A stretch of 37,812 bases of DNA from positions 1 to 37,812 of the forward strand of contig JBGAIN010000076.1 in the NCBI GenBank assembly GCA_044225505.1, read 5' to 3'. The stretch comes from Limisphaerales bacterium. Lineage in GTDB: Bacteria > Verrucomicrobiota > Verrucomicrobiia > Limisphaerales > SIBE01. Shown one piece after another: positions 1 to 37,812 of the stretch. The translations under genes were made by a program, and so were the position numbers. A model generated the notes under the pieces. That model was not told the DNA's origin. It ran no database searches and saw nothing but the letters and a program-made list of their open reading frames with translations. Within the stretch, counting starts at the first letter, position 1. Every line of letters begins with the position of its first letter.

Positions 1-224
1 GGGAAGCTGCGTCAGGGCGCCTAGGAATTGAATCTGGGACGCGGCGGAGGCGAGAACCGCGCGCGCGTGGCCTCGGGATTCAATCGCGGACTTTAGGCAG
101 GCATGAGCTCGATGTGCCGCGGCACTGGCCATCTCCCGCTGGTTGGCATAAATGTTGACCCGTAGGCAATCAGTCAACAACGTTCGCGACGCGGTAGTAT
201 CGTGCGGCATAGTTTGGCGTCAGG

Positions 225-1010
225 TTAGCGGTAGGACTCCCATTCTGGTTCGTTTTCAAAGATCCAGCGATAGTAATCTGCCCCTTGGAGTTGTCCCGCG
301 GCAGCTTCATCGACAATCACCGTACAATGATCGTGAAGCTGGAGCGCAGTTGCCGAGATCATGGCTGTAATTGGCCCTTCCACCGCCTTGGCGATGATTT
401 CGGCTTTCTCTTCACCAGTCGCCAGCAAGACGCACCGCCGCCCTTCGAGAATCGTCCCAACCCCCATCGTGATCGCTCGCCTAGGCATCAGTGATGGATC
501 CGTAAACAAAGGAGCGTTTTGCGCCAGCGTCGCTGGAGCCAACGCTTTGACACGGGTTCGTGATCGAAGCGCGGACAAAGGTTCATTAAATCCCAGATGG
601 CCAGCGCGGCCAATGCCAAGCAATTGAAGATCGATGCCCCCGAAGCGTCGAATCAGCGCCTCGTAACGCGCACATTCCACGTTCAAATCCGCAACCGTGC
701 CGTCCGGTAGGTGCGTGTTGCGAAGTTCAATGTTCACCTGCATGAACAGGTGATGATTCATGTAATGTCGATAAGAGTGCCGGTCGCTTGCCGGTAGTCC
801 AACGTACTCGTCGAGGTTGAACGTGCTGCACAGGGAGAAGTCAAGGCGCTCCTCCCGGTACATGCGAACGAGCTTGGCGTAAACGGATTCCATGGTCCGA
901 CCGGTGGCCAAACCCAAGACCAGATGCGCATTAGCTCGCAACTCATGGCTGATAATATCGGCGACGAGCTTGGCCGCCGCATCCGCGGTCGGTCGGATAA
1001 TCACTTCCAC
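225..1010 (-). CDS. nagB: Glucosamine-6-phosphate deaminase
   Basis: 261 aa with motifs VLGLATGRT, FNLDEY, LLGIGRAGHLGFNEP and AITMGVGTI; GTG start. Confidence 0.93.
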   Translation of the reverse strand: MEVIIRPTADAAAKLVADIISHELRANAHLVLGLATGRTMESVYAKLVRMYREERLDFSLCSTFNLDEYVGLPASDRHSYRHYMNHHLFMQVNIELRNTHLPDGTVADLNVECARYEALIRRFGGIDLQLLGIGRAGHLGFNEPLSALRSRTRVKALAPATLAQNAPLFTDPSLMPRRAITMGVGTILEGRRCVLLATGEEKAEIIAKAVEGPITAMISATALQLHDHCTVIVDEAAAGQLQGADYYRWIFENEPEWESYR

Positions 1011-1030
1011 GGCGTAGGTTTTCCTTAAGT

Positions 1031-2104
1031 TTATGCCAGGCCGAACTCCTTCTTGTTTTGCTCGAAGGAGACGAGGACCGGCCGATCGCTGAGTTTTGCC
1101 TTTAGCAATGCTTGCTCATCAAGGCCTGTCGTTAGTGGCAAAGCGACTTGCCCGCCCTCCGCAGCGCTGCGCTGCATGGCCAACATGATCTCCGCTCCTA
1201 GACAAGCATGTTCGAGGTTGCATTGATGGGGACGCTTGCTGTCGTCGAGCCAGTCGGCCATTTCCTGGATGTAGGGCGGCATATCCAAATCGTAATTCAT
1301 CGCGCCGTCGCCGCCTTGCCACCCTCCATTCTTGCTGACTGCGCGCCAACCGCCATTGGTTAAGACCTCGGCAAACCCTTCAGTCCCTTGGGCTCCGATA
1401 CGGTTCTTTCCCCACCATTTGGCGACTTCCGGTTGATCGGGAGCGCCCGCCCCGCATTCATAAACGCCTCGAACACCGTTCGCAAATTGCACAAAACCAC
1501 CGATGTAGTCGGGCGACGGATGGTTGTCGGAGAACTTGCTTCGACCGGCCGCTTGAGCCATCACCCAGGTGGCTGGGCTGTAGTCATTGAACCAGCAGCT
1601 GTAATCAATCAAGTGCGAGAGCATGTGCGTCATCCAGCCCGTGGCGCTTCCGTAGACCGTATGGACGCGTCCCAACGTGCCGCTGCTGACGACTTCTTTG
1701 ACCTTGCGATAGTGAACCCCATAGCGGTGCTGATGACTCACCACAGCTTTTGCTCCAGCCTGTCGGATGAGGTTGCGGATTGAGAGCAGTTCTGCACTCG
1801 TAAGAGCCACAGGTTTCTCAAATGCAATCAGTTTTGCACCACTGTTCAACGCTGCTTCGATCATTGGTGTGCGCAAATTCGGAAGCGTACAAAAGCAGAA
1901 CACGTCGGGCTTGACAGACTTGGCAAGGGCAGCGGCATCAGTTCCTTTGGCGGGGTTTCCGAGTTTGGGAGCCGCCGCATCCAAGCGAGCCATGTCAATG
2001 TCGCAGATACCGGTGACCTGGAAGCGAGGGTTGGAATTGAACGCGGTGGCGTGATGCATTCCGCGTTTGCCCATTCCGACCACGAGAACGGAGTATTTGT
2101 TCAT
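1031..2104 (-). CDS. Gfo/Idh/MocA family NAD(P)-dependent oxidoreductase
   Basis: N-terminal Rossmann motif VVGMGKRG, EKP motif (AFEKPVA), HQHRY; 357 aa. Confidence 0.88.
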   Translation of the reverse strand: MNKYSVLVVGMGKRGMHHATAFNSNPRFQVTGICDIDMARLDAAAPKLGNPAKGTDAAALAKSVKPDVFCFCTLPNLRTPMIEAALNSGAKLIAFEKPVALTSAELLSIRNLIRQAGAKAVVSHQHRYGVHYRKVKEVVSSGTLGRVHTVYGSATGWMTHMLSHLIDYSCWFNDYSPATWVMAQAAGRSKFSDNHPSPDYIGGFVQFANGVRGVYECGAGAPDQPEVAKWWGKNRIGAQGTEGFAEVLTNGGWRAVSKNGGWQGGDGAMNYDLDMPPYIQEMADWLDDSKRPHQCNLEHACLGAEIMLAMQRSAAEGGQVALPLTTGLDEQALLKAKLSDRPVLVSFEQNKKEFGLA

Positions 2105-2121
2105 AAAAACGACAGGGTCTG

Positions 2122-2158
2122 AAAAAGGCGAACGGCAACAGATCGCTGCCGTTCGCCT
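2122..2158 (-). terminator. Intrinsic terminator-like hairpin between the DegT and Gfo/Idh/MocA genes
   Basis: Perfect 12-bp inverted repeat AGGCGAACGGCA (2126-2137) / TGCCGTTCGCCT (2147-2158), followed by a short U run on the minus strand. Confidence 0.6.
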
Positions 2159-2179
2159 GGACGGGGATTCGAAAACTGG

Positions 2180-3304
2180 TTAGCCTTGCGTTTTGTCCCA
2201 ATCTTTGACCTTCGCGATAACAAAGTCGACCTCTTCAGCTGTCAGTTCAGGAAACATCGGCAAGCTGACACAACTGGCCGCGTTGGCCTCGGCGTTCGCC
2301 ACAGATCCCACAATGCGAGCTCCCTTGCCCCACGGATACCCAGCTTGCTTGTGGATGGCGATGGAGTAGTGCGTCTTCGCGTCGACATTGTTTTTCACCA
2401 GGAAATCGACCATTGCGTCACGCTTTCCCGCTTGTTTTGTTTCGACGACGTAAAGATGGAAGACATGATGGTACCCTGGAAGTTCGACCGGTAAGGTAAT
2501 CGACTTGCAGTCCTTCAGTCCGGCCGTGTAACGAGCCGACCATTTCCGACGCAGATCGTTCCAAGCGTCAATATGTTTCAATTTCGCGCTGAGAACCCCA
2601 GCGTGCAAATCGTCCAAGCGGCTGTTAAAACCATAGCTGTGAACATTGCGCGCATTGGACCCATGGTTGCGCAGTTTGCGGACCGTGGCGTCGATCTCCG
2701 CATTATTCGTAACGAGGGCGCCGCCATCGCCGAAGGTACCGAGGTTCTTCTGAATGATAAAGCTAGTCGTGGCCGCATCGCTAAGGTGGCCTACCTTGAA
2801 CCCGGGGCCCGAAGCACCAATCGCCTGCGCGTTATCTTCAATGAGGCGAAGTTTGTGCTTATCGGCGATCTTCTTGATAGCGATCATATCAGCACACTGT
2901 CCATAAAGATGCACCGGAATGATGGCCTTGGTTTTTGGCGTAATGGCGGCTTCGATCTTTGCAGGATCGATGCACTTCGTTTTGGGATCGCAGTCAACGA
3001 ACACCGCGGTCGCTCCAGCAATCCAAATTGCCTCAGCCGTCGCGAAGAAAGTGTTTGGGTGAGTGATGACTTCGTCACCGGGGCCAATCCCAAGCGCCAT
3101 CAACGCCAGCCAAATGGCGTCGGTGCCATTGCCCAAACCGATGGCGTACTTCGTCCCGTGATAGGCCGCGAGTTCCCCTTCAAAGCGCTTGAGCATCGGT
3201 CCTTGAACGTAATTCCCGCTCAAGAGAACCTCCTGCATGTTAGCGTCAATTTCTTTTTGAATGTTGCGATATTGGCGAACGTGGCCGTAAAATTCGACTT
3301 TCAT
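2180..3304 (-). CDS. DegT/DnrJ/EryC1/StrS family PLP-dependent sugar aminotransferase
   Basis: Motifs NGTDA, PVHLYGQ, EDNAQA, SFIIQKNLG (catalytic Lys), GFNSRLD and SLPMFP. Start placed at ATG 3304 (MKVEFY) rather than 3394. Confidence 0.92.
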   Translation of the reverse strand: MKVEFYGHVRQYRNIQKEIDANMQEVLLSGNYVQGPMLKRFEGELAAYHGTKYAIGLGNGTDAIWLALMALGIGPGDEVITHPNTFFATAEAIWIAGATAVFVDCDPKTKCIDPAKIEAAITPKTKAIIPVHLYGQCADMIAIKKIADKHKLRLIEDNAQAIGASGPGFKVGHLSDAATTSFIIQKNLGTFGDGGALVTNNAEIDATVRKLRNHGSNARNVHSYGFNSRLDDLHAGVLSAKLKHIDAWNDLRRKWSARYTAGLKDCKSITLPVELPGYHHVFHLYVVETKQAGKRDAMVDFLVKNNVDAKTHYSIAIHKQAGYPWGKGARIVGSVANAEANAASCVSLPMFPELTAEEVDFVIAKVKDWDKTQG

Positions 3305-3402
3305 GATGCGGAAAACTATCCGGAGTTTCGAGCTGAACTCAAGAAGGTAATTTGGAATATCCGCTTGCCAAGTTTCACTGATCTCATTGAACAATGCATC
3401 GA

Positions 3403-4572
3403 ATGAATAGCGGAACAGTATCTGGCCGCCACTATGCCACCGGTCAGCCCATTGGTGTCACGTGGCAGGACGGGATTGTTTCCCGGGTCGAGCTCCTGCC
3501 CGCGGGCCAAGGCTCGGATTTATGGATTGCCCCAGCACTGGTTGACTTGCAAATCAATGGCTACGCGACTGTAGATTTCCAGCGTGACGATTTGACCGCG
3601 GTAGAATTGATGGCGGCAGTGCAAGGACTTCGAACGGCTGGCTGTGGGCGGTTCCTATTGACACTGATGACAGATGATTGGGGGGCGATGATGCGACGTC
3701 TCCGTCACCTGCGTGCCTTGCGCGGCACGTCGCGGGACCTGACAAAAGCAATTGCTGGCTGGCATTTGGAAGGCCCATTCTTGTCCGACAAGCCTGGGTT
3801 TTGCGGAGCTCACCCTGTCGAATGCATGACGAACGCGACGCGAGAGCATCTGGAAGAGTTGCGCTCAGTTACAGACTCCGATCCGGTGCTTTTGACGTTG
3901 GCACCTGAGCGCATGGGCGGAATAGAGGCGGTCGGGATGGCGACCTCCATGGGAATGCGGGTCAGCTTGGGCCACACGAATGCCGCCGCCGCGATTCTGA
4001 GGGCGGCCTGCAACGCTGGCGCGACCGGATTTACGCACTTAGGCAACGCATGTCCGCAGGACTTGGATCGTCATGACAATATTCTGTGGCGCGTGCTGGA
4101 CGATCTTTCGTTGACCATCAGTTTGATTCCAGACGGGATTCACGTCTCCGCCGCGCTGTTTCGCTTGATTCACCGGGTTCTGCCGCCATCGAAGATCTAC
4201 TATACGACCGATGCTGTCGCCGCCGCAGGCGCTCCGCCGGGGCGCTATAGTGTCGGACGACATCGCGTTGATGTTGGCCCGGACCGCGTTGTGCGACAAC
4301 CAGGCAAAACGAACTACGCTGGGTCGGGGCTGCGACCGATCGAGGGCATCTGGCGAGCGGCGGAGATGCTGGGCCGACCGTGGCAGTCCGTTTGGGATTT
4401 TGCCTCGGTGCATCCGGCCGGCTTCATGGGGTGGGGGAGCGGCGTGGGAGTCGAACAATCGGCGACTTTTTGTTTGGTCCGGTCGGACGAAGGAACCGCG
4501 CCCGAGCTGGTCGAGACCATTGTCGAAGGAAGCCCTTCGTCACGCCGGGCCGTGGACTTCCATGCCGACTAA
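3403..4572 (+). CDS. nagA: N-acetylglucosamine-6-phosphate deacetylase family amidohydrolase
   Basis: Motifs VDLQING, HLEGPF, TLAPE, SLGHT, THLGNA, DGIH and TDA. Start is 3403 or 3394. Confidence 0.85.
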   Translation: MNSGTVSGRHYATGQPIGVTWQDGIVSRVELLPAGQGSDLWIAPALVDLQINGYATVDFQRDDLTAVELMAAVQGLRTAGCGRFLLTLMTDDWGAMMRRLRHLRALRGTSRDLTKAIAGWHLEGPFLSDKPGFCGAHPVECMTNATREHLEELRSVTDSDPVLLTLAPERMGGIEAVGMATSMGMRVSLGHTNAAAAILRAACNAGATGFTHLGNACPQDLDRHDNILWRVLDDLSLTISLIPDGIHVSAALFRLIHRVLPPSKIYYTTDAVAAAGAPPGRYSVGRHRVDVGPDRVVRQPGKTNYAGSGLRPIEGIWRAAEMLGRPWQSVWDFASVHPAGFMGWGSGVGVEQSATFCLVRSDEGTAPELVETIVEGSPSSRRAVDFHAD

Positions 4573-6543
4573 GCAAACGTCGTCGGCAAACGAGGTGTTG
4601 CCGGACGTCGCCTTAATCTCAAGCAGCAGTTGGTCAAACAGTTCTCCTGCGGAAGCGCTGGTTCGTTGACGCACCTGAGTGAGAAGCCAGTCAGGATTGA
4701 TGCGGTCCTGGTTGGGGCCCTCGACGTCGTAGAGTCCGTCCGTGAAGAGCATCAACACGTCGCCGGGCGCGATGGCGCATTGCGACGTTGGATAACACGA
4801 GCCTTCGAAAAGGCCTAAGGCAGGGTGACACTTCCCAGTGGCATTGCTCAGAATCTCAACCCTGTCGGTTTGGCGATGGATAAGCAGGGGTTTGGGGTGC
4901 CCAGCATTGGCGTAGCAGATCTGTTGTCGCTCCAGGTCTACGAGCAGATAAAAGGCGGTCGTAAACATTGGTGTTCCAGATTGTCGAAGAATCGCCCGCA
5001 GGTCCTGATTGATTTGGCCCAGCAGTTGGCCAGGTTCGGTCGCCAATTCCGCGAGTTCCTCCACAAGCGCGCGCATGATGGCGGTGACTAAGGCGGAGCG
5101 GACCCCATGCCCCATGACATCACAGATGAACACACCCGCTTTAGTGTCAGAAAGTGCTCGGACATTGAAGAAATCTCCGCCCACAGCTCCGGTCGGGAGG
5201 TAGCGATGGCAAAAGCGAAGCATACTGTTCGAGGGGTCGGCTGATCGGGGGAAACAAGGGTATTGCTGCGGGATGATGGCTTGTTGAATCTCGCGCGCCA
5301 TGCGCAGGTCTTCCTCCATCTGCTCGTTCTTCGTCCGGAGTTCCTCCCGACTGCGTGCGAGTTCAACCGTCGTGCGGCGCAGCCCTTCCTCGGCGCGCCG
5401 GCGCTCGGTGATATCCCAGAAAATGCCTTGGAGACCGATGATCTGTCCGTTCGCGTCGTGCAAAGGAGTCTTGCTAACGTTGACGTAAAGCTTCTCACCG
5501 CCCGGCGGAATGTGCTCTTCGACCGTTTCGAAAACTTGACCGGACTCGAGAATGCGCCGGTCGTCTTGCTGGTATTTCGCGGCCAGCTCAGGCGGGAAGA
5601 AGTCAAAGTCGGTCTTGCCGATAATGTCGTCGAGGGCTCTCCCGAGAGTCTGGCAAAAGCGCTGATTGGCGAACGTAAACCGCTCGTGCAGATCTTTGCG
5701 AAAGATGTTCTGAGGTAGGTTCTCCACCAGGGAGTGGTAAAGCGCTTCAGAATTGCGGAGTTCTTCCTCACCGCGCTTGCGCTTAGTGATGTCCTCTACT
5801 GTCCCTTCGTAATAGAGCAGTTCGTGCTGCTCACCGCGAACCGCTCGCACATTTTCGGAAATCCAAATCACTGTTCCGTCGCGCCTTTGCACGCGGGATT
5901 CGAAATCGGTAACGACATCGTGCTGCTCCATGAGGCGGACGAATTCCTCGCGGCGCTTGGGGTCGATGTAGAGTTGATGGGCAATGTCGGTCAGCTCGGA
6001 CATCAGGGCTTCCGCGGAATCATAGCCGTAAATGCGCGCTAAGGCAGGGTTGGCGCCGATATACTGGCCAGTGGCGGTCGTTTGGAAAATGCCTTCGACA
6101 CTGTGCTCGAATATGCTGCGATATTTTTGTTCGGCTCGGACCAAGGCGACCTCAGCGCGCTTGCGTTCAATCGCATGGCGGATCGAGCGGACCAACAGAT
6201 GCCGTTTGATTTCACTTTTGACGAGGTAGTCTTGGGCGCCATCCTGCATCGCCCGCAAAGCCAGCGACTCATCATCCGAACCGCCAAAAACGATAATTGG
6301 AATCTTCGCGCGCAGCTTGCGGACGCGCTCGAGGCATTCTAACCCTTGACTGCCTTCGAGCGACAGATCGAGCAAGATCAAGGCGATCGGCTCGTGTTCC
6401 AGGTAGGTTCGACCGGAGGTCACCGTGTGCCTGATCTGGAGCTCGAACTCAAGTCCCTCGACATCGTGGAGGATCTCCTCGATCTGTGTGGCGAATTCAG
6501 CGGCGTCGGCCAGTAATAGAATTCTGATGTGCTCAGGTTGCAT
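4540..6543 (-). CDS. SpoIIE/RsbU-type PP2C phosphatase with REC and two PAS domains
   Basis: N-terminal receiver domain (LLDLSL, GAQDYLVK), two PAS/PAC domains ending in DITxR, a coiled coil, then PP2C motifs GGDFF, DVMGHG, NAGHP, FTDGL and DD. Confidence 0.92.
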   Translation of the reverse strand: MQPEHIRILLLADAAEFATQIEEILHDVEGLEFELQIRHTVTSGRTYLEHEPIALILLDLSLEGSQGLECLERVRKLRAKIPIIVFGGSDDESLALRAMQDGAQDYLVKSEIKRHLLVRSIRHAIERKRAEVALVRAEQKYRSIFEHSVEGIFQTTATGQYIGANPALARIYGYDSAEALMSELTDIAHQLYIDPKRREEFVRLMEQHDVVTDFESRVQRRDGTVIWISENVRAVRGEQHELLYYEGTVEDITKRKRGEEELRNSEALYHSLVENLPQNIFRKDLHERFTFANQRFCQTLGRALDDIIGKTDFDFFPPELAAKYQQDDRRILESGQVFETVEEHIPPGGEKLYVNVSKTPLHDANGQIIGLQGIFWDITERRRAEEGLRRTTVELARSREELRTKNEQMEEDLRMAREIQQAIIPQQYPCFPRSADPSNSMLRFCHRYLPTGAVGGDFFNVRALSDTKAGVFICDVMGHGVRSALVTAIMRALVEELAELATEPGQLLGQINQDLRAILRQSGTPMFTTAFYLLVDLERQQICYANAGHPKPLLIHRQTDRVEILSNATGKCHPALGLFEGSCYPTSQCAIAPGDVLMLFTDGLYDVEGPNQDRINPDWLLTQVRQRTSASAGELFDQLLLEIKATSGNTSFADDVCLVGMEVHGPA

Positions 6544-6810
6544 GGGTAATTTCAGGGGACCAGAGCTGCCGCCAGCTAAAGTCTGGACAGCGGGTAGGCG
6601 CGCTTTTCGCCCACCTGCACATCGGCATGGCGGTAGCTCCCCGCCGGAATTGGCACTGAGCTAGCTTCATGAACTAACAGTGAAAATAGACGGTTTACAT
6701 TTAGGATCAAACGTAAAAACGGCAGTTGCCGTACTCATCGTCCACCGCGATGGCGCTCGACCAACCTCCCGATTGATTTCCCCAGGTTCGGGCACGGTAA
6801 AATCGTTCAA

Positions 6811-7806
6811 TCAGTTGGGTCCTCCGTCGAGGGCCTGACGCTCGTATCCTTTCGGGAATCGAGTGTGCCAACGCCAGGCCGACTCCACGATTTGTTCCAA
6901 CTTAGCGAAGCGGGGCTTCCACCCAAGTTCGCGAATGGCTTTGTCAGCCGCGGCGACGAGCCGCGGTGGGTCGCCTGGGCGGCGTGGTTTTTCGACCGTC
7001 GCAATCGGTTTCCTCGAAACCTTTTCGCACGTTTGAATGACTTCACGCACCGAGTAACCCTCTCCATTCCCAAGATTGTAAAAGCCTTGAGCTCCTGGAG
7101 TCAGGGCCAGAATGTGCGCTTGGGCTAGGTCAATCACGTGTATATAATCACGAATGCAAGTCCCATCGGGCGTCGGGTAATCCGTGCCGAAGATCTCACA
7201 ATGTGATGACATCCCGAGCGGGACCTTGAGCACGTTCGGGATCAGATGGGTTTCAATGCGGTGATGTTCCCCAAATCGTTCACTCGCGCCCGCGGCGTTA
7301 AAATAGCGGAACGCGACGAATTCCAGCCGGTGAATCGATGCGTACCAGTTTAAGATTCGTTCAAACATCAGCTTGGACTCCCCGTAGGGGTTGATCGGCC
7401 GCTGGGGCAAGGTTTCGGTCATCGGGACTGTGTCTGGCATCCCGTAGGTGGCACAGGTCGAACTGAACACTAGCTTTTTCACTCCCGCGCCGAGCATTGC
7501 TTCGAGCAAATTAATTCCAGCCGCAACGTTATTGCGGAAATACTTGCCCGGATTCGTCATTGACTCGCCGACCAGAGCGTGCGCCGCAAAGTGGATGACA
7601 GCGTCTGGTTTGGAATCGCGCAGGGCTGCGCCAATGGCCTCCGGTTGATCGAGCGCTCCCCGAATGAAGTTCGCGCGTGGATCCACAGCCCCCCAGTGCC
7701 CTTCGATCAGACTATCAAAGACCGTGACGGAGTGGCCGGCGTTGGCCAGCTCTTCAACGCAGACAGATCCGATATAGCCTGCGCCGCCAGTGACAAATAC
7801 TTTCAT
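6811..7806 (-). CDS. galE: UDP-glucose 4-epimerase
   Basis: Motifs VTGGAGYIGS, FSSTCATYG, YGESK, RYFNAAGA and DGTCIRDYIHV. Start placed at ATG 7806 (MKVFV). Confidence 0.94.
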   Translation of the reverse strand: MKVFVTGGAGYIGSVCVEELANAGHSVTVFDSLIEGHWGAVDPRANFIRGALDQPEAIGAALRDSKPDAVIHFAAHALVGESMTNPGKYFRNNVAAGINLLEAMLGAGVKKLVFSSTCATYGMPDTVPMTETLPQRPINPYGESKLMFERILNWYASIHRLEFVAFRYFNAAGASERFGEHHRIETHLIPNVLKVPLGMSSHCEIFGTDYPTPDGTCIRDYIHVIDLAQAHILALTPGAQGFYNLGNGEGYSVREVIQTCEKVSRKPIATVEKPRRPGDPPRLVAAADKAIRELGWKPRFAKLEQIVESAWRWHTRFPKGYERQALDGGPN

Positions 7807-7991
7807 ATGCCCCGGGAGTGTGTACTGAGACGCGTTATCTGGCCAGTCTTGGTAACAGCAGATAGTGAAAGGCCTTGCCGTAGCCATTCTGACCTGACGT
7901 CCGGACCCATGGGAAGAGGGCGGTGCCGTGGCGGTCCATGCTGCGAAGCGAGTTGGGGCATCACCAGCCCTGCGGCCGAGAAGCGCCGCGA

Positions 7992-8020
7992 TTGAAATGC
8001 CAGGGTTTCTCAACTAAAAT
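7992..8020 (+). promoter_or_regulatory. Sigma70-type promoter for hisH, probably leaderless
   Basis: TTGAAA-17 nt-TAAAAT, ending 6 nt before the GTG start at 8027. Confidence 0.65.
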
Positions 8021-8026
8021 CGCCGG

Positions 8027-8644
8027 GTGATCGCTTTAATCGACTACGGTGCGGGTAATTTACACAGCGTCGAGAAGGCCCTTCGTTTTCTCGGAGCTGA
8101 TGTCCGGCGAGTGAAAACTCCGCAAGCCTTGTTCGATGCGCATGCAGCGGTGCTGCCTGGGGTCGGCGCTTTTGACGATTGCGTCGCCGCGATGCTTCAT
8201 CAAGAGTTGATTGAGGCTACTCTTTCATTCATCCGTTCCGGCAGAAGTTTCTTGGGAATCTGCGTCGGTTACCAAGCCTTGTTTGAGGGAAGTGATGAGT
8301 TCAACAGCTGCGCGGCCGGATTAGGGCTCTTCAAGGGGCGAGTCGTTCGATTTTCTGGCAGGGACGGTTTGAAAGTCCCACAGATCGGTTGGAACCAAAT
8401 CGCCGTCAGGCGGTCGGAATGTCCTTTATTCCGCAATGTTCCGACCGGGACCTATACCTATTTTGTGCACAGTTTCTTTCCCAAGCCAGCGGACCCGAGC
8501 ATCGTGGCGACCGAGACGGTGTACGGCGAAACCTTCGCCTCCGCGATCTGGAAGGATAACGTTTATGCGACCCAGTTTCATCCGGAGAAGAGCCAAAAGG
8601 CCGGATTGCAGCTGCTGCAAAACTTCATTGAGCTGAGCGCCTAA
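8027..8644 (+). CDS. hisH: Imidazole glycerol phosphate synthase, glutaminase subunit
   Basis: Motifs IDYGAGNL, LPGVGAF, GICVGYQ, VPQIGWN, YFVHSF and QFHPEKS. Confidence 0.96.
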   Translation: MIALIDYGAGNLHSVEKALRFLGADVRRVKTPQALFDAHAAVLPGVGAFDDCVAAMLHQELIEATLSFIRSGRSFLGICVGYQALFEGSDEFNSCAAGLGLFKGRVVRFSGRDGLKVPQIGWNQIAVRRSECPLFRNVPTGTYTYFVHSFFPKPADPSIVATETVYGETFASAIWKDNVYATQFHPEKSQKAGLQLLQNFIELSA

Positions 8645-8856
8645 AGCAGAAGTCTTTTCGATTTCGCATCGCTGTGTGGGTGCGAATCGCTTTCCGTGAA
8701 AAGGCCTATAGCGCTGCAGGCTTAAACGATGTAGATTCGGTCTCCCCCTTGCGAGGGATGCTGGCATTGTCTACTTTGGACTTTGCAAGGCAATCGACGA
8801 TTGCTTGACTGGGGTTAGGCTAAATTAAACAACGACCAATTCAACAACTGACATCT

Positions 8857-9486
8857 ATGGCTTACGAATTACCGCCCTTGCCGTATCCGAAAGAGGCGCT
8901 GGAACCGACGATCGACGCGATGACGATGGAGATCCATCACGACAAACATCATGCCGCCTACGTCACCAATGTGAACAAAGCGATTGCCGGCAAACCCGAT
9001 CTGGAAAAGAAGTCGCCCGAAGAGTTGATCAAAGCCTTGGATGCGGTGCCGGCAGATATTCGGGGCCCCGTCCGCAATAACGGCGGCGGGCATGTCAATC
9101 ACACCCTGTTTTGGAAGATTCTAGGTCCAAATGCCGGCGGCGCTCCCAGTGGGCGGCTGGCGACTGATCTTCAAGCGGCTTTCGGCGGTCTTGATTCGTT
9201 CAAGGAGAAGTTCGAGGCGGCTGGCCTGGCGCGCTTTGGGAGTGGTTGGGTATGGCTGGTCGTCAACGGCGGCAAGCTCGAAATCGTCAGCACCGCGAAC
9301 CAAGACAATCCGATCATGGGCAAAGCCGTCGCAGGCTGCGAAGGCACTCCAGTGCTTGGCTGTGACGTTTGGGAGCATGCGTATTATTTGAAATACCAGA
9401 ACCGCCGCGCCGATTACCTGAAAGGGTGGTGGAACGTCGTTAACTGGGCGGCAGTCAGCAAGATTTACGAGGGCATAGCCAAGTAG
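8857..9486 (+). CDS. sodA: Superoxide dismutase, Mn-type signature
   Basis: Motifs [25 protein letters not shown] and DVWEHAYY. Confidence 0.95.
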
Positions 9487-9665
9487 TTCTCGCTTTTCCC
9501 TCGAACGTTACGACTTTGGCAACGGTAGTCGCGCGCTTTCAGGTCCCGTGGCGTGGGCGTGCGGTCTTTGCGAAGGTTTGCTAAAGGTTCGGTCCTGCGG
9601 GGCCGAACCTTTCTTGCTTCGGAATATCCCTCCTCCGGATTCAAGTTTGGAAATCACCTCTCCTC

Positions 9666-9694
9666 TATACACGCCGCTCAGGATTTGGTAACCT
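9666..9694 (+). promoter_or_regulatory. Putative promoter for frr, probably leaderless
   Basis: TATACA-17 nt-TAACCT with a TG extension, ending 6 nt before ATG 9701. Confidence 0.5.
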
Positions 9695-9700
9695 CACGCC

Positions 9701-10261
9701 ATGGCACTGGACGACATATTGCTCGAGGCCGAGGAAAAGATGATGAAAACGGAGGAAGTGGTGCTGCACGAGTTTGCAGGCGTACGCACCGGAAAGGCTT
9801 CCCCTGGGTTGGTCGAGAACATCCAAGTCGAAGTTTATGGTTCGCACATGCGGATTCGTGAATTGGCCGGTATCACGACGCCAGAGCCCCGTATGCTTTT
9901 GATTCAACCTTGGGACGCCGCGACGGTGCATCCGATCGAGAAGGCGATCCAAAAAAGCAATTTGGGCCTTAACCCGACCGTGGATAAGAAATTCATTCGG
10001 ATCGTCTTACCGGAGCTGAGCCAAGAGCGGCGTTTAGAGTTTACGAAGGTCGTCCGGAAGATGGCCGAAGATGGGCGTGTGGCCATTCGTCATGTGCGCC
10101 GAGATGCGATTGAGCACCTGAAGAAGGAGTCAAAGCAAGGCGGGATTTCCGAGGAAGATTTGGAGCACGCCGAGAAGGAAGTGCAGAAGCTAACCGATCA
10201 ATATATCGCCAAAGTGGACGGGCACTTGACCCACAAGGAAAAGGAGATCATGACCGTTTGA
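9701..10261 (+). CDS. frr: Ribosome recycling factor
   Basis: 186 aa with motifs VRTGKASP, VEVYGS, IQPWD, LGLNP, LSQERR and RVAIRHVRRDA. Confidence 0.97.
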   Translation: MALDDILLEAEEKMMKTEEVVLHEFAGVRTGKASPGLVENIQVEVYGSHMRIRELAGITTPEPRMLLIQPWDAATVHPIEKAIQKSNLGLNPTVDKKFIRIVLPELSQERRLEFTKVVRKMAEDGRVAIRHVRRDAIEHLKKESKQGGISEEDLEHAEKEVQKLTDQYIAKVDGHLTHKEKEIMTV

Positions 10262-10293
10262 GGTGCCCGGAAGGGACCGTTCAAGGCTTTGGT

Positions 10294-10620
10294 CTAGTGC
10301 GCTGGTGCCCTGTTTCCCATAACAGGCGGTTCAAATTGAATCCGAGTCTCGCCCGGCTTGATATAACCCAGCTTCTCGCGCGCAATTCGTTCCACCGCTT
10401 TCGGATCCGTTCGCAACGAACGGATCGCGGCTTCCATCTGTCGTCCGCGTTCTTCCTCCAGGCGCACTTGCTGGTTGCGCTGCAAAATCTGCTGGCGGAA
10501 CTTTTCGTTCTGACGAATTAGCGGAAGATACCAAACCACCACGCCCAGGACGCCGGCGATGAAAAGTAGGAGAACCACGAGCCGGCGTAGCCTATCCCAA
10601 ATTCCAAGATCGACGTTCAT
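10294..10620 (-). CDS. Septum formation initiator (FtsB/DivIC family)
   Basis: One TM helix, a coiled coil and the motif VERIAREKLGYIKPGE. Start placed at ATG 10620. Confidence 0.85.
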   Translation of the reverse strand: MNVDLGIWDRLRRLVVLLLFIAGVLGVVVWYLPLIRQNEKFRQQILQRNQQVRLEEERGRQMEAAIRSLRTDPKAVERIAREKLGYIKPGETRIQFEPPVMGNRAPAH

Positions 10621-10690
10621 GAATTGACTCAATCACAAGCGCCCTGGCGACCGCAAGCTTTCCTTTCACGTTCGCCATGCCAACCAATGG

Positions 10691-11083
10691 TCAGCGATAG
10701 ACTCTTTGCCACCGTAGCAAGCGACCGTCCGGACCGAACGTCAGGCGGAGGAATCGATCGGGCGTGGGCGGTTCGGCGTGGTAGTAGGTCGTCGGCCCGT
10801 AACCGTAAGGAGGATAAACCGGTCCGCCCCAGCCCATGGTCAACCCTTGCGCAGACCCGCGACCCGTCAACCATTCGGCGACCTTAGTGCCATCGGTGAG
10901 CGAGGCCATTCGATCGGGAGGCCCCATTTCCAGGATCGCCTGGTCGTACGTGTAGTTGCCAATCCGCTCGTTCCACTCAATTTTAGGACCGGTAGCGCAC
11001 CCAGAAGCGAACGCAATCAAAATCAGTCCAACGATCGGCAAGGTTCGGCATAGCCTCAGCGCGTCAACGAGTTGGCCAATCAT
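10691..11083 (-). CDS. Hypothetical lipoprotein, possibly with a BamE/BLIP-like fold
   Basis: Hydrophobic segment ending in the lipobox-like FASGC; 'MGPPD' and 'LTFGPDGRL' pattern. Confidence 0.7.
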   Translation of the reverse strand: MIGQLVDALRLCRTLPIVGLILIAFASGCATGPKIEWNERIGNYTYDQAILEMGPPDRMASLTDGTKVAEWLTGRGSAQGLTMGWGGPVYPPYGYGPTTYYHAEPPTPDRFLRLTFGPDGRLLRWQRVYR

Positions 11084-11184
11084 AGATTCAGCTTCAAAGC
11101 TAGGGCAGTCCGGCGGAAACGCAAAGAAAACCTCTCGCGGCGCGTCTGATCCTGGACTGAGGGATGGGAGCGATGCTCGGGACT

Positions 11185-12144
11185 CTACGCCCGCGGATGT
11201 GCTTGGTCGTAGGCTTTCTTGAGACGATCCGTTGTGAGATGCGTGTAGACCTGGGTGGTAACGAGGTGCGCATGGCCCAGGAGCTCCTGGACGCTGCGCA
11301 GATCAGCCCCAGCATCTAGCAGGTGCGTCGCATAACTGTGACGCAGCTTGTGAGGCGTCAGTTCCGGGTCGAGCTTGGCCGAGATGAGGTAGCGCTTGAG
11401 TCGAAGTTGCACCAACCGGGGGTACATCGGCCGGCCCTTCCCTTCATCGGCAAGGAACACAGGGGAACTGCCGGACGGAGGAGGGGAGCACTGGTCCCAG
11501 TAGGTGCGTATCGAGGTCAGGGCGGGTTGCCCGATCGGAATGAGGCGCTCCTTCTTCCCTTTGCCCCGCACGCGAACCACCTGGCGAGACCAATCCATGT
11601 CCTCGACCCGAAGTGCGCAGAGTTCGCTCACCCGCAAGCCACACGAGTAGAATGTCTCCAAAATCGCTAGATCCCGAAGAAACGGCGTTGGCGACACCGG
11701 CGTTTTGGAACTCGCCTGAGTTCGTTGGAAATCTGCGAGCGGCGCTTTCAGAAGTTCAAGCATTTGTTGAACAGTGAGGAAGCGTGGCAATCGCTTTTCC
11801 AGTTTCGGGAGCTGGACGTTCGCTACCGGCGACGTCATGGTGCGTCCGCGCCGGATGAGGAATCGATAGAGGGAGCGGATCGCGGAAAATCGCAGCCGGA
11901 CGGCAGCCCGGCTCAGTTGATGCCGGCCTAAATAGCGCAAGTAACCGCGAAAATGATCTTTCTCCAGCTGAAGCCAGCTGGGGGAGGTTTGATGTTCGGA
12001 CTGGAGGTAGGCACCAAACTCCATCAAAGCCTGGCGATAATTTCGGACGGTGTATGGGGAAACGCTCCGCTCGACCTCAAGATGTTGGAGGAATTCCTGA
12101 GCGACCGGGTCGACTGGGCTGGTTTCCGTCTGGGCCTCATGCAC
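11185..12144 (-). CDS. xerC: Tyrosine recombinase of the XerC/XerD family
   Basis: N-terminal SAM-like domain (SPYTVRNY); catalytic motifs GLRVSEL, GKGKKER, HKLRHSYATH, LLGH and TTQVY. The XerC versus XerD assignment is tentative. Confidence 0.88.
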   Translation of the reverse strand: MHEAQTETSPVDPVAQEFLQHLEVERSVSPYTVRNYRQALMEFGAYLQSEHQTSPSWLQLEKDHFRGYLRYLGRHQLSRAAVRLRFSAIRSLYRFLIRRGRTMTSPVANVQLPKLEKRLPRFLTVQQMLELLKAPLADFQRTQASSKTPVSPTPFLRDLAILETFYSCGLRVSELCALRVEDMDWSRQVVRVRGKGKKERLIPIGQPALTSIRTYWDQCSPPPSGSSPVFLADEGKGRPMYPRLVQLRLKRYLISAKLDPELTPHKLRHSYATHLLDAGADLRSVQELLGHAHLVTTQVYTHLTTDRLKKAYDQAHPRA

Positions 12145-12150
12145 TCACCT

Positions 12151-12179
12151 AGCCTAATGAACCTGAGACGGGAAACCAA
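12151..12179 (-). promoter_or_regulatory. Putative promoter for xerC, probably leaderless
   Basis: Minus strand TTGGTT-17 nt-TAGGCT, ending 6 nt before GTG 12144. Confidence 0.5.
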
Positions 12180-12242
12180 GTGCCGAACGGTTATCTAAGG
12201 CAACATGAAGGTGTTCGGCGTTGGCTTTTGCCAATCATCGGC

Positions 12243-12354
12243 CGTATTTAACACGGATAGAACAGGTAAATGGCATGGAATTAACACGGAGTTTACCCGT
12301 GTTAAACCCGTGTTATATCCCTGTTATGTCCGTGTTATATCCGTGTTAAATACG
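12243..12354. repeat. Palindromic array of 11-bp units (consensus CCGTGTTAWAT) with 17-bp terminal inverted repeats
   Basis: Ends CGTATTTAACACGGATA / TATCCGTGTTAAATACG. Four inverted units (12246-12289, two degenerate), a 7-nt spacer, then five direct units (12297-12351). Confidence 0.9.
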
Positions 12355-12646
12355 AACAAGTAAGGGTTGCTACGGCTTGGAAGGACTGTTTTGTATTTGC
12401 GGGCCGCCTTTCCAGCGGGGGTTTCGGATCGTCCGACGGTTGACATTTCGTCCTTTCCACTCCTTTGAGGGCTCGCGGGGCGAGCGGTCTCCCCTCGGTC
12501 GGCGCGGATTGGGAAAGAAAGGAATCGGAGCTGGCGTATCGCGCGACGGTCGCGCTTGGCTCAACGCGCCTGACCTAGGCACCCCTCAAGGATCGAAAGG
12601 AGGGAATCGGGCTATCGTGGAACGATCCCCAGGTCTCCAAAAACGG

Positions 12647-15511
12647 TTATTCGAGGCCTTCAGACGTGTCGCCGGTGGGGGCCGAGGCGGGGGCTGTCTC
12701 ACGGGGTTCGAATTCAAACCCGACCTTGCCGCCGTCCTCCAGGGCCAGGTAAGCGGCAAACGGACGACCTTTCTTGGAGACGAAGTTCTTGAGCAATTCC
12801 GTCCGCCCGGTGGCGATGAGGCGGGTTGCTTGGGCGCGCTCGATGGGTTGATTAAGAATCGTCTTTCCGACCTTAAACTTGCAACGTTTTGTCTCCGCTT
12901 GGCTATTCGCGCACAAATATTCCGACTCTCCTTCGAAAACGGCACCACCGCAGATCGGGCAGACTCCCAGGGATTCTTGACCGGTGAAGTCCAGCTTCAC
13001 CTTGGGCTCCTTCGCCTTGGCCGCGCGAGCTTTGCCCTTGGCCTCTCGGGGAGCGAACTCGAAGCTGATCGCGCCTTCTTTGTCTAAAACCAAGTGAGCT
13101 TTGAACGTGCGACCATTCCTCTTCGACACAAACTTCTCGAGGAGATCCGTTTTGCGCACCGATAACAGCTTGGCCATTTGAATCCGGTCGATCGGTTGCT
13201 GGAGGATCACTGCATTGGATCGGAACTTGCACGTTCGGTTGGGGCCGACGGCATGTTCGCAGAGGTAGTTCATTCCGTTTTCGAACACACGTCCGCCGCA
13301 CTTCGGGCAGACCCCGACCGGCTCTTTGCCTGAAAAATCCACTGGCTCAGATTGTCCTTCGGCCTCTTTGCCGTTTTGTCCAAAATCCAGTTCAGCTTTG
13401 AATTCCGGGGTCAGCTTGATCATGGCCGAGAACGGTCGCCCCATCCGGCTGCGGAAACCATGGATCGGTCCGACGGCCTTTTGGGTAATCAGTTGCTCGA
13501 TTTCAGGGGCTTCGAGCTGGCGTCCGGCCATGATCTTCCAAAGCGCAAACCCACAGGCCTCATTCGAACACTGGAATTTTTTGTAAGTTTCTTTAACCTC
13601 GCCTCCACACTTGGGACAACGCGCCGTAAGCGTCCCAAAATCCCCTGGGATGGTATCGTGTTCGTGCGCTTTGGCCTTTTCGACGATATCGCGCGTCATC
13701 GCCGCGATCTCTTTCATGAACTCTTCGCGCGAGAGTTGCCCATGCTCCATTTGACGCAATTTGAATTCCCAGCCCCCAGTGAGTTCGGGGGCGGTCAGTT
13801 CGGGAATGCGTAACCCTCGAAGCAGCGCCATGAGCGAGGAAGCTTTCGCTGTTGGATGGAGTTCTTTGCCCTGACGGGCCATGTACTTTTCATGAATCAG
13901 GCCTTCAATAACGGCCGCGCGAGTTGCAGGCGTGCCCAGGCCTTTCTCGGCCATGGCTTCACGCAATTCCTCGTCTTCGACGAGTTTGCCCGCTCCTTCC
14001 ATGGCGCTCAGCAAGGTCGCTTCCGTGAAGCGCGGTGGGGGCTTCGTCTGATTCAGGACGACTTCAATTTGTGACGTTTGGACCGACTCGTTCTGTCGAA
14101 CGGGCACGAGGTTGGCGCCTCCTTCGGTGTTCTCTGTCGGCACTTCGCGTCCGTAAACGGCGAGCCATCCGGCTTTGACCAACACTTTGCCCTCAGTCTT
14201 GAACGGCTCGTTTTCGACTCGGGTGATCCGGGTAGTGACCAGAAACTCCGCTGCCGGAAAGAAGATCGCCAGAAATCGCTTTGCGACCATGTCGTAGATC
14301 TTGGCTTCGGCATCGGTGAGATGTTTGGCCTCGAGCGACGTCGGGATGATCGCAAAGTGGTCGGAGACCTTGGCGTTGTTAAAGATTCGCTTATTCGGAC
14401 GCACCCAGTCGTTCTCGAGAATCGTTTCGGCGAACTTCCCATAAGCGCCGCCGCGCAACGCTTGCATCGTTTCGCGCACAGTTGCGACGTAGTCCTCTGG
14501 CAGGGCTCGAGAATCTGTTCTTGGGTAAGTTAAGACTTTGTGCCGTTCGTAAAGAGACTGGGCCAAAGAAAGGGTTTGGCTGGCCGAAAACCCGAAACGG
14601 GAGTTGGCTTCTCTCTGCAAACTTGTCAGGTCATAGAGCAGCGGCGAGGCTTGAGTCGTCGGCTTGCTCTCTTCGGTGACAATTCCGGGTTTTCCCAGGC
14701 AACGGTCTCGGATCGCATCCGCTTGCTGCTGGTTCCAAACGCGCTCAGCCTTGAGTTCGGGATCTGGGTCTTTCTTGTCGCGGGAGAACTTTTCGTCGAA
14801 CCATCGACCGGAATAAGTTCCGGACTCCGCCTGGAATGTTCCGATCACTTCCCAGTAATTACGGCTTTGGAAGCGCCGAATCTTCTCCTCTCGCTCGACG
14901 ACGATGGCTAGCGTCGGAGTTTGAACCCGGCCGACCGTAGTGAGGTAGAAGCCACCCGTTTTAGAGTTGAACGCTGTCATGGCCCGCGTTCCATTGATCC
15001 CAACGAGCCAGTCCGATTCCGATCGACAGACAGCGGCGTCGGCCAAGGGTCGCATCGCGCCGTCTTCGCGCAAAGAGCGAAAGCCTTCCCGAATGGCATC
15101 GGGCGTCATCGATTGCAGCCAGAGGCGTCGAATGGGCTTTTCGGCTCCAACATGGCGAACGATGTAACGGAAGATCAGTTCGCCTTCGCGTCCAGCGTCG
15201 CAGGCATTGATCAGCGCATCGACATCCTTCCGTTTAATCAGTTTCGTCAAGAGTTTGAGCCTGGGTTCATTCTTCTCGATCGGCTTCAGGTCAAAATAGG
15301 GCGGAATCACGGGCAGGTGCGTGAATGTCCACTTGCCACGTTTAGCTTCGAATGCCTCCGGGGCAGTGATTTCGAGAAGATGCCCCACCGCGGACGAGAG
15401 GACATACCGGTCACTTTCGAAGTAATCGTGTTCCTTTTTGAAGCCGCCTAGCGCCTTGGCGATGTCGCTGGCGACAGACGGCTTCTCAGCAATGATCAGT
15501 GCTTTTCCCAT
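12647..15511 (-). CDS. topB: DNA topoisomerase III (type IA) with C-terminal Cys-rich repeats
   Basis: Motifs IAEKPSVA, CDAGREGELIF, VGRVQTPTL, LTYPRTDS and GLGTPATRA; three CPxCGG repeats near the C-terminus. Confidence 0.92.
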   Translation of the reverse strand: MGKALIIAEKPSVASDIAKALGGFKKEHDYFESDRYVLSSAVGHLLEITAPEAFEAKRGKWTFTHLPVIPPYFDLKPIEKNEPRLKLLTKLIKRKDVDALINACDAGREGELIFRYIVRHVGAEKPIRRLWLQSMTPDAIREGFRSLREDGAMRPLADAAVCRSESDWLVGINGTRAMTAFNSKTGGFYLTTVGRVQTPTLAIVVEREEKIRRFQSRNYWEVIGTFQAESGTYSGRWFDEKFSRDKKDPDPELKAERVWNQQQADAIRDRCLGKPGIVTEESKPTTQASPLLYDLTSLQREANSRFGFSASQTLSLAQSLYERHKVLTYPRTDSRALPEDYVATVRETMQALRGGAYGKFAETILENDWVRPNKRIFNNAKVSDHFAIIPTSLEAKHLTDAEAKIYDMVAKRFLAIFFPAAEFLVTTRITRVENEPFKTEGKVLVKAGWLAVYGREVPTENTEGGANLVPVRQNESVQTSQIEVVLNQTKPPPRFTEATLLSAMEGAGKLVEDEELREAMAEKGLGTPATRAAVIEGLIHEKYMARQGKELHPTAKASSLMALLRGLRIPELTAPELTGGWEFKLRQMEHGQLSREEFMKEIAAMTRDIVEKAKAHEHDTIPGDFGTLTARCPKCGGEVKETYKKFQCSNEACGFALWKIMAGRQLEAPEIEQLITQKAVGPIHGFRSRMGRPFSAMIKLTPEFKAELDFGQNGKEAEGQSEPVDFSGKEPVGVCPKCGGRVFENGMNYLCEHAVGPNRTCKFRSNAVILQQPIDRIQMAKLLSVRKTDLLEKFVSKRNGRTFKAHLVLDKEGAISFEFAPREAKGKARAAKAKEPKVKLDFTGQESLGVCPICGGAVFEGESEYLCANSQAETKRCKFKVGKTILNQPIERAQATRLIATGRTELLKNFVSKKGRPFAAYLALEDGGKVGFEFEPRETAPASAPTGDTSEGLE

Positions 15512-16046
15512 TGGCTCGCAACTTGAACTGGTGTGTTTAATCGACTTAGGTCACGAGAAGCAACCCGTTTCTTCAAACCGTGCAACGTCGTCAACTCAGC
15601 GCCTAATGTCAAAGAATGTCGGAATTCCTCATGCCGCCTTAGCAAGTTCGATACCCAGAAGCCGCCGGGTGCAGCGGTTGTCCAAATCCGCTACACGTGT
15701 CCATTCCCCGGACGGAGCGGATCGTCCGGACGGTTTGTGGCCCGGTCCTGGCTTTGCATCACAATTTGTGCGAGATCGGCAATGGCTTGGTCCATCGCAC
15801 AGTTCAGCCCACCCGGTCTCTGAGGGCGGCATTACTCCCGGTTTCGCCGTAAGGAGTGAGCACGCCTGCGTGGAGCGTAACCCGTTCCATCGCAGAAACA
15901 AAAGCGACTGATGGCGTTGCCTCGAGTAGCGCGTGCGAAGTTGGAAAAAAAGGCCCGCCGAAGTGAACTTTCCGTCCTTTCCGACTCATCACCAAGATCA
16001 GTTTATCAGTGTCCACGGGGAGTCGGGAAATCCCCGTCGGAAGCCT

Positions 16047-16062
16047 CGGCAATCGACTTGCT
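16047..16062 (+). promoter_or_regulatory. Possible sigma-54 promoter for the response regulator
   Basis: CGGCAATCGACTTGCT has GG-N10-GC spacing and TTGCT, about 40 nt before ATG 16102. Confidence 0.35.
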
Positions 16063-16101
16063 TGTAGGTCGAACGCATTAGAAGGAAGCGAAGCATTGAC
16101 T

Positions 16102-16614
16102 ATGAGTCTTACTGTGCCAAGTCGTTCGACTGAAACCCCTTATAAGAATCGAACGGCTTTGGTGGTCGATGATGTCGAGGATATGCTCGATTTGCTGGAG
16201 ATTGCTCTCCATTCCGCGGGCCTAACAGTCTTGCGAGCCTCGAACGCCGCGGATGCAGAAGATCTGTTTGAAGCACGAGCGGCAGATATCGATTTATTAA
16301 TGACCGATGTGCGGGTCGGTTCCGATAATGGGTTGGAATTAGCCAAGAAACTGATCGCGCACAAGCCGTCCCTGCATGTCTTGGCCATCAGCGGCTTCGC
16401 TATCGACGGCAAAGTCGCGATAGCGAATACGAAGATTGAGTTTTTGCCCAAACCTTTCTCAACGTCTGAGCTCAAGTCCAAGCTGGCGGCGATTTTCGCG
16501 AATGAACCCAAGCAGTTGATCGTTACGGTCACGGGGACCAGCCGCGGCAGTTATACCGTCTCCGCCTCGTGCAAGCCCGCGGAGCATCTGACCCGAGCCA
16601 CCCGCAGTGCATGA
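16102..16614 (+). CDS. Single-domain response regulator with a C-terminal extension
   Basis: Motifs LVVDD, LLMTDV (phosphoacceptor Asp), ISG and FLPKPF. Start placed at ATG 16102. Confidence 0.88.
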   Translation: MSLTVPSRSTETPYKNRTALVVDDVEDMLDLLEIALHSAGLTVLRASNAADAEDLFEARAADIDLLMTDVRVGSDNGLELAKKLIAHKPSLHVLAISGFAIDGKVAIANTKIEFLPKPFSTSELKSKLAAIFANEPKQLIVTVTGTSRGSYTVSASCKPAEHLTRATRSA

Positions 16615-17072
16615 AATCGAACTCGCGATTCCGGCGCGTTGGCGCTTTGGCACAATCTGGGATCGATAACGGGCTCCAGCGTGTCGTTAACTACTTTTCT
16701 TGGGGCTCTTCCCACTCTGTTCTAGGCGGTCTACCGCTCGGTTTCCCGGGTGGGGAGTCTCGCCGAATGTTGCGCGTGGCCATCTCGTTGGAAGTAATTG
16801 CATTGGCGATGAGCTTTGGATTCGGGGGAGTGGGCCCTGGGATGGCGATGCTCGTGATCACGGCGGTCCTATTTACCGTGGCGCTGCGACTGACCTGTCG
16901 ACAGGGAAAACTGGCCGGAGGACGTCGTCGGCAGCCATTCGGGATGGATTCTGCTCCGGCGTTGCACGCCCCTATTTATCTCGCAACGGCGCCGGCTTCT
17001 CCTAACCGTTTGGGGCCTTGGACTAGCCAGGCGACGAGCCAACGGCGTTGGTCGTTTAATTCCCCAGAGTAG
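16611..17072 (+). CDS. Hypothetical membrane protein with two TM helices
   Basis: ATGA overlap with the response regulator stop; hydrophobic hairpin VAISLEVIALAMSFG...MAMLVITAVLFTVAL. Confidence 0.5.
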   Translation: MKSNSRFRRVGALAQSGIDNGLQRVVNYFSWGSSHSVLGGLPLGFPGGESRRMLRVAISLEVIALAMSFGFGGVGPGMAMLVITAVLFTVALRLTCRQGKLAGGRRRQPFGMDSAPALHAPIYLATAPASPNRLGPWTSQATSQRRWSFNSPE

Positions 17073-17151
17073 ACGTTTCTCGGTTCCTTGTTCGGCCGGA
17101 CTCACCGCAGCGTAGCAACTGCCTCGCGGCAGGCACCTGTCCTGGGGGTGT

Positions 17152-17379
17152 TCAGGGTGAAGTCAAACGGCGCCGACTCTCAAGTTCAAACAATGCTTGG
17201 GTCAAGCGCCACTTCTTACGCAAGAGAAAGAATAATACTCCCGGATCGCGTCCCTCACGCGCAGTCTCACATTCGTCCGAGACGCTCGCCAGCTCGAGCT
17301 TGAGTTTGTCGATCTCCCGCTCTAACTCAGCGGATTCTGGATGCGCACGTTTCACTGGGCCAGGGTTGCAGGCGTCCAT
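17152..17379 (-). CDS. Small hypothetical coiled-coil protein
   Basis: Heptad pattern ELEREIDKLKLELASV and amphipathic LFFLLRKKWRLTQALFELE; ATG at 17379. Confidence 0.5.
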   Translation of the reverse strand: MDACNPGPVKRAHPESAELEREIDKLKLELASVSDECETAREGRDPGVLFFLLRKKWRLTQALFELESRRRLTSP

Positions 17380-17651
17380 TCGATCCAAGAGTTAATTTGA
17401 GACCTAGATCGGCGGTGTACGCCATTTGTCTGCACACCGTGCAGAGGGATGAGAGGCGAAAGTCCTGGGAACGGTTCACTCACAAAGGAAATAGACGCGA
17501 ACCATCGCCGAAAATTCAATGGGTTCGCAACTCCCTCCCCCCCGGGGGGCCAATAACGACCAATTCGCTTGAGGCGGCTACCGCATTTCCTGGGAAAACT
17601 GCGCTGCGCGAGGCCAGACTACCCTAGGCGCGCTTCGCCGGCGAACCAGCC

Positions 17652-18974
17652 TCAGGGTGTTCGGATCGAGCGATTGGGCATGCTCCAGGCTGCCACGAAC
17701 AGCAGTACGGCGCCGGCCAGATAGATCGCGCCGCACCATGCGATGGCCTCACTCATGTTCTCCATTTCAGTGGCGTGCCGGCCGTGCTTTGTGACCCACC
17801 CGACGGCTACCGGACCCAATGCTCCGCCACCCCAACCCACGGTGTTCATGATTCCGGCCGCACTCGCCCTCGCTCTCGGTTCAATTTGGTCGTAAAGCGC
17901 CGCGAAAATGTTCGAGTCATAAAACCCTTTACAGAGCCCGAAGAGGGTCATGGCCAAGATCAATGTCGACACATTGGTGGTAATTCCGACGAGCATCACA
18001 AAGACAGCTCCCAAGGCGAGACCAGCGGCTTGCACGAGAATGCGCCCGAATGCCCAGCGCTTGCTCAATTGATCGGCGAGGATCCCGCCGATCGGAACGC
18101 TGCAAGCACTTGCCAAATGAATGAAGACCGTTCCCGAAAGACCTGCAGACGTCAGCTTAAATCCAAACTTCTCGACGAGGAAGGTCGGTGTCCAGGTCAA
18201 AAAGATTGTGGCAACAAAGTTGGCGCCCAAAAACACCGCCATCAGGAGCAAGGCAGTCCGCGATCCGAAAATCGCTCCCGCCAATTCTCGAACTGGAAGT
18301 GGAGTTGAATTCTTTGATGTTGCCTGGCCGGAGGCTGCATCGGGACTGCCGCCACGTTGGGGTTCGCGCAGAAATCGATAGAGAAGCAAGGCTAACACCA
18401 GGCCGGACACGCCAAAAAAATAAAAACCGATTCGCCAGCCGTGCTTCTCTGCAAACCAGGCACCCGCCCAGCTCCCTGCGATGGTCCCGATATAAACGCT
18501 CGACTGATGAAGTGACATCGCGCGAGAACGAGTCGCGCCGCTGTGGTAATCACTGACTAACGACATCGATGCCGGAAAGTAAAAGGTTTCGCCGAACCCC
18601 TCCAATGCCCGCACCGTGACGAAGTGCCAGAGTTTGCTACACCACCCCGTCGCCACCGTCACCATGCTCCAGAATAAGCAGCCTCCCAAAATCAGGTCCT
18701 TCCTCCGCACTCGGTCACCGATATAGCCGGCGAAGGGCGCGCCGAAAGCGTAGACCCACATGAAAGCGGACCCGATCAGGCCGAGTTGCACCTTGTCGAA
18801 TCCAAATTCATCTTTCAGCTTAGGGAACACAGCGAAGATCGCCTGGCGATCTGCGTAGTTGAAAAAGCAGATGAACCAGAGCATGAAGACGACCCACCAC
18901 TTGTATCTGCCCGAGGCGATACTGCCACCACCAAGGTGCCGAGGTTTTGGCGTGTCGGTCACACCAGCCTCCAC
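17652..18974 (-). CDS. MFS transporter (sugar-acid/ACS-like)
   Basis: About 12 hydrophobic segments; motifs FNYADRQ, GYIGDRVRRK and RALEGFGE. Confidence 0.92.
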   Translation of the reverse strand: MEAGVTDTPKPRHLGGGSIASGRYKWWVVFMLWFICFFNYADRQAIFAVFPKLKDEFGFDKVQLGLIGSAFMWVYAFGAPFAGYIGDRVRRKDLILGGCLFWSMVTVATGWCSKLWHFVTVRALEGFGETFYFPASMSLVSDYHSGATRSRAMSLHQSSVYIGTIAGSWAGAWFAEKHGWRIGFYFFGVSGLVLALLLYRFLREPQRGGSPDAASGQATSKNSTPLPVRELAGAIFGSRTALLLMAVFLGANFVATIFLTWTPTFLVEKFGFKLTSAGLSGTVFIHLASACSVPIGGILADQLSKRWAFGRILVQAAGLALGAVFVMLVGITTNVSTLILAMTLFGLCKGFYDSNIFAALYDQIEPRARASAAGIMNTVGWGGGALGPVAVGWVTKHGRHATEMENMSEAIAWCGAIYLAGAVLLFVAAWSMPNRSIRTP

Positions 18975-19855
18975 GCCTGAAAGAGTTCTCGCAGCTCGCT
19001 TACTAAACGCAGAAATTTCTCCCGTGTCTCCGGTGAGACAATCGGCTTGAATTCACCGATGGTCAGATCGCGAGCCTGCATGACTGCGGCGACGTCCATG
19101 GGGAAGTGCACGGCGGGGATCCGCCTGGCGATCTCGGTCATGCGCACGAGAGGCGCGGCGTCGGTGGCCATCGGAATACATCGCGCAGCGGCCAGGGCCT
19201 GAGAAACCAACTCTGGAACTCCGTTGGATAGCCCGCTCACGCAGCCGCTGACGCCCATGGGAATGGCTTCCCCTAAACGTGTGTCCGCCCCGGTTAATAC
19301 GACGAAGCCTGTCTGTTTTCCCAAAGCTACCAGATCTTTATGATAGGCGAATTCGCTGCCGCTTTGTTTGACACCCACTACGGGAACCCGAGCTGCCACG
19401 GCGGCAATGGTCTCGAGGGCGATGCGGTTGCCGGTGCGCTCTGGAAAATTGTAGAGGAACAACGGCAACTGCGCGGCCTCGGCCGCTCGCACGAAGAACT
19501 CGATTAGGTCACATTGGGCAACCGGGTAGAAGTAAGGAGGCAGGAGGCTAATCGCTGCAGCGCCGCAAGCGCGGGCACAGCGACCAAGGTCAGCAACAAC
19601 CCCGGGTTGAATATCACTGACATTGATCATCAGGCGCAGTGACCCGGACAGCTTTGCGACCTTCTCAATCATGGCTTGCCGTTTGGGCGGATCGAGTTGA
19701 AGAAACTCCCCGGTGCTGCCCAGAGCCAGCAGACCGTCGACTCCGCGGGACCGCATGAAATCGAGATTGGATCGCAAGGCACCCTCGATGAGTTGTCCTT
19801 TGCTGTCGGTTGGAGTCCAGAGCGCGCAGTATAACCCGTCCCAATTTAATGACAT
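18959..19855 (-). CDS. Dihydrodipicolinate synthase / N-acetylneuraminate lyase family aldolase
   Basis: Motifs LGSTGEF, LPPYFY, LYNFPERTG and GVKQS (Schiff-base Lys). Start is 19855 or 19879. Confidence 0.88.
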   Translation of the reverse strand: MSLNWDGLYCALWTPTDSKGQLIEGALRSNLDFMRSRGVDGLLALGSTGEFLQLDPPKRQAMIEKVAKLSGSLRLMINVSDIQPGVVADLGRCARACGAAAISLLPPYFYPVAQCDLIEFFVRAAEAAQLPLFLYNFPERTGNRIALETIAAVAARVPVVGVKQSGSEFAYHKDLVALGKQTGFVVLTGADTRLGEAIPMGVSGCVSGLSNGVPELVSQALAAARCIPMATDAAPLVRMTEIARRIPAVHFPMDVAAVMQARDLTIGEFKPIVSPETREKFLRLVSELRELFQAWRLV

Positions 19856-20030
19856 GCGACGAGGATTATGGCTTTCCATCTTATTGGAAAGTGCGAAATC
19901 CGACCTCTGACGAATGGCAGCGTCGGAAGATACGTTTAGCGGCATTCTTTGCGACTGCGCATAGGAAGCGGACGCCGAGGAGGAAACGCGGATTTAACCG
20001 ATAACAATAGGTCGTCGCTGCGTTTGCGTC

Positions 20031-20060
20031 TTGAGTTAAGCGGCTGTTTCAATTTATACT
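20031..20060 (+). promoter_or_regulatory. Sigma70-type promoter for the large secreted protein, probably leaderless
   Basis: TTGAGT-18 nt-TATACT, ending 6 nt before ATG 20067. Confidence 0.6.
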
Positions 20061-20066
20061 CTGCCG

Positions 20067-23000
20067 ATGATTGGCGTTACCAGACCCGTGATCGTCGGAC
20101 GTTGGGGCTTCCTAGTAATCGTGATTCTGACAGCATTTTTGTCCGACGGACTGGGTGCTACGGTCGCGTGGAAAGCCGGATCCAGTGGAAACTGGAACGA
20201 CCCTGGCAATTGGAGCGGCAATGCCGTGCCCAGTGCGGGAGACATTGTCCTGATCACCAATGCGGGAACCTACACAGTTTCATTGAATGTCTCTGCCAGC
20301 GTTAGCGAGTTAACCCTGACCGCGCCAACGGGAAAGGCATCGCTGCTCTTGAACGCCGGGACTTTAACGATCGACAATCTGGCGACGGTCGGTGCTGGCG
20401 GGGCTTTGCGCCTGGATTCAGGTGGGATCTTGAGCGGCAGTGGAGATATTTCCATCAATGAGTTTACCTGGAGTGGCGGACAGATTGAAGGGGCAGGGAA
20501 GTTGGTATTTCCAGCGGGAGCGGTGGTGGACGTGGTCAACGGAGGGCAACATAACCTAAGGGATCGAACGATCGTGAACGGAACGACGGTGAACTGGCCC
20601 AGCGAGACGCCGACTTACGTGGGTTTTGGCACAGTGTGGCAGAACCAAGCTGGATCGGTCTTGGAGATGAGTGGGGATGCGCAGATGTATTTCTGGGGTG
20701 GCAACCCTGGCTCCTTTCAGAACGCTGGCACAGTGCGAAAAAGCGGAGGAGCAGCGGTCGGCTATTTTGATTGGAATTTCACTAACGCAGGGACTGTGAG
20801 TCTGCAAAAAGGAACTCTCAATTTTCGACAGGGCTACGTCCAGACAGGTGGCCGAACTGATTTGACCGGGGGCAACTACGGCGGTGCGCCTGTTCTCATG
20901 GACATTCAAGGTGGGACATTGGAGGGAGCGGGCCTAATTGACACCGGGGTCTCGATTGGGGGAGAGCTCCGGCCGGGCAATCCCCTTGGGACCCTTTCGG
21001 TCGGGTCGAATTGGAACCACACGAACACCGTCTCGAGCCGATCGATTTTCCAACTGGGCGGGCTCGAGAAAGGAGTGAGCTACGATCATTTTGCCGTCGG
21101 TGGCGCGTTGAACATTAATGGCGAGTTGAAAATCGAGTTTGCGAACGGCTTTGAACCGAGCGGCGGAGACGCGTTTGAACTCATGCATGGAGCCCTCGTT
21201 AAAGGAACTTTTACAGCGACCAATCCGCCCTCGGGATTTGCACCAGACCTAACCTACACGACGACCAACGTCGTCTTACGATTGATAAAGACGGGCATTG
21301 TCGCGCCGCAAATCACGACGCAGCCGCTGAATGTCACCGTGAAAGACGGGCAGCCCGCGAGTTTTCAAGTCATCGCGTCGGGAGGAGGTCTCACCTATCA
21401 ATGGCGGAAGAACGGCACGAATATCAACGGAGCCACTGCCGCGACTTACTCTATTGCAGCTGTCCGGTTTTCCGACACCGGCAGCTACACTGTCGTGGTG
21501 GCCAATGCTGGCGGATCGCAAACCAGCGACGGCGCGGTGTTGCGGGTTATTCCAACGAATCTCGATTCCGGTTTGGTCGCTCGCTACGCGTTCGAGGAAA
21601 ACCTGAACGACTCAGTCAGCGGACGAAACGGGGTTACCAACGGCTCCCCTGGCTACGTGCCCGGCGTTTTGGGGAAAGCGGTGCGCTTAGACGGACGCAC
21701 CTCGATTCCGCTCGGTTCGAACCCAGCCGAGCTCCTCGTGGATGCAAATAACGCTATCTCCGCTTCATTCTGGATCCATCCTCGCGCGCTCAAAGAAATG
21801 GTTCCGCTGAGACTGGCCACCGCATTCGGAGAGTTCGCGGTTTACCTGAGTGCGGGACCGACGGATGGGTACGGAACGCATTTTGGTTTTCGAGGTCATC
21901 TCGGACCCATGACGCGCGATCCACGAGCTACCTTTGAAAGTAAAGTGGGCTGCTGGACCCATGTGGTGGTTGTTTTTCAAGGCGGATCGCCGGACAGCCT
22001 GGCTAGCTATGCGCTATTTATTAATGGTGAGTCTGTGCCGTTCGATTCGTCAGTTCAGCTGGGAGGACCATCCAATCTCAATGAACTGGGAACTAACTTG
22101 CAGGGTGTCAACGGATGGGTGATTGGCGATATGGACGAAGTCCGTGTCTACGGAAGGGCGCTTCTGGCTGAGGAATCCGTAGTCCTCGCCGCGGCGCCGC
22201 CAGAATGCCTGCCGGAGATTGTGCAGCAACCTGTCGACGCTGGGGCTCAGTTGGGCGGAACGATCCGTCTTGAGGTGGGGGCGATCGGGGGAGCGTCGTT
22301 ACGTTATCAATGGTTCAAAGGCCCCATCGCGGTTCCGAACGCGACCAACGCAGTGTATAGCGTCATCGCGGCCCCAGAAATCGAAGGAACGTATTACGTT
22401 TCCGCAAAGAACGATCGGGGCGAAGTTCGCAGCGTCGAAGTGAATGTCAATGTGGTCGTTCCGCCGCCCCCAGGCTATGCTGGCCTTACTACCGGAACTT
22501 CCGAGGCGATTACGGCAGCCTCGTTTCTCAGTCCCTTTTCCGGGTGGTATACGACTTTGGGAGGGAGTGTTTATCTGACGGGTAACGGCGGCAGCACCTG
22601 GACGTTTTCCAACACGGGCTTCAATGTGCCGCTCTACGCGATCCAGCTCGTTGGGGGCGTGGGGTATATCGCGGGCGCGGGTGGAACAATCGGAATTTCG
22701 ACCAACAATGGAGCAAGTTGGATACGCTATAGCACCGGGACGACAGTGACCTTCTACGGATTGTCCTTTTACACATCGCAAAGCGGTTGGGCCGTTGGCT
22801 CGGGAGGGACAATTTGCTATTACAATGGAAGCTCCTGGGTTCCTTACGCCACAGGGACAGGGGAAACGTTTTATTCTGTCGCAGTCGATGGTGGAACCTC
22901 CGGCGTTGCTTGGGCGGTGGGGTCCAGTGGGATCATCTGCCGCTATTCAGGGGGACAGTGGATCCCGGTGCAAACCGGCACCTCAGCGACCTTTTACGGC

Positions 23001-23852
23001 GTGAGCTTTCTCAATCCTTCGTTCGGCTATGCGGTCGGTTCCGGCGGGACGATCTGCCGTTGGAACGGGACGGCTTGGGTTGCCTTGAACACTGGGACTA
23101 CAGGTACGTTCCGAAACGTTGTTATAGTCGATGCGACGACCGCTTATGCCATCGGCGACGGTGGCCTGTTCTGCGTCACGCGCGACGGTGGCACGACCTG
23201 GACTTCTCTGGGCTCGGGCACGAAAGCGAATTTGAACGGGCTGGCCTTCAGCGGTGGGAGGTTGTTCTCCTTCGGGGCAGGCGGAACAGGGTTCTCATTC
23301 GTTTCCCCGGGACAAGTGGTAAATCAACCGCCAAACATTGCCATTCTGTTTCCCGCGCCGAATGCGTCTTTCCTCGCTTGCCTGCATATCCCGGTCACGG
23401 CGGCTGCGAGCGATCCAGATGGAACAGTCTCTAAAGTCGAATTCTACCGTGGCCAGTTTAAGTTGGCCGAGTTCACGACTCCGCCGCCACGAAATCTGCC
23501 GTTCCGGACCAGATTCGATACCACAGCGCTCGGATCGTACGAACTCCGTGCCGTGGCGACCGATAATTCGGGTGCCAGCACCGTCTCTGAGCCCGTGACG
23601 ATCAATGTCTTGCCCTGGCCCTTGGACACCGGCGTCGTGGAGGACTACAACAATCCAGGAGGGTGCACGCTGTGCTTATTCGGGGAAGTTGGCGAAGATT
23701 ACATCCTCCAAAGAACCGACGACATTGTGCCTCCTCAGAACTGGACTAGCATTTCGACCAACAACGTTCCGGAGCCGTTTCTCCGCGTTACGGATACAAA
23801 TGTGGTTGGGCGCATTAAGCGGTTCTATCGATTCCAAAAGGTGAATCCTTGA
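20067..23852 (+). CDS. Large secreted multidomain protein: beta-helix-like region, Ig, LamG, Ig, 7-blade YCF48/BNR-like propeller, bacterial Ig, C-terminal RFYR domain
   Basis: Signal peptide; WNDPGNWS start motif; Ig motifs YQWRKNG and YQWFKG; LamG motifs WTHVVV and GDMDEVRVY; 40-aa propeller repeats; SDPDGTVSKVEFY; C-terminal TDTN...RFYR. Confidence 0.88.
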   Translation: MIGVTRPVIVGRWGFLVIVILTAFLSDGLGATVAWKAGSSGNWNDPGNWSGNAVPSAGDIVLITNAGTYTVSLNVSASVSELTLTAPTGKASLLLNAGTLTIDNLATVGAGGALRLDSGGILSGSGDISINEFTWSGGQIEGAGKLVFPAGAVVDVVNGGQHNLRDRTIVNGTTVNWPSETPTYVGFGTVWQNQAGSVLEMSGDAQMYFWGGNPGSFQNAGTVRKSGGAAVGYFDWNFTNAGTVSLQKGTLNFRQGYVQTGGRTDLTGGNYGGAPVLMDIQGGTLEGAGLIDTGVSIGGELRPGNPLGTLSVGSNWNHTNTVSSRSIFQLGGLEKGVSYDHFAVGGALNINGELKIEFANGFEPSGGDAFELMHGALVKGTFTATNPPSGFAPDLTYTTTNVVLRLIKTGIVAPQITTQPLNVTVKDGQPASFQVIASGGGLTYQWRKNGTNINGATAATYSIAAVRFSDTGSYTVVVANAGGSQTSDGAVLRVIPTNLDSGLVARYAFEENLNDSVSGRNGVTNGSPGYVPGVLGKAVRLDGRTSIPLGSNPAELLVDANNAISASFWIHPRALKEMVPLRLATAFGEFAVYLSAGPTDGYGTHFGFRGHLGPMTRDPRATFESKVGCWTHVVVVFQGGSPDSLASYALFINGESVPFDSSVQLGGPSNLNELGTNLQGVNGWVIGDMDEVRVYGRALLAEESVVLAAAPPECLPEIVQQPVDAGAQLGGTIRLEVGAIGGASLRYQWFKGPIAVPNATNAVYSVIAAPEIEGTYYVSAKNDRGEVRSVEVNVNVVVPPPPGYAGLTTGTSEAITAASFLSPFSGWYTTLGGSVYLTGNGGSTWTFSNTGFNVPLYAIQLVGGVGYIAGAGGTIGISTNNGASWIRYSTGTTVTFYGLSFYTSQSGWAVGSGGTICYYNGSSWVPYATGTGETFYSVAVDGGTSGVAWAVGSSGIICRYSGGQWIPVQTGTSATFYGVSFLNPSFGYAVGSGGTICRWNGTAWVALNTGTTGTFRNVVIVDATTAYAIGDGGLFCVTRDGGTTWTSLGSGTKANLNGLAFSGGRLFSFGAGGTGFSFVSPGQVVNQPPNIAILFPAPNASFLACLHIPVTAAASDPDGTVSKVEFYRGQFKLAEFTTPPPRNLPFRTRFDTTALGSYELRAVATDNSGASTVSEPVTINVLPWPLDTGVVEDYNNPGGCTLCLFGEVGEDYILQRTDDIVPPQNWTSISTNNVPEPFLRVTDTNVVGRIKRFYRFQKVNP

Positions 23853-23922
23853 GGGACGACCTAGGAAACGCGTCCGGACCGCAGCGGTGACTTTGGTCGG
23901 CCGCTTTGGGCTCCCGGGCTCG

Positions 23923-25326
23923 TCATGGATCCCGGTGGCTCGCTGTCAGTATCATCGCTTGTCCGGGGTTTAAACTCAGGGTAACGCATTGGTCGTGAAT
24001 TGCGACCTTGCCAGTGGGATGCGGTCCGTCCACGCTCAAGCTCGCGGTCTGAGCTGTCGTGACACCGTTCCAGCCGGGTGGCAATGTCCAGCGCTTTGAG
24101 CGATAACCATTGCTACTGAAAGCCACGATGGTTCGGTTCAGCCACAATGCCGGAATGAAGAGATCTTCACCCACTCGGATGGCCTGAGAGCCCTTCTCTG
24201 CGTCTGAATTGTTTTGGTAGTACCAAGGCACAACGTCATGGCAGAATTTCTGCAGAAGACCTGAAAGCTGGACTGGATCAGTCTTTATTTCTGGCTCGGC
24301 CCGCATCGGAGTGCCGCAGTAAAGGCTCGGCGGGATCTCTTTGGCCGGCGGTTGATAATCCCAAGCCATGGGTTGCAGGCCGACGAACGCATCTGGACGG
24401 AGAAATGTGCTGCCTTCGCTGGTGACGTCAATGCCTCGATCTCGGAAGTAGCGAAAGATTTTTCGCTGCGCTGCGATTTCTCGTTCCAGTGAGTAACCTA
24501 AGAACGGGCTGATGCGTTGGTCCGACTTGTCTTGGTCGGGATATTTTTCTTGAGGGTAAGCGTGTGGAATTGGGCGCAGAGAGTGGAACGCGTCAATGTG
24601 AATAGTGCCCGCCTCAGCGACGGGGAGCATGTGCAGCAATGCATCAATCCGCTTTCGCGCGAGTCCGGTTTCCCACTCGCGCGCGTAGCTTAGGTAGTAA
24701 ATTTGACCGATGACGGGATCGGTTCCCGGAAAGTCCTCAAACTCGCCTTTGATTAAGCGGCCTTGAGCATCTTTCGCAATCACATCTTGCGCGAGATACG
24801 TGGGCCACATTGGACTATCTTCATACGCATCGAACATGTTGATGTGAAGACTGACGGTTGTGTGATAATGGAAGCCTTCGGCCATTAACCACCGGAGGCT
24901 ATCGACGGCTGTCGGATCTTCGGCGCGTTTCAGTCGAGGATTGACCACCGACCAATCGGGATACTTTGAATCGTGACCATCGTGTTGCCAGCCGACCAAG
25001 TAAACAATCTTCGGGATTCCCAAGGTCAAGTTGTCCAGGCGCCGGATGACGTCGCGCGCTTGGGCGAAGGTTAGGCAAACCTGTGATTGGTTTCCGGTTT
25101 GTTTGAGGGCTAGGAAGATTTTGGTGACGAGCGTTTGGTGATAACGGTGTCGGTAAGGTCGCTCCGGTTGCCTGGTCGCGCGCCAGTCATAATAGTCTCC
25201 GGAGGGGTCACCGAGTCCTCGAGACTCGACTTCGGTAGGGAGAAGCTGCACGGGGAGAAGTAGCGCAATAGCTGCGAGAATTAACCACCTGTGCCGCCGT
25301 GACCGTGATTTATCGAGGCTTGTCAT
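23923..25326 (-). CDS. Secreted GH101-like (endo-alpha-N-acetylgalactosaminidase family) TIM-barrel protein
   Basis: Signal peptide; motifs YLVGWQHDGHDSKYP, HINMFDAY, IHIDAFH and TSEG resemble the GH101 core. Family recalled, not searched. Confidence 0.65.
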   Translation of the reverse strand: MTSLDKSRSRRHRWLILAAIALLLPVQLLPTEVESRGLGDPSGDYYDWRATRQPERPYRHRYHQTLVTKIFLALKQTGNQSQVCLTFAQARDVIRRLDNLTLGIPKIVYLVGWQHDGHDSKYPDWSVVNPRLKRAEDPTAVDSLRWLMAEGFHYHTTVSLHINMFDAYEDSPMWPTYLAQDVIAKDAQGRLIKGEFEDFPGTDPVIGQIYYLSYAREWETGLARKRIDALLHMLPVAEAGTIHIDAFHSLRPIPHAYPQEKYPDQDKSDQRISPFLGYSLEREIAAQRKIFRYFRDRGIDVTSEGSTFLRPDAFVGLQPMAWDYQPPAKEIPPSLYCGTPMRAEPEIKTDPVQLSGLLQKFCHDVVPWYYQNNSDAEKGSQAIRVGEDLFIPALWLNRTIVAFSSNGYRSKRWTLPPGWNGVTTAQTASLSVDGPHPTGKVAIHDQCVTLSLNPGQAMILTASHRDP

Positions 25327-25525
25327 GAGAGAGTTTCCTCAGTTCAACAAACGTCTGCGCTTCCTGCAATGGAAACCTCGGCTAGCCAGGCGCGCTGCCA
25401 AGGACCGCGGCGAATCCAAGTCAACCACGGCAGACCAGACGAAGTCTTCTGCGCGGATCTGATCTGTCTTGCCGCGGCCAACGAAGGCTCGTTCGTTTTC
25501 CTCGCTGCTTTCCTCCGGCAGACGA

Positions 25526-25542
25526 TTGGCACGATGCGTGCA
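25526..25542 (+). promoter_or_regulatory. Sigma-54 (-24/-12) promoter of the four-gene operon
   Basis: TTGGCACGATGCGTGCA differs from consensus YTGGCACGNNNNTTGCW at one position, about 83 nt upstream of ATG 25625. Confidence 0.8.
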
Positions 25543-25624
25543 TTCCACACTCAGAGCTTAACCACGGGCGTTCGGAAGCGGTGGTGAGTTGCTTCTGCGC
25601 AGCGGCCCGAAGCGCATCCAAGGT

Positions 25625-27043
25625 ATGCAAAACTCCGATTACGAAAACCAGTTGTTTGATGAGTCGTTCTACGGTCCGGGGCGGCACGAAGAGCCCGAGG
25701 CGTTTGGCGTGGAAGGCGAACACTCCCTCTTCAGCGACACCGAGGAGACGAAACTGACCGCGGAGATGCTCGAGGTTACGAACGAAGCCGAATTGCAGCA
25801 GTTCCTCCAACGTTTAGTTGCCGGAGGGGCGGGAGAAGCCAAACGCCTGCCCGTCTTTCGTTACCTGGAACCGTTGCTTCGACAGGTTGCCGTCCAGACG
25901 TTGCCGTCGGTGTTCCAGAATGCGCAAGGCGCATCTCTGGGGACCCGCAACGGTACCGCTGGCAGCTTGGCCGACGCGGCCGGGGGTTTGTTTGGACTCG
26001 AATTGGAAGGGTTGAGCCGTGAGGACCAGGAATTTGAAGCGGCGCGGCAATTTGTGCGTTTCGGGACTGCGACCGTGCGCCACGGCCGGCGTTTGCCTGC
26101 TTCGATCCCACCGCAGGCCGCCGCGCGGCGCGCGTTCCATGCGGCAGCCAGACGTTATGCTCCGGGCTTGCATCGCGGGTTCGGGATGCGCAGGCCAGGC
26201 TATCGGGGCGAACCCACTACCGATGCGGCGTCGCCTTTCCCCATTGCGGTGACGTGTGATTGTCATTGCGGTTCGCCAGCCGCAGAAGAAAGCAGTGCTG
26301 CTGGCCAAGCTGCCCCATCTCCTTTGCCGGATAGTCAGCCGGCGAACTCAACTGACTCAAAAACTCTAACCAGTGAAGAAATCCATATGCACGATCTAGA
26401 TCGCACGACCATGGAAGTGACCGACGAAACCGAAGCATTCGAATCCGAGGAATTTCAAGAATTCGAAGGTTCGGGAGACGGGCTGTTTAACGAGGACGAA
26501 GAGGCCGAGATGGCGGCCGGCTTATTGGAGATCAACGACGAAGCGGAGCTTGATCAGTTTATCGGGTCCTTTCTGAAAAAGGCACGAAGCTATTTAGGTG
26601 GGGCATTAAAGTCGCCGTTGCTGGGGCCATTAGGTGGCTATCTCAAGGGCGCTATCAAGAAGGCTTTGCCTATCGCAGGCGGGGCGCTCGGCAATTTGGT
26701 CGCCCCAGGGGTTGGTGGTGCACTCGGTTCTCAATTGGCTTCCAAAGGCAGTTCGATGCTCGGATTTGAAATGGAAGGCATCGCTACGGAGGACCAGGAG
26801 TTTGAGGTCGCCAAACAGATCGTGCGCATGGCGGCAACCGCGGCGCAGGAGGCAGCACAGTCCCCCGCAGCCACTGTCGATCCACAAGGGGCGGCCAAGA
26901 CCGCCATGATCAGCGCTGCCCGCGCTCATCTGCCTGGGTTGCTGGAAGGTCAGGCTAAATCTAAAGGAGGCGGATGTCACTGCCACCGGCCGGGGGGACG
27001 TTGGTATCGCCGCGGGCAACAGATCATCCTGGTGGGAGCTTGA
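25625..27043 (+). CDS. Hypothetical acidic helical protein with two tandem homologous domains and a glycine zipper
   Basis: Repeated blocks LEVTNEAELQQFL / LEINDEAELDQFI and GLELEGLSREDQEFEAARQFVR / GFEMEGIATEDQEFEVAKQIVR. ATG 25625 preferred; in-frame internal ATG at 26387. Confidence 0.85.
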   Translation: MQNSDYENQLFDESFYGPGRHEEPEAFGVEGEHSLFSDTEETKLTAEMLEVTNEAELQQFLQRLVAGGAGEAKRLPVFRYLEPLLRQVAVQTLPSVFQNAQGASLGTRNGTAGSLADAAGGLFGLELEGLSREDQEFEAARQFVRFGTATVRHGRRLPASIPPQAAARRAFHAAARRYAPGLHRGFGMRRPGYRGEPTTDAASPFPIAVTCDCHCGSPAAEESSAAGQAAPSPLPDSQPANSTDSKTLTSEEIHMHDLDRTTMEVTDETEAFESEEFQEFEGSGDGLFNEDEEAEMAAGLLEINDEAELDQFIGSFLKKARSYLGGALKSPLLGPLGGYLKGAIKKALPIAGGALGNLVAPGVGGALGSQLASKGSSMLGFEMEGIATEDQEFEVAKQIVRMAATAAQEAAQSPAATVDPQGAAKTAMISAARAHLPGLLEGQAKSKGGGCHCHRPGGRWYRRGQQIILVGA

Positions 27044-27044
27044 T

Positions 27045-28349
27045 ATGCTGACGGCGACTCCAGCATCCGTTTACTTGGGCGGGGAGGCTCGCTCGCTACT
27101 GACGCGTTTAGCGCGAGTGCGTCCGTTTTCGCTGGAGATCCCTTCGGTTCTCGCTGCGGCGGTGACTCCCCCCGCCCAGACGGCTGTGGAAGCCTATATG
27201 GCTCAAGGGCGGCGACGGCTCCGGGCGATGGTGCTTCGTTACCTGGATTGGCTCAAGGGTCCGGAGGCGCAGAGCGAGACGCCGGCAATATTGCAGGCGC
27301 AGTTCACGCTCTTGCGCTTGGAATTCAACACCATGCTCTCGCAGTTCGACATCTTCGCTGACGCGCTCGTGCAACGGACCGAGGTGGACAATGGGGTACG
27401 CCTGGCGGGGTTGGACGCCGTTGCGGCCGATGCGCTGCGATTGCCGGGCGCTCCATTCGAACCGCCGCCAGTGATCTGTTATTTGGACAGAGGGCACGGA
27501 GCGGCGATTCGGCGTGCTCGGACGCGGCTGCCTGGTGGGGGTGAGAATCCGGTGGCGATCATTCGGGTTCCTCGTGAGCGGATGATCGGCAGCGGCATTG
27601 CCTCGTCGCTAATCCACGAAGTTGGCCATCAGGCAGCCGCTCTGCTGGATTTGTTGCCCTCGTTGCGGGCCACTCTGCAGGTCCGGTCGCATCAGCACCA
27701 AGGGGAGGCGACGGCGTGGAGGATGTACGAACGATGTCTTTCTGAGATCGTTGCTGATTTCTGGTCCGTGGCGAAGCTGGGAGTGTCGGCGACGACTGGG
27801 TTAATGGCGGTCGTCAGTCTGCCCAGAGCGTTTGTTTTCAGGATCAACCTGAATGATCCCCACCCGTTTCCTTGGATTCGAGTGCGACTGAGCGCGGCGA
27901 TGGGGCGAGCGCTCTACCCGCATCCTCAATGGCGGCGCTTGGAAGAGCTCTGGGGCTCGTTTTACCCGCTAGCGGGCCTCGACGAGCGCCGACGTCGCGT
28001 CATCGATCACCTCATCGCAGCGCTGCCCGAGTTCGTGCGGGTTTTGACCCAGCATCGTCCTCGCTTGTTAGGTGGCCGAACCTTGGCGGAGGCTTTGGCC
28101 GTTGCGGACCGCCAACCAACGCGTCTGTCGCAGCTCTATCGTTTGTGGATCGATTCTCCCATGCTCATGCGAAAGGCAGCGCCGTCCCTGGTCTTCGCCG
28201 TGATAGGCCAGGCGCGCGCGGATGGCGCGATCAGTCCGGAAACCGAGAGCCGTCTTCTTACGGATCTGCTGACCTACTGGGCGTTGCGCGGAACTCTGGA
28301 CGCGTCGGCATACTGCGGCCGGAAACTGCGTCTGTTTCGCCGCACCTGA
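27045..28349 (+). CDS. Hypothetical HExxH (zincin-like) protein
   Basis: SLIHEVGHQ (27615-27629), downstream SEIVADFW and DPHP; starts 1 nt after the upstream stop. Confidence 0.8.
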   Translation: MLTATPASVYLGGEARSLLTRLARVRPFSLEIPSVLAAAVTPPAQTAVEAYMAQGRRRLRAMVLRYLDWLKGPEAQSETPAILQAQFTLLRLEFNTMLSQFDIFADALVQRTEVDNGVRLAGLDAVAADALRLPGAPFEPPPVICYLDRGHGAAIRRARTRLPGGGENPVAIIRVPRERMIGSGIASSLIHEVGHQAAALLDLLPSLRATLQVRSHQHQGEATAWRMYERCLSEIVADFWSVAKLGVSATTGLMAVVSLPRAFVFRINLNDPHPFPWIRVRLSAAMGRALYPHPQWRRLEELWGSFYPLAGLDERRRRVIDHLIAALPEFVRVLTQHRPRLLGGRTLAEALAVADRQPTRLSQLYRLWIDSPMLMRKAAPSLVFAVIGQARADGAISPETESRLLTDLLTYWALRGTLDASAYCGRKLRLFRRT

Positions 28350-28395
28350 TCACCACCGAAGCCGAATACCACAGTCACTCTAACCAAATCACACC

Positions 28396-30273
28396 ATGAA
28401 GATACAAACCGTCTCCTTTGACACTACGCCGAAGCTCAACCTGATGCAGGGCCGCCCTGTAAAACTCGATGGCCAACTGATCGACGACAGCCAAAGAATC
28501 TTAACTCCTGAATTGTTGAAGAATTACAGGTTTCAGTGGACAATTTGGCCGAACGAGACGGATGTGCACCCAGATCCCCTCGAGCCTTGGAAGGCGCAAT
28601 GGGTGCCGACGAACGTTGGAGAATACGAGATTCACCTGACGGTAAAAGACGCGGAGCCCAACGCGGGAACGTTGCCTAGTGAAGGGATCCAGTTCTCGCG
28701 TGACGTGCTGGTGCAAGCTTCGGCGCTGAGAGATTCAATTACCGTCACCTTGGCCCCATCGGGGTCAAGTCGCACCAATGATGATGCACTTTTCCAGAGC
28801 ATTCGCGAGAGTACCGCGGCTCTCGATTTTGAAGCTTACCGGACTTTCATTGACAATGTCATGTGTCACGGCCCGGGCGCAATTACCGATACTCGACAGA
28901 GGAATACGTTCCAGGCGGTGAATCGGCGCCGGGCGACGGTGTTCCCCGGCATCGACGCGTATCAGCGGCTCAAAGTGGCGACCGAGGTCTACGTGATGCT
29001 GAGCGTTCGCGTCTTAACGGACTACACCTTCGCGGGGTTTGACCCCGGACTTTACAAGAACAAGCACGGCCAGACGCTGACGCTGGCGGATCTGCAGAAC
29101 CAGTGGCAGACCTATTTGAAGGCAGACCACGGTGCGCTGTTGCTGCCGATCGACCAACTCATCCGCGCGAAGCTCCACGAACCGATCGATCCGGAGCATG
29201 ATCACGGCGTTAGCGTCTGCCAAGGTTTGCTCCAAGAGAAGCTGCGACGCCCCTGTTTCTTTGAGTTGATTTGGTCTTACTGGCACGAGGAAGGAATGCT
29301 CGTGCAAACGATGAAGGCGATCGCCCTGCGTTTTCAGAATAAGCGCACCTCCGAGCACGACCCGCTGGCGAACTTGGATGTGAGTCCATTGCATCCGTTA
29401 AGTAACTTGCTTTGGGGTTATATCCAAGAGGAGCAACATCGGTTGACTGTTCCCAGGCGGGCGTACGAGTACGATCATCAATATGGGTTGTCGCTCGACG
29501 GCAAGGCGGTCCCTATGCTTCGATCCGCGGACAGTCGTTCCAAATTCCTCGAGGCGTTCCACAATCTTCTCCATGGCGCCTTACTCTTTTACAAGCAGGA
29601 CGATGACACCACGAAACGAGCCGATGCCTTCCCAGTGCTCAACGGCTTGAAGGAAGTCCATCTCCTGCTACGCGAAGGAATGCACAATCAGTTCGGCGAT
29701 CTGCCATCGGCCGCGCGCATTGAGATGCTCATGGAACAGTGGATCCTGGCCCGGCCGGAGATGAAAGAGTTTTTGGGCGGCCGTGCCATGTTGCCTTACA
29801 GCGAGGACTGGATGGATCGCGTGGATACCATGAAGAAGCTGAAAGGTTGGACCGATGTTTCGATTACCTATTTCAATGAGTTGGCTGAGTTTGGAGAGAA
29901 GCTCTTGCTCTCCATGCGGCACGGCGATTGGAGCAACATCCACGACGCGACTTTCGCGGCTCATTGGGCCCGAGAATGGCGTCCGGAAATCCAGCAGTAC
30001 ATTCATGCCTATCGCACCGTGACGGGTGTGGATCTCACCCCGCAGCAAGCGGATGTTCGGTTGTCGGCGGATCGCTATCTCCAACCGTCCGTGCACCTGC
30101 GTAAGCGCCTGGAATCTCAGCGCCACCAGACGCCGAGCCGAGCAGGCTTCGGGTCGCCACGCCGCGCGGATTCCGCCATCCCAGCTGGCCATGCGCACAA
30201 TGGCAACTTTGTTACCGACGCGGACCGTCCTAATTCGCGGCGCGAAGCGTTGGAATTGTCCGACGAACTCTAA
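28396..30273 (+). CDS. Hypothetical 625-aa protein with an N-terminal PKD/Ig-like region and an aromatic-rich helical body
   Basis: Long ORF in operon; YRFQWT...GEYEIHLTVKD fits a PKD-like pattern; no signal peptide or TM segment seen. Confidence 0.82.
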   Translation: MKIQTVSFDTTPKLNLMQGRPVKLDGQLIDDSQRILTPELLKNYRFQWTIWPNETDVHPDPLEPWKAQWVPTNVGEYEIHLTVKDAEPNAGTLPSEGIQFSRDVLVQASALRDSITVTLAPSGSSRTNDDALFQSIRESTAALDFEAYRTFIDNVMCHGPGAITDTRQRNTFQAVNRRRATVFPGIDAYQRLKVATEVYVMLSVRVLTDYTFAGFDPGLYKNKHGQTLTLADLQNQWQTYLKADHGALLLPIDQLIRAKLHEPIDPEHDHGVSVCQGLLQEKLRRPCFFELIWSYWHEEGMLVQTMKAIALRFQNKRTSEHDPLANLDVSPLHPLSNLLWGYIQEEQHRLTVPRRAYEYDHQYGLSLDGKAVPMLRSADSRSKFLEAFHNLLHGALLFYKQDDDTTKRADAFPVLNGLKEVHLLLREGMHNQFGDLPSAARIEMLMEQWILARPEMKEFLGGRAMLPYSEDWMDRVDTMKKLKGWTDVSITYFNELAEFGEKLLLSMRHGDWSNIHDATFAAHWAREWRPEIQQYIHAYRTVTGVDLTPQQADVRLSADRYLQPSVHLRKRLESQRHQTPSRAGFGSPRRADSAIPAGHAHNGNFVTDADRPNSRREALELSDEL

Positions 30274-30355
30274 CCCTTAGTCACTCATGCCAGCTTGGCC
30301 TGGCCCTCGAACCACGGCGGCGGGCGGGGCTGGCGCAACTTAAAACTATCGAGCT

Positions 30356-31159
30356 ATGAATACACCCTTCACCTTTGATACTGAAACGTTCGAGTGGATT
30401 GCACCCGAGCCCGAAATCCCACTGGAGTTCGAAGAGGAAGTTCCGCCGCAGGGACCCGTACCGCTGGTTCGGAATTTCTCCAGCTCCGATGCGGATTGTG
30501 CGGCTGCCTTGCGAAGCGCTGGAAAGAGCAAAGCTCAGGCACTGGCCTTGATCAATGCGCAGCTGCGGTCGGCCATTCACATGCTTCGTGTGGCCTCGAA
30601 CAAGCTGAAACCGGGCGTTCGCACGGCTCCAACGGACAACTTGTTCAAAAAGATCTTCCGGGTGCCTCCCACTTTTGTCCCGACGTGGCTCAAACCGACG
30701 GCGGCGATTAAGAACCGTGGAGATGTCGTGGCCGTTCGTTGCCGTCGGGTCGCGGACCTGCTCGCCAGCGGTCGGATTCGGTTCTTCTGTTCTATCAACT
30801 CGGCAAACTGCCCGGATTGCGGCAATGACAACTCCGACTTTGCCTGTTCGAGTTGGGGAGACGAAAGCGTTGCTCCAAATCGAAGTAATGTCATTTGCCT
30901 GGGCGCTCCGTTCTGGGATGACATGAAGCGCGGCAATCGGACGTCGACTTTATCAACGTTGATCCATGAGCCTTTTCATATCTACTTTGGCAAATACGTG
31001 ACCGCGCATGCTCGTCCTGGAGGCGAGTCCGTTGGAAAATTCGGTGGGATCAACTGCATCGTTCGCTTCGTGTTTGAAGTGAACGGCCTGACTGCACCTA
31101 AACGAGTGGTCGACCGGTGCGTTGGCACCCCAGTCCGAAGTGCCGCCACCGGCTTCTGA
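30356..31159 (+). CDS. M35-like HExxH metallopeptidase domain behind an acidic N-terminal leader
   Basis: VICLGAPFW...STLIHEPFH (30965-30979); LFKKIF helix; 9 Cys; acidic first ~30 aa. Confidence 0.7.
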   Translation: MNTPFTFDTETFEWIAPEPEIPLEFEEEVPPQGPVPLVRNFSSSDADCAAALRSAGKSKAQALALINAQLRSAIHMLRVASNKLKPGVRTAPTDNLFKKIFRVPPTFVPTWLKPTAAIKNRGDVVAVRCRRVADLLASGRIRFFCSINSANCPDCGNDNSDFACSSWGDESVAPNRSNVICLGAPFWDDMKRGNRTSTLSTLIHEPFHIYFGKYVTAHARPGGESVGKFGGINCIVRFVFEVNGLTAPKRVVDRCVGTPVRSAATGF

Positions 31160-31550
31160 TCCAACGCCGACGATTCAAGCCAACCGGGGCGAGACTCCCT
31201 GAGGTTGGACGGATACCGCCAAGAGTCTTGACGCAAAGTGATCGGGATTAACTCGAGGGCTCCGGCGGTATCGATACGGAGTTTGGGCATTCCCGCTTAC
31301 TGTTTTCCGAGGAGGCCTTCCTCAAGGCGGTGGCGTTGCGCGCGGATGTCAAATCGGCTCGTCTTGGATCCCGTTTTTCGGGATCAAACCGCGCCTTGGT
31401 GAGCTCCATACCACTATTCTTGAACGTGCCTTCGAGGTGGCCATATGCTCAATACTCGCCTGAGCACGAGTTGGTTACCGTTGTGCTGGTTCCCTTGTTT
31501 CGCTCTTCGTAAGGCCTCTATGGGTTGACCCACCGCGGTTCCTTCGCTTC

Positions 31551-31594
31551 TGACCCACTGGTAACCCACTGCGGAGTGGGTTACCAGTGGGTCA
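31551..31594. repeat. Perfect 20-bp inverted repeat built from 11-bp subunits
   Basis: TGACCCACTGGTAACCCACT-GCGG-AGTGGGTTACCAGTGGGTCA; an extra partial unit TGACCCACCG at 31526-31535. Confidence 0.88.
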
Positions 31595-31744
31595 CCTGCG
31601 ACAGAAGAGCGGCAGAAGACCGACTGGAGCACCTCGGAAGAACACTATCGTCGTGGCTTCAGGCAAGACAACAGAGCGTCCTCGAATCCGTCGGTAAGGC
31701 CTTGATAACAAACGCTCTGGATGCAATTTGAGAGCGATCTAGAA

Positions 31745-33226
31745 TTACGGTGCCGCCATGGCAGTGGCTATTTCGCTGGAATTTGTGTCCGGGATCGCGT
31801 CCGGTTGTTCAAAGCAGGCGATCTGATCCTTTTCAGCTTGCTGGCGTCGAGCCGCACGGCGCAATTGTAATGCCCGATCAGTAACCTGGAGTCTTTTGGC
31901 AGCTCGCTGGAGATTGCCGTTTTCGTCGTCCAAGGCCGTTTGGATGGCGAGCTCCGCGGTCAGATTGTTGATCCCTCTAAGCCCGACGCCCATCGCCAGC
32001 GCCCGGCGGATGCCATCCTGGAAATGGCTGTCCTGCCAAGGTCGGCGCAGCCCGTCCGTGTCAGCGATTCGTTCTTCGGGAGGAACGTCCCCGACGGTGA
32101 GCGGACCATCCCCCACATGTCGACTCAACATCCGCGTTACCAAGTGGCGCAGCTCCCGAATGTTGCCTGGGTAATCGCGCGTGAGCAGGTAATCGCGAAC
32201 GGCCGCATCCGGTTCGGGCGGCGGTGTGTGCCCGGACATTTGTTGGAGAAAATGTCGACTTAGCGGCAAGATATCCTGCCGACGTGCGCGGAGCGGAGGC
32301 AGAGCGAAGGTCCAATTGGCGATCCGATAGTAAAAGTCGCGACGGAATGCGCCACGGGCTTCTTCCTCGATCAAGTTCCGATTCGTCGCGCAGACCAGCC
32401 GGAAGTTGACTTGCCGCCAAGTGTTGCTTCCCACCCGCTTGTAGACCCGCTCTTGGATCACCCGCAACAATTCGGCTTGGAGAGCGAGTGGAAGCTCTCC
32501 GACTTCATCCAAAAAGAGCGTGCCAGAATCGGCTAGAGCAAAAGCCCCGTCACGGGACGAAATCGCGGACGTGAAGGCGCCACGCTCGTGTCCAAAAAAC
32601 TCACTCCCAGATAGTTCAGGAGAGACCGTCGTGCAGTCCAGCACGACAAACGGCCCTTTGTTAGGACGCCGATCCAAGCGGTGGACCAAGCGTGCGATCA
32701 ACTCCTTGCCCGTGCCGCTTTCTCCCGTGATCAAGACGGAGCTATCGCTGAATGCCGCCACCTCCACCACTTGCCGAAGCACCGCGAGCCAAGCCAAGCT
32801 TCCACCGGCCAGTTCTGACTGCAGCTCAGGGGATTGAACGAGTTGATCCACCATCGCGTAACGCTCGAAACGGGCCGCCACCGTCGCGGCGGCGTCGGGC
32901 ATGCTGTCCCAGGCGAACACGTCCGCAGCGCCGGCTTGGAGCAAGCGCCAAACCGAACCTTCGCTCAACGTTTTGGCGGCGGTCCCCACGGCCAGCACTC
33001 GGTCAAAGCCTTGTCGTGACGCTTTTTGCAGCCGATCGCAAAGCGCTGCGTCGACCCGGTCGAAGATGACCATACCCGGACCGCCGGGCGGGTCCTTGGT
33101 TGGCGAAACGAGATCGACGCCGCGTTTTCGAATGGCTTCGATAATGGCGTCGCCGTGAGTGAATCCTCCTGGGAGGTAAGATTGAAACCAGCCTTGGACT
33201 TGCGCGATACGGGAACACGACTCCAT
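31745..33226 (-). CDS. Sigma-54-dependent transcriptional activator (bEBP) with a degenerate receiver-like N-terminus
   Basis: Walker A GESGTGKE, SEFFGHERGAFTSA, Walker B LFLDEV, RRDFYYR, YPGNIREL and a Fis-type HTH (GNLQRAAKRLQV). Confidence 0.93.
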   Translation of the reverse strand: MESCSRIAQVQGWFQSYLPGGFTHGDAIIEAIRKRGVDLVSPTKDPPGGPGMVIFDRVDAALCDRLQKASRQGFDRVLAVGTAAKTLSEGSVWRLLQAGAADVFAWDSMPDAAATVAARFERYAMVDQLVQSPELQSELAGGSLAWLAVLRQVVEVAAFSDSSVLITGESGTGKELIARLVHRLDRRPNKGPFVVLDCTTVSPELSGSEFFGHERGAFTSAISSRDGAFALADSGTLFLDEVGELPLALQAELLRVIQERVYKRVGSNTWRQVNFRLVCATNRNLIEEEARGAFRRDFYYRIANWTFALPPLRARRQDILPLSRHFLQQMSGHTPPPEPDAAVRDYLLTRDYPGNIRELRHLVTRMLSRHVGDGPLTVGDVPPEERIADTDGLRRPWQDSHFQDGIRRALAMGVGLRGINNLTAELAIQTALDDENGNLQRAAKRLQVTDRALQLRRAARRQQAEKDQIACFEQPDAIPDTNSSEIATAMAAP

Positions 33227-33576
33227 ACGTAAGACTACGAATGAGACACGAGCAATCTTTCAGATTTCTTTCGTTTATGTTCGCTGCAATCTGCTGACCC
33301 CCAGCGCGAAGGCGGGGCGTGGGAGCGTCGCGAGCGGATCGGGCAGAGTCTCAGCCTAGAAGCGTCTGAGGCCGAGCACGATTGAAAGTGTCTTTATCCT
33401 AGGCTCGCGCCGAGGAAGGCGCTCGAAGAAGAGACGTCACGCGGTCGGGTTTCGCACTCATGAACGGCTAACGAAGCTCGTCCAGTTATGGCCCAAGCCC
33501 TGCTCACCAGCTCGTTTGGTAGAATGCGTTTCACCTTTTCCGGGTCGTGAGCGGTTGGTGCGCACTCTCCTAGCCT

Positions 33577-34956
33577 ATGAGACTTAGGTGGTGCTGGTTA
33601 TTATTATGCCTGGCGATGTGGCGAGCGACCTCTCCCGCGCGCGCCGAGTCCGCGTCGTGCGCTGGCGCGGGCTTGAGATGCGTCTTCCTGGTCGAATCTT
33701 CGGCTGCGATGGCACCGTACCGATCGCAGATCGGGGATATTGTCGCTGGCTATGTCCTCAACGGCCTCGACGGCCAATTGCGCGAAGGCGATCTGCTTTC
33801 CATGTGGGTCTTGGATCCGGCACTCCCGTCCAACCGTCTGCTGCCGTTGATCTGGTCCCGACAAACCCGCGAAGTGATTGCGGTCCATTGTGCCAAAGCC
33901 ATCCAGGCCTGGCCGGTCCAAACGTCAGGCGCCCATGAGATCGGCGGGGTCCTGCAGGACGCTCTCCAGTGTGCTGCTCCAGGAGAAAAGCAGCACTTGA
34001 TGATTATTCATCGAGGCCAGGACTTAACTGGGACGGGCGTTGACCGGAACCTGAACGCAGCTTTCCGGTCGGCGCGCACAGCGCGGAGTTCGCCCGGACT
34101 CTATGTGACGACGTTGCTGGCGGATACAGGCAAGGTCGTGGCGTGGTCGACCGAGCCTCAGTTGATAGACGTTGCGGAACCCGCGGCGCTCGTCACTGTT
34201 CCCGAGAGTCGCAGCGCTCGCGAGCCCGGACTGGCGCCGGCAGTGGATGCGTTGATGCCTGTAACACCGGCGGTGACGCGACGTGAGCTCAAACCTGGGG
34301 ACGCACTTCCAGAGCCGGTCGCGGAACGCGACGTCACAAGTGTTTCTGCAAATCAGAAAAGCGACGTCCTTGGAACTCACGCGCCGGACGCAGCAGTCAA
34401 AGAAGCTCTCCCCATGGCGCGCCCGCGCCCGGAGGATACAGTGCGTCCGTCCACAGTGACCGTTCCAGATCAGGCTTTGACGGATTCTGAGATGAAAGGG
34501 AATGGCGAAGGCGACAAACCGACACTTTCGGCCTCGCCAGAACCGACGGGCCTCACGGTGACGCGGGCTGAAGTCGCTCCCACACTCGCGGTTCCGACAC
34601 CCCAGGCTTCCGCGAACCAAGTTCCGCTACCTGAGCGCACCGTCCGGCCAATCGACGAAATGGTGAAATCAGCAGTTGCCGTTTTGTCTCCGACGGCAAG
34701 CGTTACTGCCACAAGCTCGATCGCCCAATCCAATAACGTGTGTATGGATTCGGCCCCACATCGGAAAGCTACCAATGTGGTCGCCGCGCCAGCGACTGCC
34801 GTCCCGGGACCGAGCGGTCAAACCAGTGGAGCGCTTTACCTGGCTCTGGGGCTGGGGCTGCTTGGAGTCGCCACACTCATGCTTTTGTATTTTGCCAAAG
34901 CCGCTCCGAGCGGACAGCATGCCAGCTCGATCTCACAGTCTTTGGATCACAACTGA
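33577..34956 (+). CDS. Hypothetical membrane-anchored protein
   Basis: Signal peptide ending ARA-E, an alpha/beta domain (vWA-like VFLVESS), a long Pro/Ala/Thr linker and a C-terminal TM (LYLALGLGLLGVATLMLLYF). Confidence 0.78.
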   Translation: MRLRWCWLLLCLAMWRATSPARAESASCAGAGLRCVFLVESSAAMAPYRSQIGDIVAGYVLNGLDGQLREGDLLSMWVLDPALPSNRLLPLIWSRQTREVIAVHCAKAIQAWPVQTSGAHEIGGVLQDALQCAAPGEKQHLMIIHRGQDLTGTGVDRNLNAAFRSARTARSSPGLYVTTLLADTGKVVAWSTEPQLIDVAEPAALVTVPESRSAREPGLAPAVDALMPVTPAVTRRELKPGDALPEPVAERDVTSVSANQKSDVLGTHAPDAAVKEALPMARPRPEDTVRPSTVTVPDQALTDSEMKGNGEGDKPTLSASPEPTGLTVTRAEVAPTLAVPTPQASANQVPLPERTVRPIDEMVKSAVAVLSPTASVTATSSIAQSNNVCMDSAPHRKATNVVAAPATAVPGPSGQTSGALYLALGLGLLGVATLMLLYFAKAAPSGQHASSISQSLDHN

Positions 34957-34979
34957 GTCTGACGTGGACTGGACGGCGC

Positions 34980-36581
34980 TCAGTCGACGCTCACCCACAC
35001 TGTCTTGAGATGAGCCGGTTCATTCCGGCTCGTTGGAAAATCCAGCGGTTGCGGAGCATACAAATGTTGACGCACGTTCCGTGTATTTCCAATGGTTCGA
35101 AGCACCATCTCTTCGAACGTGGCAGGCTCAAATCCGCCGGCATTGGTTGATGCGAGGAGCGTACCTCCGGTTTTGATCAACGGCAAAGCCGCTTGCAGCA
35201 GCCGTGGGTAGTCTTTTTCGGCCTGGAAGGTCCCGAATTCCCGCGAGCGCGAAAAGGTCGGGGGGTCCAGGATGACTAAATCAAAGGAGCGACCTTTGCG
35301 TCGGAGTCGCTCCATCCAATTGATGGCGTCGCCGAAAATGAAGTCGTGTCGCTGCGGGTCCAGTCCGTTCAAAACGAAGTTTCTTTTTCCCCATTCCAAA
35401 TAGGCTTTGGATAAGTCCAGGCTCGTGGTCTGCGCTCCGGATTTGGCAGCGGCGACGGAGAAGGCGCAGGTGTAGGCAAAAGTATTCAGCACTTGGGCGG
35501 AGCCTGGCCCGTTGGGAAACAATGAGAAATCGCGAGCTACATAATGAGTGAGGAGGCGACGCCGGTTATCGCGCTGATCGAGAAACAGACCCATCGAGTA
35601 TCCCTCTCGAAAACTCAGGGCAAACGATAGTCCGTTCTCGCGCACTGTGCACTCTTCTCCAGCGAGGTCGCCGTGAATGAGGCGAGGGGAGGATTGTTCC
35701 GGGGCGGCCTGCCCGGGATTCTTCTGCAGCTGTTTCCAATACACGGCTCGCGCTCGGTAGCGGTCCTGGAATTGCGCGAGTCGTGCCGCGACGCTTTCCG
35801 ACGGCGGCGCAGGGTGATTAGAACTGGCGAGCAGGACGTTGCCCAAGCGATCCAGATACCAGCGCGATTCATCGTCGCTGAGTCCGTGGATAAGGCGGTA
35901 GCAATTCGTTTCATCGGCGGGCCAAAGGGCTTCACGCAAGGCAGAACGTGGATCCTCTTGGAATCGGTGAGGAGCCGTGAAAGTCACTTGCTGGCCGTGC
36001 GTGGGGTGATGAAAGGTCAAGGCTGCCGCGTGCAAGCAAACGCGGCGGAAGGGGCTGCCCCCGTAGGTGACATCGCCGAGAATTGGGATGCCCAGGTCAG
36101 CGGCATGAACTCGAATTTGATGAGTGCGTCCGGTCTCGGGAGTGGCTTCGATCACAAAATAGGGCGGGAGGGAGTCTGGAAGGGAGCGGAAGGTCGTCCG
36201 CGCTTCCGGGCCTGCGCCGAGTGGTCGGCTGATATACTTATCCCCAAGGCGAATGAGCTGAGATCGACACTGAATCTCGGTGCGAGGCAATGGCCGGTCG
36301 GAAAGAAGCAGATAAGTCTTCTGGACGCTGCGCTGGGTGAATTGTTCGGTTAAAGAAGCGTTGGCGGCGGGGGTTTTGGTAAAGACCAGGACACCGGAGG
36401 TCTCTTTGTCGAGCCGCTGAATGATCGCTAAGCGTTGCCAGCGAAGGTCTCGATGCCGCAGCCAGTCGTAAAGGCCTTCGCTCGCGAATGGGGCCGGCGA
36501 ATGCGTGTTCAGCCCCGCTGGTTTGTTAACCACCAGCAGATCGTCGTCTTCATGGAGAATGCAAGGCGGAGATGAAATCAC
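34980..36581 (-). CDS. RluA-family pseudouridine synthase fused to an RlmK/RlmI-like SAM methyltransferase
   Basis: RluA motifs NKPAGL, QRLDKETSG, GRTHQIRVH and GDVTYG; then GLFLDQR, VLNTFAYT, DLSKAYLEW and ILDPPTF. GTG 36581 overlaps the upstream stop (GTGA). Confidence 0.9.
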   Translation of the reverse strand: MISSPPCILHEDDDLLVVNKPAGLNTHSPAPFASEGLYDWLRHRDLRWQRLAIIQRLDKETSGVLVFTKTPAANASLTEQFTQRSVQKTYLLLSDRPLPRTEIQCRSQLIRLGDKYISRPLGAGPEARTTFRSLPDSLPPYFVIEATPETGRTHQIRVHAADLGIPILGDVTYGGSPFRRVCLHAAALTFHHPTHGQQVTFTAPHRFQEDPRSALREALWPADETNCYRLIHGLSDDESRWYLDRLGNVLLASSNHPAPPSESVAARLAQFQDRYRARAVYWKQLQKNPGQAAPEQSSPRLIHGDLAGEECTVRENGLSFALSFREGYSMGLFLDQRDNRRRLLTHYVARDFSLFPNGPGSAQVLNTFAYTCAFSVAAAKSGAQTTSLDLSKAYLEWGKRNFVLNGLDPQRHDFIFGDAINWMERLRRKGRSFDLVILDPPTFSRSREFGTFQAEKDYPRLLQAALPLIKTGGTLLASTNAGGFEPATFEEMVLRTIGNTRNVRQHLYAPQPLDFPTSRNEPAHLKTVWVSVD

Positions 36582-37315
36582 CAGAAATGCCAGGCTCCCC
36601 GGCTGATCACCCAGCACCCAAGCAAGAAGTTTGTAATTGCATGAGCGGTCATGGCATCGCCAAGGCGATCTTTACGGATCACTAAACCTTGATAGACCAT
36701 GCCACAAAGGATTCCCGGGAGCCACTCGTAATGTGCCAGCCCGAAAATCGTGGAGGTTACCAGGAAGGGCATCCAGGCAAAGTGGCGTAACGCCATGGCT
36801 AGGAAGTCCTGTCGGGCGATGTATCTGTAAAGGAACGAGCGGTAGAACACCTCTTCCAAAGGAGGCACGACAAGGGTCGATCCGAGCAAGCGCGCGATCG
36901 CGAAACCCCAGGCCAGCGCCGGCCCAAATTGTTGATGCGGGTTCCAAGGGGCGGGCGTTTCAACGGGCGTCACGCACCATTTTTCGAATCCCAGCGGTTT
37001 GAGAATCGGACACAGGAGCGTGCGTCCGAGGGAATCGATGGAAGGATAGTATCCGTCTAAACCGACCCAAAACGCGAATACACCAATGCCGACAACGACA
37101 GCCTCCCAACTCCATTGCCAACGCAGCTCTTTGATCCAGGGTGAAAGCGACCAAACCATGGCGGCTCCCACTAGAGTCTTCGCGAAGTAAACCCAGTAGC
37201 GCGACGCTTCTCCGAATTTGCCTTGGCAAGCGGTGAGGAGCACAAAGACAACAAATGGGGCGGCACGAACGAGCGCGGGTTGGGTGCGCCAGTCCTTCGA
37301 GGAGGAATGGGTCAT
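36578..37315 (-). CDS. CPBP/CAAX family intramembrane protease
   Basis: Multiple TM segments; motifs PPLEEVFYR, FGLAH and AHAITN. Confidence 0.9.
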   Translation of the reverse strand: MTHSSSKDWRTQPALVRAAPFVVFVLLTACQGKFGEASRYWVYFAKTLVGAAMVWSLSPWIKELRWQWSWEAVVVGIGVFAFWVGLDGYYPSIDSLGRTLLCPILKPLGFEKWCVTPVETPAPWNPHQQFGPALAWGFAIARLLGSTLVVPPLEEVFYRSFLYRYIARQDFLAMALRHFAWMPFLVTSTIFGLAHYEWLPGILCGMVYQGLVIRKDRLGDAMTAHAITNFLLGCWVISRGAWHFW

Positions 37316-37339
37316 GGAACGCGAGGGGAATCCGACGGA

Positions 37340-37810
37340 TTAGCGAAGTTTCAGAACCGCCGGACGCCCGCCTTTTACTAAACGAACTTGCTGGCGTTCA
37401 ATCGCGACGATTTTAGCGCCGTCGATTTCGTCCCCTACGAAGACGGACTGACCATCGATGAGCGCAGATGCCCTGGATGATCGGTAAAAGATGCCCTGGA
37501 GTTTCATGCCCAGAGCGATCGGTTCGACGTTTGCAGGGGGCGCAGACTCGACCGCGACGGGCGCGGGTGCCGGCGCTAAGCCCGAGGTCTGACGACTCCC
37601 GCTGGATATGACGCTTACCGTCTTGTTGGACAAGGGCTCCGAAAGGGCCGGAGCCTGGACGATGGGTGCTGGAGAGGCATTCACTGGAGCAGATAAAGCC
37701 TTAATCTCCGCCTCCGATGCGAGATTATTCGACGCCAAGGCGTGAAGCACGTTGGTGGCTTTCTGGAACGAGGCGACGAATCCGTTGGTCGCACGATGAG
37801 GCGGGTTCAG
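37340..37810 (-). CDS. Partial hypothetical protein with a C-terminal GspB/GspC-like small beta domain
   Basis: Frame stays open to the window edge; Pro/Ala linker, then KLQGIFY...ALIDG...VGDEIDGAKIVAIE. Confidence 0.7.
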   Translation of the reverse strand: MNPPHRATNGFVASFQKATNVLHALASNNLASEAEIKALSAPVNASPAPIVQAPALSEPLSNKTVSVISSGSRQTSGLAPAPAPVAVESAPPANVEPIALGMKLQGIFYRSSRASALIDGQSVFVGDEIDGAKIVAIERQQVRLVKGGRPAVLKLR

Positions 37811-37812
37811 GC

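Follow-up and report, generated by a model that had tools for sequence, protein, structure and literature searches.

A so far undescribed, sigma-54-linked bacterial gene module and its possible role in inducible envelope attack or lysis

Introduction

What might be the function of four co-directional genes that follow a sigma-54-type promoter, face what looks like an activator of their own and encode proteins of no named family? This question is raised by a locus of a Limisphaerales bacterium (Verrucomicrobiota; assembly GCA_044225505.1, contig JBGAIN010000076.1), which is considered here within a window of 37,812 nt, i.e. the whole stretch of DNA that was analysed. The original prediction, made from the letters of the window, saw in the locus a self-contained inducible operon with its own activator. 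The observation itself is confirmed here, and the interpretation is upheld in part. The present assessment tentatively reads it as an inducible, leader-tagged system for envelope attack or lysis, for which we infer the export route and the roles of proteins A, B and C; as a whole, this reading is given somewhat less than an even chance.

The module and its distribution

Re-reading of the open reading frames confirmed a sigma-54 promoter followed by four same-direction genes, A to D, all on the + strand with intergenic gaps of 1, 46 and 82 nt, and then a convergent bEBP gene. The features, in window coordinates, are as follows.

25440..25453, no strand: distal palindrome of the CGAA-N6-TTCG type with one mismatch, a putative bEBP site at -87
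25482..25495, no strand: proximal palindrome, exact CGAA-N6-TTCG, a putative bEBP site at -45
25527..25542, + strand: sigma-54 -24/-12 promoter, TGGCAC-N5-GTGCA, by motif match
25625..27043, + strand: A, a fusion of two A-family units (unit 1, 25625-26386; unit 2, 26387-27043)
27045..28349, + strand: B, an orphan HExxH protein (HEVGH at 191-195, plus E234)
28396..30273, + strand: C, an orphan with an Ig-like beta-sandwich (1 to ~110) and then an all-helical core
30356..31159, + strand: D, cargo, with an acidic-aromatic leader and then an HEPFH zincin domain with conserved cysteines
31552..31593, no strand: perfect 19-bp inverted repeat with a 4-nt loop, read from the sequence, inside the 585-nt gap between D and the bEBP gene
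31745..33226, - strand: dedicated bEBP (PF00158, E 6e-56)

The arrangement recurs. Among 58 loci with at least 3.5 kb of sequence upstream and at least 6.5 kb downstream of C, A and B adjoin C in every case and an orthologous bEBP is also present in 56, being convergent and downstream in 55 of those 56. The co-occurrence of A-, B- and C-like proteins, which had been suggested earlier, is real, and the gene-neighbourhood check across phyla that had been proposed extends it to the bEBP. Module loci span approximately nine phyla, with at least 540 species-level genome hits, and cultured carriers belong to the genera Janthinobacterium, Massilia, Duganella, Myxococcus, Cupriavidus, Thauera and Nitrosomonas. 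None of 60 relatives of the window's genome carries the module, C being absent from all of them. The module is widespread, horizontally scattered and patchy in its distribution.

Most loci hold more than the window does: 53 of the 58 well-flanked loci encode a BioF-like PLP enzyme, and 53 an Amidohydro_2 enzyme. HMMs for the two enzymes detected no remnant of either in the window, and elsewhere in the genome they gave only weak, probably housekeeping matches. The window copy, lacking both, is therefore a reduced variant, which may mean that it is crippled or that the two enzymes are accessory. That the usual module is larger than this one had been missed in the earlier description.

The statement that A to D fit no nameable secretion, defence or RiPP family is borne out by searches of Pfam, NCBIfam, PADLOC and PHROGs, in which none of the four found a match, including any lysis match in PHROGs. 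Nor do A, B and C resemble any sequence in the PDB. The proteins also lack Sec and Tat signals, as had been claimed, having neither a twin-arginine-like N-terminus nor a Sec-type N-terminal hydrophobic core. No segment of A to D reaches a Kyte-Doolittle 19-residue mean of 1.6, the maximum being 1.46 overall and 1.24 in A. Within the open-access literature, no description of the module was found; the gene module is so far undescribed.

Cargo genes and their common leader

Gene content between C and the bEBP differs from locus to locus, with several cargo genes per locus, and D is the only such gene in the window. Among 95 proteins scanned from these intervals, domain matches were to PG_binding_1 (18), Amidase_2 (5), trypsin-like peptidases (5), M23 (3), OmpA-like (3), VanY (2), M74 (1) and PLD (1), from which the cargo of other loci is predicted to consist mostly of peptidoglycan- or membrane-degrading enzymes. 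The cargo proteins carry no export signals and have in common an N-terminal acidic-aromatic leader, which in D occupies the first ~40 residues and has a net charge of -8. A census with a leader regular expression, conservative in that divergent leaders are missed, gave 20 hits inside C-to-bEBP intervals vs 1 outside, a ~160-fold enrichment per residue, with the hits spread over 16 of 95 loci. In 7 of 37 leader-bearing proteins, an Arg/Pro-rich polycationic stretch lies no more than 45 residues behind the leader. A scan of the window's own genome for leader-bearing genes returned only D. The suggestion that D is a swappable cargo is thus upheld, with the variable cargo of other loci carrying the same kind of leader.

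The earlier description of D as 'M35-like' is borne out only remotely. D does have an HEPFH motif, at residue 204, but Pfam returned nothing for D itself up to E 10, and the support for the family comes from 4 of 54 scanned D relatives, whose matches to Aspzincin_M35 (PF14521) score 23.8-30.7 bits where the cut-off is 30, two of them just over 30. Aspzincins of family M35 combine HExxH with an Asp third ligand in GTxDxxYG; this motif was not seen in the D-family alignment, which has instead a shared ..NxC(Y/I) motif and several cysteines. The D domain, for which there are 126 cluster representatives, is tied to wall enzymes by the domain fusions of its relatives, the same 54 proteins including matches to PG_binding_1 (12), Amidase_2 (5), VanY (4), OmpA (4) and eCIS_core (3), and its conserved cysteines would suit work outside the cytoplasm. 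Signal-less peptidoglycan hydrolases are encoded in related loci; the window encodes no proven one, D being linked to them only via the fusions of its relatives.

Wall-active cargo could also serve the producer itself, in self-directed wall remodelling or developmental autolysis during dormancy, cyst formation or the release of biofilm matrix, rather than as a weapon. The M20 dipeptidase present in 8 of the 58 well-flanked loci and the frequent placing of development under sigma-54 regulons accord with such a role. It is nonetheless very improbable given the patchiness across phyla, the absence of the module from all 60 relatives, and the swapping of cargo, which together with PLD and trypsin-like members fits conflict better than housekeeping. 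Since cargo genes are several and diverse within a locus, attack on others also fits better than self-lysis, although the export route is not evident.

Promoter, candidate activator sites and bEBP

The promoter, TGGCACgatgcGTGCA at 25527-25542, lies 83 nt before the ATG of A and has one mismatch to TGGCAC-N5-TTGCW. Taken alone, the motif is not significant, with 2 matches in the window vs 1.22 expected. However, 37 of 69 loci have a strict -24/-12 match at their first A gene, as compared to 9 matches elsewhere in those loci, and this conservation makes the window promoter credible; the claim of a near-consensus promoter is hence upheld by comparison across loci and not by the window itself. 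Upstream, the two palindromes of the window are spaced 42 bp apart, and both their position and their spacing are as in other loci: in 34 of 38 promoters, two or more CGAA-N6-TTCG sites lie within 200 bp at a spacing of 41-42 bp, the background rate being 0.146 per 200 bp. These tandem palindromes, overlooked at first, form a conserved candidate site for binding of the activator. The genome encodes rpoN (PF04552, E 8e-61, contig C238).

The bEBP consists of a degenerate receiver-like N-terminal domain, which resembles a receiver without a phosphoacceptor, an AAA+ sigma-54 interaction domain and a weak Fis-type HTH; its loop, as translated, reads GAFTSA rather than the canonical GAFTGA. Module-linked bEBPs of other phyla match it at E 1e-106 to 4e-217, whereas its best paralogue in its own genome does so at 6.5e-61. 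Because the cross-phylum proteins are far closer, the bEBP is taken to be dedicated to the module, in agreement with the idea of an operon with its own activator. Like PspF, RtcR and NorR, it is encoded next to the single operon that it would control, and tandem palindromes precede the -24/-12 promoter of that operon. It differs from them in scoring far below every equivalog cut-off, the best NCBIfam match being RtcR at 276 bits against 650, and in an N-terminal domain, receiver-like and lacking a phosphoacceptor, that falls outside those models.

The AAA+/HTH part of the bEBP also resembles RtcR/PspF-type regulators listed by PADLOC (E 1e-81), and this bears on a role in abortive infection or programmed death, in which the bEBP would sense phage or damage and the module would kill the infected cell. 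Tight sigma-54 control, patchy distribution and swappable effectors would suit such a role. Yet the PADLOC match leaves the sensor domain of the bEBP uncovered, A to D match no PADLOC model at E up to 1, the window has no phage or other defence genes nearby, and the five or six wall-targeting cargo genes that one locus may hold would be unusual for a suicide effector. Abortive infection is judged improbable.

Proteins A, B and C

Protein A has 472 residues from its first ATG at 25625, or 484 from an in-frame TTG at 25589. It is duplicated, as had been proposed, its two units being 35 % identical (E 6e-23), and unit 2 still opens with the start motif of separate A genes. Both units have an acidic N-terminus and a helix motif, together with an amphipathic stretch rich in Gly and the acidic motif ELEG..EDxEFE. 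The conserved basic tail of the family, GRW.RRG..I.L.G, closes unit 2; at that position, unit 1 has only a degenerate basic stretch. A proteins are charge-segregated and Gly-rich, and the acidic-aromatic N-termini of their units are related to the cargo leader. Classical transmembrane helices are absent from all proteins of the window, so A is no holin of the canonical kind.

In B, for which there are at least 5830 homologues, all unnamed, the HEVGH motif (191-195) and E234 are invariant in 75 sequences; B is indeed an HExxH protein, and the two elements suggest a gluzincin-like metal site. Peptidase activity is a prediction from the HExxH and the invariant Glu. A profile search of the PDB gave B 0 hits at E <= 10, and its structure model (pLDDT 85.7), which has an N-terminal three-helix bundle, found no match among known structures, the alignments being confined to the bundle, so that the HExxH region was barely probed. 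A complex prediction for B, C(108-600) and D(1-45), the last supplying the leader, scored 0.02 against a mark of 0.32 but, being without controls, has no bearing on binding.

Protein C is the best-conserved protein of the module, with at least 4719 homologues that are ~50 % identical across phyla, and its helical core of ~470 residues is very conserved. As had been stated, it matches no known family: besides the lack of a Pfam match, the PDB gave 0 hits by profile (E <= 10) and 0 by single-sequence search, a protein atlas returned nothing for residues 125-580, and for the N-domain the atlas gave only PKD-like leads under 0.9. This domain is Ig-like or carboxypeptidase-regulatory-like, a type typical of extracytoplasmic proteins.

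The N-domain of C is one of several features that would accord with non-lytic export, whereby A, perhaps with C, forms a leader-gated channel or carrier in living cells and B acts as the leader peptidase. The others are the conserved cysteines of D, the several cargo genes per locus and the N-terminal leader common to A and otherwise unrelated cargo; to our knowledge, phage lysis needs no shared leader tag. Such export is nevertheless unlikely, as the module encodes no transmembrane protein, no ATPase besides the bEBP and no outer-membrane component, leaving no evident energy source for transport.

The A family also invites comparison with RiPP-type maturation, in which A would be the precursor and the tailoring would fall to B and C along with the PLP enzyme and the amidohydrolase. 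A occurs as multiple paralogues whose N-termini are conserved and leader-like and whose C-terminal 15-mer is very conserved, the core combines an HExxH protein with small-molecule-type enzymes, and a B-C fusion and a C-F fusion (F being the PLP enzyme) occur, each in a single case. Against this, A units are ~220 residues long and conserved throughout, whereas RiPP cores vary; large folded enzymes bear the same leader; no transporter is encoded; and the window keeps A to D without the PLP enzyme and the amidohydrolase. There is little likelihood, then, that the module is of this type.

Comparison with known release and delivery systems

The module may be set beside phage or tailocin holin-endolysin systems and 'type 10' secretion, with which it would have in common signal-less cargo of endolysin-like architecture (PG_binding_1 plus amidase, M23 or VanY), co-expression with small membrane-active proteins and tight timing. 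It differs from these in having no transmembrane holin or spanin, a common acidic leader, several cargo genes per locus, the orphans B and C, PLP and amidohydrolase enzymes in its core, and control by a dedicated sigma-54 bEBP in place of phage late genes. Swappable enzymatic cargo with a common N-terminal tag is reminiscent of effector loading in T6SS and eCIS; PVC cargo carries N-terminal packaging signals, and D-type domains are fused to eCIS_core in 3 of 54 relatives. However, the module has no sheath, tube or baseplate genes, an unsystematic look recognised no immunity-like genes beside the cargo, and the TssC and phage-sheath families (PF05943 and PF04984) were not found in the 95 %-complete genome assembly. 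As with colicins and pyocins, killing would be accessory, patchy and tightly repressed, and release could cost the producer its life. In contrast to those systems, control is by sigma-54 and a bEBP and not by SOS, there is no receptor-translocation-killing toxin, no lysis lipoprotein and no recognised immunity gene, and the toxic parts would be an enzyme cocktail and Gly-rich proteins.

A possible mechanism

The reading as envelope attack or lysis draws on the synteny, the promoter and palindromes, the wall-active cargo, the common leader, the D-domain fusions, the patchy distribution, and the lack of matches to T6SS or contractile sheath families in the genome. A cue would act on the bEBP via its phosphoacceptor-less receiver-like domain, and the bEBP would then bind the two palindromes and open the sigma-54 promoter. 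Control by sigma-54 promoters is very tight, a property that would be apt for lethal genes. A and the cargo would be made as acid-masked precursors, and B, as a zinc peptidase, would trim or remove the acidic parts. The unmasked cationic Gly-zipper segments of A might then permeabilise membranes in a holin-like manner, giving the signal-less wall- and membrane-degrading cargo access to the producer's envelope and, after release, to the envelopes of neighbours. In the window, that cargo would be D alone, a zincin whose relatives are fused to peptidoglycan-binding or -cutting domains. What would result is bacteriolysis on induction, serving competition, predation or altruistic release. Such a simple lysis model leaves the PLP enzyme and the amidohydrolase of most loci unexplained.

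A bolder version, which we regard as rather doubtful, would be a new, ATPase-free route for proteins across envelopes. Here, the leader would pair with the basic Gly-zipper and C-terminal tail of A, B would unmask the pair, and A would carry the wall- and membrane-degrading enzymes out of the producer and across the outer membrane of prey cells, much as polycation-tagged lysins do by design. Where the module is complete, a small signal made by the BioF/CqsA-like PLP enzyme would feed back on the receiver-like domain of the bEBP, so that the population fires together; for C, the role would be that of a new enzyme or a targeting factor.

Were the envelope-attack or lysis reading correct, thousands of environmental bacteria in approximately nine phyla would possess a common, unrecognised and switchable weapon or lysis device made of unnamed protein families, adding one more class to the few known bacterial routes of protein release and delivery and accounting for many 'hypothetical' genes, among them the homologues of B and C counted above. 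It would also offer a portable leader tag, a very tight promoter-activator pair and hints at natural pairings of membrane-active peptides with lysins. For the regulatory part, the conserved architecture of the promoter allows a direct test.

Transcription and a putative terminator

Eight short contigs from three metatranscriptome studies map on A to D at 98-100 % identity, and the same RNA runs yielded just one other piece, a partial match of 35 nt within the AAA+ region of the bEBP gene; no meaning is attached to stretches without RNA cover. The contigs are a weak hint of transcription, DNA carry-over being possible. Between the convergent D and bEBP genes, the 19-bp inverted repeat may be a bidirectional terminator.

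Organization and recurrence of the module

The window carries five genes, all intact, of a module that recurs in other genomes as a core (A, B and C), variable cargo genes and a gene for a bacterial enhancer-binding protein (bEBP). The ORF listing and the sequence agree with the layout originally predicted, i.e. four co-oriented genes, with gaps of 1 (A/B), 46 (B/C) and 82 nt (C/D) in the ORF listing, and a convergent bEBP gene.

Features of the module in the window (A to D from the ORF listing, A also from the sequence)
25440-25453, distal palindrome, at -87, one mismatch
25482-25495, proximal palindrome, at -45, exact CGAA-N6-TTCG
25527-25542, -24/-12 element, TGGCACgatgcGTGCA
25625-27043, + strand, A, 472 aa from the ATG at 25625; in-frame TTG at 25589
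27045-28349, + strand, B, 434 aa
28396-30273, + strand, C, 625 aa
30356-31159, + strand, D, 267 aa
31745-33226, - strand (convergent), bEBP; Sigma54_activat (E 6e-56), AAA lid, weak HTH_8

With one genome taken per species, at least 540 relatives of C were found among at least 600 pattern matches, and the best 80 loci of these were retained. They belong to Verrucomicrobiota, Acidobacteriota, Methylomirabilota, Nitrospirota, Planctomycetota and Myxococcota, as well as to a Smithellaceae MAG, a 'Clostridia' MAG and many Pseudomonadota; the cultured genera include Janthinobacterium, Massilia, Duganella, Pseudoduganella, Rugamonas, Cupriavidus, Thauera, Microvirga and Myxococcus. Among loci whose flanks extend at least 3.5 kb upstream and at least 6.5 kb downstream of C (58 in all), A and B adjoin C without exception (58/58), an orthologous bEBP (E < 1e-90) is present in addition in 56, and it is convergent and downstream in 55, so that the co-occurrence of A-, B- and C-like proteins suggested earlier is borne out. 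A metagenome scan added 570 further relatives among 583 matches, with unchanged synteny. By contrast, C is present in 0/60 genomes from the same genus, family and order, and the module is an accessory one with a horizontally scattered distribution.

A dedicated sigma-54 switch

Of the 69 loci with both A and B, 37 show a strict -24/-12 pattern at the first A gene, versus only nine matches elsewhere on the same strand of those loci. Upstream of 38 promoters (the 37 with the strict pattern and the window's own), the palindrome CGAA-N6-TTCG occurs in at least one copy in 37 cases and in at least two copies in 34, against a background of 0.146 sites per 200 bp over 1.42 Mb of locus sequence. The spacing between the two copies is 41-42 bp, and the window's palindromes occupy positions identical to those in loci of Verrucomicrobiota, Acidobacteriota and Oxalobacteraceae; the pair looks as tandem bEBP sites would be expected to look, and the sites are putative. 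The bEBP carries a GAFTSA loop, as read from its translation, and across 83 aligned orthologues its N-domain has a receiver-like pattern without the usual phosphoacceptor position, which suggests a receiver-like domain devoid of a phosphoacceptor. Since the window bEBP matches module-linked bEBPs of other phyla at E 1e-106 to 4e-217 versus E 6.5e-61 for the best paralogue in its own genome, it belongs to a dedicated lineage that moves together with its operon.

The conserved core: A, B and C

A to D have no match in Pfam, NCBIfam, PADLOC, PHROGs or PDB sequences, and simple sequence measures detected in them no transmembrane segment, Sec-like N-terminus or twin-arginine motif; the original prediction had likewise seen no Sec/Tat signal peptide and no nameable secretion, defence or RiPP family. 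Homologues of B (at least 5830) and C (at least 4719) in the protein collection are, where their source gives a name, called 'hypothetical protein', the sole exception being a single C homologue whose name refers to a carboxypeptidase-like regulatory domain.

A had been read as a duplicated acidic protein, and it does contain an internal tandem duplication with acidic N-termini, its halves being 35% identical (E 6e-23). Unit 2 opens with the start motif of separate A genes elsewhere, which makes A a fusion of two paralogues. Both units are charge-segregated, in that an acidic N-terminus (net -12 and -18) is followed by a Gly-rich amphipathic stretch and then by an acidic ELEG..EDxEFE; unit 2 ends in a basic tail, GRW.RRG..I.L.G, that is strongly conserved family-wide, and the corresponding place in unit 1 holds only a degenerate basic stretch. 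The N-termini of A-type proteins are acidic-aromatic, in some cases with a CxCxxC motif ahead, and are akin to the leader of the cargo proteins.

B is the HExxH protein that it was taken for: HEVGHQ is invariant in 75 sequences, as is a Glu 39 residues downstream. Its predicted model is confident (pLDDT 85.7, pTM 0.84), and matches of this model to solved structures are confined to the N-terminal helical bundle. In the core of C, dozens of residues are invariant among 112 sequences, and its predicted model is poor (pLDDT 58). Two single long proteins, P0367 and P0368, resemble B-C and C-PLP-enzyme fusions. Each fused form is one cluster (B-C, E 4e-132 to B; C-PLP enzyme, E 8e-39), and they hint weakly that these proteins may act jointly, a gene-calling or frameshift artefact being possible as well.

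Full modules elsewhere and the reduced copy in the window

In 53 of the 58 loci a BioF/Kbl/CqsA-like PLP enzyme is encoded directly 3' of C, and an Amidohydro_2 enzyme immediately ahead of the bEBP is equally frequent (53/58); an M20 dipeptidase occurs in 8/58. The PLP enzyme scores E 1e-8 to 1e-14 with Aminotran_1_2 and 65-76 bits with NCBIfam bioF, far under the cut-off; it is a divergent alpha-oxoamine synthase (for example L085:10900-12054 and L005:4261-5331). Because its weak NCBIfam matches include a CqsA-type autoinducer synthase, a small signalling molecule is conceivable. In several loci (L085:14558-16853, L086, L097 and others) the 3' ends of the amidohydrolase and convergent bEBP genes overlap by 13-56 nt, an arrangement by which operon read-through could be coupled to activator expression.

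The window module is a reduced variant. Genes for the PLP enzyme and the amidohydrolase are absent from the window, where no remnant was detected, and the rest of the genome gave only weak, scattered matches to them. In the closest metagenomic relatives (C 57-67% identical) the PLP gene is present after C, and in one metagenomic locus a homologue of D lies between the two.

Cargo, leader and proposed function

A Pfam scan of 95 proteins from the C-to-bEBP intervals found PG_binding_1 in 18, Amidase_2 and trypsin-like domains in five each, Peptidase_M23 and OmpA-like domains in three each, VanY in two, and Peptidase_M74 and PLD in one each. Many of these proteins begin with a common short acidic-aromatic leader (rough consensus M-x(2-5)-F-x-F-E-A-E-P-F-E). 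A conservative regular expression for it matched 20 N-termini within the intervals versus one elsewhere in the same loci, an enrichment of ~160-fold per residue, with matches spread over 16/95 loci. In 7 of 37 leader-bearing proteins a polycationic Arg/Pro-rich stretch comes within 45 residues after the leader, an acid-then-base layout that repeats that of A. The basic GRW.R..G..I motif, which in other cases forms the end of A proteins, is also found close to the N-terminus of one VanY cargo protein (L050:17211-18278), so it seems to be modular.

D alone bears the leader in its own genome, and the acidic leader once ascribed to it proved to be a clear copy of that common to cargo elsewhere. 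D also has a HEPFH motif and conserved cysteines. At E <= 1e-3, 126 cluster representatives match its catalytic region, and 54 scanned relatives carry PG_binding_1 (12), Amidase_2 (5), VanY (4), OmpA (4), eCIS_core (3) and trypsin (1) as extra domains, which makes D a zincin domain of a type accompanied by wall-binding and wall-cutting modules. The description of D as M35-like stands only in part: Aspzincin_M35 is touched by 4/54 relatives (23.8-30.7 bits versus a cut-off of 30), but remotely, and no classical Asp-ligand motif is evident in the family. Close relatives of D share its leader; distant ones (among P0267-P0366) start with a different conserved sequence, MYL..., in many cases with GLGACVVP and a conserved R.F.C behind it, and this N-terminus may mark them for delivery by another route.

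The module combines a sigma-54 switch dedicated to it with a conserved core (A, B and C) and with cargo that bears the leader, lacks export signals and is mostly envelope-degrading. We tentatively favour a role in inducible lysis or envelope attack, at somewhat less than an even chance. Induction would yield acid-masked Gly-rich proteins (A) and tagged enzymes; B would cut back the acidic parts; A, once unmasked, would permeabilize membranes; and the enzymes would get to the producer's wall and, once released, to the walls of neighbours. Endolysin-like cargo, tight sigma-54 control and a patchy distribution speak for such a role; wall remodelling directed at the producer itself is considered very improbable. 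The lack of any transporter or ATPase in the module likewise favours lysis or attack; however, simple holin-endolysin lysis needs no leader, and a non-lytic export route for the tagged cargo is the foremost rival, albeit an unlikely one. Also against lysis, A has no classical transmembrane helix, and the model gives C, the PLP enzyme and the amidohydrolase no part; that the module is instead a peptide-maturation pathway has, in our estimation, very little probability.

Comparison with known systems

The module comes closest to holin-endolysin cassettes/type 10 secretion, to contractile injection systems with their tagged cargo, to bacteriocins released by lysis, and to bEBPs that serve one operon, for example PspF and RtcR. 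Unlike the first, the module has no transmembrane holin; unlike the second, it has no injection apparatus, and the 95%-complete genome yielded no T6SS or contractile sheath family. Compared with PspF/RtcR-type regulators, the window bEBP is without an equivalog-level match. Among known defence systems no PADLOC model covers A to D, and abortive infection, the reading that would make the module such a system, is rather improbable. The module fails the defining features of each nearest analogy as far as they are testable, its function being a proposal. The open-access literature searched yielded no description of it, and within that literature and the family libraries the expectation that it maps to no described pathway holds.

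Genomic surroundings and possible transcription

The assembly (9.0 Mb, 342 contigs, 95% complete) contains rpoN, and the surroundings of the module are ordinary (topoisomerase I, ribosome recycling factor, superoxide dismutase, tyrosine recombinase, MFS transporter). The tyrosine recombinase, with XerC/D-like domains, lies at 11185-12144, 13 kb upstream of the module. The upstream neighbours, a large 1261-aa protein with Ig, PKD-like and BNR/Sortilin-type repeats (20067-23852) and a GH101-like glycosidase (23923-25326), do not recur next to the module in other loci. The 585 nt that separate D from the bEBP gene are otherwise non-coding and contain a perfect inverted repeat (31552-31593; 19-bp arms, 4-nt loop), perhaps a bidirectional terminator or else a repeat element. 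Activated-sludge and bioreactor metagenomes contain near-identical DNA. Three metatranscriptome studies contributed eight short contigs that map to A to D with 98-100% identity; beyond these, the same RNA runs gave only a partial 35-nt match in the AAA+ region of the bEBP. The contigs weakly hint at transcription, DNA carry-over being possible too.

Follow-up and report, generated by a model that had tools for sequence, protein, structure and literature searches.

Background

Three similar acidic hexapeptides stand near the N-termini of otherwise unrelated protein modules at the locus described here, and the question that they raise is whether they are copies of one recognition tag or accidents of composition. 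The locus lies in a window of 37,812 nt (the whole stretch of DNA that was analyzed), in which genes A, B, C and D share one strand and a gene for a sigma-54 enhancer-binding protein lies on the other (Table 1). None of the proteins A to D matches any described family. The initial annotation had placed EPEAFG and ETEAFE in the two halves of protein A and DTETFE at the N-terminus of D, and both positions and residues proved exact.

Table 1. Coordinates of features in the window
Feature	Position	Strand	Evidence or location
-24/-12 promoter element of sigma-54 type, TGGCAC-N5-GTGCA, ahead of A	25527..25542	+	direct reading, TGGCACGATGCGTGCA
Protein A, fused tandem duplicate of ~220-aa module	25625..27043	+	ORF; halves alike
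Motif instance 1, EPEAFG	25691..25708	+	acidic N-terminal stretch, A half 1
A half 2	26384..27043	+	charge profile, family alignment A5, column logo
Motif instance 2, ETEAFE	26426..26443	+	A half 2
Protein B, all-helical HExxH protein	27045..28349	+	invariant columns, AF2 model
Protein C, beta-sandwich (residues 1-107), then conserved helical region	28396..30273	+	alignment A3
Protein D, Cys-rich putative metallopeptidase, HEPFH 204-208	30356..31159	+	ORF, alignment
Motif instance 3, DTETFE	30377..30394	+	D N-terminus
Sigma-54 enhancer-binding protein, conserved regulator	31745..33226	-	Sigma54_activat 6.1e-56

Proteins encoded at the locus

The ORF of A opens at a TTG codon (25589), and the ATG at 25625 (MQNSDYE...) is the likelier start because MQN... 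agrees with the first-position A genes of other loci. The two halves share 34% identity over 182 columns (E 3e-25) and represent a real tandem duplicate. Half 2, for which 215 relatives were found at E ≤ 1e-3 among 8000 scored, starts with MHDLDRT and continues with an acidic E/F stretch, an ELDQFIG helix, a cationic glycine-zipper segment, a second acidic patch (EDQEFE) and a basic C-terminus with CHCH and GRWYRRG. Each half runs through acidic (-7 to -9 per 20 aa), cationic (+3 to +5) and again acidic blocks. Family modules of ~210-250 aa are conserved along their whole length, with a strongly conserved helix (EEMELAAELLEVsnEAELDQFLG) ahead of the Gly-rich region. No Pfam or NCBIfam family was found for A.

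In B, the motif HEVGH occupies residues 191-195, and H191, E192, H195 and E234 do not vary across 19 sequences. Gluzincin metallopeptidases pair HExxH with a Glu further downstream as third ligand and have a zincin fold. By sequence B is a candidate metallopeptidase that may also read the tag. A cleavage site is not evident. The AF2 model of B (pLDDT 79.7, pTM 0.82) has no Foldseek match in PDB or BFVD at E ≤ 1e-3 and gives only generic helical-bundle matches in VIA-align (Z ≤ 9.5, residues 1-110). Its fold matches no known peptidase, and no Pfam or NCBIfam family was found at E ≤ 0.1. At least 5802 relatives of B, all unnamed, were obtained at E ≤ 1e-3 (90% clustering, among 8000 candidates scored). 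C likewise has no Pfam or NCBIfam match at E ≤ 0.1; its AF2 model is poor (pLDDT 53), and the structural leads in the Atlas are weak and PKD-like only (0.84).

D begins with an acidic tag of ~38 residues. Its HExxH motif in a small Cys-rich domain resembles M35/aspzincin peptidases, and one of its relatives (P0090) is labeled 'M35 family metallopeptidase' by one source. M35 peptidases carry an Asp-bearing GTxDxxYG motif, and none was seen in the D family (alignment A1). D further differs from M35 in that no Pfam or NCBIfam peptidase model matches at E ≤ 0.1 and the family profile has no PDB sequence match. Many of the 108 D relatives are fused to PG_binding_1, OmpA, VanY or Amidase_2 domains.

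The N-termini of A and D are unlike Sec or Tat signal peptides, with a net charge of -3 to -7 per 20 aa and of -5 to -7 over the first 20-30 residues. The maximum 19-aa Kyte-Doolittle hydropathy is 1.24 in A (no transmembrane helix), 1.46 in B, 0.95 in C and 1.12 in D; no value exceeds 1.5 and no maximum is N-terminal.

A sigma-54-controlled cassette with variable cargo

A, B, C and the sigma-54 activator form a cassette that is conserved in several phyla. Among 22 D-anchored loci from at least five phyla-level groups, 19 have A-B-C-D in colinear order. In B-anchored loci, A lies upstream of B in 61/61, with one to three A copies per locus, and C lies downstream in 36 of the 38 loci with room for it. 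The activator is present in 17/22 D-anchored loci and in 20 of the 25 B-anchored loci whose downstream sequence extends to 5 kb or more. Along with the activator, the usual companions are a PLP aminotransferase-like gene and an Amidohydro_2 gene, often with M20 genes; the aminotransferase and amidohydrolase genes are absent from this window. Culturable strains with relatives belong to Bradyrhizobium, Variovorax, Polaromonas, Ensifer, Rhizobium and Paraburkholderia.

The promoter pattern TGGCAY-N5-[TCG]TGC[ATC] was found in 34 of 69 related loci between -450 and +60 relative to the first A gene, and it has only 40 plus-strand matches in all 1,073,540 nt of these loci. A GG-N10-GC promoter (TGGCAC-N5-TTGCW) and a cognate AAA+ enhancer-binding protein, which together define a sigma-54-dependent operon, are both present by sequence, and by this measure the operon is of this kind.

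The D domain occurs in only 3 of the 25 B-anchored loci, and D is just one of many optional cargo genes. Cargo domains include PG_binding_1, OmpA, VanY, Amidase_2, NlpC/P60, CHAP/DUF2272, M74 and beta-lactamase-like; they bind or cleave peptidoglycan, lack signal peptides and often follow the same N-terminal tag. The cargo domains act on peptidoglycan despite the absence of a Sec-type N-terminus. A cargo-family match between C and the activator is missing in 8/25 B-anchored loci, some of which have a tagged ORF in the unmatched gap, and several cargo-family members have no tag, including the NlpC/P60 genes of loci L016, L019 and L021.

Neither a RiPP recognition element nor an encapsulin shell nor a secretion machine was detectable in the cluster. 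It also contains no membrane protein and no known export component, so that any export role would be played without a visible machine. One explanation is that the tag is an uncleaved loading or export signal, by which cargo docks onto a particle or pore built of A and assembled with the help of B and C, the acidic stretch of A filling the same site. It would then be comparable to the targeting peptides of encapsulins or microcompartments or to the payload signals of injection systems. The constant presence of A beside adjoining variable cargo, the similar acidic-aromatic N-termini of A and cargo, and cargo without signal peptides would fit. Nevertheless, no family of shell, tube, sheath or membrane proteins could be detected and A has no transmembrane helix, and we regard this explanation as distinctly unlikely.

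The three hexapeptides and the looser motif

The expression [DE][TP]E[AT]F[EG], which was composed post hoc from the three instances themselves, matches these instances alone in all six frames of the window; in the 9.04-Mb genome (77,787 stop-to-stop segments from six frames, each 60 aa or longer) it has seven matches, including these three. The initial annotation took the hexamer for a shared motif. Its exact six-residue form is not conserved, being present in 3 of 107 other D relatives (4/108 including the D of the window) and 1 of 120 A relatives; what is conserved is a looser motif. EPEAFG lies opposite EEFQEF, not opposite ETEAFE, when the A halves are aligned by BLAST, and by eye it resembles the P-E-x-E-x-F-E (NPEMEAFE, DPEWEAFE) of a subset of first-position A genes in other loci. 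ETEAFE corresponds to columns 14-19 of the A-family N-terminal logo. Around DTETFE, F7-D-T-E-T-F12-E13 aligns with F-E-x-x-P-F-E of other cargo (alignment A4), and the score against the D-family matrix NFEIMPFEF is only 5.4 bits, a weak match to its own family motif. The three hexapeptides appear to be local versions of a loosely conserved N-terminal motif, on whose positions they sit.

Relatives of D open with M-x(1-5)-F-E-[IV]-[ME]-P-F-E and those of A with MHDIDRTQLE…E-x3-F-E, followed in both families by an E/F/Y-rich stretch of variable length. E-x3-F-E falls within the first 30 residues of 36/107 D relatives versus 8.4 ± 2.6 in composition-preserving shuffles, and of 47/120 A relatives versus 10.1 ± 2.9, an approximately fourfold excess in both families whose independence is overstated because members share descent. 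Acidic, aromatic-rich composition easily produces E-x3-F-E, at 8-10 per ~110 shuffled N-termini. The matrix NFEIMPFEF, which was built from D-family N-termini and so scored on its own training set, gave 12 bits or more to 65 of 107 D relatives versus 1 of 1070 shuffles. In 18 tags of various cargo, F12 never varies and F7 is kept in at least 90%.

The A family follows a pattern of its own. In 100 anchored sequences E10 is found in 93%, E14 in 66%, F18 in 37% and E19 in 63%. The D-type motif was mostly not recovered in A relatives, contrary to the initial annotation: 100/120 have the MHDIDRT opening and only 4/120 reach 12 bits with the D-type matrix, so the A and cargo tags may be separate inventions that are alike in composition only. 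The sole local match between the A- and D-family profiles (hhalign) pairs ETEAFE (A2 15-20) with DTETFE (D 8-13), with consensus E~~~fE versus e~~~Fe, probability 2% and E 0.024, and we consider it far too short as proof of common descent.

The low probability of this match, the rarity of the exact hexamer among relatives, the A halves being out of register at the motif and the highly variable repeat number of these N-termini (e.g. EYEGEYEGE runs) are all expected if A and D separately gained E/F/Y-rich, low-complexity N-termini and the hexamers arose by chance, with no common function. Such a coincidence would not account for the fixed N-terminal position, for the invariant or near-invariant Phe residues across cargo types or for the enrichment over composition-matched shuffles, nor for the confinement of the tag to cargo and A within the cluster (see below), and it is judged improbable.

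Distribution of the tag

In the B-anchored loci, further tagged N-termini include MFETMEFEW, MNDEFEVLPF and MNTLTFEAESFEF. At a threshold of 10 bits, the matrix gave 25 matches in locus ORF segments totaling 454,930 aa, 19 in cargo and 4 in A, and in most of the 19 the motif begins 1-5 residues past a Met. Of the 144 ORF segments that lie between C and the activator gene, 7 had strong tag matches, versus 0 of 428 outside the cluster. Under a composition-plus-core rule, which 22/40 cargo fail although some of them plainly begin MNFEIMPFE, 18/40 cargo and 19/27 A were positive; the core proteins B (0/20), C (0/23) and activator (0/21) were not, and other families gave 1/18 (fam5), 0/11 (fam6) and 0/3 (fam7). 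Because the tag stands often on the varied cargo of a conserved A-B-C cassette, a shared, cluster-specific tag is plausible; it may be read by B or C, as the initial annotation proposed.

The expectation that unrelated domains would follow a similar acidic-aromatic tag in one cluster is borne out by the different cargo and by A, and the further tag-plus-enzyme genes predicted for operon-carrying genomes were found in the clusters as Amidase_2, VanY, NlpC/P60, CHAP/DUF2272, M74, OmpA and PG_binding_1 proteins. The prediction of more tagged genes elsewhere in the genome was not borne out: none was found outside the cluster here or in five other operon-positive genomes, where the strict F-E-x-x-P-F-E gave 12 matches versus 10 control matches, the one real match being the D gene itself.

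In many cargo the tag is followed by an R/P-rich linker (e.g. ...EDEYSRRRRGSTGRPQRRPQ and ...EEERGRAGGASRARAPLRR). Together with the acidic, cationic and acidic blocks in each A half, these linkers recommend a plain charge mask, in which the acidic stretch neutralizes the following cationic segment (the Lys-rich glycine zipper of A, the Arg/Pro-rich linkers of many cargo), there is no dedicated reader and the F-E pattern is incidental. We find this unlikely: in the D of the window and in many short D relatives the tag stands directly before the catalytic domain, with no cationic linker, and a pure mask would have no need of a Phe that never varies and keeps a constant distance from Met1. Precursors of cationic antimicrobial peptides have anionic propieces that offer a parallel. 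A resembles these precursors in having an acidic N-terminal block before a cationic, amphipathic, glycine-rich block, and differs in that the acidic block bears a position-specific F/E motif and also occurs on enzymes without a cationic block.

Comparison with known systems

RiPP precursors consist of a leader and a core and are typically shorter than 120 aa. If the tag is like a RiPP leader, as the initial annotation suggested, A would be such a precursor, its leader would guide C, the PLP enzyme and the amidohydrolase, B would be the leader peptidase, and the tags on enzymes would be secondary. The conserved A helix ahead of the Gly-rich region, the frequent aminotransferase-like, Amidohydro_2 and M20 genes and the HExxH motif of B could all be accommodated. 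Against it, A modules are conserved over their full length; no consistent family match was found for B or C (19 members each) even at E ≤ 5, including RRE/PqqD-like and known RiPP enzyme families; tagged proteins other than A are full-size enzymes (250-1100 aa), ill-suited to peptide maturation; and this window lacks the aminotransferase and amidohydrolase genes. A RiPP-like leader is therefore highly improbable, and A does not qualify as a short precursor.

Double-glycine leaders, which are cleaved by C39 peptidases, have the consensus E-L-x-x-I-x-G-G, with Gly-Gly/Ala/Ser at -2/-1. The E-L-D-Q-F-L-G-x of the A family is similar, and it too belongs to an N-terminal region before a Gly-rich part. 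It differs in that G61 of A is invariant but the next residue, position -1, varies (K, S, N, G or D), the precursors are 220-470 aa and no C39 peptidase or ABC exporter is found in the conserved cluster.

Encapsulin and bacterial-microcompartment cargo enzymes carry terminal targeting peptides. Here as well, a short terminal tag is common to unrelated enzymes encoded beside constant core genes. The differences are that a Pfam sequence search found no HK97-fold or BMC shell family in A, B, C or conserved neighbors, that the tag lies at the N-terminus, is acidic and varies in length, and that the cargo comprises wall enzymes expected to act outside the cytoplasm.

T6SS effectors carry MIX/FIX markers, and PVC/eCIS payloads N-terminal signals. 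X-T4SS peptidoglycan-hydrolase effectors are described in PMC8740702 as having a C-terminal XVIPCD recognition signal. The cassette shares with antibacterial secretion effectors a modular arsenal of peptidoglycan hydrolases that lack Sec signals and have a common recognition element; in contrast to them, it has no secretion or injection machinery genes in or beside it, and instead of a folded domain the element is a short acidic motif at the N-terminus.

Proposed function

We give about an even chance to the explanation that the acidic-aromatic tag (approximately hydrophobic/acidic-E-x3-F-E) marks the substrates of a self-contained, sigma-54-driven cassette with variable wall-enzyme cargo. The constant parts are A, B and C, and the variable part consists of peptidoglycan-binding or -cleaving enzymes without signal peptides, D among them. 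The tag, which lies at the N-terminus or close to it, within an E/D/F/Y-rich region that varies in length and lacks evident structure, would hold these proteins inert or soluble in the producer and serve as a handle for the core proteins. Its removal, most likely by B with its invariant HExxH and Glu, would free the cationic glycine-zipper part of A and activate or release the wall enzymes. The analysis shows the motif, its place at the N-terminus, its confinement to cargo and A, and the cassette with its sigma-54 promoter; recognition, cleavage, export and an antibacterial or wall-remodeling use are what we infer.

A broader proposal is possible, if doubtful: A, B and C would be the core of an undescribed, sigma-54-switched pathway that activates, packages or exports swappable, signal-peptide-less peptidoglycan hydrolases by means of a hydrophobic-E-x3-F-E tag. 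This core would be unrelated to known secretion, injection, compartment or RiPP machinery, and soil bacteria of many phyla would have in it a new deployment of wall-degrading enzymes with which to kill neighbors, feed on walls or undergo programmed self-lysis.

Conclusions

If the tag is a mere charge mask or a compositional accident, the finding shrinks to an annotation note on an uncharacterized operon. Should it be a true recognition signal, it reveals which clients are served by a very common, wholly unannotated cassette and provides a simple experimental handle, e.g. tag-reporter fusions, and the occurrence of relatives in culturable strains makes the system testable. Because the clients are wall hydrolases without export signals, it may be a new route to antibacterial attack, to wall recycling under nitrogen limitation or to controlled lysis in soil and rhizosphere bacteria.

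Results

Motif instances and operon of the window

A six-frame scan of the window confirmed that the hexapeptides EPEAFG, ETEAFE and DTETFE lie exactly where the initial annotation had placed them, and that they are the only matches in the window to its motif [DE][TP]E[AT]F[EG]. Six-frame segments of the whole 9.04-Mb genome gave seven matches, three of them the window's own; as the expression was derived from the instances themselves, these counts alone prove little. The motif falls in an operon (see table) that encodes A, a protein of two modules; B, an all-helical HExxH protein; C, with an N-terminal beta-sandwich and a helical region; and D, a Cys-rich putative metallopeptidase. A is a true tandem duplicate (halves 34% identical, E 3e-25), and the alignment of the halves sets EPEAFG opposite EEFQEF, not opposite ETEAFE.

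Features of the window, with coordinates and strand
Feature	Coordinates	Strand	Remark
Tyrosine recombinase adjoining topoisomerase I	11185-15511		Phage_integrase, 2.5e-42; XerC/D-like
1261-aa repeat protein and GH101-like protein	20067-25326		Ig, Big_7 and BNR/Ycf48-like repeats; Glyco_hydro_101, 6e-10, on the opposite strand; upstream of the cassette
A-B-C-D-activator island	25527-33226		
Sigma-54 -24/-12 element	25527-25542		5' of A
A	25589/25625-27043	+	operon gene
Cys knuckles CDCHC and CHCH in A	26230-26250, 26960-27040		ends of A modules
Junction of the A modules	26384		fused in one frame
B	27045-28349	+	operon gene
C	28396-30273	+	operon gene
C residues 1-107	28396-28720		beta-sandwich
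Interval without aminotransferase-like and Amidohydro_2 genes	30274-31744		
D	30356-31159	+	operon gene
Sigma-54 activator gene	31745-33226	-	strand opposite to A-D

The A modules are also fused in the closest relatives (P0113, P0116 and P0130); the majority of other loci encode them as separate genes in tandem, and a further, third A-like gene may come after the variable wall-enzyme genes, here termed cargo, to which D belongs. Neither the 1261-aa repeat protein nor its GH101-like neighbor is kept beside the cassette (A-B-C plus activator) in the other loci compared. The remaining window genes are ordinary housekeeping genes (SOD, ribosome recycling factor, sugar-nucleotide enzymes and a SpoIIE-PAS response regulator).

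Families of A and D

Pfam, NCBIfam, PADLOC and PHROGs gave no family match for A-D, PDB sequence searches with B, with C and with the D profile returned nothing meaningful, and an ESM Atlas search with A2, the second half of A, found unnamed clusters only (0.97). Among 8000 candidates scored, 215 were relatives of A2. The D family comprised 108 relatives. The start MH[DN][IL]DRT is present in 100 of the 120 listed A relatives, followed by E10 (93%), a looser E14 (66%)-x3-F18 (37%)-E19 (63%), variable E-[FY]-E repeats, a very conserved helix (EEMELAAELLEVsnEAELDQFLG) and a cationic glycine zipper. Next is a further acidic patch (EDQEFE), before a basic C-terminus that closes with GRWxRRGxxIxLxG; in the longer form SGRWxRRGxxIxLxG this ending is conserved across the family. 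D relatives mostly begin M-x(1-5)-F-E-[IV]-[ME]-P-F-E or with the variant MCNCKxNE[YF]EL[LI]PEL, and continue through E/Y/F/G-rich repeats of very variable length to the conserved Cys-rich HEPFH domain, many with inserted PG_binding_1, OmpA, VanY or Amidase_2 domains.

Besides the knuckles that end the A modules, third-type A genes have CGCAKC immediately after Met, and some cargo tags contain CGCPKC or CAKC (examples come from the window's A, L015, L016, L019, L073, P0036 and P0042). A metal site is a possible role for these small knuckles.

Conservation of the motif

The hexamer itself, which had been put forward as the shared element, proved rare, recurring in 3 of 107 other D relatives and 1 of 120 A relatives. 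Its instances fall on looser patterns: ETEAFE occupies A-family columns 14-19, DTETFE lines up with the F-E-x-x-P-F-E stretch in other cargo (tag alignment A4 has an invariant F12, and F7 at 90% or more), and EPEAFG by eye resembles P-E-x-E-x-F-E of first-position A genes in other loci, a subgroup motif only modestly enriched and with weak statistics (the expression recovered 52 of 121 A N-termini). The looser E-x3-F-E stands about fourfold above composition-matched shuffles in both the A and D families. At 12 bits or more, a D-type matrix matched 65 of the 107 D relatives, which are its training set, along with 1 of 1070 shuffles and 4 of 120 A relatives; the window's D carries a weak version of the tag, at 5.4 bits. 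When the A and D family profiles were compared with hhalign, the sole match was E-x3-F-E, at a probability of 2%. The shared motif acts like a short linear motif and does not count as evidence for homology.

Composition of the cassette

The order A (one or two copies)-B-C-...-D was found in 19 of 22 D-anchored loci, from Haliangiales, Bradyrhizobium, Chloroflexota, Acidobacteriota, Polaromonas, Solimonas and others; of the remaining three, two contigs were too short and one match was spurious. The activator was present in 17 of the 22. In B-anchored metagenome loci, which are free of bias from choosing by D, A lay immediately upstream of B in 61/61 and C downstream of B in 36/38, and 25 loci yielded an aminotransferase-like gene (22), the activator (20), an Amidohydro_2 gene (20), cargo-family matches (17) and a D domain (3); some loci also have M20 peptidase genes. 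The aminotransferase-like and Amidohydro_2 genes usually lie between C and the activator, and the window's cassette is a minimal form with neither. Of 69 loci, 34 have a sigma-54 element ahead of their first A gene; the plus strand of all 1.07 Mb has only 40 matches.

Genes at these loci were delimited by conservation-based ORF families (the window is 57% GC), and at least 393 loci were confirmed among the 597 pattern matches listed. C, D, A or B is split over two or three frames at L016 8337-9967, L018 8715-9976, L019 4592-5371 and L011 5608-6290 and 6302-7583; these splits reflect frameshifts or misassembly in metagenome-assembled genomes, or gene copies in decay.

Spread and structure of B and C

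B is strongly conserved (53-62% identity across phyla), with at least 5802 relatives, all unnamed. A search of 201 genomes sampled from the phylum of the window found it only in the window's own genome. Its close relatives (53-74% identity) come from Proteobacteria, Acidobacteriota, Chloroflexota and Nitrospiraceae as well as from soil metagenomes. The island was probably acquired horizontally. Megaplasmids or secondary replicons (NZ_CP032690.1, NZ_CP032685.1, NZ_CP118611.1 and NC_010625.1) of the culturable Rhizobium sp. CCGE531/532, Ensifer adhaerens and Paraburkholderia phymatum STM815 also encode homologues of B, with 51-55% identity over at least 96% coverage. Culturable carriers further include Variovorax and Bradyrhizobium strains.

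With the good-quality B model, Foldseek found nothing in PDB or BFVD at E<=1e-3, and a wide VIA-align search returned only generic helical bundles over residues 1-110. The C model (pLDDT 53) was too poor for a fold search. The conserved part of C begins near residue 110; the beta-sandwich before it is unaligned in many relatives, and the ESM Atlas offered only weak PKD-like leads for the C N-terminus (0.84). Lenient Pfam scans run on every member of the B and C alignments brought up no consistent family; PT-TG, matched by 4 of 19 C members (best E 0.08), is no more than a lead.

Distribution of the tag

The variable genes after C encode PG_binding_1, OmpA, VanY, Amidase_2, NlpC/P60, CHAP/DUF2272, M74-like, beta-lactamase-like and D peptidase proteins. 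Many open with the acidic-aromatic tag, often followed by an Arg/Pro-rich linker. Among 454,930 aa of ORF segments, 25 matrix matches reached 10 bits, 19 in cargo and 4 in A, and in most of these cargo matches the motif starts 1-5 residues after a Met. A composition-plus-core rule flagged 18 of 40 cargo and 19 of 27 A proteins, and elsewhere B 0/20, C 0/23, activator 0/21 and, among further ORF families, fam5 1/18, fam6 0/11 and fam7 0/3. The rule overlooks obvious tags (MNFEIMPFES...) and is thus conservative; some cargo is truly untagged, notably NlpC/P60 genes. At B-anchored loci, 7 of the 144 ORF segments located between C and the activator had strong tag matches, versus 0 of 428 outside the cluster. 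Compositional coincidence, by which acidic N-termini would look alike by chance, we consider decidedly unlikely, given the shuffles and this distribution.

The initial annotation had predicted further tagged enzymes in operon-positive genomes. They are present inside the cluster; elsewhere in the window's genome, scanning by matrix and by composition turned up no other convincing tagged ORF. Diverged tags would escape such scans, given the 5.4 bits of the window's D. In five other carriers, the strict F-E-x-x-P-F-E DNA pattern gave 12 matches versus 10 for reversed-pattern controls, and the sole real tag among the 12 was that of a Polaromonas D gene, with none outside the cluster. Every D relative with enough context sits in a cassette, so tag and operon are inseparable in the present data. 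A 36-position tag profile, too short for mapping cargo diversity, gave five matches at E<=1e-3 among 1.84 billion representatives.

Discussion

What was observed directly is the motif with its position and clients, together with the cassette and the promoter. That the tag is functional, shared and tied to the A-B-C core seems to us an evenly balanced proposition. The tag would be a cluster-specific handle or pro-region, with A as universal client and wall enzymes as facultative clients. Judged from its invariant HExxH...E, B is the most likely tag reader, a candidate processing peptidase; cleavage of the tag by B seems somewhat less likely than not. When B (alignment A2) and D residues 1-45 (alignment A1) were modelled as a complex, the score was 0.02 with a mark of 0.32; this single run without controls is evidence neither way. 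A RiPP-type leader, with which the initial annotation had compared the tag, appears highly improbable.

Charge and hydropathy indicated no signal peptide or transmembrane helix in A-D, and the conserved neighbors of the cassette include no membrane or secretion protein. A long basic Arg/Pro-rich linker directly follows the acidic tag at L002, L004, L008, L009, L015, L017, L019, L021, L048, L082 and L095; such linkers are reminiscent of proline/arginine-rich antimicrobial peptides. The logic of the tag resembles anionic propieces of cationic peptides, and as a pure charge mask it would fit these linkers; the window's D is tagged without one, and we hold this reading to be unlikely. It also resembles the cargo tags of encapsulins and microcompartments, as would a tag that docks or loads cargo on an A-based assembly, which we consider unlikely too, and the effector signals of antibacterial secretion systems. 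Family searches detected in the cassette no defining component of any of these systems.

Within the literature open to full-text searching, queries including MHDIDRT, FEIMPFE, ELDQFLG and HEPFHIYFG found no paper on the cassette or its motifs. The tag varies a known kind of device; the system around it, widespread and uncharacterised, could prove more novel.
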